Source: Squalus acanthias
Taxonomy: Eukaryota
Assembly: GCA_030390025.1 (NCBI GenBank)
Contig: CM059431.1
Location: 102,550,001 to 102,614,000 of the forward strand
Direction: 5' to 3'
Length of the DNA stretch: 64,000 nucleotides
Positions 1-64,000 of this stretch are shown one piece after another (the stretch's first letter is position 1; every line of letters begins with the position of its first letter). The notes beneath the pieces were generated by a model. That model saw nothing but the letters and a program-made list of their open reading frames with translations, was not told where the DNA came from and made no database searches. Position numbers and translations under genes: made by a program.

Positions 1-16
1 TGGCGACCCAGACCTG

Positions 17-625
17 ATGCCGCGTGTGATGGGCGATGTCGCAGCTTCCATTGCAGCACAGGCAGAAGCCACGCAACATCTTAGTGCTGTAATGCAGGCT
101 ATGCTTGGTGCCATCGATTCTCAGACTGTTCTCATGCAGTCTCAGCTTGATGCCATGCAAGTTCTGACTGCTGCCATCGTGGCTGGGCTGACCACTTTCC
201 ACCGGGGCTTTCACAGTGTCGCAGCAGGCCAGCAATCTGTGCTTCAGCAGATTGGTAGTGATGCTGAGGTGCTGCCCCGGGGGAATGGCAGTGGGTCAGT
301 GGAGCAGTAACCTGCTGTCCTCTCTCAGGATGACAGCATTCCTGATCCCACCACTGCCACTCTGCCACTGCCCTTGTCGCTGCCTGTCATCCAGCCAGGC
401 CAGACTGCTGCCACCCATGCTGAGGTGGTGCAGTCTACAGCCGGGCCTTCCAGGCCCAGAGCTGGTCGAGGGCGTCCTGCAAGGCCATCTGAAGTCTCCT
501 GCACGGACACTCAGCAGCCTTCCACCCACCGTGCTGCAGCCACTGGGCCAACACTTCGTAGGAGCACTAGAGTAGGCAAAGGCACTGTAACGCAAAGCAC
601 TAAGGGATTGCACAAGGGTGAATAG
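17..625 (+). pseudogene. Probable C-terminal part of Harbinger accessory (Myb/SANT-associated) ORF
   Basis: ORFs 17-310 and 374-625 are in the same frame, split by one TAA at 308-310. The product is an Ala/Gln-rich helical segment followed by a Pro/Ser/Thr tail. It converges on the transposase 3' end, with an AT-rich spacer containing TTTATT. Confidence 0.55.
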
Positions 626-702
626 CTAATATTGTTGTAAATATGTGTTCACTGATTATTGATAAATTTATTAATTGGCTTTGGATGATTTTGTGGTGTC
701 TC

Positions 703-1286
703 TCATTTCAGCTTTGCGCTGTGATACGGCCTGCGACAGGGATGGAATGATGGGGATGTGGTGAGCAGCAAGGATCTGGGGTTTAATTTATTGGAACCGC
801 AGACCGCCCTTCCAGAAGGTCGATTGAGTGGCTGCCTCCTCTCCCGCTCCTGTTCCTCCTCCTCATTTTCCTCTTCCTCCTCATCCTTGTCCTCCTCCTC
901 CACTCCCTGTTCCTCCTCCTGAGGTGGTCCTGCAATCCCTGGTGGCAAGGGCTGGGCCCTCATGATGGCCAAGTTGTGCAGCATGCAGCAGGCCACGACA
1001 AAATGGGACACCCACTCCGGTGAGTACTGGAGGGCTTCTCCCGAGCGGTCAAGGCAGCAGAACCATTGCTTGAGCACCCTGATGGTCTGCTCGATGATGT
1101 TCCTGGTGGTGGCATGGCTCGCATTATACAAGTGCTGAGCACGAGTGCTGGGGTTGCGGAGAGGAATCATGAGCCAGGTGGAGAGCGGATAGCCCTTGTC
1201 TCCGACCAGCCAGCCGCGAGCTTGATGTGGTGGCTGGAAGAGTGCTGGCACAGGGGGAAGGCATCATGGCTGCTGCCAGGATAGCG
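703..1286 (-). pseudogene. Harbinger DDE transposase (DDE_Tnp_4/HARBI1-like), C-terminal fragment
   Basis: Motifs [10 protein letters not shown] (frameshifted, ~1257-1286), [26 protein letters not shown] and [10 protein letters not shown], followed by an acidic tail. Confidence 0.9.
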
Positions 1287-2296
1287 CCCCTGCCAGGCGC
1301 TAACGGGAGGTGCTAACCAACCGAATTTCTCCTCCGTAACATTTAACCCCTTTTGCCTTTTCCTTTTTTCTGCCTAGTGTTGTGACTAATCCCAGGTTAG
1401 GAATCCTGTGGCTCCATGGTGCAGTTCAGCAGAGAACTGATGCATCATACAGTGTACAATCATAGAAATTGATGGCACAGAAGGAGGACATTCGGCCCAT
1501 CGTGTCTAGGGGGAGGGGTGGTGGGAGGTGGGTGGTGGGAATTGGGGAAGGCAGGAACATTTAGGAGGGGATTTTGCAGGGGGGGTCAGCGGGCACGATC
1601 GGTGGTGGGTCGGGTGGGAAAAAATTTTTTTTGACAGTGGGTTGGGACCCCGCTGTCAACCCGCCACCACGCGCCTTTACCAAATGTTGGGTCTGCCAGC
1701 GCTGAGCAGACCCAACACGCAGCGGCGGGGGAGGCAATTAAAAATCATTAGTGGCTTGTTTACAGCCACTTAACATGTTTTTTCCCAGCTTTTTGAATTT
1801 GACAGGTCGCCCACCGGTTTCCCGCTGTGCCTGGACCTCGTCTGAAAAGCTGAGGCAGGAGGTCACTTGCCATTGAATCAGCTGATGAGTTGACAGCTTC
1901 AAATGTCAAGTCAAAGCTCCCAGCTGATTGAGAAATGTTCCCTTAACCACTAGCTTCTCTAAACTGCATTTCCACTACAGATTCAGAATGCTGCAAGTCT
2001 TTACACAAGTCTCCATCCAGTCTGACCTCATTACCTCTCCCACCATTGACAGATCACTTCTGTCATCTCTACTTCACCTGCCATCTATTCCATCAGCATG
2101 GGTGCCCTTGAAACTCTTTCACCTTGGTCCTCAGAATCCCACCACGATCAGCCCCAACACCAACATCACCAGGCATACCAGCAGCACCAACAACAACACC
2201 AACTTTCTCCGCAATCAACTGATGCTGCACAGGACACAGGGCATCAGCACCCGACTACATTGCTGCCCGGGAGGCCAGGGATGGCCTCACCATGGC

Positions 2297-2725
2297 CATA
2301 GAAACATAGAATCTAGAAGCAGGAGTAGGCCATTCGGCCCGTCGAGCCTGCTCCACCATTCAATACGATCATGGCTGATCATCCAAATCCAATACCCTGT
2401 CCCTGCTTTAATCCCCACAGTACACATATCCCACCCTACCCCCATAACCCCACGTATTTAATTCCCCCTAACATATCCCATCCTATCCCCATAACCCCAC
2501 ATATTTAATCCCCCCTTAACACTAAGGGTCAATTTATCATAGCCAAATCAACCTAACCCGCACATTTTTGGACTGTGGGAGGAAACCGGAGCACCCGGAG
2601 GAAACCCACGCAGACACGGGGAGAATGTGCAAACTCCACACAGACAGTCACCCGAGGTCAGATTCGAACCCGGGTCTCTGGCGCTGTGAGGCAGCAGTGC
2701 TAACCACTATGCCACCGTGTTGCCC
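2297..2725 (-). mobile_element. HE1-type V-SINE (tRNA head, V-domain, CR1-derived tail)
   Basis: Reverse complement starts GGGCAACACGGTGGCATAGTGG (A box) and has GGGTTCGAATC (B box) and the V-domain TGTGTGGAGTTTGCACATTCTCCCCGTGTCTGCGTGGGTTTCC. It ends in a CR1-like tail with CTATGTTT repeats. Confidence 0.9.
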
Positions 2726-3159
2726 GTATATACTTCACTTGACGATGTACACCCTGGCTGCCACATGATGCGCCAGGTTGGCACCACCCCACGCCAACAC
2801 CATAAAGCATCCCTACAATGCACAAGCCATCCCTTTCACACTCATCACCATTGCAGGGGGTATCGTTATGTCTCACCATTCACTGCAACTCACTAAGCCA
2901 CTTCCAAAGGTGCACAGACATCTGTCCAAGAACGCAAAATGTGCGTTGTTAGTTGGTATGATTGCACTAGGATGAAGGTGAGTGCGAGGGGTGGCTAGTG
3001 AGATGGGGATGTGGTAATGTAGATAGAGAGGGATGGGTGGAGGTGCAAGGTAAGTTGGTGTGAGTAAGGATTTGCAAGAGTAAGGTAGGGAAGGCAGAGT
3101 GTTGGGGATGTGATGAGAGACACAGCAAGATGAGGTTGAGTGTGGCTGTGTACTAACGT

Positions 3160-3330
3160 TTCACGATCTACTGAGATCTACTGACCACATCCCTGCTTGT
3201 GTCCTCCTCTGCAATGTGCAACCAGGCTGTGTTGATCTCCTAGGGAGGTCTCTTCCGCTCATGGGAAGGGAAGAGGACCTCCCTGTGTGTTGGGGAGAGC
3301 CTGGATGTAGCCCTGCACCTCTGTGCAGTG
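3160..3330 (-). pseudogene. Myb/SANT-like DNA-binding domain remnant of Harbinger accessory gene
   Basis: Minus-strand translation HREVLFPSHERKRPP*EINTAWLHIAEE resembles the VLFP...AW..VA pattern of Harbinger Myb/SANT proteins. It has an in-frame stop. Confidence 0.6.
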
Positions 3331-3732
3331 CTTGTCAGCGTTTGCGGCACCTCAATGCTGAAGAACACCGACAGCACGACTGTCAAATTAAAGTTAGCCG
3401 TAGTCCCTTTAAGGAAACCGGCTGAGGACGTCATCAGACCCGCTTCCTTCAATTGGCCGGGAAACTCACTGGGCGGGCTTAACAGGCCCGATCACAGTAA
3501 ATTCATTCCACAGAGCGGGCTGGAGCCGGCAGTGGGGCCGGGACCCGCCACCGACGTCGCCCGCCACGGACCCGCCGAGGTTGGTAAAAATCCAGCCCTT
3601 ACTGAGGGACTGGCAGAGGCAGGAATCAAACACTTTCCACCGCTATACCACCCAATACTGAATGGTACAGCAAAGGAAATCCAGCCCTGTGGTCTTTCAA
3701 AGCCGTAATAAACTGCAGACTTGCCCGAACTA

Positions 3733-3935
3733 TACAACAACATCTTGCACCTTTAATGCAGTGAACCGTCCCGCGGCGCTTCACGGGAGCGATTATCAAA
3801 CAACATTCGACACCGAGTCAGATAAGCAGAAATTAGGGACAGGTGGTCAAAAGCTTGGTCAAAGAGGTAGGTTTTAAGGAGCATCTTAAAGGAGAACAGA
3901 AGAGAGGGAGGCGGAGAGACGGAGAGGTTTAGGGA
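3733..3935 (-). mobile_element. L2 LINE 3' end fragment
   Basis: Matches the L2 3' ends at 43500-43695 and 55862-56100 (GACACCGAG...AAAAGCTTGGTCAAAGAGGTAGGTTTTAAGGAGC), with an (AAC)n tail. Confidence 0.8.
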
Positions 3936-4719
3936 CCAAACTCTCCTTTATCAGCAGACTGTTTACAAACAGACTGCCTCACAAAATTGAGACGGCGCCA
4001 TTACTCAAGAGCACGGAATGAAAGAATGGCACATGGGCCTACTCCTTCCAGTCGACCATTAACAAACCACACGTTCATGGACCTGCCAATTTATTTAATC
4101 TCCGGAGTTACAAGATGAACTACAGATAAAAAAAAAACTATTTTCTCTTCTTTAGAGAAAGTAGCGAAATTTCTCACTGACTCTTGAAGCTAATCAAAGG
4201 AAATTAGCAGGAAACCAAACAAGACACACTATTTAACGCTGATCTGCTGCATTTCACAGAAGATGCTCTCATGGTCTCTGCAAGACTGGGTTCATACTGT
4301 TCCAGAGCTTTGGACCAACAACGTTTGTATTTAGCCTATAATCTTCAATACCTTTCATAGTCAGGCACTTATCTTTTAGGAAGATAAGTGCTAACTCGCT
4401 TTGATTGGAATCTATTCTACATACCACTGTGGCCAAAAAAAAACCCCTTCTAATCTCCAGTCTAATCTAAGGTTGGTCAATTGTACATGGATGTTTCCAA
4501 GTGTTTGGGGCAGTTTCTAACTTTCCTAATGCTGATGTTGGCTGTTTAGGCTAGCGTAACAGTGAGTCACTAACGGAGGAAACTGCTGTTTGATTGTTTC
4601 TTCCCATTGGGAATGGATTATTCTCCACTTTTATGCACATCAATCCCAGGATAACAGGCCTAAACTCGGTACAGCACAGGTTACGTACAGAGTGAGATGG
4701 CTTTATGCTCTTCTCGCAG

Positions 4720-5178
4720 TTCTTCCTTCAGCTGCCTCAGCCCTAAAGCTCTGGAATTTCCTCCCTCAACCTCTCCACTTCTCTACCTCACTCAACAACA
4801 AAAACTTAGATTTATACAGCGCCTTTAACGTAGCAAAACGTCACAAGCTGCTTAACAAGAGCGATATCAATAAAAACATTTTTGACACCGAGCCACAGAA
4901 GGAGATATCAGGACAGGTGACCAAAAGCTTGGTCAAAGATGTAGGTTTTAAGGAGCGTCTTAAAGGAGGAGAAAGAGGTAGAGAGGCGGAGAGGTTTAGG
5001 GAGGGAATTCCAGAGCTTAGGGCCCAGGCAGCTGGAGGCACGGCCACCAATGGTGGAGCGATGAAAATCTGGGATGAGCAAGAGGCCAGAATTGGAGGAG
5101 CGCCGAGATCTCAAAGGCTTGTCGGGCTGGAGGAGGTTAAGAGATCCTTTAAGTTGTTCCTTAAAACCTACCTCTTTG
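4720..5178 (-). mobile_element. L2 LINE 3' fragments (minus-strand copy 4792-5140 inside a short plus-strand L2 piece)
   Basis: Translation LLIPDFHRSTIGGRASSCLGPKLWNSLP...FKTLLKTYIF is the L2 ORF2 C-terminus. Confidence 0.8.
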
Positions 5179-5179
5179 C

Positions 5180-5853
5180 CCTGCGCTGATGCCCTCTGTC
5201 CTGTGCAGCATCAGGGCATTGAGGAGAAGGTTGGTGTTGTTGTTGTTCTTGCTGCTGGTGTTGGGGGTCATCGTGGTCAGATTCAGAGGACCAAGGTGAG
5301 ACAGTTTAAATGGCACCCGTGCTGATGGAATAGATGGCAGGTGAAGTAGAGATGACAGAAGCAATCTGTCAATGGTAAGAGAGTTTCTTCCAATGAGGTG
5401 AGACTGGATGGAGACTTTGCTGGAAAGACTTGCAGGCTGCAGCAAGCTCAATCTGTGCTGGCGATGCAGTGAGCAACAGCTTCTGCCCGAGGAAAGTGAT
5501 CAGCTGTCAGGTGGGAGCTTTTATAGTACATTGGATGCTGTCAACTAATCAGCTGGATCAATGGCCACTCAACTCCTGCCTCAGGTTGACAGACGTGGTC
5601 CCCGAGAAGCGTGAGTCCTGTGGGCATCCAGTGAAATTGGAAAGGTAAGGTTAAGAAGACTCTTTAGGGTCTGACAACAAGCTAATAATCCTTTAAAGTA
5701 GGTCGCCCGCCTCTGCCAGTCGGCTCACTGCCACGCTGACAGACGCGGCCGAGGGTGGGATGATGGCGGGTTCCCGACCCGCTGCAAGAAATTTCAACTT
5801 TCCCACCAACCCCCTCCGATCACGCCCGCATGGACCCCAGAAAATTTTGGCCT
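5180..5853 (-). mobile_element. Harbinger terminal fragment, inverted relative of 1564-2260
   Basis: Reverse complement aligns by eye to 1570-2250 (shared TIDR.LLSSLLHLPSIPSA.VP.KL translation). It ends in a TIR-like AAAATTTTGGCC. Confidence 0.7.
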
Positions 5854-5859
5854 ATGTCC

Positions 5860-6522
5860 CTATTTATAACTCTCCAAAACTGTTGACCTTTTCGTAGCTT
5901 TATCTATCTGCACTCACACTTTCAGGGGATTCTGTATTTGAAACCATAGGTCTCTCTGTTCATCCACACCCATCGGCGTCTTTCTATTGAGTGTGTACTC
6001 CCATTCATCATTTGTGCACCCGCAATGTACTACTTCACACTTATCCACTTTAAATTGCATCTGCCACCTGCCTGCCCATCCTGCTAACCTGTCTATGTCT
6101 TCCTGATGTCTTTTACAGTCCGCCACACTCTTTACCAAACTTCCTACTTTTGTGTCATCAGAAAGTTTTGCGATTGTGTTCACTCTACCCAAGACAAAAT
6201 CATCTATAAATACAGAGGACAACAGTGGAGTCACGACCGCATCCCGGATACACCACCTCCAACTCTTCTCCGACCTGAGCAACACTCATTTGCCCTAACT
6301 CGGTATCCTGTCTGCCAACCAACCTTCTAGCCATGCTGCTACATTCTCTCTTAGGTCAAATGTCTGAATTTCTCTCCAGCCACGCATTCATCTGCTCTAT
6401 CCTCCTATTTCTATCCTCACTCACACGTGATACCGGGAGTAATCCGGAGATTACTACATTTGAGGTCCTGCTTTTTAATCTCTTTCCTAGCTCCCTAAAA
6501 TCTGCCTGCAGGATCTCATCCT
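5860..6522 (-). mobile_element. CR1 fragments (RT C-terminal part 5860-6330; ORF1 esterase part 6330-6522)
   Basis: Translations KLSDDTKVG...WQMQFKVDKCEVVH and LKSRTSNVVISGLLPV...MNAWL. Confidence 0.8.
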
Positions 6523-6738
6523 GGTTTATGGAGTTAAGAGTGGTCTGCACAGAGTGTTTTAAACGGAGTGGAGAGAGTGGGAATTCGGAGCAGAGGGAGA
6601 AGGAGTTGCTGCTTTTTGCCTGCAATACTTGGAGTGGTTTGTGTAACAGGTAATTATTTAATTTAATCCACCTATAACTTAAACTAGATGAAGTAATTAG
6701 TTAAAAAAATAAACTATAAGCTAAGTTAATTAAATACT

Positions 6739-7611
6739 TAGCTAGAAGTTTGGCATCGCCTCGTTTGGGGCGCTAACTTTTGAAAAGTAGGAAATGTAGC
6801 TGACATGAATCTTGTCATTCATGTGGAAATGACTTATGACATAATACTGGGCGGCCTGCTGGTGGCGCTGTCCAGGGAGAGTATAAATACTCGGACATGG
6901 GCCCAGCTTGCTCAGGACATTCTTTAACAGGAACTAGTGAAGGACACAACTAGATCTCCATGTTGTAAAACAGTTGATTAAAGCTTTGTTTAACGCTTAG
7001 ACCAAGTGCCTAGTAGTTTTCTTACGTCAGTAGCGCCAGGCGCTAATGATACTCTCCTGCCGGGAAATTCAGCTTTAGCGCTCCAAGAGGGAAGCGGAGC
7101 GCTAAATCAAGCGCCAACCACTTCTCTTAGGGCGTTAAAGTGCGAGAGCAGGGCAGTAGCGGCAGAGTGCTGAACAATTTGGAGCGCATTGCTAACGGCA
7201 TCGGAGGCTGCTTCCCTCGCTTAAAGGGAAGGGCCAATGATGGTGCACAACCTACTTGTCGGCAGGTCTGCGTTGCAAAGCGACCTGGGCGACTGCCGTT
7301 ACAGCCCCGAACACTCTCACAAAGTGGAGGGCTCGGACATCTCGCAGCAACGAAACATCCAAAACTTTCAGCAGGCACCAGACCGGCGTTACAGCAATTT
7401 CACATCCGGGGCGGTAACGGGGCGCTGCGCACTTTGTGACGTCACGATCTGCGAGGCGCTAGAGGCCCAGGCGGTAAGTGTTAGCGCCAGCGTTAAACCA
7501 GCACTGAAGTTCACGGGCGTCGCTACATTCGCCGTGCCTGGTCGCTAACCCCTTAGCACCCCCTTCCCTCAGGCGCTATCAGGAGGTGCTAACCAACCAA
7601 ATTTCTCCCCC
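6739..7611. mobile_element. Harbinger-type MITE (same family as 16079-16845, opposite orientation)
   Basis: Right end ...AAATTTCTCCCCC. Internal motifs (CCCTCGCTTAAAGGGAAGGGCC, GCGCTAAATCAAGC) are the reverse complement of motifs in 16079-16845. The left TIR is degenerate. Confidence 0.75.
6801..7029 (+). mobile_element. Solo LTR (229 bp)
   Basis: Inverted termini TGACAT...ACGTCA and a perfect 5-bp TSD GTAGC (6796-6800, 7030-7034). A TATAAA near 6882 is followed by ATTAAA near 6977. Confidence 0.8.
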
Positions 7612-7650
7612 ATGAACTCTAATTAATTAAATAAATAAAACAAGGTTATA

Positions 7651-8602
7651 ATGGGGATGGCAGTGCAGGTGGTGTGCCACAACTGCAGCATGTGGGAGTT
7701 TGTGGAGCGCATCGTGATCCCGGATGACCATATCTGCAGTAAATGTCTCCATCTCGAGGAACTTCAGCTCAGAGTTGATGAGCTGGAGTCCGAGGTGCAG
7801 ACATTGCGGGGCATCATGGAGGGGGAGAGTTATCTAGACACTTTGATCCAGGAGGCAGTCACACCCCTTAGGTTAGGTAGTGGTACAGGTCTGGTTAGTG
7901 GTCAGGGCCAGGAGGGTGTGACTGCAACTCAGGCAGGTAAGGGGACCCTAGGTGCAGTGCTGGAGGAGCCTTTGCCCTTATCCAACAGGTATGAGGTTCT
8001 TGCTGCCTGTGTGGATGTGGGAAAAGTCTGTAGGGTGGGTGAGCAAACTGACCACGGCACCGTGGTACAGGAGGCCATTCAAGTGGGGGGAGTGAAAAGG
8101 AATGTTGTGATGGTAGGGGACTTATATTCAGGGGGATAGATACTGTTCAATGTAGCCATGACCGCGAGTTCCGAAGGCTGTGTTGCCTGCCCGGTGCCAG
8201 GGTTAACGATATCTCCTTGCGCTGGAGAAGAACTTGGAGGGGGAGGAATCCAGTTGTCGTGGTCCACATAGGAACCAACGACATAGGTAGAACTGGAATG
8301 AAGTTCTGCTGAGAGAGTTTGAGGAGCTCGGGGCCAAATTAAAAAGCAGAACCTCAAAGGAAGTAATCTGTGGATTGTTACCTGAGCCATGCGCAAACTG
8401 GCATAGGGTCAAGCAGATCAGAGAGATAAAAGCGTGGCTCAAAGAATGGTGTGGGAGGAAGTAGTTTCGATTGATGGGGCACTGGCATCAGTACTGGGGA
8501 AAGAGGGAGCTGTTCCGCTGGGATGGGCTCCACTTAAACTGGGCTGGGACCAGTGTCCTGGTGAATTGAATAACTAGGGCTGTAGATAGGGCTTTAAACT
8601 AA
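7651..8602 (+). pseudogene. CR1 ORF1 (zinc finger, coiled coil, SGNH esterase), frameshifted
   Basis: CHNC...HICSKC, then a heptad region LEELQLRVDELESEVQTL, VVMVGD, and downstream VHIGTND and WDGLHLN motifs in shifted frames. Confidence 0.85.
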
Positions 8603-9086
8603 AAAGTGGAGTGGGTCAGGTGAGGGTAAATTTAGAAATCTAAGAAAAGTCATGGCAATGGAGCAGTGTAGAGATCTGGGTAAAGATAAGCAGAGTGTGA
8701 CAGGAAGGGACAGAGAGTTTAATGGTAATAGTGCATCAGCGAATAAGATGAAAGCAGGGAATAATGATAAAACGTTAAAATTAAAGGTTCTTTACCTGAA
8801 TGCGCAAAGCATTCGTAACAAGATAGATGAATTAGTGGCACAAATAGAGATAAATGGCTTTGATATAATAGCCATTACAGAGATGTGGTTGCAAGGTGGC
8901 CAAGGTTGGGAACTGAATGTTCCAGGGTACTTGACGTTTCAAAAAGACAGGCAGATGGAAAAGGAGGGGGAGTAGCCCTGATAATAAAGGATGACATAAG
9001 GACAGTAGAGAGAAAGGATCTAAGCTCAGAAGATCAGGAAGTATAATCAGTATGGGTGGAGATAAGAAATAACAAGGGGCAGAAAT

Positions 9087-12067
9087 ACATAGATACATAG
9101 ATACATAGAAGATAGGAGCAGGAGTAGGCCATCCGGCCCTTCGAGCCTGCTCCGCCATTTAATGAGATCATGGCTGATCCTCCAATTCAGTATCCCGTCC
9201 CCGCCTTCTCTCCGTAACCCTTAACCCCTTTTGCCTGTAGAAATATATCTAATTCCCTCTTAAATATATTTAATGAGCTGGCGTACACTGCCCTCTGTGG
9301 CAATGAGTTCCACAGGTTCACCACCCTCTGAGTGAAGAAATTCCCCCTCATTTCTGTCCTAAATGGTTTAGCCCTTATCCTTAAATTATGTCCTCTAGTT
9401 CTGTTCTCACCCGCCAAGGGAAACATTCCTTCTGCATCTAGTCTGTCTAGACCTGTCAGAATTTTATACACTTCTATGAGGTCCCCTCTCAATCTTCTAA
9501 ACTCCAGTGTGTACATCCCTAAACTACATAGTCTCTCCTCATAGGTCAATCCCGCCATTCCTGGTATCAGCCTGGTGAATCGCCGCTGCACCCCCTCCAT
9601 GGCAAGAACATCTTTCCTCAGATGAGGCGACCAAAACTGTACACAGTACTCGAGGTGTGGTCTCACCAGTGCCCTGTACAGCTGCAGCAAGGTATCCCTG
9701 TTCCTGTATTCCAACCCTTTTGCTTTGAAGGCCAGCATACCGTTTGCCTTCTTGACCGCCTGTTGCACCTGCATGCTCGCCTTCAGTGACTGGTGTACAA
9801 GAACACCCAGGTCTCTCTGTACTTCCCCCTCTCCCAATTTATTGCCATTTAAATAATAATTTGCCCTCCCGTTCCTGCACCCACGGTGGATAACTTCGCA
9901 CTTGTCCACATTATAGTGCATCTGCCATTTATCCGCCCAATCACCCAGTCTGTCCAAATCGCTCTGGAGCTTCCTGGTCTCCTCCTCTGAGCCCACCCCC
10001 CCTCCTAGTTTAGTGTCGTCTGCAAATTTGGAAATGCTGCATCCGACTCCCTGATCCAGGTCATTAATGTAAATTGTGAACAGCTGGGGACCCAGGACAG
10101 ATCCCTGTGGTACCCCACTTGTTACTGCCGGCCATTCAGAAAATGAGCCGTTTATTCCAACTCTCTGTTTTCTATCTGACAGCCAGTTCTCTATCCACGT
10201 CAATACTTTCCCCTTTATCCCATGAGCTTCAATTTTCCATGCTAATCTTTTATGTGGGACCTTATCGAAGGCCTTTTGGAAGTCCAGGTACACCAGATCT
10301 ACTGGCTTTCCCCCATCTATTTTACCAGTTACTCCCTCAAAAAATTCCAATAGATTAGTCAAGCACGATTTACCCTTTGTAAATCCATGTTGACTCTGTC
10401 CTATCCTGTCCCCATTTGCTAAGTGCTCCGCTATTTCATCCTTAATGATGGACTCCAGCATTTTGCCCACAACTGATGTAAGGCTTACAGGTCTGTAATT
10501 ACCTGCTTTTTCCCTACCCCCCTTTTTGAATAGTGGGGTAACGTTAGCTACCCTCCAATCCATGGGCACTGTTCCCGAGTCAAATGAATTCTGAAAAATC
10601 ATACTTAGTGCATCCGCTATCTCTAGGGCCACCTCCTTCAGTACCCTAGGATGCATGTTATCAGGCCCTGGGGATTTGTCCGCCTTCAATCCCTTTAGCT
10701 TCCTTAACACCATATCCTTAGAGATATTGATTTGCGTCAGTTCCTCCTTTGCCAATGTCCCTATTTTTCCCGATATCCCAGGGAGGTTTTTTGTGTCTTC
10801 CTTCGTAAAGACTGACCCAAAGTATGCATTTAGTTGGTCTGCCATTTCCTTATTTCCCGTTATATATTCCCCCGTATCTGACTGCAATGGACCAACTTTG
10901 GTTTTCACCAGTCTTTTCCTCTTGATATACTTATAAAAGCTTTTGGAGTTAGTTTTTATATTTTCCGCCAGCTTGCTTTCGTAAGTTATTTTGCCCCTCT
11001 TGATTAAGCCCTTTGTCCTCCTTTGCTCTATCTTAAACTGTTCCCAATCTTCCGCTCTGGCGCTTTTTTTGGCTATTTTATACGCCCTATCTTTGGATTT
11101 TATGCTGTCTCTAATTTCCCCTGTTATCCACGGTTGAGTCACCTTTTTAGATTTCCTTTTATGCCAGATTGGTATAAACAATTTTTGCAATTTTGTCATT
11201 CTATCTTTAAATGCTTGCCATTGTTTATCTACCTCCAGTCCTCCCAGGAACGTTGTCCAATCAGACCTACTCAGTTCCCGTCTAATGGCATCATAATTCC
11301 CCTTGTTTAAATTCAGGACCTTAGTCTCTGAGTCAATTTCTTCGCTCTCCATTTCGAGTGAGAAATCGATCATGTTATGATCGCTCTGACCCAAGGGTCC
11401 CCGTACAACAAGATTACTAATTAGTCCCTTCTCATTGCACAGTACCCAGTCCAATATAGCCTGTTCCCGAGTTGGTTCCTCGACATATTGATCCAGATAA
11501 CCATCCCTTAAACACTCAAGGAATTCCTCCTCCTCATTATTTTTACTGATTAGGCTAGCCCAATCTATATGTAAGTTAAAGTCACCTATGATGACAGCTG
11601 TGCTCTTATTGCACGCTTCTCTAATTTCCCTCGTGATGCCCTCCCCAACCTCTATTTTACTATTTGGAGGCCTATATACCACTCCTAATAATGTTTTTCG
11701 CCCCTCGCTATTTCTTAGCTCCACCCATATAGATTCTGTATTAACTGAGTTAATATCCTTCCTTTCAATTGCATTTATCCCCTCTTTTACCAGCAATGCT
11801 ACCCCTCCTCCCTTTCTTTTTTGTCGATCCTTCCTAAATACTGAATACCCCTGTATGTTAAGCTCCCAGCCCTGCTCACCCTGCAACCATGTTTCCGTAA
11901 TCCCAATTAGATCATAATTATTAACCTCTATTTCCACAGCTAATTCATCTACCTTGTTCCTGATGCTTCTCGCATTAAGGTATAAAACCCTCAGGCTTTT
12001 TTTATGCTCACATTTTTTATGAATTAGTTTGGCCCTTTGTTTTTTGTTCCTCACCCTTATACCATTT
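9087..12067 (-). mobile_element. 5'-truncated CR1 LINE with uninterrupted ORF2
   Basis: (CTATGTAT)n 8-bp tail at 9087-9108. The host CR1 frame rejoins across the insertion as KGQK|SLVGVVY. Confidence 0.92.
9187..12067 (-). CDS. CR1 ORF2: APE endonuclease plus reverse transcriptase (open frame; native start lost to truncation)
   Basis: About 960 open codons containing [55 protein letters not shown] and WNSLP. Confidence 0.9.
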
Positions 12068-14791
12068 ATCACTGGTGGGAGTAGTTTATAGCCCCCCAAA
12101 CTATAGTAGCTATACCAATGGACAGAGTATTAATCAACAAATAATAGGAGCTTGTAACAAAGGTAATACAATAATCATGGGGAACTTTAATCTTCATATA
12201 GACTGGGCAAATCAAATTGGCAAAGGTAGTCTGGAGGACGAGTTCATGGAATGCATTCAAGACAGTTTCCTAGAACAATACGTCATGGAACCAATCAGGG
12301 AACAGGCTATTTTGGATCTTGTATTGTTGTAATGAGACAGGGTTAATTAGTAATCTCATAGTAAAGGATCCTCTGGGGAGGAGTGATCATAATATTATAG
12401 AATTTCACATTGAGTTTGAGAGTGAAATACTTCAGTCCGAAACGAGAGTCTTAAACTTAAATAAAGCCAATTACATAGGTATGAGGGGCGAGTTAGCTAA
12501 GGTAGATTGGGAAATTAGATTAAAAGGTATGACGGTAGATAAGCAGTGGCAAACATTTAAAGAAATATTCCAAAATTCTAAATGAAAATACATTCCATTG
12601 AGAAATAAAAACTCCATGGGAAAAGTAATCCATCCGTGGCTAACTAAAGAAGTTAAGGATAGTCTTAGATTAAAAGAAGAGGCTTATAATGTTATGAAGA
12701 ATAGTAGTAAGCCTGAGGATTGGGAGAGCTTTAGAAACCAGCAAAGGATAACCAAAAGTTGATAAAGTGGGAGAAAATAGATTATGAGAGTAAACTAGCA
12801 AGAAATATAAAAGCAGATTGTAAGAGCTTCAACAAGTATGTAAAAAGGAAGAGAGTAGCAAAAGTAAACATTGGTCCCTGAGAGGCTGAGACAGGTGAAA
12901 TTATAATGGGGAATAAGGAAATGGCAAAGACTTTAAACAAATATTTTGTATCTGTCTTCACAGTAGAAGACACAAAAAGCATACCAAAATAGTGGGGAAC
13001 CAAGGGACTAAAGAGAGTGAGTAATTAAAGTAATTAATATCAGTAGAGAAAAAGTACTAGAGAAACTACTGGGACTAAAAGCAACAAATCCTCTGGACCT
13101 GATGGCCTACATCCTCGGATTGTAAAAGAGGTGGCTGTAGAGATAGTGGATGCATTGGTTGTGATATTCCAAAATTCCCTAGATTCTAAATCGGTCTTAG
13201 CGGATTGGAAGGTAGCAAATGTAACCCCGCTATTCAAGAAAGGAGGGAGAGAGAAAACGGGGAACTACAGGCCAGTTAGCCTGACATCAGTCGTCAGAAA
13301 AATGCTGGAATCCATTATTAAGGAAGTAGTAACAGGGCACTTAGAAAATCATAATATGATTAGCCAGAGTCAACATGGATTAATGAAAGGGAAATCATGT
13401 TTAACAAATTTATTAGCGTTTATTGAGAATATAACTAGCAGGTAGATAAAGGGGAACCAGTGGATGTAATATATTTGGATTTCCAAAAGGCATGCGATAA
13501 GGTGCCACATAAAAGGTTGCTATGCAAGATAAGGGCTCATGGGATTGTGGGTAATATAGTAGCGTGGATAGAGGATTGGTTAAAGGACAGAAAACAGAGA
13601 GTAGGGATAAATGGGTCATTTTCCAGTTGGCAGGCTGTAACTAGTGGGGTTCCGCAAGGGTCAGTGCTTAGGCCTCAGCTATTTTCAATCTATATGAATG
13701 ACTTAGATGAAGAGGCCGAGTAATTTATCCAAGTTTGCTGATGATACAAAGCTAGGTGGAAAAATAAGCTGTGAGGAGGACACAAAGAGCCTGCAAAGGG
13801 ATATAGGCAGGTTCAGTGAGTGGGCAGTAAGGTGGCAGATGGAGTATAATGTGGGGAAATGTGAAGTTATTCACTTTGGTAGGAAGAACAGAAAAACAGA
13901 ATATTTTTTAAATGGTGAGAAACTATTAAATGTTGGTGTTCAGAGAGATTCAGGTGTCCTCGTACAGGAAACACGGATTTAGCATGCGGATACAGCAAGC
14001 AATTAGGAAGGCAAATGGCATGTTGGCCTTTATTGCAAGGGGGTTGGAGTATAAGAGTAAGGAAGTCTTACTACAATTGTACAGGGCTTTGGTGAGACCA
14101 CACCTGGAGTACTGTGCACAGTTTTGGTCTCCTTATCTGAGGAGGATATACTTGCCTTAGAGGCGGTGCAACGAAGGTTCACTAGATTGACTCCTGGGAT
14201 GAGAGGGTTGTCCTATGAGCAGAAATTGAGCAGATTGGGCTAATACTCTCTCGAGTTTAGAAGAATGAGGGGTGATCTCATTGAAACATATAAGATTCTG
14301 AGAGGGATTGACAGGGTAGATGCTGAGAGGTTGTTTCCTCTGGCTGGAGAGTCTAGAACCAGGGGGCATAGTCTCAGGATATGGGGTCGGCCATTTAAGA
14401 CTGAGATGAGGAGGAATTTCTTCACTCAGAGGGTTGTGAGTCTTTGGAATTCGCTACCCCAGAGGGCTGTGAATACTGAGTCGTTGAGTATATTCAAGAC
14501 TGAGATCGATAGACTTTTGGACTCTAGGGGAATCAATGGAATGAGGATCGGGTGGGAAAGTGGAGTTGAGGTCGAAGATCAGCCATGATCTTATTGAATG
14601 GCGGAGCAGGCTTGGGGGGCCGAATGGCTGACTCCTGCACCTATTTCTTATGTTTTTATACAGATCATCCATTATCTGATAGAATGGCAGGACAGGCTCG
14701 AGAGGCTGAATGGTCTTCTCCTGTTCCTATGTTCCTATGTAAATACATTCTCACTTGTAGCATCATTTTAAAAAAACAATGTAAAATATTT

Positions 14792-15029
14792 GAAATAAAA
14801 ACAGAAAATGCTGGAAATACTCAGCAGGTCAGGCAGCATCTGTTGAGAGAGAAACAGAGTTAACGTTTCAGGTCGATGACCCTTCTGGCCAGTTCTGACG
14901 AAGGGTCATCGACCTGAAACGTTAACTCTGTTTCTCTCTCCACAGATGCTGCCTGACCTGCTGAGTATTTCCAGCATTTTCTGTTTTTATTTCAGATTTC
15001 CAGCATCCGCAGTATTTTGCTTTTGTATT
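14792..15029 (+). mobile_element. Penelope-like hairpin insertion (family A)
   Basis: Inverted arms of about 95 bp (14792-14885 and 14900-14994) plus a unique 3' tail. TSD AATGTAAAATATTT at 14778-14791 and 15030-15043. Contains a hammerhead core. Confidence 0.8.
14891..14927 (+). ncRNA. Minimal type I hammerhead ribozyme motif
   Basis: AGUU-CUGACGA-A-GGGUC(AUC)GACCU-GAAA-CGUU-AACU, with stem I AGUU/AACU, a 5-bp stem II and a palindromic AACGUU stem III. Confidence 0.7.
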
Positions 15030-15540
15030 AATGTAAAATATTTATTTACTATCTCCATCACGCCTTCATTCCCACAATGACTCATTCCTTCATCTAAGTT
15101 GCCGTTCCCTCTCTTCAATTTAAAAAAAAAACTTTTTATAGGTTTATAAAGCCTTTACTATTTCCTTGCATATTAGAAAGAAAAGGAAAAAGACTTGCAT
15201 TTATATAGCGCCTTTCATGACCTCAGAATGTTTAAAAGCGCTTTACAGCCAATGAAGTACTTTTTTTTTTGAAGTGTAGTCACTGTTGTAATGTAGGAAT
15301 TATCTGCTAGCCTTTTTACATAGGCCCTCTATTCTCCCTCTTCACCAGCCTACTACACTTTCTATATTCCTCATGATTATCTTTAGTATTGTTAGCCCTA
15401 ATTGTATCCAATTGTACAGTCTTAATTTCTCTAGTTATCCATGGAATTTATCTTTGATGTATCCTCTTTTACACCTTCTATTAGAAAATTTCACATCGCT
15501 GATTAGTTTGCCTTTTTGCCTCGTTAACTTTGGCCAAATC

Positions 15541-15680
15541 ATAAGAACATAAGAATTAGTAGCAGGAGTCGGCCATTCGCCCCCCTCGATACTGCTCCAC
15601 CATTCAATAAGATCATGGCTGATCTTCGACCTCAGCTCCACCTTCCCGCCCGATCCCCAGATCCCTAGATTCCCTTATCT
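15541..15680 (-). mobile_element. CR1 3' end fragment
   Basis: CATAAGAACATAAGAA tail plus GCCATTCG...ATCATGGCTGATC 3'UTR. Confidence 0.8.
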
Positions 15681-16078
15681 TAGCCGAATCTTGCCTTTTT
15701 CTAGTCCACCACCCTTATCTTTGACCCTTAATTATCCTTTTCTAGTCTTACATTAAACCTGACCATGTAATGGTTGCTATTTCCCAATTATTATCCTACT
15801 CTGCCATCAGTTATCATTGCCAATAACTAAAATCACCTTTACATGAAGAAAGCTGTGTCACGAGTTTGCTTTGGCAACAAAGCAGTTTTCCACATTTCGT
15901 ACGGCCTCCGTCATTGCGAAGCGTATTGCTGGCAAGATGCCTGGGAAATCATGACTTTGAGGCTATTTAACTCCATTAGCGTACTTCTGGATTCCTCGAG
16001 TATTATTTGTGCAAGGCCACCGCTGTGCCGATACTTCCCCAAGTCAAAATCGAACGGAAAGGCTTTCATAGACTCAGA

Positions 16079-16845
16079 GGGGGAGAAATTGGGTACCTTT
16101 GCACCTCCTGTTATCGCCTCCGGGGGGCGATAACGGGGCGCTAACCACTTACCGCCCGGGTGTGGCGAGAATATCGCCTCCCGCTAAATTCGGCGGGAGG
16201 TTTGCGGCGGCCGTACGGCGTTGCGCCCGGATCACCTTCGCCCGGAGATCGTGATGTCATCGCTGTGCGCATCGGCCCGGTTGCGCCCCGGACCTTAACT
16301 TCGGTTCCGCCCCCTGCAGCATCGCCGGGCGACGACACCGGCAGCTGCAGGAGGCGTCGATCGGGAGGCCGGGCGCTTCGGGGGGGGGGGGGGGCGCGGT
16401 GGGGGCGGAAGTTAAATGGGAGGTGGCCGAGATAAGTGCCTAAATTTTTCAAATGGTTTTGGTCATTTCTTTCCTGCTTCTCCTGGGCCGCCATCGATCA
16501 GCCCGGCACTGTGCTGGAGTGCGTGGGGCTGATGGAGTCGGATCGCTACTGCCGTCTGGGACCAGCTGACTGGTCCCAATACAGAGCCTGCAGCGATGGC
16601 CCTTCCCTTTAAGGGAGGGAAGGAGCCTCGGAACGCGGCAGCGCTGCACGGCCCATTGCCCCCGCCTGCGTCCTTTAGCGCTCCTGGAAGGAAGTGGCGT
16701 GCTTGATTTAGCGCTCCACTTCCTTCCTGGAGCGCTAAACCCAATTTCGTGAAAGCTGGGAATCATTAGCACCTGGCGCTAAGTTTCCCAGCTTTCAAAG
16801 GTTACCCCCCCCCCCCCAAACGGGGCGATAATGAATTTCTCCCCC
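16079..16845. mobile_element. Harbinger-type MITE
   Basis: Perfect 12-bp TIRs GGGGGAGAAATT / AATTTCTCCCCC. Flanks AGA and ATA suggest a 3-bp TSD with one mismatch. CpG-rich and non-coding. Confidence 0.8.
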
Positions 16846-17069
16846 ATAGAATCTCACAGCGCTTCCACCACCCTTACAGGCACTGCGTTCCAGATCACAA
16901 TAACTCGCTGAGTATTAAAATTTCTCCTCATCTCACCTCTGGCTTTTTTGCCTTATTTACTCTATCAAAACCCTTTAAGATTTTGAACACCTCCAGTAAA
17001 TCTCCCCCTAAACGTCTCTGCACTAAGGGGAACAGCCCTCTAGAAAGAGTCCAAATCTGTGTATAAAAA

Positions 17070-17418
17070 AAAAGAGACTTGCATTTATATGGGGCCTTTC
17101 AAGACCTCAGGACGTCCCAAAGTGCTTTACAGCCAATGAAGTACTTTTTGAAGTGTCATCAAGGTTGTAATGTAGGAAAGGCGGTAGCCAATTGACGCAC
17201 AGCAAGCTCCCACAAAGAGCAATGTGATCATGGCCAGATAATCTGTTTCAGTGATGTTGGTTGAGGGATAAATATTGGCCAGGACACCTTCTTCGAAATC
17301 GTGGCCGTGGGATCTTTTACCTCCACCTGAGAGAGCAGACGGGGCCTCGTTTTACCGTCTCATCCGAAAGACGGCCCCTCCGACAGTGCAGCGCTCCCTC
17401 AGCGCGGCACTGGGAGTG
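17070..17418 (-). mobile_element. DeuSINE (SacSINE1-like), 5'-truncated
   Basis: Reverse complement has the Deu-domain-like GCCGTCTTTCGGATGAGACG...AAAAGATCCCACGGC and the L2-type tail ATATAAATGCAAGTCT. Confidence 0.8.
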
Positions 17419-17875
17419 AATAAACTAGAAATTGTAAGGAGGGAGAAGTGAGTTAGCAGAGAATGAAAATTCACGTATTTACTTAAAAACAGTGCGACTT
17501 GTCTATGAAGCCCATAAAGGATTGGATCTCACAGATCAATGAAACTGCTTTCTAGAGAAGTGAAATCTAAATGTGCCTCCTACATCAATGGAGGCCGATG
17601 CCTCCAGTCATAAACCACATAATCTCTGTCTGCATGCTGACTGCATCCCTTAATTACACTTTTTAAAAGCAGTCATTGCAGTGACAGGAAACAGTCAGTC
17701 TCAGGATCCCAATCTTCCCTGTGAACCGAGCTGCGAGCTGCAGGTCAGGCTCGAGATCAAAGTGCTCAGTAAGTTTAGGTTCAGCTGCAGTTCAGGAAGT
17801 TAACTTCACGATCATTGTAGTTAGTGACTGCGCACAGTACCAAGACGGTGCGTCACCATCGGTTAGGGTGACCAG

Positions 17876-18029
17876 CAATGCTCCCCTGTAAGCTGCTCGC
17901 TTCTGCAGCTCCCGCGCAGCCGGCTCACCCGTTTATAAAGAGGAAAAACCACGCCTGCGCTGTATTTTGAATAGGCCGCGCAGCCTCTTAAAGGGGCCGC
18001 GCACCCCAAGAAAATTAAAGGGAACATTG
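17876..18029. mobile_element. Small hAT-type MITE inserted in the end of another hAT element
   Basis: TIRs CAATGCTCCC / GGGAACATTG and an 8-bp TSD GTGACCAG / GTGACCAT. The host element begins TAGGGTGACCA at 17864. Confidence 0.7.
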
Positions 18030-18170
18030 GTGACCATACATCCCCCGTTTTCCGGGGACAGTCCCTGGATGAGGTACTGTGTTCCCGGGCAAACACCGTC
18101 CGCGGATGGGTCCACAGTTCACAAAACTCGTCCCCTAACTTTTAATTTCTCGTGTTGGAATATGATGTAC

Positions 18171-18587
18171 AACACCCACACACACACACACACACACACA
18201 CCCACACACAGACACACCCACACACACACACACACACCCACACACAGACACACACACACACACCCACACACACACCCACACACAGACACACACACACCCA
18301 CACACACACACCCACACACAGACACACCCACACACAGACACACACACACACCCACACACACACACCCACACACAGACACACACACACACCCACACACACA
18401 CACCCACACACAGACATACAGACACACACAGACACACACACACCCACACACAGACACACACACACACACACCCACACACAGACACACACACACCCACACA
18501 CACAGACACACACACACACCCACACACACACAGTCACACACACACACCCACACACACACACACCCACACACACACACACATACACCC
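18171..18587. repeat. Compound (CA)n microsatellite with CC/GA interruptions
   Basis: Directly visible. Confidence 0.98.
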
Positions 18588-19733
18588 ATTTGACCGAGTG
18601 TGACATCAAAGAACCCTAGTAAAATTGAAGTCAATGGGAATCGGGGGAAATCTCTCCACTGGCTGAAGTCATAACTAGCACAAAGGAAGATGGTTGTGGT
18701 TGTTGGAGGCCAATCATCTCAGCCCCAGGACATCGCTGCAGGAGTTCCTCAGGGCAGTGCCCTAGGCCCAACCATCTTCAGCTGCTTCATCAATGACATT
18801 CCCTCCATCATAAGGTCAGAAGTGGGGATGTTCGTTGATGATTGCACAGTGTTCAGTTCCATTCGCAACTCCCCAGATAATGAAGCAGTCTATGCCCGCA
18901 TGCAGCAAGACCTGGACGACATTAAGGCTTGGGCTAATAAATGGCAAGTAACATTCACGCCACACAAGTGCCAGGCAATGACTATCTCCAACAAGAGAGC
19001 GTCTAACCACTGTCCCTTCACATTCAACGGCACTACCATTGCCGAATCCACCAACATCAACATCCTAGGGGTCACCATTGACCAGAAACTTAACTGGACC
19101 AGCCACATAAATACTGTGGCTACAAGAGCAGGTCAGAGGCTGGGTATTCTGTGGCGAGTGTCTCACCTCCTAACTCCCCAAAGCCTTTCCACCATCTACA
19201 AGGCACAAGTCATGACTGTGATGGAATACTCTCCACTTGCCTGGATGAGTGCAGCTCCAACAACACTCAAGAAGCTCGACACCATCCAGGACAAAGCAGC
19301 CCGCTTGATCGGCACCCCATCCACCACCTGAAACATTCACTCCCTCCACCACCGGCGCACCGTGGCTGCAGTGTGTACCATCTACAAGATGCACTGCAGC
19401 AACTCGCCAAGGCTTCTTCGACAGCACCCCCCAAACCCGCGACCTCTTCCACCTAGAAGGACAAGGGCAGCAGGGGCATGGGGACACCACCACCTCCAAG
19501 TTCCCCTCCAAGTCACACACCATCCTGACTTGGAAATATATCGGCGGATCCTTCATAGTCGCCGGGTCAAAATCCTGGAACTCCCTCCCTAACAGCACTG
19601 TGGGAGCACCTTCACCACGGGGACTGCAGCAGTTCAAGAAGGCGGCTCACCACCACCTTCTCAAGGGAAATTAGGGATGGGCAATAAATGCTGGCCTTGC
19701 CAGCGACGCCCACATCCCAGGAACGAAAAAAAA
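18588..19733 (+). mobile_element. 5'-truncated LINE of a second CR1/L2-group lineage
   Basis: RT motifs GVPQGSALGP, FVDD, WQVTF and ILGVTIDQKLNW. The 3' end is GGGATGGGCAATAAATGCTGGCCTTGCCAGCGACGCCCACATCC plus an A-tail; the same tail recurs at 21612-21733. Confidence 0.85.
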
Positions 19734-20096
19734 ACCCTTTGAGTGAAGAAATTTCTCCTCCTCTCAGTCCTAAATGGCCGACGTTTTATTCTGAGACTAA
19801 GGCCTCTAGTTCTAGACACTCCAGCCAGGGGAAACATCCTCCCTGCATCCACCCTCTCAAGCCCCTTAAGAATTTTATATGTTTCAATGAGATCACCTCT
19901 CATTCTTCTAAACTCTAGGGAATACAGACCTAGTCTACTCGATCTCTCCTCATAGAACAATCCCCCCCCATCCCAGGAATCAGTCTAGTGAACCTTTGTT
20001 GCACTCCCTCTAAGGCAGGTATATGATTTCTTAGGTAAGGAGAGCATGAATGTACACAGTACTCCAGGTGTGGTCTCATCAAGGCCCTGTATAATT
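19734..20096 (-). mobile_element. CR1 ORF2 C-terminal fragment
   Basis: LYRALMRPHLEYCV...RMRGDLIETYKIL...RNFFTQRV. Confidence 0.85.
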
Positions 20097-20599
20097 GTAT
20101 TTTTGTTTTTTTGTTATAACGACAGAAACCAGGATATGTGACAGTGACAAAATGCCTAACGGGACAGTGGTGAGAAACCACTGTAAATACAACATGGCTC
20201 CTGTGAGTAAAACCGTTTCTGTACTACAATATTTCCTGATATTTCCCCTCTGGGCACCACTGATTGATCATAAAGGCTATGTGATTGGTGAAAAAGTGCT
20301 ATTTCTCTGCAGCTAGACTTCCCATCAATACTTACTGGTAATATGATGAATTGCACACATTCAGTTGGAGAATTTGGTCTCTCTCGCTTGTCTCCGTTGC
20401 TGTTTCTCTGTGGCTCCTCTTCTGCTTCTGTCTCTTTTTTTTTCTCCTCTCTCCTTTAATCTTCGTTTTGCTGCTTTCTCTGTTTAGTTCGTTCCTTTTG
20501 AGTGGAAGGTGCTGGCGGGCGGTGTGGTGCGAGGTGGGAGGTGGGTAAAGGATCCAATGACTCAATTGCAGTGCCACCTGGGAACACCAGAGGCAGTTC

Positions 20600-21062
20600 G
20601 AATCATAGAATCATAGAAGATAGGAGCAGGAGTAGGCCATTCGGCCCCTCTAGCCTGATCCGCCATTCAATGCGATCATGGCTGATCATCCAAATTCAGT
20701 ACCCTGTCCCTGCTTTCTCCCCATATCCCTTGATCCCTTTAGCCTTAAGAAATATATCCAACTCCTTCTTGAATCTATTTAATGAATTGGCCTCTACTGC
20801 CTTCTGTGGCAGAGAATAGCCCGAGAGGAGACCTCTTTTTACGCAGCGAGTTGTTGTGATCTGGAACGCGCTGCCTGAAAGGGCGGTGGAAGCAGATTCA
20901 ACAGTAACTTTCAAAATGGGAATTGGATAAATACTTGAAAAGGAAAAATTCGCAGGGCTCCGGGGAAAGAGACTAATTGGATAGCTTGTTCAAAAGAGCC
21001 GGCACAGGCACGATGGGCCGAATGGCCTCCTTCTGTGATGTACGATTCTGTGAATCTATGAT
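20600..21062. mobile_element. Two CR1 3' ends back to back (20600-20818 minus, 20820-21062 plus)
   Basis: Both show the CR1 C-terminal coding and 3'UTR pattern with 8-bp repeat tails. Confidence 0.8.
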
Positions 21063-21189
21063 TCAGCGCCAATTACAGCTAAATTCACCAGAAAAATACT
21101 GGGAATGCCCAGCGGATCAGTCGGTATCTATAAAGAGACAAAGCAAGTTATGATGCTTCACGTGATGTGTCTTTTGGTCTGATTAGAAC

Positions 21190-21790
21190 GAAAGAAAGAA
21201 AGACTTGCATTTTTATAGCGCCTTCCATGACCACCGGACGTCCCAAAGCGCTTTACAGCCAATGAAGTGCTTTTTGAAGTGTAGTCACTGTTGTAATGTG
21301 GGAAACGCGGCAGCCAATCTGCGCACAGCAAGATCCCACAGACAGCAATGTGATAATGGCCAGATAATCTGTTTTAGTGATGTTGGTTGAGGGATAAATA
21401 TTGGCCCCAGGACACCGGGGATAACTCCCCCCTGCTCTTCTTTGAAATAGTGCCACGGGATCTTTTATGTCCACCTGTGAGGGCAAATGGGGCCTCGGTT
21501 TTAACGTCTCATCCGAAAGACGGCACCTTCGACAGTGCAGCACTCCCTCAGCACTGCACTGGGAGTGTCAGGTAGATTTTTGTGCTCAAGTCTCTGGAGT
21601 GGGACTTGCACCACACGGACTGCAGCGGTTCAGGAAGGCGGCTCACCACCACCTTCTCGAGGGCAATTAGGGATGGGCAATAAATGCTGACCTTGCCAGC
21701 AACGCCCACATCCCATAAACGAATTAAAGAAAACCCCCACAACCTTCTGACTCAGAGGTGAGGGTGCTACCCACTGAGCCACGGCTGACA
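21190..21790 (-). mobile_element. Full-length DeuSINE interrupted by a LINE 3' end (21612-21733)
   Basis: tRNA-like head at 21738-21790, Deu domain, and a (TCTT)n tail at 21190-21205. Confidence 0.8.
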
Positions 21791-22119
21791 GGGTAAAACA
21801 CACCTGAAATGTCAAAAAACCTTGTCTTTTCCCTTTACAAATGCTGATTGTTTTTGCTCTGCGTCTCCAGGATTTTCTGTTTCTTATTCCCTGGTTTCCA
21901 GCCTTTGCAGTTATTATTTTTCTTTTCATTTTAGCTAATTTAAACAGCTTACTGCCAAACAGCTGTTGCTCTCTAGATCGCCATACAGAAAACAAAATGA
22001 ACTTGCAAAATTGTTATGCTGATCACAGTAAGATACGAAACCAAGCGAGGAATCTTATTTAAGCTCCTAAGGCAAATGTAAAAATGGAGTGTTCCCGTAT
22101 CTGTGGTTCATGCAGCCCC

Positions 22120-22396
22120 GATTTTAATCACTTCACCACTGGCGGTCGTGCCTTCAGCTGCCTGGGCCCCAAGCTCTGGAATTCCCTCCCTAAACTTTTC
22201 GGCCTCTCTACCTCTCTCTCCTCCTTTTAAGACGCTCCTTAAAACCTACCTCTTTGACCAAGCTTTTGGTCATCTGTCCTAATGTCGCCTTATGTGGCTC
22301 AGTGTCAAATTCTGTCTGATAATCGCTCCTGTGAAGCAGCTTGGGATGTTTTACTACGTTAAAGACTCAATATAAATGCAATTTGTTGTTGTTGTT
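22120..22396 (+). mobile_element. L2 3' end
   Basis: GCCTTCAGCTGCCTGGGCCCCAAGCTCTGGAATTCC...ATAAATGCAA followed by (TTG)n. Confidence 0.85.
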
Positions 22397-23007
22397 AGTT
22401 GAAAATGATGCGACAACATTGCTACGACGTGTTCTAAAGCAATACACCAACCAAAAGTCGGAGGCCCAGAATTGAAACAGTTCCTCAGACTCAGTGTTAA
22501 GGGCCATGCAATTTGCTTTTATCTTTCCAGCAGATTTGAAAGCTGTTACTCCAATTAGATTCACCATTCATACAAGCCTCGGAAACACTGCGGGCCATTG
22601 GGCCTGGTAACAATTATAGAATTTACTTAACGTAAGAAGAACCAGTCATTGCTTTAACTGCCTGCGACTGCACGTATGGCTGGACCTCACGTAGGCAACC
22701 GTTTCTGGCAAATGAGTCTGCCAGGTATTTGCAGCAGGTTCATGCTGAGGACATCAACTTCCTTGTCAAGGGAAAATGATTTATTGATAGGTACGAGCAA
22801 TAATCAAAAGCAGCTGTGGGATTCTACCATTCAAATAGTCAACCCGAGATAAAAATGGGGGGGGGGGGGGTACTCCTTGGTTTAATGGTTGCACAAAGAT
22901 TGGCATCATGTCGATGACATGTAGAGTCAAGAGTGAATTGGATTGGATTGACCTCCAAAAGACCTGGGGTTAGGACTGGTGTCTTACGGTCAGCAGTGTG
23001 GGGCAAG

Positions 23008-23395
23008 TAAGGTGGCCAACTCTGATTTGGACGTATTCCTGGAGGTTTCATCAGGTGACCTCCTGCCTCCAACCGCCCCGCCCCCACACTCCCGCCATTG
23101 GTCACCCGACACTTCCATCCTCGCGGTGCCCCGCCTTCCCTCGTCAATCGGAAAGCGAACGACTCTTTGTTAGCGGATTTCCCGTGGTTACGGTCGCAAC
23201 AAAGAATTGTTAGGTCCTGCAACAATAACCTCCACGTGATTCAGGCCCAAGTGCTTTTAAACAACAAGCTTTAATATAAATTGACTAACAACAGTATTGT
23301 TTTTATACAACTGTTCTACAGCAAAGCACGCTGGGATACTTGACCATTTAAACCACTTTAACATATTCTAACACTTCATTACCTGATTGGATGAT
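23008..23395. mobile_element. hAT-type MITE fragment (TAGGGTTGCCAAC family) carrying a solo LTR
   Basis: Aligns with the reverse complement of 40257-40702 and with 47116-47400. Interrupted at 23168-23373. Confidence 0.7.
23168..23373 (-). mobile_element. Solo LTR (206 bp); partial copies at 23579-23760, 31838-31950 and 35363-35396
   Basis: Termini TGTTAG...CTAACA. CTCTT lies to the left (23163-23167) and also after the 35396 copy. The sense-oriented copy at 23579-23760 shows GTATAAAAA followed by ATTAAA. Confidence 0.7.
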
Positions 23396-26351
23396 AAGTA
23401 ATTAATACAAACTGGTTCCTCCACTAAGACCAAGATGATCAGACTTGTAACCTTCATGGGCTACCATTAGGGCAAAAGGACTTCTGATTATCCACGAGAG
23501 TGCTCTAACTTTTGCAGGGAACAGGTTCTACCCTTATACTCTTCGGCTACCTTAGGCTGCACATACTCATAACAGAAGTGTTAGAATATTTTAAAGTGGT
23601 TTAAATGGTAAAGTATCCCAGCGAGCTTTGCTGTAGAACAGTTGTATAAAAACAATACTGTTGTTAGTCAATGTATATTAAAGCTTGTTGTTTAAAAGCG
23701 CTCGGGCCTGAATCCCATGGAGGTTATTGTTCCAGGACTAACAATCCTTTTTTGCGCTACGCTGGAGGTGTTTACACAAAGTCCTAATCGCTTCGGCTGC
23801 TAACTCTGTCTTACAAGCTTTGTTTTATTGTACTCAGAAATGCGTAGGCCAGTCTTTATCTGCTTCTGCCCTTGCTGGGTGTCCATAGCTCTGATTGCCG
23901 TAGCAGTACTGCAGTGCTATCAGTTGCAGTGGTATGTGGTGTCTTAGCAGCTGTAACCCTTATCTTGGTACCTGATTCCCATGGTTCAGCTTGTTTTGTT
24001 CACACAGAGATGAAAGGCTTCCCTTTAGCACCACCGCCCTCCCCCCCCACCCCCGCACCCTTCCTCCACGTTCTCTCTCTGGCTAAAATGCTGGAGCAAA
24101 GATACTTGACATAGGATTACACAGGATATACGGCACAGAAACAGGCCATTCGGCCCAACCAGTCCATGCCGGTGTTTATGCTCCACTCGAGCCTCCTCCC
24201 GTCTTTCCTCATCTAACTCTATCAGCATAACCCTCTAATCCCTTCTCCCTCATATGCTTGTCCAGCCTCCCCTTAAATGCATCTATACTATTCGCTTCAA
24301 CCACTCCCTGTGGTAGCGAGTTCCACATTCTCACCACTCTCTGGGTAAAGAAGTTTCTTCTGAATTCCCTATTGGATTTCTTGGTGACTATCTTATATTG
24401 ATGGCCTCTAGTTATGCTCTTCCCCACAAGTGGAAACATTCTCTCTGTATCCACTCTATCAAAACCTTTCATAATTTTAAAGACCTCTATTAGCTCACCC
24501 CTCAGCCTTCTTTTTTCGAGAGAAAAGATACCCAGCCTGTTCGTCCTTTCCTGATATGTATACCCTCACATTTCTGGTATCATCCTTGTAAATCTTCTCT
24601 GCACCTTCTCCAGTGCCTCTATATCCTTTTTATAATACGGCGACCAGAACTGTACACAGTACGCTAAGTGTGGTCTAACCAAGGTTAGATACAGGTTTAG
24701 CATAACTTCTCTACTTTTCAATTCTATCTCTCTAGAAATAAGTCCTAGTGCTTGGTTTGCATTTTTATTGCCTTGCTAACCTGTGTCGCAACTTTTAATG
24801 ATTTGTGTATTTGTACTCCTAGATCCCTTTGTTCCTCTACCCCACCTAGACTCGCACCCTCCAAGTGATAAGTGACCTCCCTATTCTTCCTACCAAAATG
24901 TAATACCTCACATTTATCTGTGTTGAACTTCATTTGCCAATTATATGCCCATTCTGCAAGTTTATTAATGTCCTCCTATAACTTGTTGCTGTCCTCCTCA
25001 GTATTGACTATCCCCCTCCTCAATTTGGTGTCATCCGCAAATTTAGAAATTGTGTTTTTGATTCCAAAGTCTAAATCGTTAATGTAAATTGTGAACAGCA
25101 GTGGTCCCAGCACTGATCCTTGTGGAACACCACTACCCACCTTCTGCCACTGTGAATAGCTACCCTTTACTCCTACTCTCTGCATTTTTTCTTGAAGCCA
25201 GCGAGCTGTATTTTGCTATTGTATTAGCTATCCATTCTGCTACTTGTCCCCTGACTCCGTATTCTCTGACCTTGTTCATTAGCCTATTATGGGGTACCTT
25301 ATCAAAGGCCTTTTGAAAATCTAGATAAATTACATCTACTGCATTACCATTGTCTACTCTCTCAGTTACCTCTTCAAAAAATTCAATGAGGTTGGAAATC
25401 CATGCTGACTATTCCTTATTATATTTTTGGTTTCTAGATGTTCTTTTATTTTCTCCTTTAGTAGGGATTCCATTATTTTTGCTACCACTGATGTTAAGCT
25501 GACTGGTCTATAATTTCCTGGACATGTTCTATCCCCCTTCTTGAATATGGGTATTACGTTAGCTATCACCAGTCTACTGGCACTACACCTTTTTCTAACG
25601 AATTATTAAATATGTGTAGTAATGCCTCTGCTATCTCTTCCCTAGATTCTTTCAAAATGCATGGATGCAATCCATCCGGACCGGGGGTTTTATCCTCTTT
25701 GAGTTTGATTAATTTATTTAATATACCCCCTCTTTTTATTTTAAATGCACTTATCTCATTACTAATCTCATCATCCAATGTCATGTCCACCTGTTCTATC
25801 TCCCTGGTAAATACTGAAGCAAAATAATTATTTAATATTTCTGCCATCTCTCTATCGTTACCTGTGGTATTATCTTGTCTATCCCTTAATGGCCCTATTC
25901 CCATCCCAACCTTCCTTTTTTATTGATGCGCCTGTAAAATATTTTACTATTTTGTTTTATGTTCCTTGACAATTTAATTTCATAGTTCCTCTTTGCCTTC
26001 CTAATTGTTTTTTTGACTTCTCTCCTAATCTCTTCGTATTCTCCCTTATCATGCACTCCCCTGCTGTCCATGTACTTAATGTTTGCCTTGTGGCGGATCG
26101 CCACCCAAAACGGGCATAATCCACTCTTCCGTCTGTGGACAAATTTCCAGCCCCTCCCCTTTAAGGCACATTACCTTTAAGGCAGAAGGGGGCGGGGCCT
26201 CAGGTTTTACCCAGAGAATTCTGGGAGTTTTTCCAGAGAATTCTGGGAGCAGCTCTCGCAGCCGTTTTGTTATAGCATGCAGTGAATAAAAGTTTCTTGT
26301 TTTCCACACATGGATTCAGCCTCCATTCGTGTTTCGCGGCAGCCTCAACAT

Positions 26352-26366
26352 TGGTGACCCCGACGT
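26352..26366 (+). promoter_or_regulatory. Primer-binding site complementary to tRNA-Trp 3' end
   Basis: TGGTGACCCCGACGT lies one base after the 5' LTR and matches the first 15 nt of the canonical Trp PBS TGGTGACCCCGACGTGAT. Confidence 0.9.
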
Positions 26367-26390
26367 TCAGAACGTATTCCGAGCACTGCA

Positions 26391-29300
26391 ATGACGGACA
26401 CGAACGCAGTTTCCGTGAAACTGCCGGAGTTTTGGGAAAACCAGCCCGAAGCCTGGTTTCTCCAAGCTGAATCTTGCTTCCGGCTGCGAAATATCACCAC
26501 AGATGGGACGAAGTACGACTATCTCGTCACATCACTCAGTAATGCCACAGTTTCCAAGGTTTGGACAACGCTGCAGAACCCACCAGAGGAAGGCAAGTAC
26601 GCACATCTCAGAACAGCGCTCCTTAAAAAATTTACGGCCTCGGCATATCAGCGAAACTGCCACCTCTTCGACCTTCCATGTCTCGGTGATGCCTCACCGT
26701 CAGACCTCCTCTCCCACATGCTCTCCCTCACCGACGAGAGCCCACCCGGATCCCTCTTCCGCACGCTGTTCATCCGCCAGCTCCCTCTCAGCATCCGCCC
26801 AGCGATCGTGGCGTCCGGCCTCACGAACCTGGAAGCCCTGGCCGATGAGGCCGACAAGCTGCTGTCCGCTCACTCCAGCCGCGACGTCACTCCGGACCTG
26901 GCAGCCAATGCCTGGGCGCGCCCCTCACCATCCAGCACACGGCTACAAGGGCCTGTCACCAGGCACACGGGGCCTTCACGCCCCACTAACCCGGGCCACT
27001 GTTACTACCACACACGGTTCGGCGCCAGGGCACAACGGTGCACACCTCCCTGCTCTTTCAAGTCCGCCCCCGTTCCAGCCCCCGCGATGGCCATGGGCCA
27101 CGCGGGCTCTCTGCTGTTCGTCACGGATGACAAAACCGGCCGCCGGTTCCTGTGCGACACTGGGGCTCAGCACAGCATCATCCCGGCCTCCTCCCTCGAC
27201 ATCCAAAAGGGCGAACGAGGACCGGCGCTGGCTGCTGCTAATGGCTCGGAAATCCGGACGTATGGCACCCGGACAGTCACCCTCGACCTCGCTGGTCACC
27301 GCTACCGATGGGAGTTCATCACTGCCAAGGTGCTCTCCCCTCTCATCGGCGCAGATTTCCTGTGCGCCCACGGCCTACTGGTAGACATCCCTCGTCACCG
27401 CCTCGTGGACATGAACACCATGTCCCCCATCCTGGGCGCCATGGCCCCCCGTCAACCCGCCGACATGGCATCACAGTGCCACGCCCGGGCCACGGATGAC
27501 TACTCGGCTCTCCTGGCCGAATTCCCGGCCCTTACCAATCCGACCTTCTCCGCGGAAGCCGCCAAACACGGGGTGGAACACTTCATCCCCACCACAGGCC
27601 CCCCAGTGTACGCCCACGCCCGCAGGCTGGACCCGGCCAAACTGGAGATCGTGCAGACCGAGTTTGCCACCATGGAACAGCTCGGCATCATCCGCCGCTC
27701 CAACAGTCCCTGGGCCTCCCCACTCCACATCGCCCCCAAACCAGGCGGAGGTTGGCACCCCTGCGGGGATTACTGCCGCCTCAATGACGCCACCACCCCT
27801 GATCGGTACCCCATGCCGCACATTCAGGACTTCTCGGCTAGACTGGCCGGCCGCTCAGTCTTTTCCAAGGTCGACCTGGTGCGCGGCTACCACCAAGTCC
27901 CCGTCCACCCCGCGGACGTCCCCAAGACGACCGTAATCACCCCCTTCGGTCTGTTCGAGTTCCTGTGGATGCCCTTCGGCCTCAAAAACGCGGCCCAGGC
28001 ATTCCAACGGCTCATGGACTCGGTCCTTCGGGACCTGAAGTTCCTGTTCGTCTACCTGGACGACATCCTGGTAGCCAGTTCCTCCAAGCAGGAACACCTC
28101 GAACACCTTCGCATCCTGTTCGGGCGCCTCAGCGACCACGGGCTCATCCTTAGCCCAGCCAAATGCCAGTTCGGCCTGGACAAGATCGACTTCCTCGGCC
28201 ACCACATCACCCATGCTGGGGCCATTCCCCTGCCCACCAAGGTGCAGGCCGTCCAACAATTTCCCCGCCCCACCACCATCAAAGGCCTCCAGGAGTTCCT
28301 CGGGATGGTGAATTTCTATAACCGCTTCATCCCCAAAGCGGCGTCCCTCATGAGGCCCCTGTATGAAGCCCTCCGGGGCAGGAGCAGCAAGATGGCGGTC
28401 GAATGGACGGCAGACGCGTCCGCCGCCTTCGATTCCACCAAGACCGCGCTCGCCAATGCCACCCTGCTCGCGCACCCACGGCCCAATGCCAGGGTAGCGC
28501 TCACCACGGACGCCGCCGACCACGCGGTCGGCGCCATGTATGAGCAGTGGGTCGACGGCACCTGGCAACCACTTGCCTTCTTCAGCCACCAACTACGCCC
28601 CCCGGAGGTCAAGTACAGCACCATCGACCGCGAGCTCCTCGCGCTGTTCCTGGCGGTCCGCCATTTCCGGTTTTTGCTTGAGGGCCACCCCTTCACTGCG
28701 TTTGTCGACCACAAGCCCCTGACATTTGCAATGGCAAAGACAACCGACCCCTGGTCCGCCAGGCAGCAGCGCCAGCTCGCGGCAGTGTCCGAGTTCACCA
28801 CGGACATCCAACACGTCTCCGGCCGAGACAATGTGGTAGCCGACTGCCTCTCACGCCCCGCCATCCACGCCGCACACCTAGCAGTCGACTACGCTCAACT
28901 CGCAGCAGACCAGATCACCGACCCTGATCTGCTCTCCGCACCCACCAACCTACCAGGGCTACGCCTGGCTGACGTCGCCTGTGGCCCGACCGCAGTCACG
29001 GTCAAGTGCGACATATCCCTATGTCAACCTCGGCCCGTCGTCCCAGCGTCCTGGCGCCGCCAGGTATTCGACATTCTCCACAACCTCTCCCACCCCGGCG
29101 CCCGCGCATCCATCAAATTGGTAGCCAACCGCTTTGTATGGCGCGGCCTTCGCAAGGATGTATGTACTTGGGCCAACTCCTGCCTAGCCTGCCAACGGGC
29201 CAAGGTACAGCAACACACGAAAGCACCCCTCGAGGAGTTTACCGTCCCCTCGCGGAGATTCGACCACATCCACGTGGACATCGTCGGGCCCCTGCCGCCG

Positions 29301-30203
29301 TCGCAAGGCCACACGCACTTGCTGACCATCATTGACCGCACCACACGCTGGCCTGAGGCAATTCCACTGACCTCTACCACCACCGCCGACATCGCCAGAG
29401 CCTTCGTCGGCACCTGGGTCGCACGGTTCGGCGTCCCCTCCGACATGACGTCGGACAGAGGTCCGCAATTTACCTCTGAACTCTGGACCGCCGTCGCACG
29501 CAATCTCGGGGTGACCATTCACCGCACCACAGCGTACCACCCCCAAGCCAACGGACTGTGTGAGCGGTTCCACAGATCCTTGAAGGCATCTCTTCGAGCC
29601 AGCCTCCAAGACGGCGCCTGGACCGATCGACTTCCGTGGGTCCTCCTCGGCCTGCGCACCGTGGTTAAAGAAGACCTCCACGCATCGGCAGCAGAGCTCG
29701 TGTACGGTCAGCCGCTGCGCGTACCCGGCGAGTTCCTGCCCACCGCCACGACACCCTGGTCAGCCGACCAGCAACGCCACAACTTCGCCTCACCGGCGCT
29801 GCAGTTCGCCCCGGTGCCCATTGCCCGACACGGCGAATCCATCTCACACGTCCCACTAAGCCTGCACCAGGCACGGTTTGTTTTCGTCCGGCACGACGCC
29901 CACCGCGGACCCCTTCAACCCCCATATGACGGGCCCTACAAGGTGCTACAGGCTGGGGACAAATTTTTCACCCTGCAAGTGGGCGACAGGACCGAAAAAG
30001 TGTCGGTGGACCGACTCAAGCCAGCACACTCGGAGCCCGGGGAGCAGGTCCCTGTAGCTCGTCCACCTCCACGAGGCCAACCTGCCCTCAAGCCAGTTCA
30101 CCCGGCTGCTCCACGCCCGGCCGTTCCACGTTCACCGGCGTCCTACAAGAGCCGCTCCGGCCGGCCCATCAGACCGCTGCACCATCTCGTCCACACCTCC
30201 TAA
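26391..30203 (+). CDS. Gag-Pol polyprotein (Gag with CHCC knuckle, protease, RT, RNase H, integrase)
   Basis: VKLPEFW...WFLQAE N-terminus, CYYH-x9-C-x3-C, LCDTGA, YLDD, TTDA...RELLA...DHKPL...ADCLSR, HNLSH...CLAC and the D-D-E triad (HVDIVG, SDRG, CERFH). Confidence 0.96.
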   Translation: MTDTNAVSVKLPEFWENQPEAWFLQAESCFRLRNITTDGTKYDYLVTSLSNATVSKVWTTLQNPPEEGKYAHLRTALLKKFTASAYQRNCHLFDLPCLGDASPSDLLSHMLSLTDESPPGSLFRTLFIRQLPLSIRPAIVASGLTNLEALADEADKLLSAHSSRDVTPDLAANAWARPSPSSTRLQGPVTRHTGPSRPTNPGHCYYHTRFGARAQRCTPPCSFKSAPVPAPAMAMGHAGSLLFVTDDKTGRRFLCDTGAQHSIIPASSLDIQKGERGPALAAANGSEIRTYGTRTVTLDLAGHRYRWEFITAKVLSPLIGADFLCAHGLLVDIPRHRLVDMNTMSPILGAMAPRQPADMASQCHARATDDYSALLAEFPALTNPTFSAEAAKHGVEHFIPTTGPPVYAHARRLDPAKLEIVQTEFATMEQLGIIRRSNSPWASPLHIAPKPGGGWHPCGDYCRLNDATTPDRYPMPHIQDFSARLAGRSVFSKVDLVRGYHQVPVHPADVPKTTVITPFGLFEFLWMPFGLKNAAQAFQRLMDSVLRDLKFLFVYLDDILVASSSKQEHLEHLRILFGRLSDHGLILSPAKCQFGLDKIDFLGHHITHAGAIPLPTKVQAVQQFPRPTTIKGLQEFLGMVNFYNRFIPKAASLMRPLYEALRGRSSKMAVEWTADASAAFDSTKTALANATLLAHPRPNARVALTTDAADHAVGAMYEQWVDGTWQPLAFFSHQLRPPEVKYSTIDRELLALFLAVRHFRFLLEGHPFTAFVDHKPLTFAMAKTTDPWSARQQRQLAAVSEFTTDIQHVSGRDNVVADCLSRPAIHAAHLAVDYAQLAADQITDPDLLSAPTNLPGLRLADVACGPTAVTVKCDISLCQPRPVVPASWRRQVFDILHNLSHPGARASIKLVANRFVWRGLRKDVCTWANSCLACQRAKVQQHTKAPLEEFTVPSRRFDHIHVDIVGPLPPSQGHTHLLTIIDRTTRWPEAIPLTSTTTADIARAFVGTWVARFGVPSDMTSDRGPQFTSELWTAVARNLGVTIHRTTAYHPQANGLCERFHRSLKASLRASLQDGAWTDRLPWVLLGLRTVVKEDLHASAAELVYGQPLRVPGEFLPTATTPWSADQQRHNFASPALQFAPVPIARHGESISHVPLSLHQARFVFVRHDAHRGPLQPPYDGPYKVLQAGDKFFTLQVGDRTEKVSVDRLKPAHSEPGEQVPVARPPPRGQPALKPVHPAAPRPAVPRSPASYKSRSGRPIRPLHHLVHTS

Positions 30204-32006
30204 GCGGATTCTGGGGGGAGCTGTGTGGCGGATCGCCACCCAAAACGGGCATAATCCACTCTTCCGTCTGTGGACAAATTTCCAGCCCCTCCCCTTTAAG
30301 GCACATTACCTTTAAGGCAGAAGGGGGCGGGGCCTCAGGTTTTACCCAGAGAATTCTGGGAGTTTTTCCAGAGAATTCTGGGAGCAGTTCTCGCAGCCAT
30401 TTTGTTATAGCATGCAGTGAATAAAAGTTTCTTGTTTTCCACACATGGATTCAGCCTCCATTCGTGTTTCGTGGCAGCCTCAACAGCCTCTTTCCTTACC
30501 CTCAATTGTTCCCTTATGGCTTTATTCATCCATGGAGTCTCATTATTGTTTAGTTTGTTCTTTCCTTTTAGCGGAATATATTGTTCCTGCACTCTGCTGA
30601 ACACCATTTTAAATGTTTCCCATTGCTGTTCTACATCGTTGTTTGCCAATATTGTTGCCCATTTTATTTTCCCAAGTTCTATTTTCAGCCGCTCAAAATC
30701 AGCTTTTCTCCAATCCATTAACCTGGTTTTTGTCATACTTATATCCTTCTCAATTATCATCTTAAAGCGTATTATATTATGGTAACTATTGTCTAGCTGT
30801 TCCCCTACTTTTACTTTTCTTAACTGCTCTGGTTCATTCCCCATTATTAAGTCCAATAGCGAATCCTCCCTTGTTGTGCTTTTTACATATTGGGTTAGAA
30901 AGGAGTCCTGTAGACATTGTAGGAATTCCATTCCCTTATCCCCTTTACCTACCTCTTCTGTCCAATTATTATCGGGGTAGTTGAAATCCCCTATTATTAT
31001 TATTCTTTTGTTTTACTCATTTCCCTAATTTGTCTGCATATTTTTTCCTCCACCTCCCTTCCATGATCAGGTAGTCTGTAGACTATGCCAATTAGTGTGA
31101 TTGATCCTTTATTATCTTTTATCTCCATCCATATGGATTCTATTTTTGTCTTGCTGATATCTACGTCACTTTTTTCTACTGCCATTCTGTTATCCCTAAT
31201 AAGTACAGCTACTCCACCTCCCCTTTTTCCCTCTCTATCTTTTCTAAATATGTTATACGCTGCAATGTTTAATTCCCAGTCCTGATTTTTCTGTAGCCAT
31301 GTCTCAGTAATCCCTACTATGTCTGATTCCTCACAACACATGATTGCCTCCAGCTCACCTGTTTTATTCCGGACACTGTGTGCATGGCTGCACAGAGAGT
31401 TTAACTCATTTTTAATAGGATTTCCTCTCACTTTATGTTTAACCATCTTTTTAGATTCTTGTTCCATAACTCTATTTATTCCCATGTCATCAATGTCCTC
31501 CCTTACTTTATTCTTTCCTATGCTCTCTTTTCCTGTTTTGGTTATATTTAGGCTGGTTACATTTCTTGTAGATCCCTCCCCCCATCTTACTAGTTTAAAG
31601 CCTTTGTCACCTCCCTATTTACCCTTTCCGCTAGGACACGGGTTCCATCCTGGTTCAGGTGGAGCCCATCCCATCGGTACAGCTCCTTCCTGTCCCAGAA
31701 CTGGTGCCAGTGTCCCATGAAAAGGAACCCCTCTTTCCCACACCAGCCCTTTAGCCACGTGTTAATTCTCCTGATCTGTCTGTTTCTATGCCAATTTGCA
31801 CGTGGCTCAGGCAATAATCCAGAGATTATTACCCTCGAGTGGTTTAAATGGTAAAGTATCCCAGCGTGCTTTGCTGTAGAACAGTTGTATAAAAACAATA
31901 CTGTTGTTAGTCAATGTATATTAAAGCTTGTTGTTTAAAAGCACTCGGGCAACACACCCTTCGGGATTCTCGTTCTTGGAGGACGCTATCTATCCCCCTA
32001 ATTATA

Positions 32007-32769
32007 GGCCCAGAAATTCGCCTCTCTGGCTTGCCGCGGGGATAAGGATCGCGCGCGCACTTACCTACCGCGCCTGCCGTTGTGTTTTGGGCCCACGGGA
32101 ACTTCAGCTCCTGGGCCTGCTCCAACTGCCGGCGCGCAGTGCGTATGTGTCCCAGGGGCGCAGTTAGTGCGATGCGTCCCCTGGGATCACGTGGGCCATG
32201 GAGAGCCAATGGCAGCAGACCATCTTTCATTCATAGATTTGACAGGAGACCTGTCAAATCTGTGAATTGAAATCGGCCCCAAAAGAACAGCTAAACTTAA
32301 AATAAATTTTTAAAAAACCATCACATTTATAAAATAACTATAGTTAAATAAATTAACCACTTTAAACAAAAATTTAAATTTTTGAAAAAATTAAAATACT
32401 TTTTAAAAGTGATAAAAATAAACTTACCTTTCTTTAAAGTATCTAAAAAAGATAAACCTGTTGAAATTTTTTTAAAATTATACTTAATTAACCACTTACC
32501 TTGTTGAAAACGGGTCTTGTGCTTCCTTTTCATTAGCGTAGGTTCTTCACCACTTACCCTCCCGTAGAAACCTGAAAAAAAACCTAAGTGTGCTGCGTGC
32601 GCGCAGCCTCTACCACGCACGCGGTTCACCTAGGAACCGCCCCCTTCACCATACCGGAAGTTCCGGTTTCCCGCGCATGCGCAGTGCATGCAGGAAACCG
32701 GCACTTCGGGACGCTTTACGGGTGAGTACGCACTGTGTACTCACCCGGGAAGGGCCGAATTTTTGGCCC
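32007..32769. mobile_element. Harbinger-type MITE inserted in CR1 ORF1
   Basis: TIRs GGCCCAGAAATTCG / CGAATTTTTGGCCC and a 3-bp TSD ATA (32004-32006, 32770-32772). Removing it restores GNSIIRG. The core is AT-rich. Confidence 0.85.
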
Positions 32770-33099
32770 ATAGAGTTCCCTATCACTACCACATTTCTAT
32801 TCTGCTTTTCCCCACCTTCGACAGCCTTCTGAGCCACGGTCTAGCCTTATTTTATTTATTTAATTAGTTAAAGTCTTTATTCAACGAATATTTATAGTTA
32901 TATTTATAGCTATATTAATTAGTTTAACTAGTTAAGCTATAAATTTAATACAGTACGTTATAGTTTCCAGGTCCTAGTTTAAACCACTGTCCTAGGTTAG
33001 AGAGAGAAAAAACGGTAATACTCACCCACCAATCACCTACCTGCTATCCTGTGATGTCACTCCTTAATTTTTTATTGTTGCTCTCTCTCCTTCGTTCCC

Positions 33100-35362
33100 G
33101 CTCCTTGTATCCCCGTCGCTCTCGCTCTCGCTGGTCCCACTCTCGCTCTCGCTCGGGTCGCCTCTCCTTGTATCCCCGTCGCTCTCGCTGGTCCCACTCT
33201 CGCTCTCGCTCGGGTCGCCTCTCCTTGTATCCCCGCCGCTCTCGCTGGTCTCGCTCTCGCTGGTCCCACTCTCGCTCTCGCTCGGGTCGCCGCTCCTTGT
33301 ATCCCCGTCGCTCTCGCTGGTCCCGCTCTCGCTCTCGCTCTCGCTCGGGTCGCCTCTCCTTGTATCCCCGTCGCTCTCGCTGGTCCCGCTCTCGCTCTCG
33401 CTCTCGCTCGGGTCGCCTCTCCTTGTATCCCCGTCGCTCTCGCTGGTCTCGCTCTCGCTCGGGTCGCCTCTCCTTGTATCCCCGTCGCTCTCGCTGGTCC
33501 CACTCTCACTCTGGTCCCGCCCTCGCTGGTCCCGCTCTCGCTCTCGCTCTCGCTCGGGTCGCCTCTCCTTGTATCCCCGTCGCTCTCGCTGGTCCCGCTC
33601 TCGCTCTCGCTCTCGCTCGGGTCGCCTCTCCTTGTATCCCCGTCGCTCTCGCTGGTCTCGCTCTCGCTCGGGTCGCCTCTCCTTGTATCCCCGTCGCTCT
33701 CGCTGGTCCCGCTCTCGCTCTCGCTCTCGCTCGGGTCGCCTCTCCTTGTATCCCCGTCGCTCTCGCTGGTCCCGCTCTCACTCTGGTCCTGCCCTCGCTG
33801 GTCTCGCTCTCGCTCTCGCTCTGGTCTCGGGTCGCCGCTCCTTGTATCCCCGTCGCTCTCGCTGATCTCGCTCTCGTTGGTCCCGCTCTCGCTCTCGCTC
33901 GGGTCGCCGCTCCTTTTATCCCCGTCGCTCTCGCTGGTCCCGCTCTCGCTCTCGCTCGGGTCGCCTCTCCTTTTATCCCCGTCGCTCTCGCTGGTCTCGC
34001 TCTCGCTCGGGTCGCCTCTCCTTTTATCCCCGTCGCTCTCGCTGGTGCGCTGTCGCTCTCGCTGGTCTCGCTCTGGTCCCGCTCTCACTCTCGCTTGGGT
34101 CGCCGCTCCTTGTATCCCCGTCGCTCTCGCTGGTCCCGCTCTCGCTCTCGCTCGGGTTGCCGCTCCTTGTATCCCCGTCGCTCTCGCTGGTCCCGCTCTC
34201 GCTCTCGCTCGGGTCGCCTCTCCTTTTATCCCCGTCGCTCTCGCTGGTCCCGCTCTCGCTCTCGCTCGGGTCGCCTCTCCTTTTATCCCCGTCGCTCTCG
34301 CTGGTCTCGCTCTCGCTCGGGTCGCCTCTCCTTTTATCCCCGTCGCTCTCGCTGGTCCCACTCTCGCTCTCGCTCGGGTCGCCTCTCCTTGTATCCCCGC
34401 CGCTCTCGCTGGTCTCGCTCTCGCTGGTCCCACTCTCGCTCTCGCTCGGGTCGCCTCTCCTTTTATCCCCGTCGCTCTCGCTGGTCCCGCTCTCGCTCTC
34501 GCTGGTCTCGCTCTCGCTCGGGTCTCGGGTCGCCTCTCCTTGTATCCCCGTCGCTCTCGCTGGTCCCGCTCTCACTCTGGTCCCGCCCTCGCTGGTCTCG
34601 CTCTCGCTCTCGCTCTGGTCTCGGGTCGCCGCTCCTTGTATCCCCGTCGCTCTCGCTGATCTCGCTCTCGCTGGTCCCGCTCTCGCTCGGGTCTCGGGTC
34701 GCCGCTCCTTTTATCCCCGTCGCTCTCGCTGATCTCGCTCTCGCTGGTCTCGCTCTCGCTCGGGTCGCCTCTCCTTTTATCCCCGTCGCTCTCGCTGGTC
34801 CCGCTCTCGCTGGTCTCGCTCTCGCTCGGGTCTCAGGTCGCCGCTCCTTTTATCCCCGTCGCTCTCACTGGTCCCGCTCTCGCTGGTCTCGCTCGGGTCT
34901 CAGGTCGCCGCTCCTTGTATCCCCGTCGCTCTCGCTGGTCTCGCTCTCGCTGGTCTCGCTCTCGCTCTCGCTCGGGTCGCCTCTCCTTGTATCCCCGTCG
35001 CCCTCGCTGGTCCCGCTCTCGCTCTCGCTCGGGTCGCCGCTCCTTTTATCCCCGTCGCTCTCGCTGGTCTCGCTCTCGCTCTCGCTCGGGTCGCCTCTCC
35101 TTTTATCCCCGTCGCTCTCGCTGGTCTCGCTCTCGCTGGTCTCGCTCTCGCTCGGGTCGCCTCTCCTTTTATCCCCGTCGCTCTCGCTGGTCTCGCTCTC
35201 GCTCTCGCTCGGGTCGCCTCTCCTTTTATCCCCGTCGCTCTCGCTGGTCTCGCTCTCGCTCTCGCTCGGGTCGCCTCTCCTTTTATCCCCGTCGCTCTCG
35301 CTGGTCTCGCTCTCGCTCTCGCTCGGGTCGCCGCTCCTTGTATCCCCACCGCTCTCGCTCTG
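33100..35362. repeat. CpG-rich minisatellite of ~45-70-bp units built on CTCTCG hexamers
   Basis: Unit approximately CTCCTT(G/T)TATCCCCGTCGCTCTCGCTGGTC(C/T)CG(CTCTCG)nCTCGGGTCGCC. The top strand is strongly pyrimidine-rich. Confidence 0.97.
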
Positions 35363-35396
35363 GTGACCATTTAAACAACTTAAAAATATTCTAACA

Positions 35397-35600
35397 CTCT
35401 TCATTACCCGATTGGATGATTCTTGACTGTCAGTTGAACAGCCTCAACCCCCGCCCACCATGTCCAATATTTTTATAACTAGTAAATTAAAAAAATATAT
35501 ATTTTTAATGCCTCAATGATTTTCCCCCTGGGTTTTTGCTCAGGAGATTAATCGTCAATTCCTGGAGACTCCAGGGCAGTCCTGGAGGGTTGGTAACCCT
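35397..35600. mobile_element. hAT-type MITE fragment (remaining half of the family seen at 23008)
   Basis: CATTACCCGATTGGATGA...CCTGGAGGGTTGGTAACCCTG matches the reverse complement of 40257-40490. Confidence 0.7.
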
Positions 35601-35756
35601 GGGTCAATGATGCTTTACAGCTTGGTCTAGTGCAGAGCACAACTTATTTCTATCTATTTATAAATATGCCACATTGTGAGAGCACTGTATTAGGGATTTG
35701 GATGGATGGAGGTTAAAAATAATTGCTCACATTCAGACTCAATGCTTTATGGTTCA

Positions 35757-36005
35757 ACAAGGATAGAACTTTTTTCACCCAGAGGGTGGTGGGGGTCTGG
35801 GACTCACTGCCTAAAAGGGTGGGAGAGGCAGAGACCCTCATCACATTTGAAAAGTACTTGGATGTGCACTTGAAGTGCTGTAACCTGCAAGACTATGGAC
35901 CAAGAGCTGGAAAGTGAGATTAGGCTGGATAGCTCTTTGTTGTCCGGCGCAGACACGATGGGCCGAATGGCCTCCTTCTGTGCCGTAAATTTCTATGATT
36001 CGATG
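35757..36005 (+). mobile_element. CR1 3' end
   Basis: FFTQRVVGVWDSLP plus CR1 3'UTR; very similar to 46480-46990 and 51890-52420. Confidence 0.85.
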
Positions 36006-36734
36006 ACAAGAGACAGGCACAAACTTTGGATACCAGAGATATATAACAAGACATCCTTACTGGGAGAAGGAACGATCCACTCAATGTGCTCATCAAGGTA
36101 AGGGACGTCATTGCTGGGAAATGGATGTTTTTTTACGTTGTATCCTGTGTTAGATTAAGTCAATCCCAGGACAGGTGCAGCGCAGGCAAGTGCACAGTAG
36201 GGTTCTGTCTATGCTTAGCCAACAAAGTGCAAACTCAGAAGATTATTCCTTACTGCACCAGTGTGGCAATCCCCACTGGGTGAGATTGCCGATTCAGTGC
36301 AGTTTGCAAATTATGGGCAGATTATGCCGTGGATTTTCATGCCTTGTAGACGACTCCAACTCAACTCTATTTTAGAAACTTTTTTGTTGGGAGATAATCC
36401 TCCATATCAGTACCCAGGAAGTGAAAAGTCAGTGTTTTAACCTGTTGTGCCACAGAGTCCCTTACATTTTTCGTAGGGCACAAGATGCTCTGATCTTTGA
36501 TGCATTTCCATTGTTGTTGATTATTCCGAGACATCACTGAAGTATTGAGGATGATAGTTGATATTTTCCAATTGTAATATAAATTTTACTTTCATTAGTA
36601 ATTATAATATTTCATTAGCAAACATACTGGGATGCTGTATAAAGATTAATGCCAACAGAATAAAGCAGTCAATGGTCTACTTATGAAATTATTTGTTATT
36701 CAAGATTTTGGTTGGTTTAAAACCTAATCAACTG

Positions 36735-37018
36735 GAACATATGAAATAGGATCAGGAGTCGGCCATTCGGCCCCTCGAGCCTGCTCCGCCATTCAATAAG
36801 ATCATGGCTGATCTTCGACCTCATCTCCACTTTCCTGCCCGATCCCCATATCCCTTGATTCCCCTAGAGTCCAAAAATCTATCGATCTCAGTCTTGAATA
36901 TACTCAACGACTGAGCATCCACAGCCCTCTGGGATAAAGAATTCCAAAGATTCACAACCCTCTGAGTGAAGAAATTCCTCCTCATCTCAGTCCTACATGG
37001 CCGACCCCTTATCCTGAC
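36735..37018 (-). mobile_element. CR1 3' end
   Basis: Closely matches the reverse complement of 14380-14655. Confidence 0.85.
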
Positions 37019-37317
37019 AGCTAATTAGTTAACATCTTCAATGTAACAGTAGCTGTTGTGGCGTTCACAAAGGATTCATTAGAATTCCCCAATACACGGC
37101 AAACCAGATTCACTCAGAAATTGGGGTAGAAACATTACACTGCTACTCACAGTCAACCAATCAATCCACACGTTAAGCTGCACAATGATAAAATAATTTG
37201 ACGACAATGTCTAGCGATCCATTCACCTAAGTGGGGTCACCCAACATGCCAGACTGAGCCAACTGTGTTTGACAGGAGTCAACATATGTCTCTGTATTAA
37301 TACTCTGTATTACAGTG

Positions 37318-37760
37318 TCAGCTGTGGCTCAGTGGGTCGCACTCTTGCCTCTCAAGTCAGAAGGTTGTGGGTTCCAGTCCCGCTCCACTCCCAGTGCAGT
37401 GCTGAGGGAGCGTTGCATTGTTGGAGGTGCCGTCTTTCAGATGCGATGTTAAACCGAGGCCCCGTCTGCTCTCTCAAGTGGATGTAAAAGATCCCATGGT
37501 ACTATTTTGAAGAAGAGCAGGGGAGTTCTCCCCGGTGTCCTGGGCCAATATTTATCCCTCAATCAACATCACAAAAACAGATTATCTGTGGTCATTATCA
37601 CATTGCTGTTTGTGGGAGCTTGCTGTACGCGGGTTGGCTGCCGCGTTTCCTACATTGCAACGGTGACTGCACTCCAGGGGTGCTTCATTGGCTGTGAAGC
37701 GCTTTGGAACATCTGGTGGTCGTGAAAGGTGTGATAGAAATCCAAGTCTTTCTTTTTTCT
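37318..37760 (+). mobile_element. DeuSINE (SacSINE1-like)
   Basis: CAGCTGTGGCTCAGTGG head, GGTGCCGTCTTTCAGATG Deu domain and (TCTT)n tail. Confidence 0.85.
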
Positions 37761-38159
37761 TTACTTGCAAGTTGAAGAAACCTTGACATTTAATAGCTCT
37801 GGAAAAGGGATAAGGTAATTTATTCAATCGCCAACACTTAATTTTATACTTCAACACAGAGCAAATGACTACCAGGTGTACATGGTGTGTGAGCAGGTCA
37901 AGGGAGCGTCATACTGTAGAGTTTGACCTTTCGAAGCCAGACTGAGCTTTGGTCTTTGAAAATAATACAAATATCTATTTATACCAATGAAATACAAGAT
38001 TGAATTTATTTGCTTTCATCAAGTTATTAATCGTATCACAAATAGGGCTTTACCAAGAGCGGAGCTACTGGTTAAAAGGAATCCAGGAGACAGCAAAAAT
38101 AACTGTCAAAAGAATCAGGGGGGAGATGAGATTTTTTTTACGCAGTGAGTTGTTGTGAG

Positions 38160-38602
38160 GGATTTGAAAACAAGGATGAGAATTTTGAAATCGAGGCGTT
38201 GCTTAACCGGGAGCCAATGTAGGTCAGCGAGCACAGGGGTGATGGGCGAACGGGATTTGGTGCGAATTAGGACATGAGCAGCCGAGTTTTGGATGACCTC
38301 AAGTTTACGTAGGGTAGAACGTGGGAGGTCAGCCAGGAGTGCATTGGAATAGTCAAGTCTTTTGGATGAGGGTTTCAGCAGCGGATGAGCTGAGGCAAAG
38401 GCGGAGACGGGCGATGTTACGGAGGTGAAAGTAGGCGGTCTTAGTTATGCTGCGGATATGTGGCCGGAAGCTCATTTCAGGGTCAAATATGACACCAAGG
38501 TTGCGAACAGTGTGGTTAGGGAGTTAGGGATGTTAGGGAGAGGGATGGAGTCAGTGTCTAGGGAATGGAGTTTGTGGCGGGGACTGAAAACAATGGCTTC
38601 GA
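38160..38602 (-). mobile_element. L2 ORF2 fragment
   Basis: Reverse complement resembles 42870-43330. Confidence 0.85.
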
Positions 38603-39477
38603 TCATACTAATAAAGACAATGGCAATGAAAGTGTTAACTGCTTCCTACTTTAACAGTGCTCCTCATGGAATATTCCACTTAGGGTCTTGATTGACCTTA
38701 CACAGCACCACAATAGGAGGAAGAGAGCCAGCACATCCAGTCTTGTTGAATGTTGTTTTTGAATTAGAGGCACAAAGGTTGTAAAATATCAGTCTGAAGA
38801 CCCAAAGGCTTTCAAATCCACTCTTGCTTCAGTTATCAACTGAAAATCTGCTTCCTGTTTTCCAAAAATGCTTGTTTGACAACAAGAAGCATCCCTAGCT
38901 TCAGGAAGCTCTGGCCATTGAACTTACAGGGCTAGTACACCAGCACGTTCATGACGAGATGTCTCCAAGTTGTATTAACCCTCACCATTCAGAATAAATG
39001 GAGACCTCCACCACAGACGCAGTTTGATCTGGATCTCAAATTCCGATGGTCTGAATCCAAATCAGAATAACACTGTTGATGAAAAGGGAAACTAACATTA
39101 CAGCTCAATACTCCTTCGCTGCAACAGATCGATAGGAAAGCTGAAGGCACGAACACGCAGACCTATCACACCAGCAGCTTGCCAGACTACCATGGAAACA
39201 GAGCAGTCTACAAATTGGAGATACTGTACATGTGCAAAATTGGTTTACGTCATAAATTAAGGTGTCATTTGTAAGTTATTTTGATATTTCGTCTCCCTGT
39301 GATACACATCAGCATACCCAGTCCAAGAGGGCAGGTGGACAACCTGTGGCCATGCCTTTGAAACTGGATGCAGCTTGGAGCGGATGATCCATCAAAATGA
39401 TATCTCTCTTCACCACCCCCCCCCCCCCACCCCCCCCCCCACCCACCATGGGGAAGCGATTGCCTTCTGTTATGGCC

Positions 39478-39753
39478 TCTTGCGCATCCCCGAGTTTCAT
39501 CGCTCCACCATTGACGGCTGTGCCTTCAGCTGCCGAGGCCCTAAGCTCTGGAATTCCCCCCCCCCCAAACCTCTCCGCCTCTCTCTCTGCTCCTTTAATA
39601 AGCTCCTTAAAACCTCCCCCTTTGACCGAGTTCCCTGTCCTAATATCTCCTTCTGTGGCTCGGTGTCAAATTCTTTTTGAGAATGCACCTGTGCAGCGCC
39701 TTGGGGCGTTTTACTACGTCAAAGGCGCTACAGAAATGCAAGTTGTTGTTGTT
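39478..39753 (+). mobile_element. L2 3' end
   Basis: LRIPEFHRSTIDGCAFSCRGPKLWNS followed by a (GTT)n tail. Confidence 0.8.
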
Positions 39754-40256
39754 ATAAAAATTCTCCACAACAGCTGAGATGAAGAACTCAGAGTAGGGAA
39801 GCTACTTATACACAATGCAATGAAATTAGTTTGTTACAATAGATGCCAGGAATGGACTTTATGCTTTAATAAAAAAGTTTAAAAGACACAAGTGTCTTGA
39901 CTAATACATTTAAGCATAGGTACAAGGTTTATGAAATAATTTCAGTGGCAAGACATCTTATTATAGACCAGTTGAGTCTGTCAGATATTACTATACAGAG
40001 AACAAATAAAACACCACGGGCTAATTTTGTGACTCTCCATTCCTGACAGGGTGCCTGGCCGGTCGGAAGCACGTACCAGAAATTCGGACATGTACTGTGC
40101 AGAATCTTAGTGACTTCCCCAGCCAAATATTTCAACCAGCAACGTGTCACTCACAGAAAATGGCCTTGCTTGGTTTGACGCGCATTCCTGTGATCAACTG
40201 TGAAACCAGTAAAATAGCCATTTAATTTTTTTCGTAATCTTCCCACAGCCTCACAG

Positions 40257-40702
40257 TAGGGTTGCCAACCCTCCAAGATTGGCCTGGAGACTCCAGGAAT
40301 TGAAGATTAATCTCCGGCACACACTGCCGCAAGCAAAACCGGGAGAGAAATTGTCGGGAACATTCAAAAAAACTGTGTTTTTTCTTTCATTTTCTTTGAA
40401 CACTTCCGGCTTATTATTTATAAAATTATTGGAGATTGGGGGGGAAAAGGCTGAATGACTGACAGTCAAAAATCATCCAATCGGGTAATGAGGAGTCTGT
40501 TATCTTTCCAATTGGCCGTGGGGGCGGGGCTCCGTGAGGATGGGCGTGTCGGGCAACCGATGGCGGGAGTGTGGGGGCGGGGCTCCGCGAGGATGGGCGT
40601 GTCGGGCGACCGATGGCGGGAGTGTGGGGGCGGGGCGGTTGGAATCGGGAGGTCACGTGATGAAACCTCCAGGAATAGGTCCAACCCGAGTTGGCAACCC
40701 CG
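40257..40702. mobile_element. Complete hAT-type MITE
   Basis: TIRs TAGGGTTGCCAAC / GTTGGCAACCC. Flanks CCTCACAG and GCTCACAG suggest an 8-bp TSD. Internal tandem duplication of about 55 bp at ~40520-40635. Confidence 0.8.
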
Positions 40703-40959
40703 AGCTCACAGGCTAAACTATGCTACATCAAAACCCTTCCCCCAACTGCCCCGTCCCTAAATATTGCAGGTACCCGCTCACAATGCGCAAATAGGTGTAA
40801 CCAATTGGGTGGGCAGATACTTGCCCCATTGGAGACGCCCCTTCCAGAAGCACCTCCGGAGGAATTTTAGAGCTATTGGACCTGGCCAGCTGTGCAAGGA
40901 AGGGGCTAAGCTAATGAGTTCAAATTCAAGGATGCTGTGGGCTTTATTTATATATGTTT

Positions 40960-41812
40960 GATAGGAACAGGAGGAGGCCATTCTGCCCCTCGAGCCTGTT
41001 CCGCCATTCTATTAGATCATGGCTAATCTGTTATCTAAACTCCATCTACCCGCCTTGGTTCCATAACCCTTACCTAATAAAAACCTATTAATCTCAGTTT
41101 TGAAATTTTCAATTGACCCCCAGCCGCAACACCTTTTTTGGGGGAGAGAGTTCCAGGTTTCCACCACCCTTTGTGTGAAGAAGTGCTTTATGGGCAACAC
41201 GGTGGCATAGTGGTTAGCACTGGTGCCTCACAGCGCCAGGGACCCGGGTTCGAATCTAGCCTCGGGTGACTGTCTGTGTGGAGTTTGCACATTCTCCCCG
41301 TGTCTGCGTGGGTTTCCTCCGGGTGCTCCGGTTTCCTCCCACAGTCCAAAAATGTGCAGGTTAGGTTGATTTGGCTATGATAAATTGACCCTTAGTGTTA
41401 GGGGGGGATTAAATATGTGGGGTTACGGGGATAGGATGGGATATGTTAGGGGGAATTAAATACGTGGGGTTACGGGGATAGGGTGGGATATGTGTCGGTG
41501 CAGGCTCGATGGGGATTCTGTGTGAGGAAGCAGGGACAGGGTACTGGATTTGGATGATCAGCCATGATCGTATTGAATGGTGGAGCAGGCTCGACGGGCC
41601 GAATGGCCTACTCCTGCTCCTAGTTTCTATGTTTCTTCCTGACGTCACCCCTGAACGGCCTGGCTCTAATTTTAAGGTGATGCCCCCTTGTTCAGGACTC
41701 TCCCACGAGAGGAAATAGTTTCTCTCTATCTACCCTATCGAATCCTTTAATCATCTTAACCACCTCAATTAGATCACCCCTTAATCTTCTATACACGAGG
41801 GAATACAAGCCC
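40960..41812 (-). mobile_element. CR1 3' fragment split by an HE1 SINE
   Basis: HFFTQRVVETWNSLP to the left of the SINE; the CR1 sequence resumes at ~41636. Confidence 0.8.
41192..41635 (+). mobile_element. HE1-type V-SINE, full length
   Basis: A and B boxes, V-domain and CR1-derived tail; near-identical to the reverse complement of 2297-2725. Confidence 0.92.
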
Positions 41813-42745
41813 AAATTGCCAGCTCTTTGAGTTTAAGAAATTGCTTTGTCCTTTTTAAAAATGATTTGTAAAGTATTTCTCAGTCTTCTTTGTTCAAATG
41901 GAATCAGAAGCCTCCAGAGAGTGACAGACAGAGGCCATCTGTGGCTGGTTAAGAACAAACAGCCATGAAGAGGTTAATTTCAGAGACTGTTGCAGTTTAG
42001 TGTAACTAACACAACTGTTATTTTCTATATTACACGGAGGGATAGTTAATCCTGCCAATGCTTCTTTTGCTTTACGCATTCAGTGTGTGGCAGTTTATAA
42101 CCACGGGAATGTTTCATTTACCACCTTCTGAAGTCGAGGAGGAAGGCATGTGACATAACCAGTAAGGCAAAATATCATGACAAAGGTTCTCTGTTCAATC
42201 CCTGGCAAATTACCCAAATATTGGGCAGTTAATGACACCCTCTGGGCCATAGGGAGTGAGGGCTCATTGACAGGAGTGGTTTTAAGGTGCTAAACCCACA
42301 AGAAATATCAAGAGTAAAGACCCAAAAATGTGACACCAACCACCAGACTCATACTGGAACACAACTTCCGTATCATCAAATAGCGATCCTGGTGTTTGGA
42401 CCAACCACAGGGGGGGGGGGAGTGCAACTGTACAACTCAGTCCAGGCCTGTAAGATTGTTGTTCCCTCCCGGGATGTCTCGAACTTAGCTCGGTGACGGA
42501 GCTGAATGGTGAAGCAATCAGGAGAAGAAAGGCAGCAAGATGTTGAGGAGGAGAAAGTAAAGAGAAGGAAAGAAAAGAGAGAAAGAACGAAAGAGAAAAA
42601 AAAGAGTAAGAAAAAAAAGAAGAGAGAAAATGAGGAAGAGAGAAAGAGAGAGAACTTGCATTTATATAGCACCTTTCACAACCTCAGGACGTCTCAAAGT
42701 GCTTTATAGCCAAAGTACTTTTTGAAGTGTAGTCACTGTTGTAAC

Positions 42746-43694
42746 ACCCAGCTCTACCTCACTACCACTTCTCTCGACCCCTCCACAGGTCTCTAAATTG
42801 TCAGACTGTTTGTCCGACATCCAGTTCTGGATGAGCAAAAATTTTCTCCAATTAAATATTGGGAAGACCGAAGCCATTGTTTTCGGTCCCCGCCACAAAC
42901 TCCGTTCCCCAGCCACGAACTCCATCCCTCTCCCTAACATCTGTCTGAGGCTGAACCAGACTGTTCGCAACCTTGGTGTCATATTTGACCCTGAAATGAG
43001 CTTCCAACCACATATCCGCAGCATAACAAAGACCGCCTACTTCCACCTCCGTAACATCGCCCGTCTCCGCCCTTGCCTCAGCTCATCCGCTGCTGAAACC
43101 CTCATCCATGCCTTTGTTACCTCTAGACTTGACTATTCCAACGCACTCCTGGCTGGCCTCCCACATTCCACCCTACGTAAACTTGAGGTCATCCAAAACT
43201 TGGCTGCCCAGTGTCCTAACTCGCACCAAGTCCCGTTCACCCATCACCCCTGTGCTCGCTGACCTACATTGGCTCCCGGTTAAGCAGCGACTCGATTTCA
43301 AAATTCTCATCCTTGTTCTGAAATCCCTCCGTGGCCTCGCCCCTCCCTATCTCTGTAATCTCCTTCAGCCCCACAACCACCCCCCGAGATATCTGCGCTC
43401 CTCTAATTCTGACTCTTGCGCATCCCTGATTATAATCGCTCAACCTTTGGTGGCCGTGCCTTCTGTTGCCTAGGCCCTAAGCTCTGGAATTCCCTCCCTA
43501 AACCTCGCTACCTCTCTTTCCTCCTTTAAGACGCTCCTTAAAAACCTACCTCTTTGTCCAAGCTTTTGGTCACCTGCCCTAATTATCCTTATGTGGATCG
43601 GTGTCAAATTCTTTGTCTTAAAATACTCCTGTGCAGCGCCGTGGGACGTTTTACTACGTTAAAGGCGCTATATAAATACAAGTTGTTGTTGTTG
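42746..43694 (+). mobile_element. 5'-truncated L2 inserted into a minus-strand DeuSINE fragment
   Basis: FLQLNIGKTE...VRNLGVIFD...FVTSRLDYSNALL...LHWLPV and a (GTT)n tail. SINE pieces lie at 42645-42745 and 43690-43785. Confidence 0.9.
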
Positions 43695-44042
43695 TAGGAA
43701 ATGCGTCCGCCAATTATGCGCACAGCAAGCTCCCACAAACAGCTGTGTGATGATGACCAGATAATCTGTTGGTTGAGGGATAAATAAGCCATGGCTGACA
43801 TGTTTAATGTATAGATTAGCACCATATATTCTGCTGGCAATTTTTATTTACTATGCAGCACCAGTCATGTGACATCCAATAACTTCAGATCTTTCCTTAT
43901 TCCCACCTCTAGCTCTGCAGCTACTCAAGCTCCGCCACCACATTCTGCGCACATAATATATTAATAAAGAACAACAAATATCTGTCAGCGAATTTAAGGC
44001 AGTAAATTCACCTGGGGGTTCTGCCAATGTTCATAAACATCA

Positions 44043-44582
44043 GCAGCTGTGGCTCAGTGGGCAGCACTTCTCGCCTGTGAATCATGAAGGTTGTGGGTTC
44101 AAGTCCCACTCCAGAGACTTGAGCACAAAAATCTAGGCTGACGCTCCCAGTGCAGTGCTGAGGGAGCGCCGCACTGTCGGAGGGGCAGTGCTGAGGGAGC
44201 GCCGCACTGTCGGAGGGGCAGTGCTGAGGGAGCGCAGCACTGTCGGAGGCGTCATCTTGAGACATTAAACTGAGGCCCCGTCTACCATCTCAGGTGGATG
44301 TAAAAGATCCCACGGCACTATTTCGAAGAAGAGCAGGGGAGTGAAGTTCTGCCTGGTGTCCTGGCCAATATTTATCCCTCAACCGACACCCTAAAAAAAA
44401 CCCAGATTATCTGGTCATTATCACATTGCTGGTTGTGGGATCTTGCTGTGCATAAATTGGCTGCTGCATTTCCCTACGTTACAACAGCAACTACACTTCA
44501 AAAGTACTTCATTGGCTGTAAAGCGCATTGGGACGTCCTGAGGCCGTGAAAGGCGCTATATAAATGCAAGTCTTTCTTTCTT
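44043..44582 (+). mobile_element. Full-length DeuSINE with internal 33-bp triplication
   Basis: Head with GGTTCAAGTCC B box, Deu domain and tail GAAAGGCGCTATATAAATGCAAG(TCTT)n. Confidence 0.88.
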
Positions 44583-45224
44583 TAAATCTCTTGTAGTTTA
44601 TGGCGACATCAGAAGTCAGCAAATGAATTGTTGCCTTGTAGCAACGGTCATCCTTTATTACCCTACATGTGCTATAGTCTCCTCTGTAACGTTATGTTAC
44701 AGAGTGCTAGCTACAGAGACTGTATGGATCAGAAATGGGCTTGCAGGTTGTGAGCTGTAACTAGAATTAGCAATCAGCTGATGAAAATCAGGTCAGGAGT
44801 ACTGGAATCACGGTCTATATTCCTTAGAGTAACTTTGTAATATGATTAAAAAAAAGTTGCATTTTAATGATTACTGTTTGCTGTAACTTACTATCGTCTC
44901 TGAAGAATGCGGATAGGTTGAACTGTGTGGCAATCTTTGATTAAACTAAGCAGTGGACATATTTCATTTTCGGTATCGCACTTTTTCAGCTGTTTTTGGT
45001 GGATTGAGAGTCTGATCAGCACCAAGTGAACATCAGGATTCGATGCAGGATGTCAAAGGCACCCAAGCATGTTGCCAGAAAACCACAGCACAGCCACTGA
45101 AAGATCAGCATAAGCAGATCCTATCTGTCCGAACCCTTTCAGTGTCAACGTTACCGCAGTGACAGTGCCTCAGAAAAATACTTCATTGGCTATAAAGCGC
45201 TTTGGGACATCCCGGGGTCATAGG

Positions 45225-45955
45225 GTCACAGAGTCATGATGACACAAAATGAGGCCATTCGGCCCATCGAGTCCGTGCCCGCTCTCTGTAGAACAATCCA
45301 GTCAGTCCCATTCCACCGCTCTATCCCCGTAACCCTGCAAGTTTATTTCCCTCAAGTGCCTATCCAGTCTCCCCTTGAAAACATTGAGTGTCTCCACTTC
45401 CACCACTTCCGTCGGCAGCAAGTTCCAGGTCCTCATCACTCGCTGCGTAAAAAAGTTTTCCCTCACATCCCCCCTGTATCTCTTGCCCAAAACCTTAAAT
45501 CTGTGTCCCCTAGTCCTTGTACCATCAACTAGTGGGAACAGCCTTTCCCCGTCTAGCCTATCCAAACCCGTCATAATCTTGTACACCTCGATCAAATCAC
45601 CCCTCAACCTCCTTTGCTCTAATGAAAACAAATCCAGCTTCTCCAACCTGTCCTTGTAGCTGAGATCCCCATCCCCGCAACCATTCTGGTAAATCTCCTC
45701 TGCACCCTCTCAAGTGCCTTCACATCCTTCCTAAAGTGTGGTGACCAGAACTGGACGCAATACTCCAGTTGTGGCCTAACCAGCGCTTTATAAAGGTTCA
45801 GCATAACTTCTCTACTTTTGTACTCAACACCTCTATTTATGAAGCCCAAGATCCCATATGCTTTGCTAACCACTCTCTCAGTATGTCCTGCCACCTTCAC
45901 TCCCAGGTCCCTCTGTCCCTGCACACTCTTTAGAACTGTGGCATTAAGTGTATAT
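45225..45955 (-). mobile_element. CR1 3' portion
   Basis: LYKALVRPQLEYCVQFW...RLRGDLIEVYK; same subfamily as 48255-49370. Confidence 0.9.
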
Positions 45956-46477
45956 TGGTGAAAGGTGCTATAAAAATGCAAGTTCATTCTTTTCAATAAG
46001 CATTTTCAGCTTTCCAAAAATACAGAAGTGGTTACGAGAGTCTAATGAAAGACAACTCTGACAACTTCCGCTGTAAAATTTTATTTCCCCACCCCACCCC
46101 GCCCGCCATCTTCTATCCTCAAGGTTCAGACTGATGTTGGGCTGTGGTTCCCTAGGGTTCAGCTGCCTTGCAGTACCTCGTCCAAGTTACTATTCTTTAC
46201 ATGTGACCCCAGACAGTGATTGTTGGCCGGCGATACGGCCAGATTGGAAGGAGTGGGCATCACAGCCGTGTTTGATCCTACCCTCAGCAGATGTCAACAT
46301 GTTCACTTTGTTGGCAAGATTCACTTGTCAGCGGTCAGGAGTGGGGAAGCTGCTTATTTTTGCCTCCCTTAATCCAGGGCAGTGAAGCAACCCCAAAGCA
46401 TAACATTAAGGATGGTTGTGACCTTGACATGTACTGGGAATGCCGCGTTGTGACTGTGGAAGAGTTTAGTTGCCAAG

Positions 46478-46990
46478 GGATGTGAAAGATGTGATTGCAC
46501 TGGAGAGGGTACAGAGGAGATTTACCAGGATGTTGCCAGGACTGGAGAACTTTAGCTATGAGGAAAGATTGGATAGGCTGGGGTTGTTTTCTTTGGAACA
46601 GAGGAGGCTGAGGGGACACTTGATTGAGGTGTATAAAATTATGACAGACCTAGATAGAGTGGATAGGAAGGACCTATTTCCCTTAGCAGAGAGGTCAATA
46701 ACCAGGGGGCATAGATTTAAAGTAATTGGTGGAAGGATTAGAGGGGAGTTGAGGAGAACCTTTTTCACCCAGAGGGTGGTGGGGGTCTGGAACTCACTGC
46801 CTGAAAGGGTGGTCGAGGCAGAAACCCTCATCACATTTAAAAAGTACTTGGATATGCTCTTGAAGTGCTGTAACCTGCAAGGCTACGGACCAAGAGCTGG
46901 AAAGTGGGATTAGGCTGGGAAGCTCTTTTTCGGCCGGCACAGACACGACGGGCCGAATGGCCTCCTTCTGTGCCGTAAATTTCTATGATA
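46478..46990 (+). mobile_element. CR1 3' portion
   Basis: LERVQRRFTRM...WNSLP followed by the 3'UTR. Confidence 0.9.
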
Positions 46991-47115
46991 AATCTGCTCG
47001 GAACATGAGATATAACTTATCCCTTGCAAATTACAGCCCCCACCAGCACTGACCCTGTGGCAGACAGTGGTGGGCCTGGCTCTCTGGGTGTTGGTGCGAA
47101 GATGTCGCCCCCACA

Positions 47116-47400
47116 GTAAGGTGGCCAACTCTGTTTTGGACGTATTCCTGGAGCTTTCATCACATGACCTCCTGCCCCCAACCGCCCCGACCGCGCGCTG
47201 CCGCCATTGGTCGCCCGGCCCGTCCATCCTCGCGGTGCTCCCCCTTCCCTCGGCCAATCGGAAAATGAAAAGCCTCTTCGCTACCCGATTGGATGAGTCA
47301 GTCAGTCAAACGGACTCTTTTCCCGTCTCCAATATTTTCATAATTAATAAACAGAAGTGTTGAAAGAAATTCATGCCGCTATGATTTTTCCTCCAGGAGT
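47116..47400. mobile_element. hAT-type MITE fragment lacking the LTR insertion (empty site)
   Basis: Same start as 23008 (TAAGGTGGCCAACTCTG), with a single CTCTT at 47274-47278. Confidence 0.7.
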
Positions 47401-47935
47401 TTTCTTGTTGCAGCACCTTTCTGTGGCTCGGTGTCTAATTTTGTCTGATAGTCGCTCGTGTGAAGTGTCTTGGGACGTTTTACTACATCAAAGGCCCTGT
47501 ATAAATACAAGCTGCTGTATTAACCTGTGCCTCACATTTCTGGGAGACTCGAGCCCGGTTCTGGGCAACACCAAGCGCAGGACACTGAGGGCCGGATGAA
47601 GCTATTCCGAGGAGCGCATGTTTGACACCCCTGTTCTGTACCGGTCTTCCTGGCAGCAGGGTTCACTAAATAAAGCTATAAAAAATATCGGCAATGTTGC
47701 AATACAACAGTACAGACTTTCTTTTAAAATATCTATTCATGACGTGCTCTGCTTAATATTAGTTTTGGTGTCAGAAATCCAGCTTTCCCAATGCAGGAAC
47801 TCATTTGCCAAAATCGTAACTCACCATAGGAGCTGGAACACGTCACTCGGACCATGTGTTTAATGACCCGATAAATGAACAGTTTCTTGACTATCAAGTG
47901 TGAACACATTCAACAACACTAACAACAACTTGCAT

Positions 47936-48240
47936 CCAGGGGTCACAGTCTAAGGATAAGGGGTAAGCCATTTAGGACTGAGATTAGGAGGAATTTCTTC
48001 ACCCAGAGGGTGGTGAACCTGTGGAATTCTCTACCACAGAAGGCAGTTGAGGCCAATTCATTAAATATATTCAAGAAGGAGTTGGATATATTTCTTAAGG
48101 CTAAGGGGATCAAGGGATATGGGGAGAAAGCAGGGACAGGGTTCTGAATTTGGATGATCAGCCATGATCGCATTGAATGGCGGAGCAGGCTAGAGGGGCC
48201 GAATGTCCTGCTCCTATCTTCTATGTTTCTATGTTTCTAT
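47936..48240 (+). mobile_element. CR1 (HER1-like) 3' end
   Basis: 3'UTR nearly identical to the HE1 SINE tail; ends in (CTATGTTT)n. Confidence 0.88.
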
Positions 48241-48254
48241 ATAGCGCCTTTAAT

Positions 48255-49370
48255 GTAGGGTGGGTCAGTGGCAGCTTGGATAAGGAATTGGCTTAAGGAC
48301 AGAAAACAGCGAGTTGTGGTAAATGGCTGTTTTTCAGACTGGAGGATGGTAGTGGTGTTCCCCAAGGGACAGTGCTGGGGCCACTGCTTTTTTTGATATA
48401 TATATATAAATAAATGACCTGGATATTGGAATACAGAGTAGAATTTCTAAATTTGCCGATGACACCAAACTTGGGGGTGTGGTAAACAGTGAGGATGATA
48501 CCAATCGACTGCAATGGGACATAGAAAGGCTAGCAGAATGGGCAGACAAGTGGCAGATGGAATTTAATACAGAGAAGTGTGAGGTGATGCATTTTGGCAG
48601 AAGGAACAGGGAGAGGCAATATACACTTAATGGCACAATTCTAAAGAGTGTGCAGGGACAGAGGGACCTGGGAGTTAATCTGCATACGTCCCTAAAGGTG
48701 GCAGGACATATTGAGAGAGTGGTTAACAAAGCATATGGGATCTTGGGCTTCATAAATAGAGGTATTGAGTACAAAAGGAGAGAAGTTATGCTGAACCTTT
48801 ATAAAGCGCTGGTTAGGCCACAACTGGAGTATTGCGTCTAGTTCTGGTCACCACACTTTAGGAAGGATGTGAAGGCCCTTGAGAGGGTGCAGAGGAGATT
48901 TATCAGAATGGTTCTGGGGATGAGAGATCTTAGCTACAAGGAGAGGTTGGAGAAGCTGGATTTGTTTTCATTAGAGCAAAGGAGGTTGAGGGGTGATTTG
49001 ATAGAGGTGTACAAGATCATGACAGGTTTGGATAGGCTAGACGGGGAAAGGCTGTTCCCACTAGTTGATGGTACAAGGACTAGGGGACACAGATTTAAGG
49101 TTTTGGGCAAGAGATACAGGGGGGACGTGAGGGAAAACTTTTTTATGCAGCGAGTGGTGAGGATCTGGAACTCGCTGCCGATGGAAGTGGTGGAAGCGAA
49201 GACACTCAATGTTTTCAAGGGGAGACTGGGCAGGCAATTGAGGGAAATAAACTTGCAGGGCTATGGGGATAGAGCGGGGGAATGGGACTGACTGGATTGC
49301 TCTACAGAGAGCCGGCACGGACTCGATGGGCCGAATGGCCTCCTTCTGTGCCGTCATGACTCGCTGACTC
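48255..49370 (+). mobile_element. CR1 3' portion (RT to tail)
   Basis: GVPQGTVLGP, FADD, WQMEFN and WNSLP. Confidence 0.9.
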
Positions 49371-49371
49371 T

Positions 49372-49795
49372 AAAACATCCCAAGATGCTTCACAAGAGCG
49401 TTAGCAAACAAAAATATGGCACTGAGGAGATATTAAGACAGGTGAAGAGGTGGATTTTCAAAAGGGTCTTAAAAAAAATGAGAGGGAGGTAGACAGGCGG
49501 GGAGATTTAGGCAGGGAATTCCAGAGCTTAGGGCCTCGGCAGCTGAAGGCACGGCCGCCAATGGTGGAGCGAAGGAAATGGGGGATGCTCAAGAGGCCAG
49601 AATTAGAGGAGCGCAGAGATCTCGGAGGGTTGTAGGGCTGGAGGTGGTTTACAGAGATAGGGGAGGGGCGAGGCCATGGAGGGATTTGAAAAGAAGGATG
49701 AGAATTTTAAATGCGAGGCTCTGCCGGACCGTGAACCAGTGTAGGTCAGCGAGCACAGGGGGCGGCGGGTGAACGGGACTTGGTGCGAGTCAGGA
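49372..49795 (-). mobile_element. L2 3' fragment
   Basis: GGAATTCCAGAGCTTAGGGCC...GGACTTGGTGCGAGT. Confidence 0.8.
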
Positions 49796-50204
49796 AGGAT
49801 ACAGTAATATATTGTGAAAGCACAATTTCCTTCTGTACACCCCTGTGCGTAGCTTTGTGTCTGTTTAACAACAGCTGGAGGCTGGCATCCTGACACACAG
49901 ATTGTGGAGTAAGGAAATAATGTGGCAACTGCTGTTTGAGACAGGTTTTGGAAAATGAATGCAGCAAGGCAGCTTTAAAAGCATATTGTACTTCAAGTGC
50001 CAATCACAAAGGATTACAAAGACACAGAGGAAACAGTCAGAGAATCTGGAATTACTCATTTGAACAAACTTGACTAGGTAGCGGATTATATGTTGGCAGA
50101 ATTCAAATATCTTCGCAAAGCACTGCCTGTCTCGGGTTTTAGAGGTAAACCAATTTAATACTTGCGTGATTTACATTTACACATCAAGGCTGAACATTTA
50201 TCCT

Positions 50205-50625
50205 GGAACAGGCGGGGGCTCGTCTCTAGAGAAGAGAAGACTGATGGGGTGACCCGATAGAGGTCTTTAAGATTGCGAAGGGGTTTGATAGGGTAGACGT
50301 AGAGAAGATGTTTCCACTTGTGGGGGAGACCAGAACTAGGGGCCATAAATATAAGATAGTCACTAATAAATCCAATAAGGAATTCAGGAGAAACTTCTTT
50401 ACCCAGAGAGTGGTGAGAATGTGGAACTCGCTACCACAGGGAGTGGTTGAGACGAACAGTATAGATGCATTTAAGGGGAAGCCGGATAAACACATGAGGG
50501 AGAAAGGAATAGAAGGATATGCTGATGGGGTGAGATGAAGAGGGGTGGGAGGAGGCTCGTGTGGAGCAGAAACACCGGCACGGACTGGTTGGGCCGAATG
50601 GTCTGTTTCTGTGCTGCACATTCTG
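50205..50625 (+). mobile_element. CR1 3' end
   Basis: RTRGHKYKI...FFTQRVVRMWNSLP. Confidence 0.88.
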
Positions 50626-50779
50626 GGTAATCTGAAGCTCATGGTTTACGATATCATCAGGGTTAGAAAAAAGCAGAAGTGAAAACGAGGTCAATCAAGT
50701 CCCGTAAGGGGATGTCAAGCGTAACTTTTAAAAACTTGTAGGAGGTACGAGACTGAGGAAGACAAGGAGTTTGAATATT

Positions 50780-51260
50780 TTTTTTGAGGTCCGGGGAAAG
50801 AACGGCCGCGAAATTGGCTTGTGGCAAACGGGATTTTGCCGGGACGAAAAAAAAAAAGGACCTCGCGGAGTTCGGACCTCGCGGAGTTCGGGCCACGCGG
50901 AGTTCGGACCTCGCGGAGTTCGGGCCACGCGGAGTTCGGACCTCGCGGAGTTCGGGCCACGCGGAGTTCGGACCTCGCGGAGTTCGGGCCACGCGGAGTT
51001 CGGACCTCGCGGAGTTCGGGCCACGTCCCCCTCAGGACAGGCCCGGCATGCTGGTGACATCTGTCTCTCCACAAGGAGGCGGTGAGTCGGTCACGCAGGA
51101 GTTGGAGATCGGCCAGGCTGGGACACGAGCGATGACCGGAGGCGAGAGATGAAAGGAGCGAGTGCGAGAAGCGCTTCCTCGGGTGTGCGAGTCAGACACT
51201 TCCGTGCACAACACAACGGAACTGGGAAGTTGAACTTCGCATCCCACCACGCCACAAGAG
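50780..51260. promoter_or_regulatory. Candidate CpG island / promoter
   Basis: CpG-rich sequence that does not match the repeats elsewhere in the window. ETS-like CACTTCCG at ~51196 and donor-like GCG|GTGAGT at ~51081. Confidence 0.3.
50858..51025. repeat. Minisatellite of about 10.5 x 16-bp units, mostly alternating two variants
   Basis: Units GGACCTCGCGGAGTTC and GGGCCACGCGGAGTTC. Confidence 0.95.
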
Positions 51261-51886
51261 AGTACATCGATGGTACAAAACTATACGTCCTGAGCCATTC
51301 TTGTTGGCTTATAAATGATACAAAACGTGCTATAAATCGATGACTATAGCACTAACAATTGGATGGATGGATATTCACAATGAGCAACAAACCACAGAGC
51401 ATATTTTAAGCAGAGTGTCTATTGACACCACTGTAGCAGCCAATGAGTTGGAGGCAGGGCCAGATTTACGGCAGGACTCATAGCAAACAGTCTATTTTAC
51501 AACAAAGTCTATTTACTCAGCAGAGTCTATTTAAACAGTGCACCACAGCAAACAGTCTGCAGAGTCTATTTAAAAAGAGTCTTGACGAACTACAGCAAAC
51601 AGAACTCATGACCGAAACTACGGCAATGTCTCCCGATAAAAGCAGGATTATTTCTCCAGCAAAGTGCAGTGAGCGGAGGATAGTTACGGAATACAAATTA
51701 TGTGCGTAAAATCAATCCCAGTCACTTGCAGCGTGACTGACGGGGGAATTACCCAATCCTCCCCATTTTGGCTGGGACTTGTGGTGTCACTATACACAGC
51801 CTATTTTAAGTACATTTCACCCTAATGTTTTCCCATCTCCGGGTGGCACTGACTTATGCTTTGGTACCTGGGATCTTCCAATACTT

Positions 51887-52420
51887 ATAGAATCATAGAA
51901 ACTTATGGCACAAAAGGAGGCCATTCGGCCCATTGTGTCTTCGCCAGCCGAAAAAGAGCTCTCCAGCCTAATCCCACTTTCCAGCTCTTGGTCCGTAGCC
52001 CTGTAGGTTACAGCACTTCAGGTGCATATCCAAGTACTTTTTAAATGTGATGAGGGTTTCGGCCTCGACCACCCTTTCAGGCAGTGAGTTCCAGACCCCC
52101 ACCACCCTCTGGGTGAAGAAAGTTCTCAACTCTCCTCTAATCCTTCTACCAATTACTTTCAATCTATGCCCCCTGGTTGTTGGCCCCCTCTGCTAAGGGA
52201 AATAGGTCCTTTCTCTATCCACTCTATCATAATTTTATACACCTCAACTAAATCTCCACTCAGCCTCCTCTGTTCCAAAGAAAACCACCCCAGTCTATCC
52301 AATCTTTCCTCATAGCTAAAATTCCCCAGCCCAGGCAACATCCTTGTAAATCTCCTCTGTACCCTCTCTAGTGCAGACGTGTCTTTCCTGTAATGTGGTG
52401 ACCAGAACTGCACGCAGTGC
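51887..52420 (-). mobile_element. CR1 3' portion
   Basis: QFWSPHYRKD...WNSLPERVVEAE. Confidence 0.88.
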
Positions 52421-52912
52421 TCTAACCTATTTCTTATTTCTCAAGTATAAGACTAAGCATTGTTGTTAGCTTATTAAACAAGGCAGGGCAATGGGTACCA
52501 TAGCCCAGCTTAATCCAACATCTTCACCCGACATCCACACTCTCCCGAGCATGAATCACTGGATAGCAATCAGGAATAATAACCGTGACTGATTTCTTCC
52601 CTCCACCCCCCCACCATCCCTTAACCCAGGCATGCTAAGACAGAGATGGCCCTTATCACCACATGTTGAGATAAGGAGGACTTTGGGGAATGTACGGTTC
52701 AGTTCCATACTGGGCCGTGCAGCAACCGAGTCATCGGGTGAGCTTCTTTCAAGCGTGTGTGAATAACAACACACATTTATATATAGCGCTTCTAACACAG
52801 TAAAACATCCCAAGGCGCCTCACAGGAGCGTTGACAAACAAAATTTGACACCGAGCCACCTAAGGAGATATTAGGACAGGTAATGAGGTAGCTTTTAAAG
52901 AGCGTCTTAAAA

Positions 52913-53296
52913 GGAGAAGTCGCACAACACCAGGTTATAGTCCAACAGCTTTATTTGAAATCACAAGCTTTCGGAGCGCTGCTCCTTCGTCAGGTGAAGT
53001 GAAGAAATACAAATGGGCACAGCATATATAGTCAGAGAACAATGCCAGACGACTACAGTTAATCTTTCTAACTGCCTAAACTTTCTAAAAGGGCAGTTAG
53101 AAAGATTAACTGTAGTCGTCTGGCATTGTTCTCTGACTATTTATGCTGTGCCCATATGTATTTCTTCACTTCACCTGACGAAGGAGCAGCGCTCCGAAAG
53201 CTTGTGATTTCAAATAAAGCTGTTGGACTATAACCTGGTGTTGTGCGACTTCTCACTTTTGTCCACCCCAGTTCAACACCGGCATCTCCGCATCAT
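52913..53296 (+). mobile_element. Penelope-like hairpin insertion (family B)
   Basis: Inverted arms of about 163 bp (52914-53076 and 53092-53254) plus a 3' tail. TSD GTCTTAAAA at 52904-52912 and 53297-53305. Confidence 0.85.
53171..53207 (+). ncRNA. Minimal type I hammerhead ribozyme motif (mirror copy on minus strand at 52961-52997)
   Basis: UCAC-CUGACGA-A-GGAGC(AGC)GCUCC-GAAA-GCUU-GUGA, with stem I UCAC/GUGA and a palindromic AAGCUU stem III. Confidence 0.78.
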
Positions 53297-53305
53297 GTCT
53301 TAAAA

Positions 53306-53585
53306 TGTGCGGGTTAGGTTGATTTGGCTATGATAAATTGACCCTTAGTGTTAGGGGGGGATTAAATATGTGGGGTTACGGGGATAGGATGGGATATGTT
53401 AGGGGGAATTAAATACGTGGGGTTACGGGGATAGGGTGGGATATGTGTCAGTGTAGGCTCTATGGGGATTCTGTGTGAGAAAGCAGGGACAGGGTACTGG
53501 ATTTGGATGATCAGCCATGATCGTATTGAATGGCGGAGCAGGCTCGATGGGCCGAATGGCCTACTCCTGCTCCTAGTTTCTATGT
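53306..53585 (+). mobile_element. HE1 SINE, 5'-truncated
   Basis: Near-identical to 41350-41635; flanked by TTAAAA on both sides. Confidence 0.88.
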
Positions 53586-54164
53586 TAAAAGGAGAGAGGT
53601 AGAGAGGCAGAGAGGTTTATGGAGGGAATTCCAGAGCTTAGCACATAGGCAGCTGAAGAAACAGCGCAAGAGGCCAGAATTGGAGGATCGCAGAGATCTC
53701 AGGGGGGTTGTGGGGCTGAAGGAGATTCCAGAGATAGGGAGGGGGCGAGGCCATGGAGAGATTTGAAAACAAGGATGAGAATTTTAAAATCACGGTGTTG
53801 CCGGACCGGGAGCCAATGTAGGTCAGCGAGCAACAGGGGGTGATGGGCGAACGGGACTTGGTGCGAGTTAGGACACGGGCAGCAGAGTTTCGGAGGAGCT
53901 CAAGTTTACATAAGCTGCAAGGTGGGAGGCCGGCCAGGAGAGGTGTGGTTAATTATTTGAAATAATATAAAAAGTAATGAACTCAGGCAATCAAGTTGGA
54001 GGTGGAGACTTTAATGTCTCCAATCGGTGCAGCCAGTATAGTTAATGGCTTGGCTTTGGCTCATATAGAATGAGTGGTGGCTGGGTCAGGACACCACGTG
54101 TCCATTAACTGGAGAATCCAACCGGGTGAAAAGGCTGGTTCATACTATAACTCTTACAAAGTAT

Positions 54165-54675
54165 TAACAGCACAGAAACAGGCTATTCGGCCCAACTGGT
54201 CCGAGCCTCCTCCCACCCCTCTGCATCAACATATCCTTCTATTCCCTTCTCCCTCATGTGTTTATCTAGCTTCCCCTTAAATGCATCAATGCTATTCGCC
54301 TCAACCGTTCCCTGTGGTAGCGAGTTCCACATTCTCCCCACTCTCTGGGTAAAGAAGTTTCTCCTGAATTCCATATTGGCTTTATTACTGACTATCTTAT
54401 ATTTATGGCCCATAGTTCCAGTCTCGTCTGCAAGTAGAAACATCTTCTCTACGTCTACCCTCTCAAAACCCTTTCATCATCTTAAAGACCTCCATCAGGT
54501 CACCCCCTCAAGTCTTCTTTTTTTGAGAGAAAAGAGCCCCAGCCTGTTCAATTTCTCCTGATGGGTGCAACCTCTCAGTTCTGGTATCATTCTCGTAAAT
54601 CTTTTTTGCACCTTCTCCAGTGCCTCTATATCCTTTTTATAATATGGAGACCCAGAACTGTTTCACAGTACTCCA
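54165..54675 (-). mobile_element. CR1 3' portion
   Basis: GHKYKIV...FFTQRVGRMWNSLP. Confidence 0.85.
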
Positions 54676-55039
54676 AATTCTTCCATTTCGTCTGTTAAAA
54701 AGTATTGCAAGAAAATGTAACGCTGATGATCCATTACTGACACGGCTGGCACAGACTGGAGACACTCGAGCTCACTGAGCTGTGTTTAATAGCTGGTAGT
54801 TTTACACTCTTCAGGCAACAATATCATTTGTGTCAGTGCTGCCACGGGGATGTCAGTCTCCTGTTGCTGCACCATTCTCGGCCGCTCCGATACCTTTCCT
54901 TCTCTCTCACTAAGAGAGTAAAACAGATTGAATACTTTCAGATGCACAGTGTGACCCAGGAGTACCTGTGAATTGCAGTGTGATGTACTTAACAGCAAGA
55001 GAGAAGGAAGGAAATCCGAATATGGTGCTTGGTACATCT

Positions 55040-56455
55040 TAGAATCATGGTATAGTACAGCACAGAGGGAGGCCATTCGGCCCATCGAGTCTGCACCAGC
55101 TCTTTCGAAGAGCAATCCAGTTAGTCCCACTCCCCGGCTCTTTCCCTATATCCCTGCAATTTTTTCTCCTTCAAGTATTTATCTAATTCCCTTTTGAAGG
55201 CTGCTATTGAATCTGTGTCCACCGCCCTATCAGGCAGCGCATTCCAAATCCCAACCACTCGTTGCATAAAAATGTTTTCCCTCATGTCTTCTCTGATTCT
55301 TTTGTCACTCACCTTCAATCTGTGCCCTCTGGTTATCGACCCTTCAGCCATTGGAAACAGTTTCTCTTTATTTACTCTATCTAAACCCTCCATGATTTTG
55401 AACACCTCTATCAAATCTCCTCTTATCCTTCTCTGCTCCAAGGCGAACGACGCCAGCTTCTCCAGTCTGTCCACGTAACTGTAATCCCTCATCCCTGGAA
55501 CCATTCTAGTAAATCTCTTCTGCACCCTCTCCAAACCGTCACATCCTTACTAAAGTGCGGTGCCCAGAATTGGACACAATCCTCCAGCTGAGGTCAAACT
55601 AGTGTTTTATACCGGTTTAGCATAACTTCCTGGCTTTGTGCACTCTCTGCCTCTATTTATAAAGCCCAGGATCCCACATGCTTTATTAACTGCTTTGTTA
55701 ACCTGTCCTGCCACCTTCAAAGATTTGTGCACAAACACCCCCAGGTCTCTCTGTTCTTGCACCCCCTTTAAAATTGGACCATTTAGCTTGGATTGTCTCA
55801 TTCTTCCTCCCAGAATGTATCACCTCTCACTTTTCCGAGTTGCATTTCACCTGCCATGTGTCAACAACAACAACAACAACAACTTGTATTTATATAGCGC
55901 CTTTAACTTAGTAAAATGTCCCAAGACGCTTCATAAGAGTATTTTAAGGCAAAAAATTTGACACCGAGCCACCTAAGGAGAAATTAGGGCAGGTGACCAA
56001 AAGCTTGGTCAAAGAGGTAGGTTTTAAGGAGCGTCTTAAAAAGGAGGAAAGAGAGGTGGAGAGGTTTAGGGAGGGAATTTCAGAGCTTAGGGCCCAGGCA
56101 ACAGAAGGCACGGCCACCAATGGTCGAGCGATTATAATCAGGGATCCTCAAGAGGGCAGAAATAGAGGAGCGCAGATATCGCGGGGGGTTGTGGGGCTGA
56201 AGGAGATTACAGAGATAGGAAGGGGCGAGGACATGGAGGGCTTTGAGAACAAGGATGAGAATTTTGAAATCGCGGCGCTGCTTAACTGGGAGCCAATGTA
56301 GGTCAGCGAGCACAGTGGGGTGATGGGCGAACGTGTCCATCTATTCCACTAGCCTGCCCCTGTCTTCGTGCAGTCTATCACGATCCTCCTCGCTGTTTAC
56401 TACACTTCCAAGTTTCGTGTCATCTGCAAATTTCGAAATTGTGCCCTGCACACCG
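55040..56455 (-). mobile_element. CR1 3' portion with nested L2 3' end (55862-56332)
   Basis: CR1 RT and C-terminal translations lie on both sides. The L2 has an (AAC)n tail and LHWLPVKQR...FKIL. Confidence 0.85.
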
Positions 56456-56524
56456 CCCCTCCCCAATGTCATCAATTGATTTGCAAGCTTATTTTTATTT
56501 CAAAAAACATCTGCGGCCTAACGG

Positions 56525-56781
56525 TAGGGTTGCCAACCCTCCAGGATTGCTCTGGAGTCTCCAGGAATTGAAGATTACTCTAGACGCTGTTGCTAGCAAC
56601 ACCCAGGAAAATAAATCATCCCAGGAGCATAAAAAAAAATGCATTCTCTTTTAACACTTTCATTTATTAGTTATAAATTTAGAGAGGGGTGGGGGGAGGG
56701 GGGGGTGAAATAAAGGCGGGGCGGTTGGAGTTCAGTGAGGGAAAGCTCCAGGAATATGTCCAGCCAGAGTTGGCAACCCTG
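56525..56781. mobile_element. hAT-type MITE, short variant
   Basis: TAGGGTTGCCAAC ... GTTGGCAACCCTG. Confidence 0.75.
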
Positions 56782-57339
56782 CTTCACCTATAGTTTGCGA
56801 AGGTACACAAAAAGATTACAGCTCGGGGAGACTGCCACAGGCTGGAGCAGATCTCCTGCTGCGAGACAACACATACCAATCATTCAGTCAGGCTGAAACA
56901 GATTCCCTATTCATCTGAAGGCCTGGATAAACATCCACCGTGGTAGCTGTGGGAAGCTGAACCAGTGGGTTGGCGGGAGCTTTTCATTCTGTACCAACCC
57001 ACACCATCACATCACATCCTTTACTCAAATTAGGAATTCTGCAGTTTCGAAAGCTTACAGCAAAAAAAAAAGGGCTGAAATTTCTATAATTGATACTGGT
57101 GTTCAAATCCCTCCAAGGCCTCACCCCTCCCAATCTCTCACTTCCTCCACCCCTACAACCCTCCGAGATCTCTGCGCTCCTCCAATTCTGTTCTCCTGTG
57201 CATCCCCCCCACTTCCTTCGCTCCACCATTTGCAGCCGCGCCTTCAGCTGCCTAGGCCCCAAGCTCTCGAATTCCCTCCCTAAACTTCTCTGCCTTGAAG
57301 ATGCTCCTTAAACCCTACCTCTTTGAGCAAGCTACTCCC

Positions 57340-60300
57340 ATCGTGTCAATCGCAGATAAGGTAATCTCTGACCAGTTCCTCATATCGCTCTCCACCCACA
57401 TCCCCCTTCCAACCCTACTTCCTTCTGTGTCCGCCCCTGGAAAAAACTCTCTCCCCAGCTCTCTTTGCAACTGTACTTATGAAATCCCAAATGTCCAGCC
57501 TTTGGCCCTCCATTCACCGCGACATTTCTGCAGCTAGCGATCTGCTCAACCACACCCTCACCCCCTTTGATGCCCTAATCTCCATTAAAACCATTACTCT
57601 CTCTCACCCTGGCCATTCCCCCGGTACAGCCCTCATCTTCGCTCCCTTAAGTCCAAGGGATGCAGACTTGAACGGATATGGTGGACAACTAGTTTAGCCA
57701 TTCACCACCAGATCTGGCTGGACCACATAAAAGTATTATCGGGTCCTGCTCTCGTCTGCCAAAATTGCTCACTATTCCAGAATGATTCTGGAATGCAAAG
57801 ATAAACCCCGGCTTCTATTCTCTACTGCTAACCATCTTCTTAAACCCCTCTCCCGTCTCCTCCACCCTCACCTCTGACAAGTGTGAGGAGCTCATGGACT
57901 TCTTTGTCTCTAAGATTGAGACCATCCGTTCAGCTGCCTCTGCCACTTTGCTTCCTTCCCCTAGCCCACCGGGCCAAACTTCCTCTAAGGTTCCCCCCCT
58001 GCCCTAGCCCTGAACTCGCATCTTTCTCCAGTTTCTCTCCGAATCCCCCCCGCATGACCTCTCCACGCTCATCTTGTCCATGAGACCCACTTCCTGCTCC
58101 CTCGACCCTATTCCCACCAAACTGCTGACCACCCAACTTCCTTTTCTGTGTAAAGGAATAGCCATATTTCAGAAAAATACACCATCCTATGAAAGAATTT
58201 TGATTATTAAAACATGACAAACTGGGTTTAAAAATCTGGAAGCCTTAACTGTAAATACAGGCTTCTGAGAAGATGAGTTGTTAATACAAAGCTGTAAACA
58301 CCATACAGGCTTTTGAGATAAAGATCAGTTGTTGACACTGAAACAAAAGCCTCATTGAAACAGCAGATTGGAGCTTCCAGAAAGTCTGAGCTTTCGGAAG
58401 AACACAATGGAATCCCCAGTTTAAGGTGTCATAAAACTAAACACTTCGAACAGAAACACAGAACATTAAAGAATAATATGACTTCATAAATATGACATCA
58501 AATGAAAGACAGGAGACATAAGTCTGTAATACAACTAACTGCATAGATCACCCTAGTTGAAGTGTTTTTAATTTACATGTTGTAAAAGATACAAACAAAA
58601 GACTTTGTAAATATGACATCAATAGATGCACCAAGCAATCACATTGTGTTTGTATTGAACTTGGAACAGTTAGGAGACACGATGTCTGCTTATAACCAGC
58701 TGAGGTGATTTAAGAATTGAATAGAAGACCTTTGTAAGAATGGCATCAAATAGATACATCAGTTAAAACCATTTTTTATGATAAGTTTCGAACACCTACA
58801 CAGCAGACACAAGTCTGCAAGCTAACAGCTGAACTGACAGTAAGAATAGAAAGAAGTCAACAGAAATATGACTAGAGATAATTAGCTTACATCAACAGAA
58901 AACTTCAAAGGATATACCACCGAGAAAGAGTATAAAAGATAGGATTTTCAAATGGGAAAACAGAAGCCGCTGGAAGGGGCAAGCGATTCTCAACTTCAGA
59001 GGCAAGCTCTAAGTTTTCAACTCTTGAGTCTCGGGTAATCAAAGGTATTTTGATTTTGGTGGATATTCTGGATTAAGAATAAGTAGAAATGTAAAAATGT
59101 AACGAAGTTAAGATTTGAGAATAAGGATCTCAGAATAAGAATTGTAAGCTATTTGTATTTTGAACTGTTAAAGTTGCGATTGACTCACCAACTGTTAACC
59201 GCATGTCGGTTCTTTAATAAATCTATATATTTTTAGAATTGTCTCACATAGTACTTCTGTATCAAACTCGCAAACTCAAATTCTGTACACTCTTTGGTGA
59301 GGAGTTGCAGAATTCTGGGGGAGTTTTCCGGCCCCTCATAATATCCGGAAGGCTACAGTCTAGTTAAACTTATTTAAAGTGCTATCTGGAGGACGGTAAC
59401 ATCTTCAAGTCGTTCCTTTCCTTTAGGGAGAGATAGTCTGAACCTTTAGACCCAATTAAGCGTCTTATAGGATTCGGCTATCTCTAACTTTAGTTGAAGG
59501 TGAACGTCTGGGAAATACGCCTGATCTGGGGTAGCCCGAAAAGGGCTAGGACTAGTAATTATCCTTTCATCTGGCTCCCATGTTAGCTGACATTGTTAAC
59601 AGTTCTCTCTCCTTAGGTACTGTCCCCCTCCCCCTCAAATCTGCCGTCATCACCCTGCTCCTCAAAAAAATAACACGACCCCTCCGTCCTTGCAAACTAC
59701 CGCCCCATTTCCAACCTCCCTTTCCTCTCCAGAGTCCTTGAACGTGTTGTTGCCTCCCAAATCCATGCCCATCTTTACCACAACTCCATGTTTGAATCCC
59801 TCCAATCAGGTTTCCGCCCCACCACAGTACCGAAATGGCTCTCAAAGTCACAAATGACATCCTTTGTGATTGTGACAAAGGTAAACTATCCCTCCTCGTC
59901 CTTCTCGACTTGTCTGCAGCCTTTGACACGGTTGACCACTCCATCCTCCTTCAACGCCTCTCCACTGTCGTCCAGCTGGGTGGGACTGCACTCGCCTGGT
60001 TCAATTCTTATCTATCTAATCGTAACCAGAGAATCACCTGCAAATGGCTTCTCTTCCTTGGGGGTCACCAGAGGTAACATTGCGGGAATCTATCCTTGGC
60101 CCCCTCCTATTTCTCATCTACATGTTGCCCCTTGGCGACATCATCCGAAAACACAGCGTCAGTTTCCACATGTACGCTGACGACACCCAGCTCTACCTCA
60201 CCACCACTTCTCTCGACCCCTCCACGGTCTCTAAATTGTCAGACTGCTCGTCCGACATCCAGTTCTGGATGAGCAGAAATTTTCTCCAATTAAATATTGG

Positions 60301-60795
60301 GAAGACCGAAGCCATTGTTTTTGGTCCCCGCCACAAACTCCGTTCCCTAGCCACAAACTCCATCCCTCTCCCTAACATCTGTCTGAGGCTGAACACTGTT
60401 CGCAACCTTGGAGTCATATTTGACCCTGAAATGAGCTTCCGGCTACATATCCGCAGCATAACTAAGACCGCCTACTTCCACCTCCGTAACATCGCCTGTC
60501 TCCGCCCCTGCCTCAGCTCATCCGCTGCTGAAACCCTCATCCATGCCTTTGTTACCTCTAGACTTGACTATTCCAACGCACTCCTGGCCGGCCTCCCATA
60601 TTCTACCCTACGTAAACTTGAGGTCATCCAAAACTCGGCTGCCCCGTGTCCTAACTCGCACCAAGTCCCGTTCACCCATCACCCCTGTACTCACTGACCT
60701 ACATTGGCTCCCGGTTAAGCAACGACTCGATTTCAAAATTCTCATCCTTTGTTTTCAAATCCCTCCATGGCCTCGCCCCTCCCCATCTCTGTATT
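57340..60795 (+). mobile_element. Long degenerate L2 ORF2 segment split by a solo LTR
   Basis: [33 protein letters not shown] and LHWLPV. The sequence rejoins as CTTTTCTG|GCTCCCATG across 58149-59569. Confidence 0.9.
58149..59569 (+). mobile_element. Long (1421 bp) solo LTR
   Basis: Termini TGTAAAGGA...TCCTTTCA and a 4-bp TSD TCTG (58145-58148, 59570-59573). TATAAAA at ~58931, AATAAA at ~59217, and diverged ~130-bp repeats upstream of the TATA box. Confidence 0.8.
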
Positions 60796-60796
60796 G

Positions 60797-61001
60797 ATGA
60801 TGTGGAGATGCTGGCGTTGGACTGGGGTGGATAAATGTGAGAAGTCGCACAACACCAGGTTATAGTCCAACAGTTTTATTTGAAATCACAAGCTTTCGGA
60901 GCGCTGATCCTTCGCCTGACGAAGGAGCAGCGCTCCGAAAGCTTGTGATTTCAAAAAAAGCTGTTGGACTATAACCTGGTGTTGTGCGACTTCTCACATT
61001 T
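60797..61001 (-). mobile_element. Penelope-like hairpin insertion (family B, shorter)
   Basis: Same sequence family as 52913-53296. TSD ATCTCTGTATTG at 60785-60796 and 61002-61013. Hammerhead core on + at 60912-60948. Confidence 0.85.
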
Positions 61002-61599
61002 ATCTCTGTATTGGTTAAACATTACCTTGTAGTCAATTTATTTAAAACTCTTGGGATTAATTTTTCTGGTATTCAGAATGAAAGAGATATTAGAGACAGA
61101 GATAAAAAAAAACCTCTTGGCAGTCAGATAAAAACATCATGCTGCAACATTGAAAAACAAATGCAAAAAAAAGTCAGTACTTATACCTATGAGCCCACTT
61201 AGTGTATTTTTAGGTCTACATTTATTTCATCTAAACAGAACGAAGAGAACCGACTCCAAAAACACACAAAAGCTAGACTTTAGCCAAGCAAAGGTTGAGC
61301 TGTGAAGATCAGAATCCGAACTGCTGGTTGCAAAGATCTGATAATTTGCCGTACTTGACGAGTTTAACAGCAGAACAATTCATCTTTTTGATGCAACACT
61401 TTTTGCCTTTCAGCAGCAACCAGAGCAAGGCTTCATCCAAGGCAAAAACCTCCTGAATCAGGAACTAGTAATAAAGCAAGGGAAAGGCGTGACACGGTAA
61501 GCCAAAGACACCGAAAGTGCAGTCGGTTTCAAAGATGGCCGCAGGTAAACTGAAGCAGATCCCAATTGCATTCAACATCAGTGGTTTTGTTTGCTCTCT

Positions 61600-61912
61600 G
61601 TCTTTCAGATGAGACGTTAAACCGAGGCCCCATCTGCTCTCTCAGGTGGACGTAAAAGATCCCGTGGCACTATTTTTGAAGAGGAGCAGGGGAGTTCTCC
61701 CCGCTGTCCTGGGGCCAATATTTATCCCTCAAATCAACATCACTAAAAAAAAAAAATCATCTGGTCATTATCGCATTGCTGTTTTGTGGGAGCTTGCTGT
61801 GCGCAATTTGGCTACATTACAACAGTGACTACACTTCAAAAAGTACCTCAGTGGCTGCAAAGCACTTGGTGACGTCCTGAGGTCACTCTATAAATGCAAG
61901 TTCTTTCTTTCT
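61600..61912 (+). mobile_element. DeuSINE, 5'-truncated
   Basis: GTCTTTCAGATGAGACGTTAAACCGAGGCCCC...ATAAATGCAAG(TTCT)n. Confidence 0.85.
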
Positions 61913-62904
61913 GTGTGCACAAGTTCCTGATTGCTTCTAGCACCGAGAGCGCTAAAGACAAACATTTATCCCAATTTTGCAATCAAATCCAAGTTGTAAA
62001 AAAAAAGTGATCGGAATAGAAGCAGAGCACTGATGTGGTGACTCAATGCAGAAATATTTGCCTGCAGGCAAAATAAAATTACTGTACATTGTTTATGCCC
62101 TTAAAAGCATATCGTGAGACATGGCATTTGAGGAATTTGTATACCCTGTACATCCAGTGATTGTGTTACTAAATGCACACTTAGCTCATTGCATTTCGTT
62201 ACATCCATTTTTGGACTTTTATCAAATAGTGGAATATTTTTAGTGCAGTATTTTTGATTTACTGGAACTGCTCAGAACCCCTGATTACTGCGGTTAATTC
62301 ATTAATGGAGAGCTCGATCTGCTCTTCATCCATTGTGGATTAATGCTTTTTTTAAATCCTAAAGTGCTAAATCCATCGACAGCACTAAAATGCCACCTCC
62401 ATTGCACCATTATTGTTGCGATTCAGGTGACCTGTAATTTTTTTTTTGTCAATTTCCAAATCCAGTTTGTTAACTCGACCAGTTTCTTTTATTTTAAACA
62501 AAAAAAAACACAACATTTTCAAAAAAATGTTTTACTATTCTCTCGGTTAATGCTTTTCCAGCTGATTTTCTCAACTGTTGCTGGAACATGTCGAGCTCCC
62601 TTTCTGTCGGACATGGGTGTGCGCACGTACTCTTTCGGATTAATCAGGGTGCCTGCTTGTCTGATTGCCGGTAATTTCCCCAAGCTGTTAAAACGTGGCG
62701 TGAAATCCGAACTCGCGGAGATCTGTCCGCAGCATTCCCTTGCCTTGGACCGGGCACCTTCCTAGGGTCAGGGATAGCTTAGTCTCAGGCCAATGGCCTC
62801 AGAAATTTGTGGCGTTGCTGGACCGGGAGGCCTATGCAGTTCAGCGAGCACCAGGGTGAACGGGACTTGGCACGAGTTAGGATACGGGGGGCAGCAGAGT
62901 TTTG

Positions 62905-63835
62905 AATTACATCGGATATACGGCAGAGAAACAGGCCATTCGGCCCAACCAGTCCATGCCGGCATTTAAGAAATAGGAGCAGGAGTCGGCCATTCGGCCC
63001 CTCGAGCCTGCGCCGCCATTTAATAAGATCATGGCTGATCCGATTTTGGCCTCAACTCCACTTTCCTACCCGCTCCCCATAACCCTTGACTCCCCTGTTG
63101 CTCAAAAATCTGTCTATCTCAGCCTTGAATATATTCAATGACTCAGCCTCCACAGCTCTCTGGGGTAAAGAATTCCAAAGATTCACAACCCTCAGAGAAG
63201 GAATTCCTCCTCATCTCCACACGAACCTCCTCCCGTCTTTCCTCATCTAAATCTATCAGCATAACCCTCTATTCCCTTCTCCCTCATATGCTTGTCTAGC
63301 CTCCCCTTAAATGCATCTATACTATTCGCTTCAACCACTCCCTGTGGTAGTGAGTTCCACATTCTCACCACTCTCTGGGTAAAGAAGTTTCTTCTGAATT
63401 CCCTATTGGATTTCTTGGTGACTATCTTATATTGATGGCCTCTAGTTTTGCTCTTCCCCACAAGTGGAAACACTCTCTCTGTATCCCACTCTATCAAAAC
63501 CTTTCATAATTTTAGGGACCTCTATTAGGTCACCCCTCAGCCTTCTTTTTTCAAGAGAAAAGAGACCCAGCCTGTTCACCCTGTCCTGATAATTATACCC
63601 TCACATTTCTGGCATCATTCTTGTAAATCTTCTCTGCACCCTCTCCAGTGCCTCTATATCCATTTTGTAATATGGTGACCTAGAACTGTACACAGTACTC
63701 CAAGTGTGGTCTAACCAAGGTTCAATACAAGTTTAGCATAACTTCCCTACTTTTCAATTCTATCCCTCTAGAAATAAACCCTAGTGCTCGGTTTGCTTTT
63801 TTTTTTTTAAAATGGCCTTGCTAACCTGCGTCGAA
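62905..63835 (-). mobile_element. CR1 3' portion (same subfamily as 24111) with nested CR1 tail 62965-63218, inside L2 fragments
   Basis: Near-identical to 24111-24790. L2 pieces lie at ~62810-62904 and ~63860-63930. Confidence 0.85.
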
Positions 63836-64000
63836 TAAGATCAAAGTTTATGGTTGATAAAAGGTGGAAGGCCGGCCAGGAGAGCGTTGGAATAGTTGAG
63901 CCTAGAGGTGACAAAAAAATCCTGGATGGAGGGTTTTCCTCCCAGTAGGTGCGAATGGGTGGTTAGAAGCGATAGGATGAGAGATTAACAAATAGGGGGC

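Follow-up and report, generated by a model that had tools for sequence, protein, structure and literature searches.

In the 384-bp insert at 52913-53296, one repeat end is present twice, head to head, and a tail is attached to just one of the two copies. The insert is very probably a dead, 5′-truncated leftover of an abundant Penelope-like retroelement (PLE). The best explanation overall, to which we give a probability of about 0.85, is an ordinary fold-back PLE stub. The insert lies in a 64-kb window (the whole stretch of DNA that was analysed), and its parts and immediate surroundings are as follows.

52904..52917, plus strand: left copy of the probable target duplication, 14 bp, from flank alignment
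52914..53076, sense on minus strand: tail-less arm, an inverted, 5′-truncated pLTR end, from repeat search and arm comparison
52961..52997, minus strand: left-arm minimal hammerhead motif with C3 at 52993 and the mirror-image cleavage site predicted at 52965
53000..53030, minus strand: TATA-like box and Inr-like motif of the left arm, a putative promoter pointing leftwards
53077..53089, no strand: 13-nt filler at the fold, from arm and contig comparison
53090..53254, sense on plus strand: tailed arm, a 5′-truncated pLTR end, from repeat search and contigs
53138..53172, plus strand: TATA-like box and Inr-like A of the right arm, putative transcription start of the element
53171..53207, plus strand: right-arm minimal hammerhead motif, stem I 53171-53174 / 53204-53207, core from 53175, predicted cut after 53203
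53255..53296 (about), plus strand: PLE "tail", 37-42 nt depending on how microhomology is counted, right arm only
53297..53305, plus strand: first 9 nt of the right duplication copy, from flank alignment
53306..53584, plus strand: 3′ part of a SINE-like element, a short separate repeat flanked by a 6-bp duplication of its own and matching 41353-41631 at 97.5% identity
53585..53595, plus strand: 6-bp duplication of the SINE and last 5 nt of the element's right duplication; the host LINE resumes here

Direct comparison of the arms (52914-53076 and 53092-53254) found them complementary at 161 of 163 positions, the mismatches being 53012/53156 and 53027/53141. In the repeat search, the inverted arms reached 168 nt at 98%. 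The insert strand folds at -315.4 kcal/mol (z -42), a stability equalled by 0 of 100 shuffles. The inverted arms of about 163 bp described in an earlier, sequence-only reading were thus borne out. That reading's 384-bp hairpin is also real, but it is asymmetric, with a one-sided tail (53255-53296) that the earlier description lacked. Within the filler, 8 of the 13 nt copy the adjacent arm, and an equal match was found in 93 of 20,000 shuffled fillers. This similarity suggests templated end-joining. The TATA-like box of the left arm has the family-majority form, and that of the right arm is one base off the majority, at 53141. The right-arm box, at 53138, lies 30 nt before the Inr-like A at 53168, the sole such A in 53092-53200.

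A 9-bp direct repeat (52904-52912 / 53297-53305) flanks the insert and had been taken for the whole target-site duplication. With the SINE set aside, the duplication counts 14 bp; the true duplication is therefore probably 52904-52917, its right copy split by the SINE. The end of the left duplicate matches the tail-less end of the element over 4 nt exactly, or 9 of 10 nt with one gap, as would be seen if synthesis had been primed there from the left DNA end. The sequence on either side belongs to an older LINE-derived repeat, presumably L2, which the element interrupts; each flank aligns to that repeat at another place in the window. A copy of this repeat adjoins RVT_1-bearing frames at 59674-60694. 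The repeat at 53306-53584, which we take to be SINE-like, is likely a later insertion than the hairpin. Most simply, the hairpin entered the LINE first and the SINE then landed in the right duplicate. A SINE-first order, with the element following and making a 9-bp duplication, is possible but requires more coincidences: the loss of 1 nt, agreement by chance with 5 nt of the host LINE, and insertion precisely at the SINE edge. Co-insertion of hairpin and SINE in a single event with an 11-bp duplication was rejected, as it leaves the 9-nt repeat between tail and SINE unexplained. The copies at 53306-53584, 41353-41631 and 2305-2564 belong to a young SINE-like subfamily whose members contain a 47-nt tandem duplication; two of the three copies are 97.5% identical. 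The repeats flanking the insert would fit the cartilaginous-fish source supposed in the earlier reading.

Each arm carries a motif made up of CUGACGA, one extra A, a 5-bp stem II with a 3-nt loop, GAAA and a 4-bp stem I. The two cores lie 182 bp apart, and GCUU of the right-arm motif occupies 53200-53203. A minimal-hammerhead descriptor gave 4 matches in the 64-kb window, against a mean of 0.01 (maximum 1) in 100 shuffles. The motif has the core, the extra base before stem II, the G10.1-C11.1 pair and the palindromic 15.2-16.2 of the minimal (PLE-type) hammerhead. The Rfam hammerhead models, named in the sequence-only reading as a check, returned 0 matches on the insert at gathering level, and the hammerhead was absent among the 14 and 2 matches returned up to E=10. 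The ribozyme call therefore rests on motif and context, by direct reading against the published PLE consensus. Rfam matches to miRNA precursors were hairpin-driven and all below gathering (best 142.6 of 249 bits). The cleavage site proposed earlier, after GCUU at 53203, coincides with the position predicted here. The earlier description of a "complete" hammerhead in each arm does not hold, as each is a single copy without helix III. Likewise, the palindromic AAGCUU given as stem III is present, but only its central 4 of 6 nt can pair, and with a second molecule. There is indeed one motif per strand; however, because an inverted repeat shows one motif twice, this is a single motif counted twice, and any transcript carries one.

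Two further fold-back copies in the window carry the hammerhead.

60797..61004, no strand: another fold-back copy of this family, with the tail on its left side and a 5-nt centre that lies within the hammerhead
14792..15029, no strand: fold-back copy from another hammerhead-bearing family; its arms are 98 nt, its centre is 14 nt, and one arm alone has an extension

The copy at 60797-61004 is flanked by a 12-bp duplication (60785-60796 / 61002-61013). It shares its tail end with the 52913-53296 insert, keeps the CUGA box in one arm only, and its centre belongs to the tail-less arm. The copy at 14792-15029 has a 14-bp duplication (14778-14791 / 15030-15043), and its centre reads on the sense strand of the tailed arm. 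All three hammerhead-bearing copies in the window are therefore head-to-head inverted, with a one-sided extension, a 12-14-bp duplication and differing fold points. Their arm truncation points lie 2, 5 and 14 nt apart, the 2 nt being that of the 52913-53296 insert. Only these three copies were examined in full. The 60797-61004 copy folds at a short natural inverted repeat inside the hammerhead, and the 14792-15029 copy also folded next to the hammerhead core. Elsewhere, at 23214-23738, an inverted pair with 164-nt arms (95% complementary, 197 nt apart) gave no hammerhead descriptor match and showed no obvious duplication by eye.

These features match those described for endonuclease-bearing (EN+) PLEs. 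The link to Penelope-like elements made in the earlier reading appears sound on motif type, inverted truncated ends and layout, as compared with three papers (PMC4209133, PMC8557442, PMC3846280). Minimal hammerheads are found in metazoan PLE pLTRs, and pairs on opposite strands 100-700 bp apart were ascribed to truncated PLEs (Cervera & De la Pena 2014, PMC4209133), so the pattern itself is already known. As far as the accessible text of that paper goes, its motifs share with ours the core boxes, the extra base between 9 and 10.1, G10.1-C11.1, a palindromic 15.2-16.2 without helix III and a 4-bp helix I; helix II is 5 bp here versus 7-8 bp in the Schistosoma families. The organisms named in that text include no shark. 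Craig et al. 2021 (PMC8557442) describe EN+ PLEs as having an inverted 5′-truncated copy and, at one end, a tail of 30-40 bp. Here we found a head-to-head inverted 5′-truncated copy with a one-end tail of 37-42 nt. In Arkhipova et al. 2013 (PMC3846280), EN+ PLEs have 8-10-bp duplications, and the rotifer pLTR has a TATA box about 20 bp before TCACT. The target duplications of the three copies here measure 14 bp (or 9 bp, had the SINE come first), 12 bp and 14 bp. At the level of sequence motifs, the pLTR combines the hammerhead with basal promoter motifs, the TATA-like box and TCACT occurring as in rotifer pLTRs (PMC3846280). Unlike canonical EN+ PLEs as these sources present them (PMC3846280, PMC8557442), the insert has no ORF between the repeats, and its family's duplications of 12-14 bp include microhomology. 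It resembles the Anolis carolinensis Poseidon element (PAc; Frangieh et al. 2024, PMC11167929) in its AT-rich target and in a hammerhead near the pLTR end, as it probably does in having both strands cut and extended and two RT start sites that bound the tail. The PAc ORF starts inside the hammerhead, whereas here all three post-core frames close within the arm, by eye.

Because no RT/GIY-YIG ORF was reached, we infer PLE membership from five structural features and not from protein. Pfam applied to the 125 frames of at least 70 aa in 35.8-64 kb gave 4 RVT_1 matches and 3 SUZ-C matches in a tandem repeat; none of these frames matched a GIY-YIG family, and no clear host gene was among them. In the first 35.8 kb, ORFs of at least 150 aa were inspected by eye. 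Assignment to a clade (Poseidon, Neptune) needs the RT, and the element is known here from its pLTR ends. Pattern scans of metagenomic contig and viral contig collections gave 0 matches to longer copies. Among the titles in the literature searched, none evidently described a shark Penelope family.

Public sequencing runs were used to separate features of the family from those of this insertion. The arm sequence was present in 20 of 21 listed runs, from 9 studies, and in at least five coded organisms. Two of the 21 are on record as RNA, each with fewer than five words or a small share. Contig pieces were placed on 53050-53335 in four runs at an 88% likeness cut-off, which favours conserved pieces; all four runs yielded them (12,404, 17,099, 1,803 and 1,486). 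The depth of these contigs is not copy number, and contigs carry no RNA ends, strand or level. The arm family is very abundant in public contigs. Among the 24 rows of loose ends listed (432 others unlisted), ends with heterogeneous flanks piled up at 53256-53260 (X1, X3, X7) and also at 53296-53297 (X7, X2), which are the two tail borders. In all four runs, contigs left the insert at 53088-53090 into one shared upstream sequence unlike the insert centre. Summed depth at 53080-53089 was 14 to 81 times below that at 53100-53109, and none of the 32 contig pieces listed (33,457 others unlisted) spanned the centre. The fixed outer ends and the divergence at 53088-53090 indicate that the outer ends are family features and that the centre looks private to this insertion.

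The hammerhead core is conserved in the family. One of the 12 variant rows listed falls within it, at position 53176, and exceeds 5% in one of the four runs, a count biased by the 88% cut-off. This conservation fits selection in the parent element and not at this locus. The variant, 53176 T>C, makes up 14% of summed depth in X7 (RNA by guess) versus 0.9%, 0.45% and 0.14% in X1, X3 and X2. On the antisense arm it reads A>G, as ADAR editing of the hairpin would. It is one site without matched DNA and may be just an expressed allele. A depth rise and several contig joints were also seen at the Inr-like A (53167-53168), the joints accounting for 5 of the 24 rows listed and at most 4 events. They give a weak hint of a preferred 5′ end, possibly run-off at the 5′ end of the element RNA. 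The longer arm of the 60797-61004 copy also begins around the equivalent of 53167-53168.

Double priming, to which we give somewhat better than even odds as the route to the hairpin, would proceed as follows. The GIY-YIG endonuclease of the element would nick both strands about 14 bp apart, and each nicked 3′ end would prime reverse transcription on element RNA. One priming site would be at the far end of the tail and the other at the tail start, the latter aided by microhomology between target and RNA. The two cDNAs would end prematurely at almost the same position, probably from copying one RNA, and would then be joined head to head with locally templated filler between. The hammerhead would be carried along as part of the pLTR. 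The lizard PLE protein was found to cut both strands of the target and to extend each of them, with RT starting at the two ends of the tail (PMC11167929); the accessible text of that paper offers no model of inverted ends. The close truncation points suggest that one RNA was copied twice. By title and abstract, no paper in the literature searched on Penelope and twin priming dealt with PLE inverted ends. A wider version of the double-priming account is tentative, and we put it a little under even odds: such hairpins would be fossils of double priming on one RNA, with cDNA run-off at a TATA/Inr start 7 nt before the core, and would leave divergent promoters and possibly ADAR-edited dsRNA.

The same PLE remnant could instead have formed by self-priming, an alternative that is possible but that we regard as rather doubtful. 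A tail-primed cDNA would have stopped at 53090, folded back, copied itself and been captured, through microhomology at the tail start, by the second end of the target. The near-equal truncation fits this as well as it fits double priming, the points being only 2 nt apart in the 52913-53296 insert. The arms of that insert share alleles at 5 polymorphic family sites (53153, 53159, 53162, 53219, 53247), and the centre of 14792-15029 lies on the sense strand of the tailed arm. Self-priming is also the published, preferred reading of junction palindromes in Arkhipova et al. 2013 (PMC3846280). However, snap-back of a tail-primed cDNA does not give the centre of 60797-61004, which belongs to the tail-less arm; this centre could have been flipped later by recombination between arms. 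At 53156, one site only, the arms carry two alleles of a family polymorphism. The tail start, moreover, is an RT start site in vitro (PMC11167929). The three copies give double priming no more than a modest lead over self-priming.

A non-autonomous ribozyme family was proposed in the sequence-only reading; one, retrozyme-like or MITE-like, that moves as the 384-bp hairpin is very improbable. The abundance of the arm sequence, its occurrence in at least five coded organisms and the three fold-back copies, which make short copies common in the window, would agree with such a family. Against it, the fold points differ among copies, 60797-61004 folding elsewhere and having one arm without CUGA, and the contigs of all four runs diverge upstream of 53088-53090 with the drop in centre depth described above. 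A varying fold point and a different upstream sequence in contigs mean that the 384-bp hairpin is not an amplified unit. MITEs and other DNA transposons have symmetric termini, a constant internal length and a fixed short target duplication. That assignment was rejected, as we found a one-sided tail, a variable fold point and 12-14-bp duplications. Non-LTR retrozymes are head-to-tail tandems with a hammerhead per unit and need two same-strand tandem motifs, according to a recent preprint (bioRxiv 10.64898/2026.07.22.740005). The insert is like them in being non-coding, hammerhead-bearing and derived from a PLE pLTR, and retrozymes occur in the one chondrichthyan sampled there. Unlike them, the locus is head-to-head with one motif per strand (bioRxiv 10.64898/2026.07.22.740005); it lacks the two or more head-to-tail same-strand units that define a non-LTR retrozyme, and this label was rejected as well.

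The fate of RNA from the locus was assessed by folding. Read-through transcription, whichever side it comes from, makes the antisense arm first, and the core was predicted to be paired (p=1.00) at all 6 transcript lengths. The hammerhead fold would cost about 68 kcal/mol on both strands, so that no switch is plausible on read-through RNA. The hammerhead in such RNA is predicted to be buried in dsRNA, and the long dsRNA anticipated earlier agrees with the fold predicted for the insert. Since the motifs are on opposite strands, they cannot dimerise within one RNA. The hammerhead could fold only in RNA started at the TATA/Inr-like site of the element, and would then need a partner or protein. From that site, without the antisense arm, the modelled cost falls to 1.3-6.0 kcal/mol, and this, together with the family-wide conservation of the core (subject to the same 53176 variant and cut-off bias), would speak for a switch. 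However, single minimal hammerheads showed no cleavage and dimers cleaved weakly (PMC4209133), and the lizard motif worked only with the element's protein, while insertion in vitro went ahead without the motif (PMC11167929). In secondary-structure models, an alternative dimer (-30.5) and two monomers (-23.2) also both came out more stable than the active dimer (-20.7). As the locus in addition lies within a pile of repeats with no sign of selection on it, the earlier proposal of a selected switch at this locus between hammerhead self-cleavage and dsRNA fold-back is hardly credible.

Read-through RNA would likely be processed as dsRNA, by analogy with Drosophila. There, dsRNA arises from rearranged Penelope copies that contain long inverted repeats, and it is to these inverted stretches that siRNAs map (Evgen'ev 2013, PMC3681739). 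The insert has a similarly long inverted repeat, and for it an siRNA fate is expected from sequence. The D. virilis Penelope promoter was described as TATA-less and internal (PMC2377424), unlike the TATA-like box here. On A-to-I or dsRNA editing of such hairpins, the best 10 of 168 literature matches held nothing specific.

The locus itself carries little weight, as there are very many such remnants. Copies of this kind that are short, young and bounded at both ends do, however, preserve the two priming sites, the two truncation points and the place where the halves were joined. The origin of tandem and inverted PLE ends is described as unsettled in PMC8557442. If the record of double priming is true, a census of genome copies would show how PLE inverted ends arise. 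Were introns to hold many such copies, these would also supply plenty of perfect dsRNA, as inverted Penelope copies do in flies (PMC3681739).

Several other elements were noted in the window. By eye, an uninterrupted 1281-aa frame at 26358-30203 (minus strand) reads like the gag-pol polyprotein of a Ty3/Gypsy LTR retrotransposon, and an uninterrupted 980-aa frame at 9187-12129 (minus strand) reads like a CR1-type LINE ORF2 with endonuclease and RT. A 186-aa frame at 703-1263 (minus strand) resembles, also by eye, the C-terminal part of a Harbinger-type transposase. A long low-complexity tandem array at 32964-35443 has open frames on both strands.
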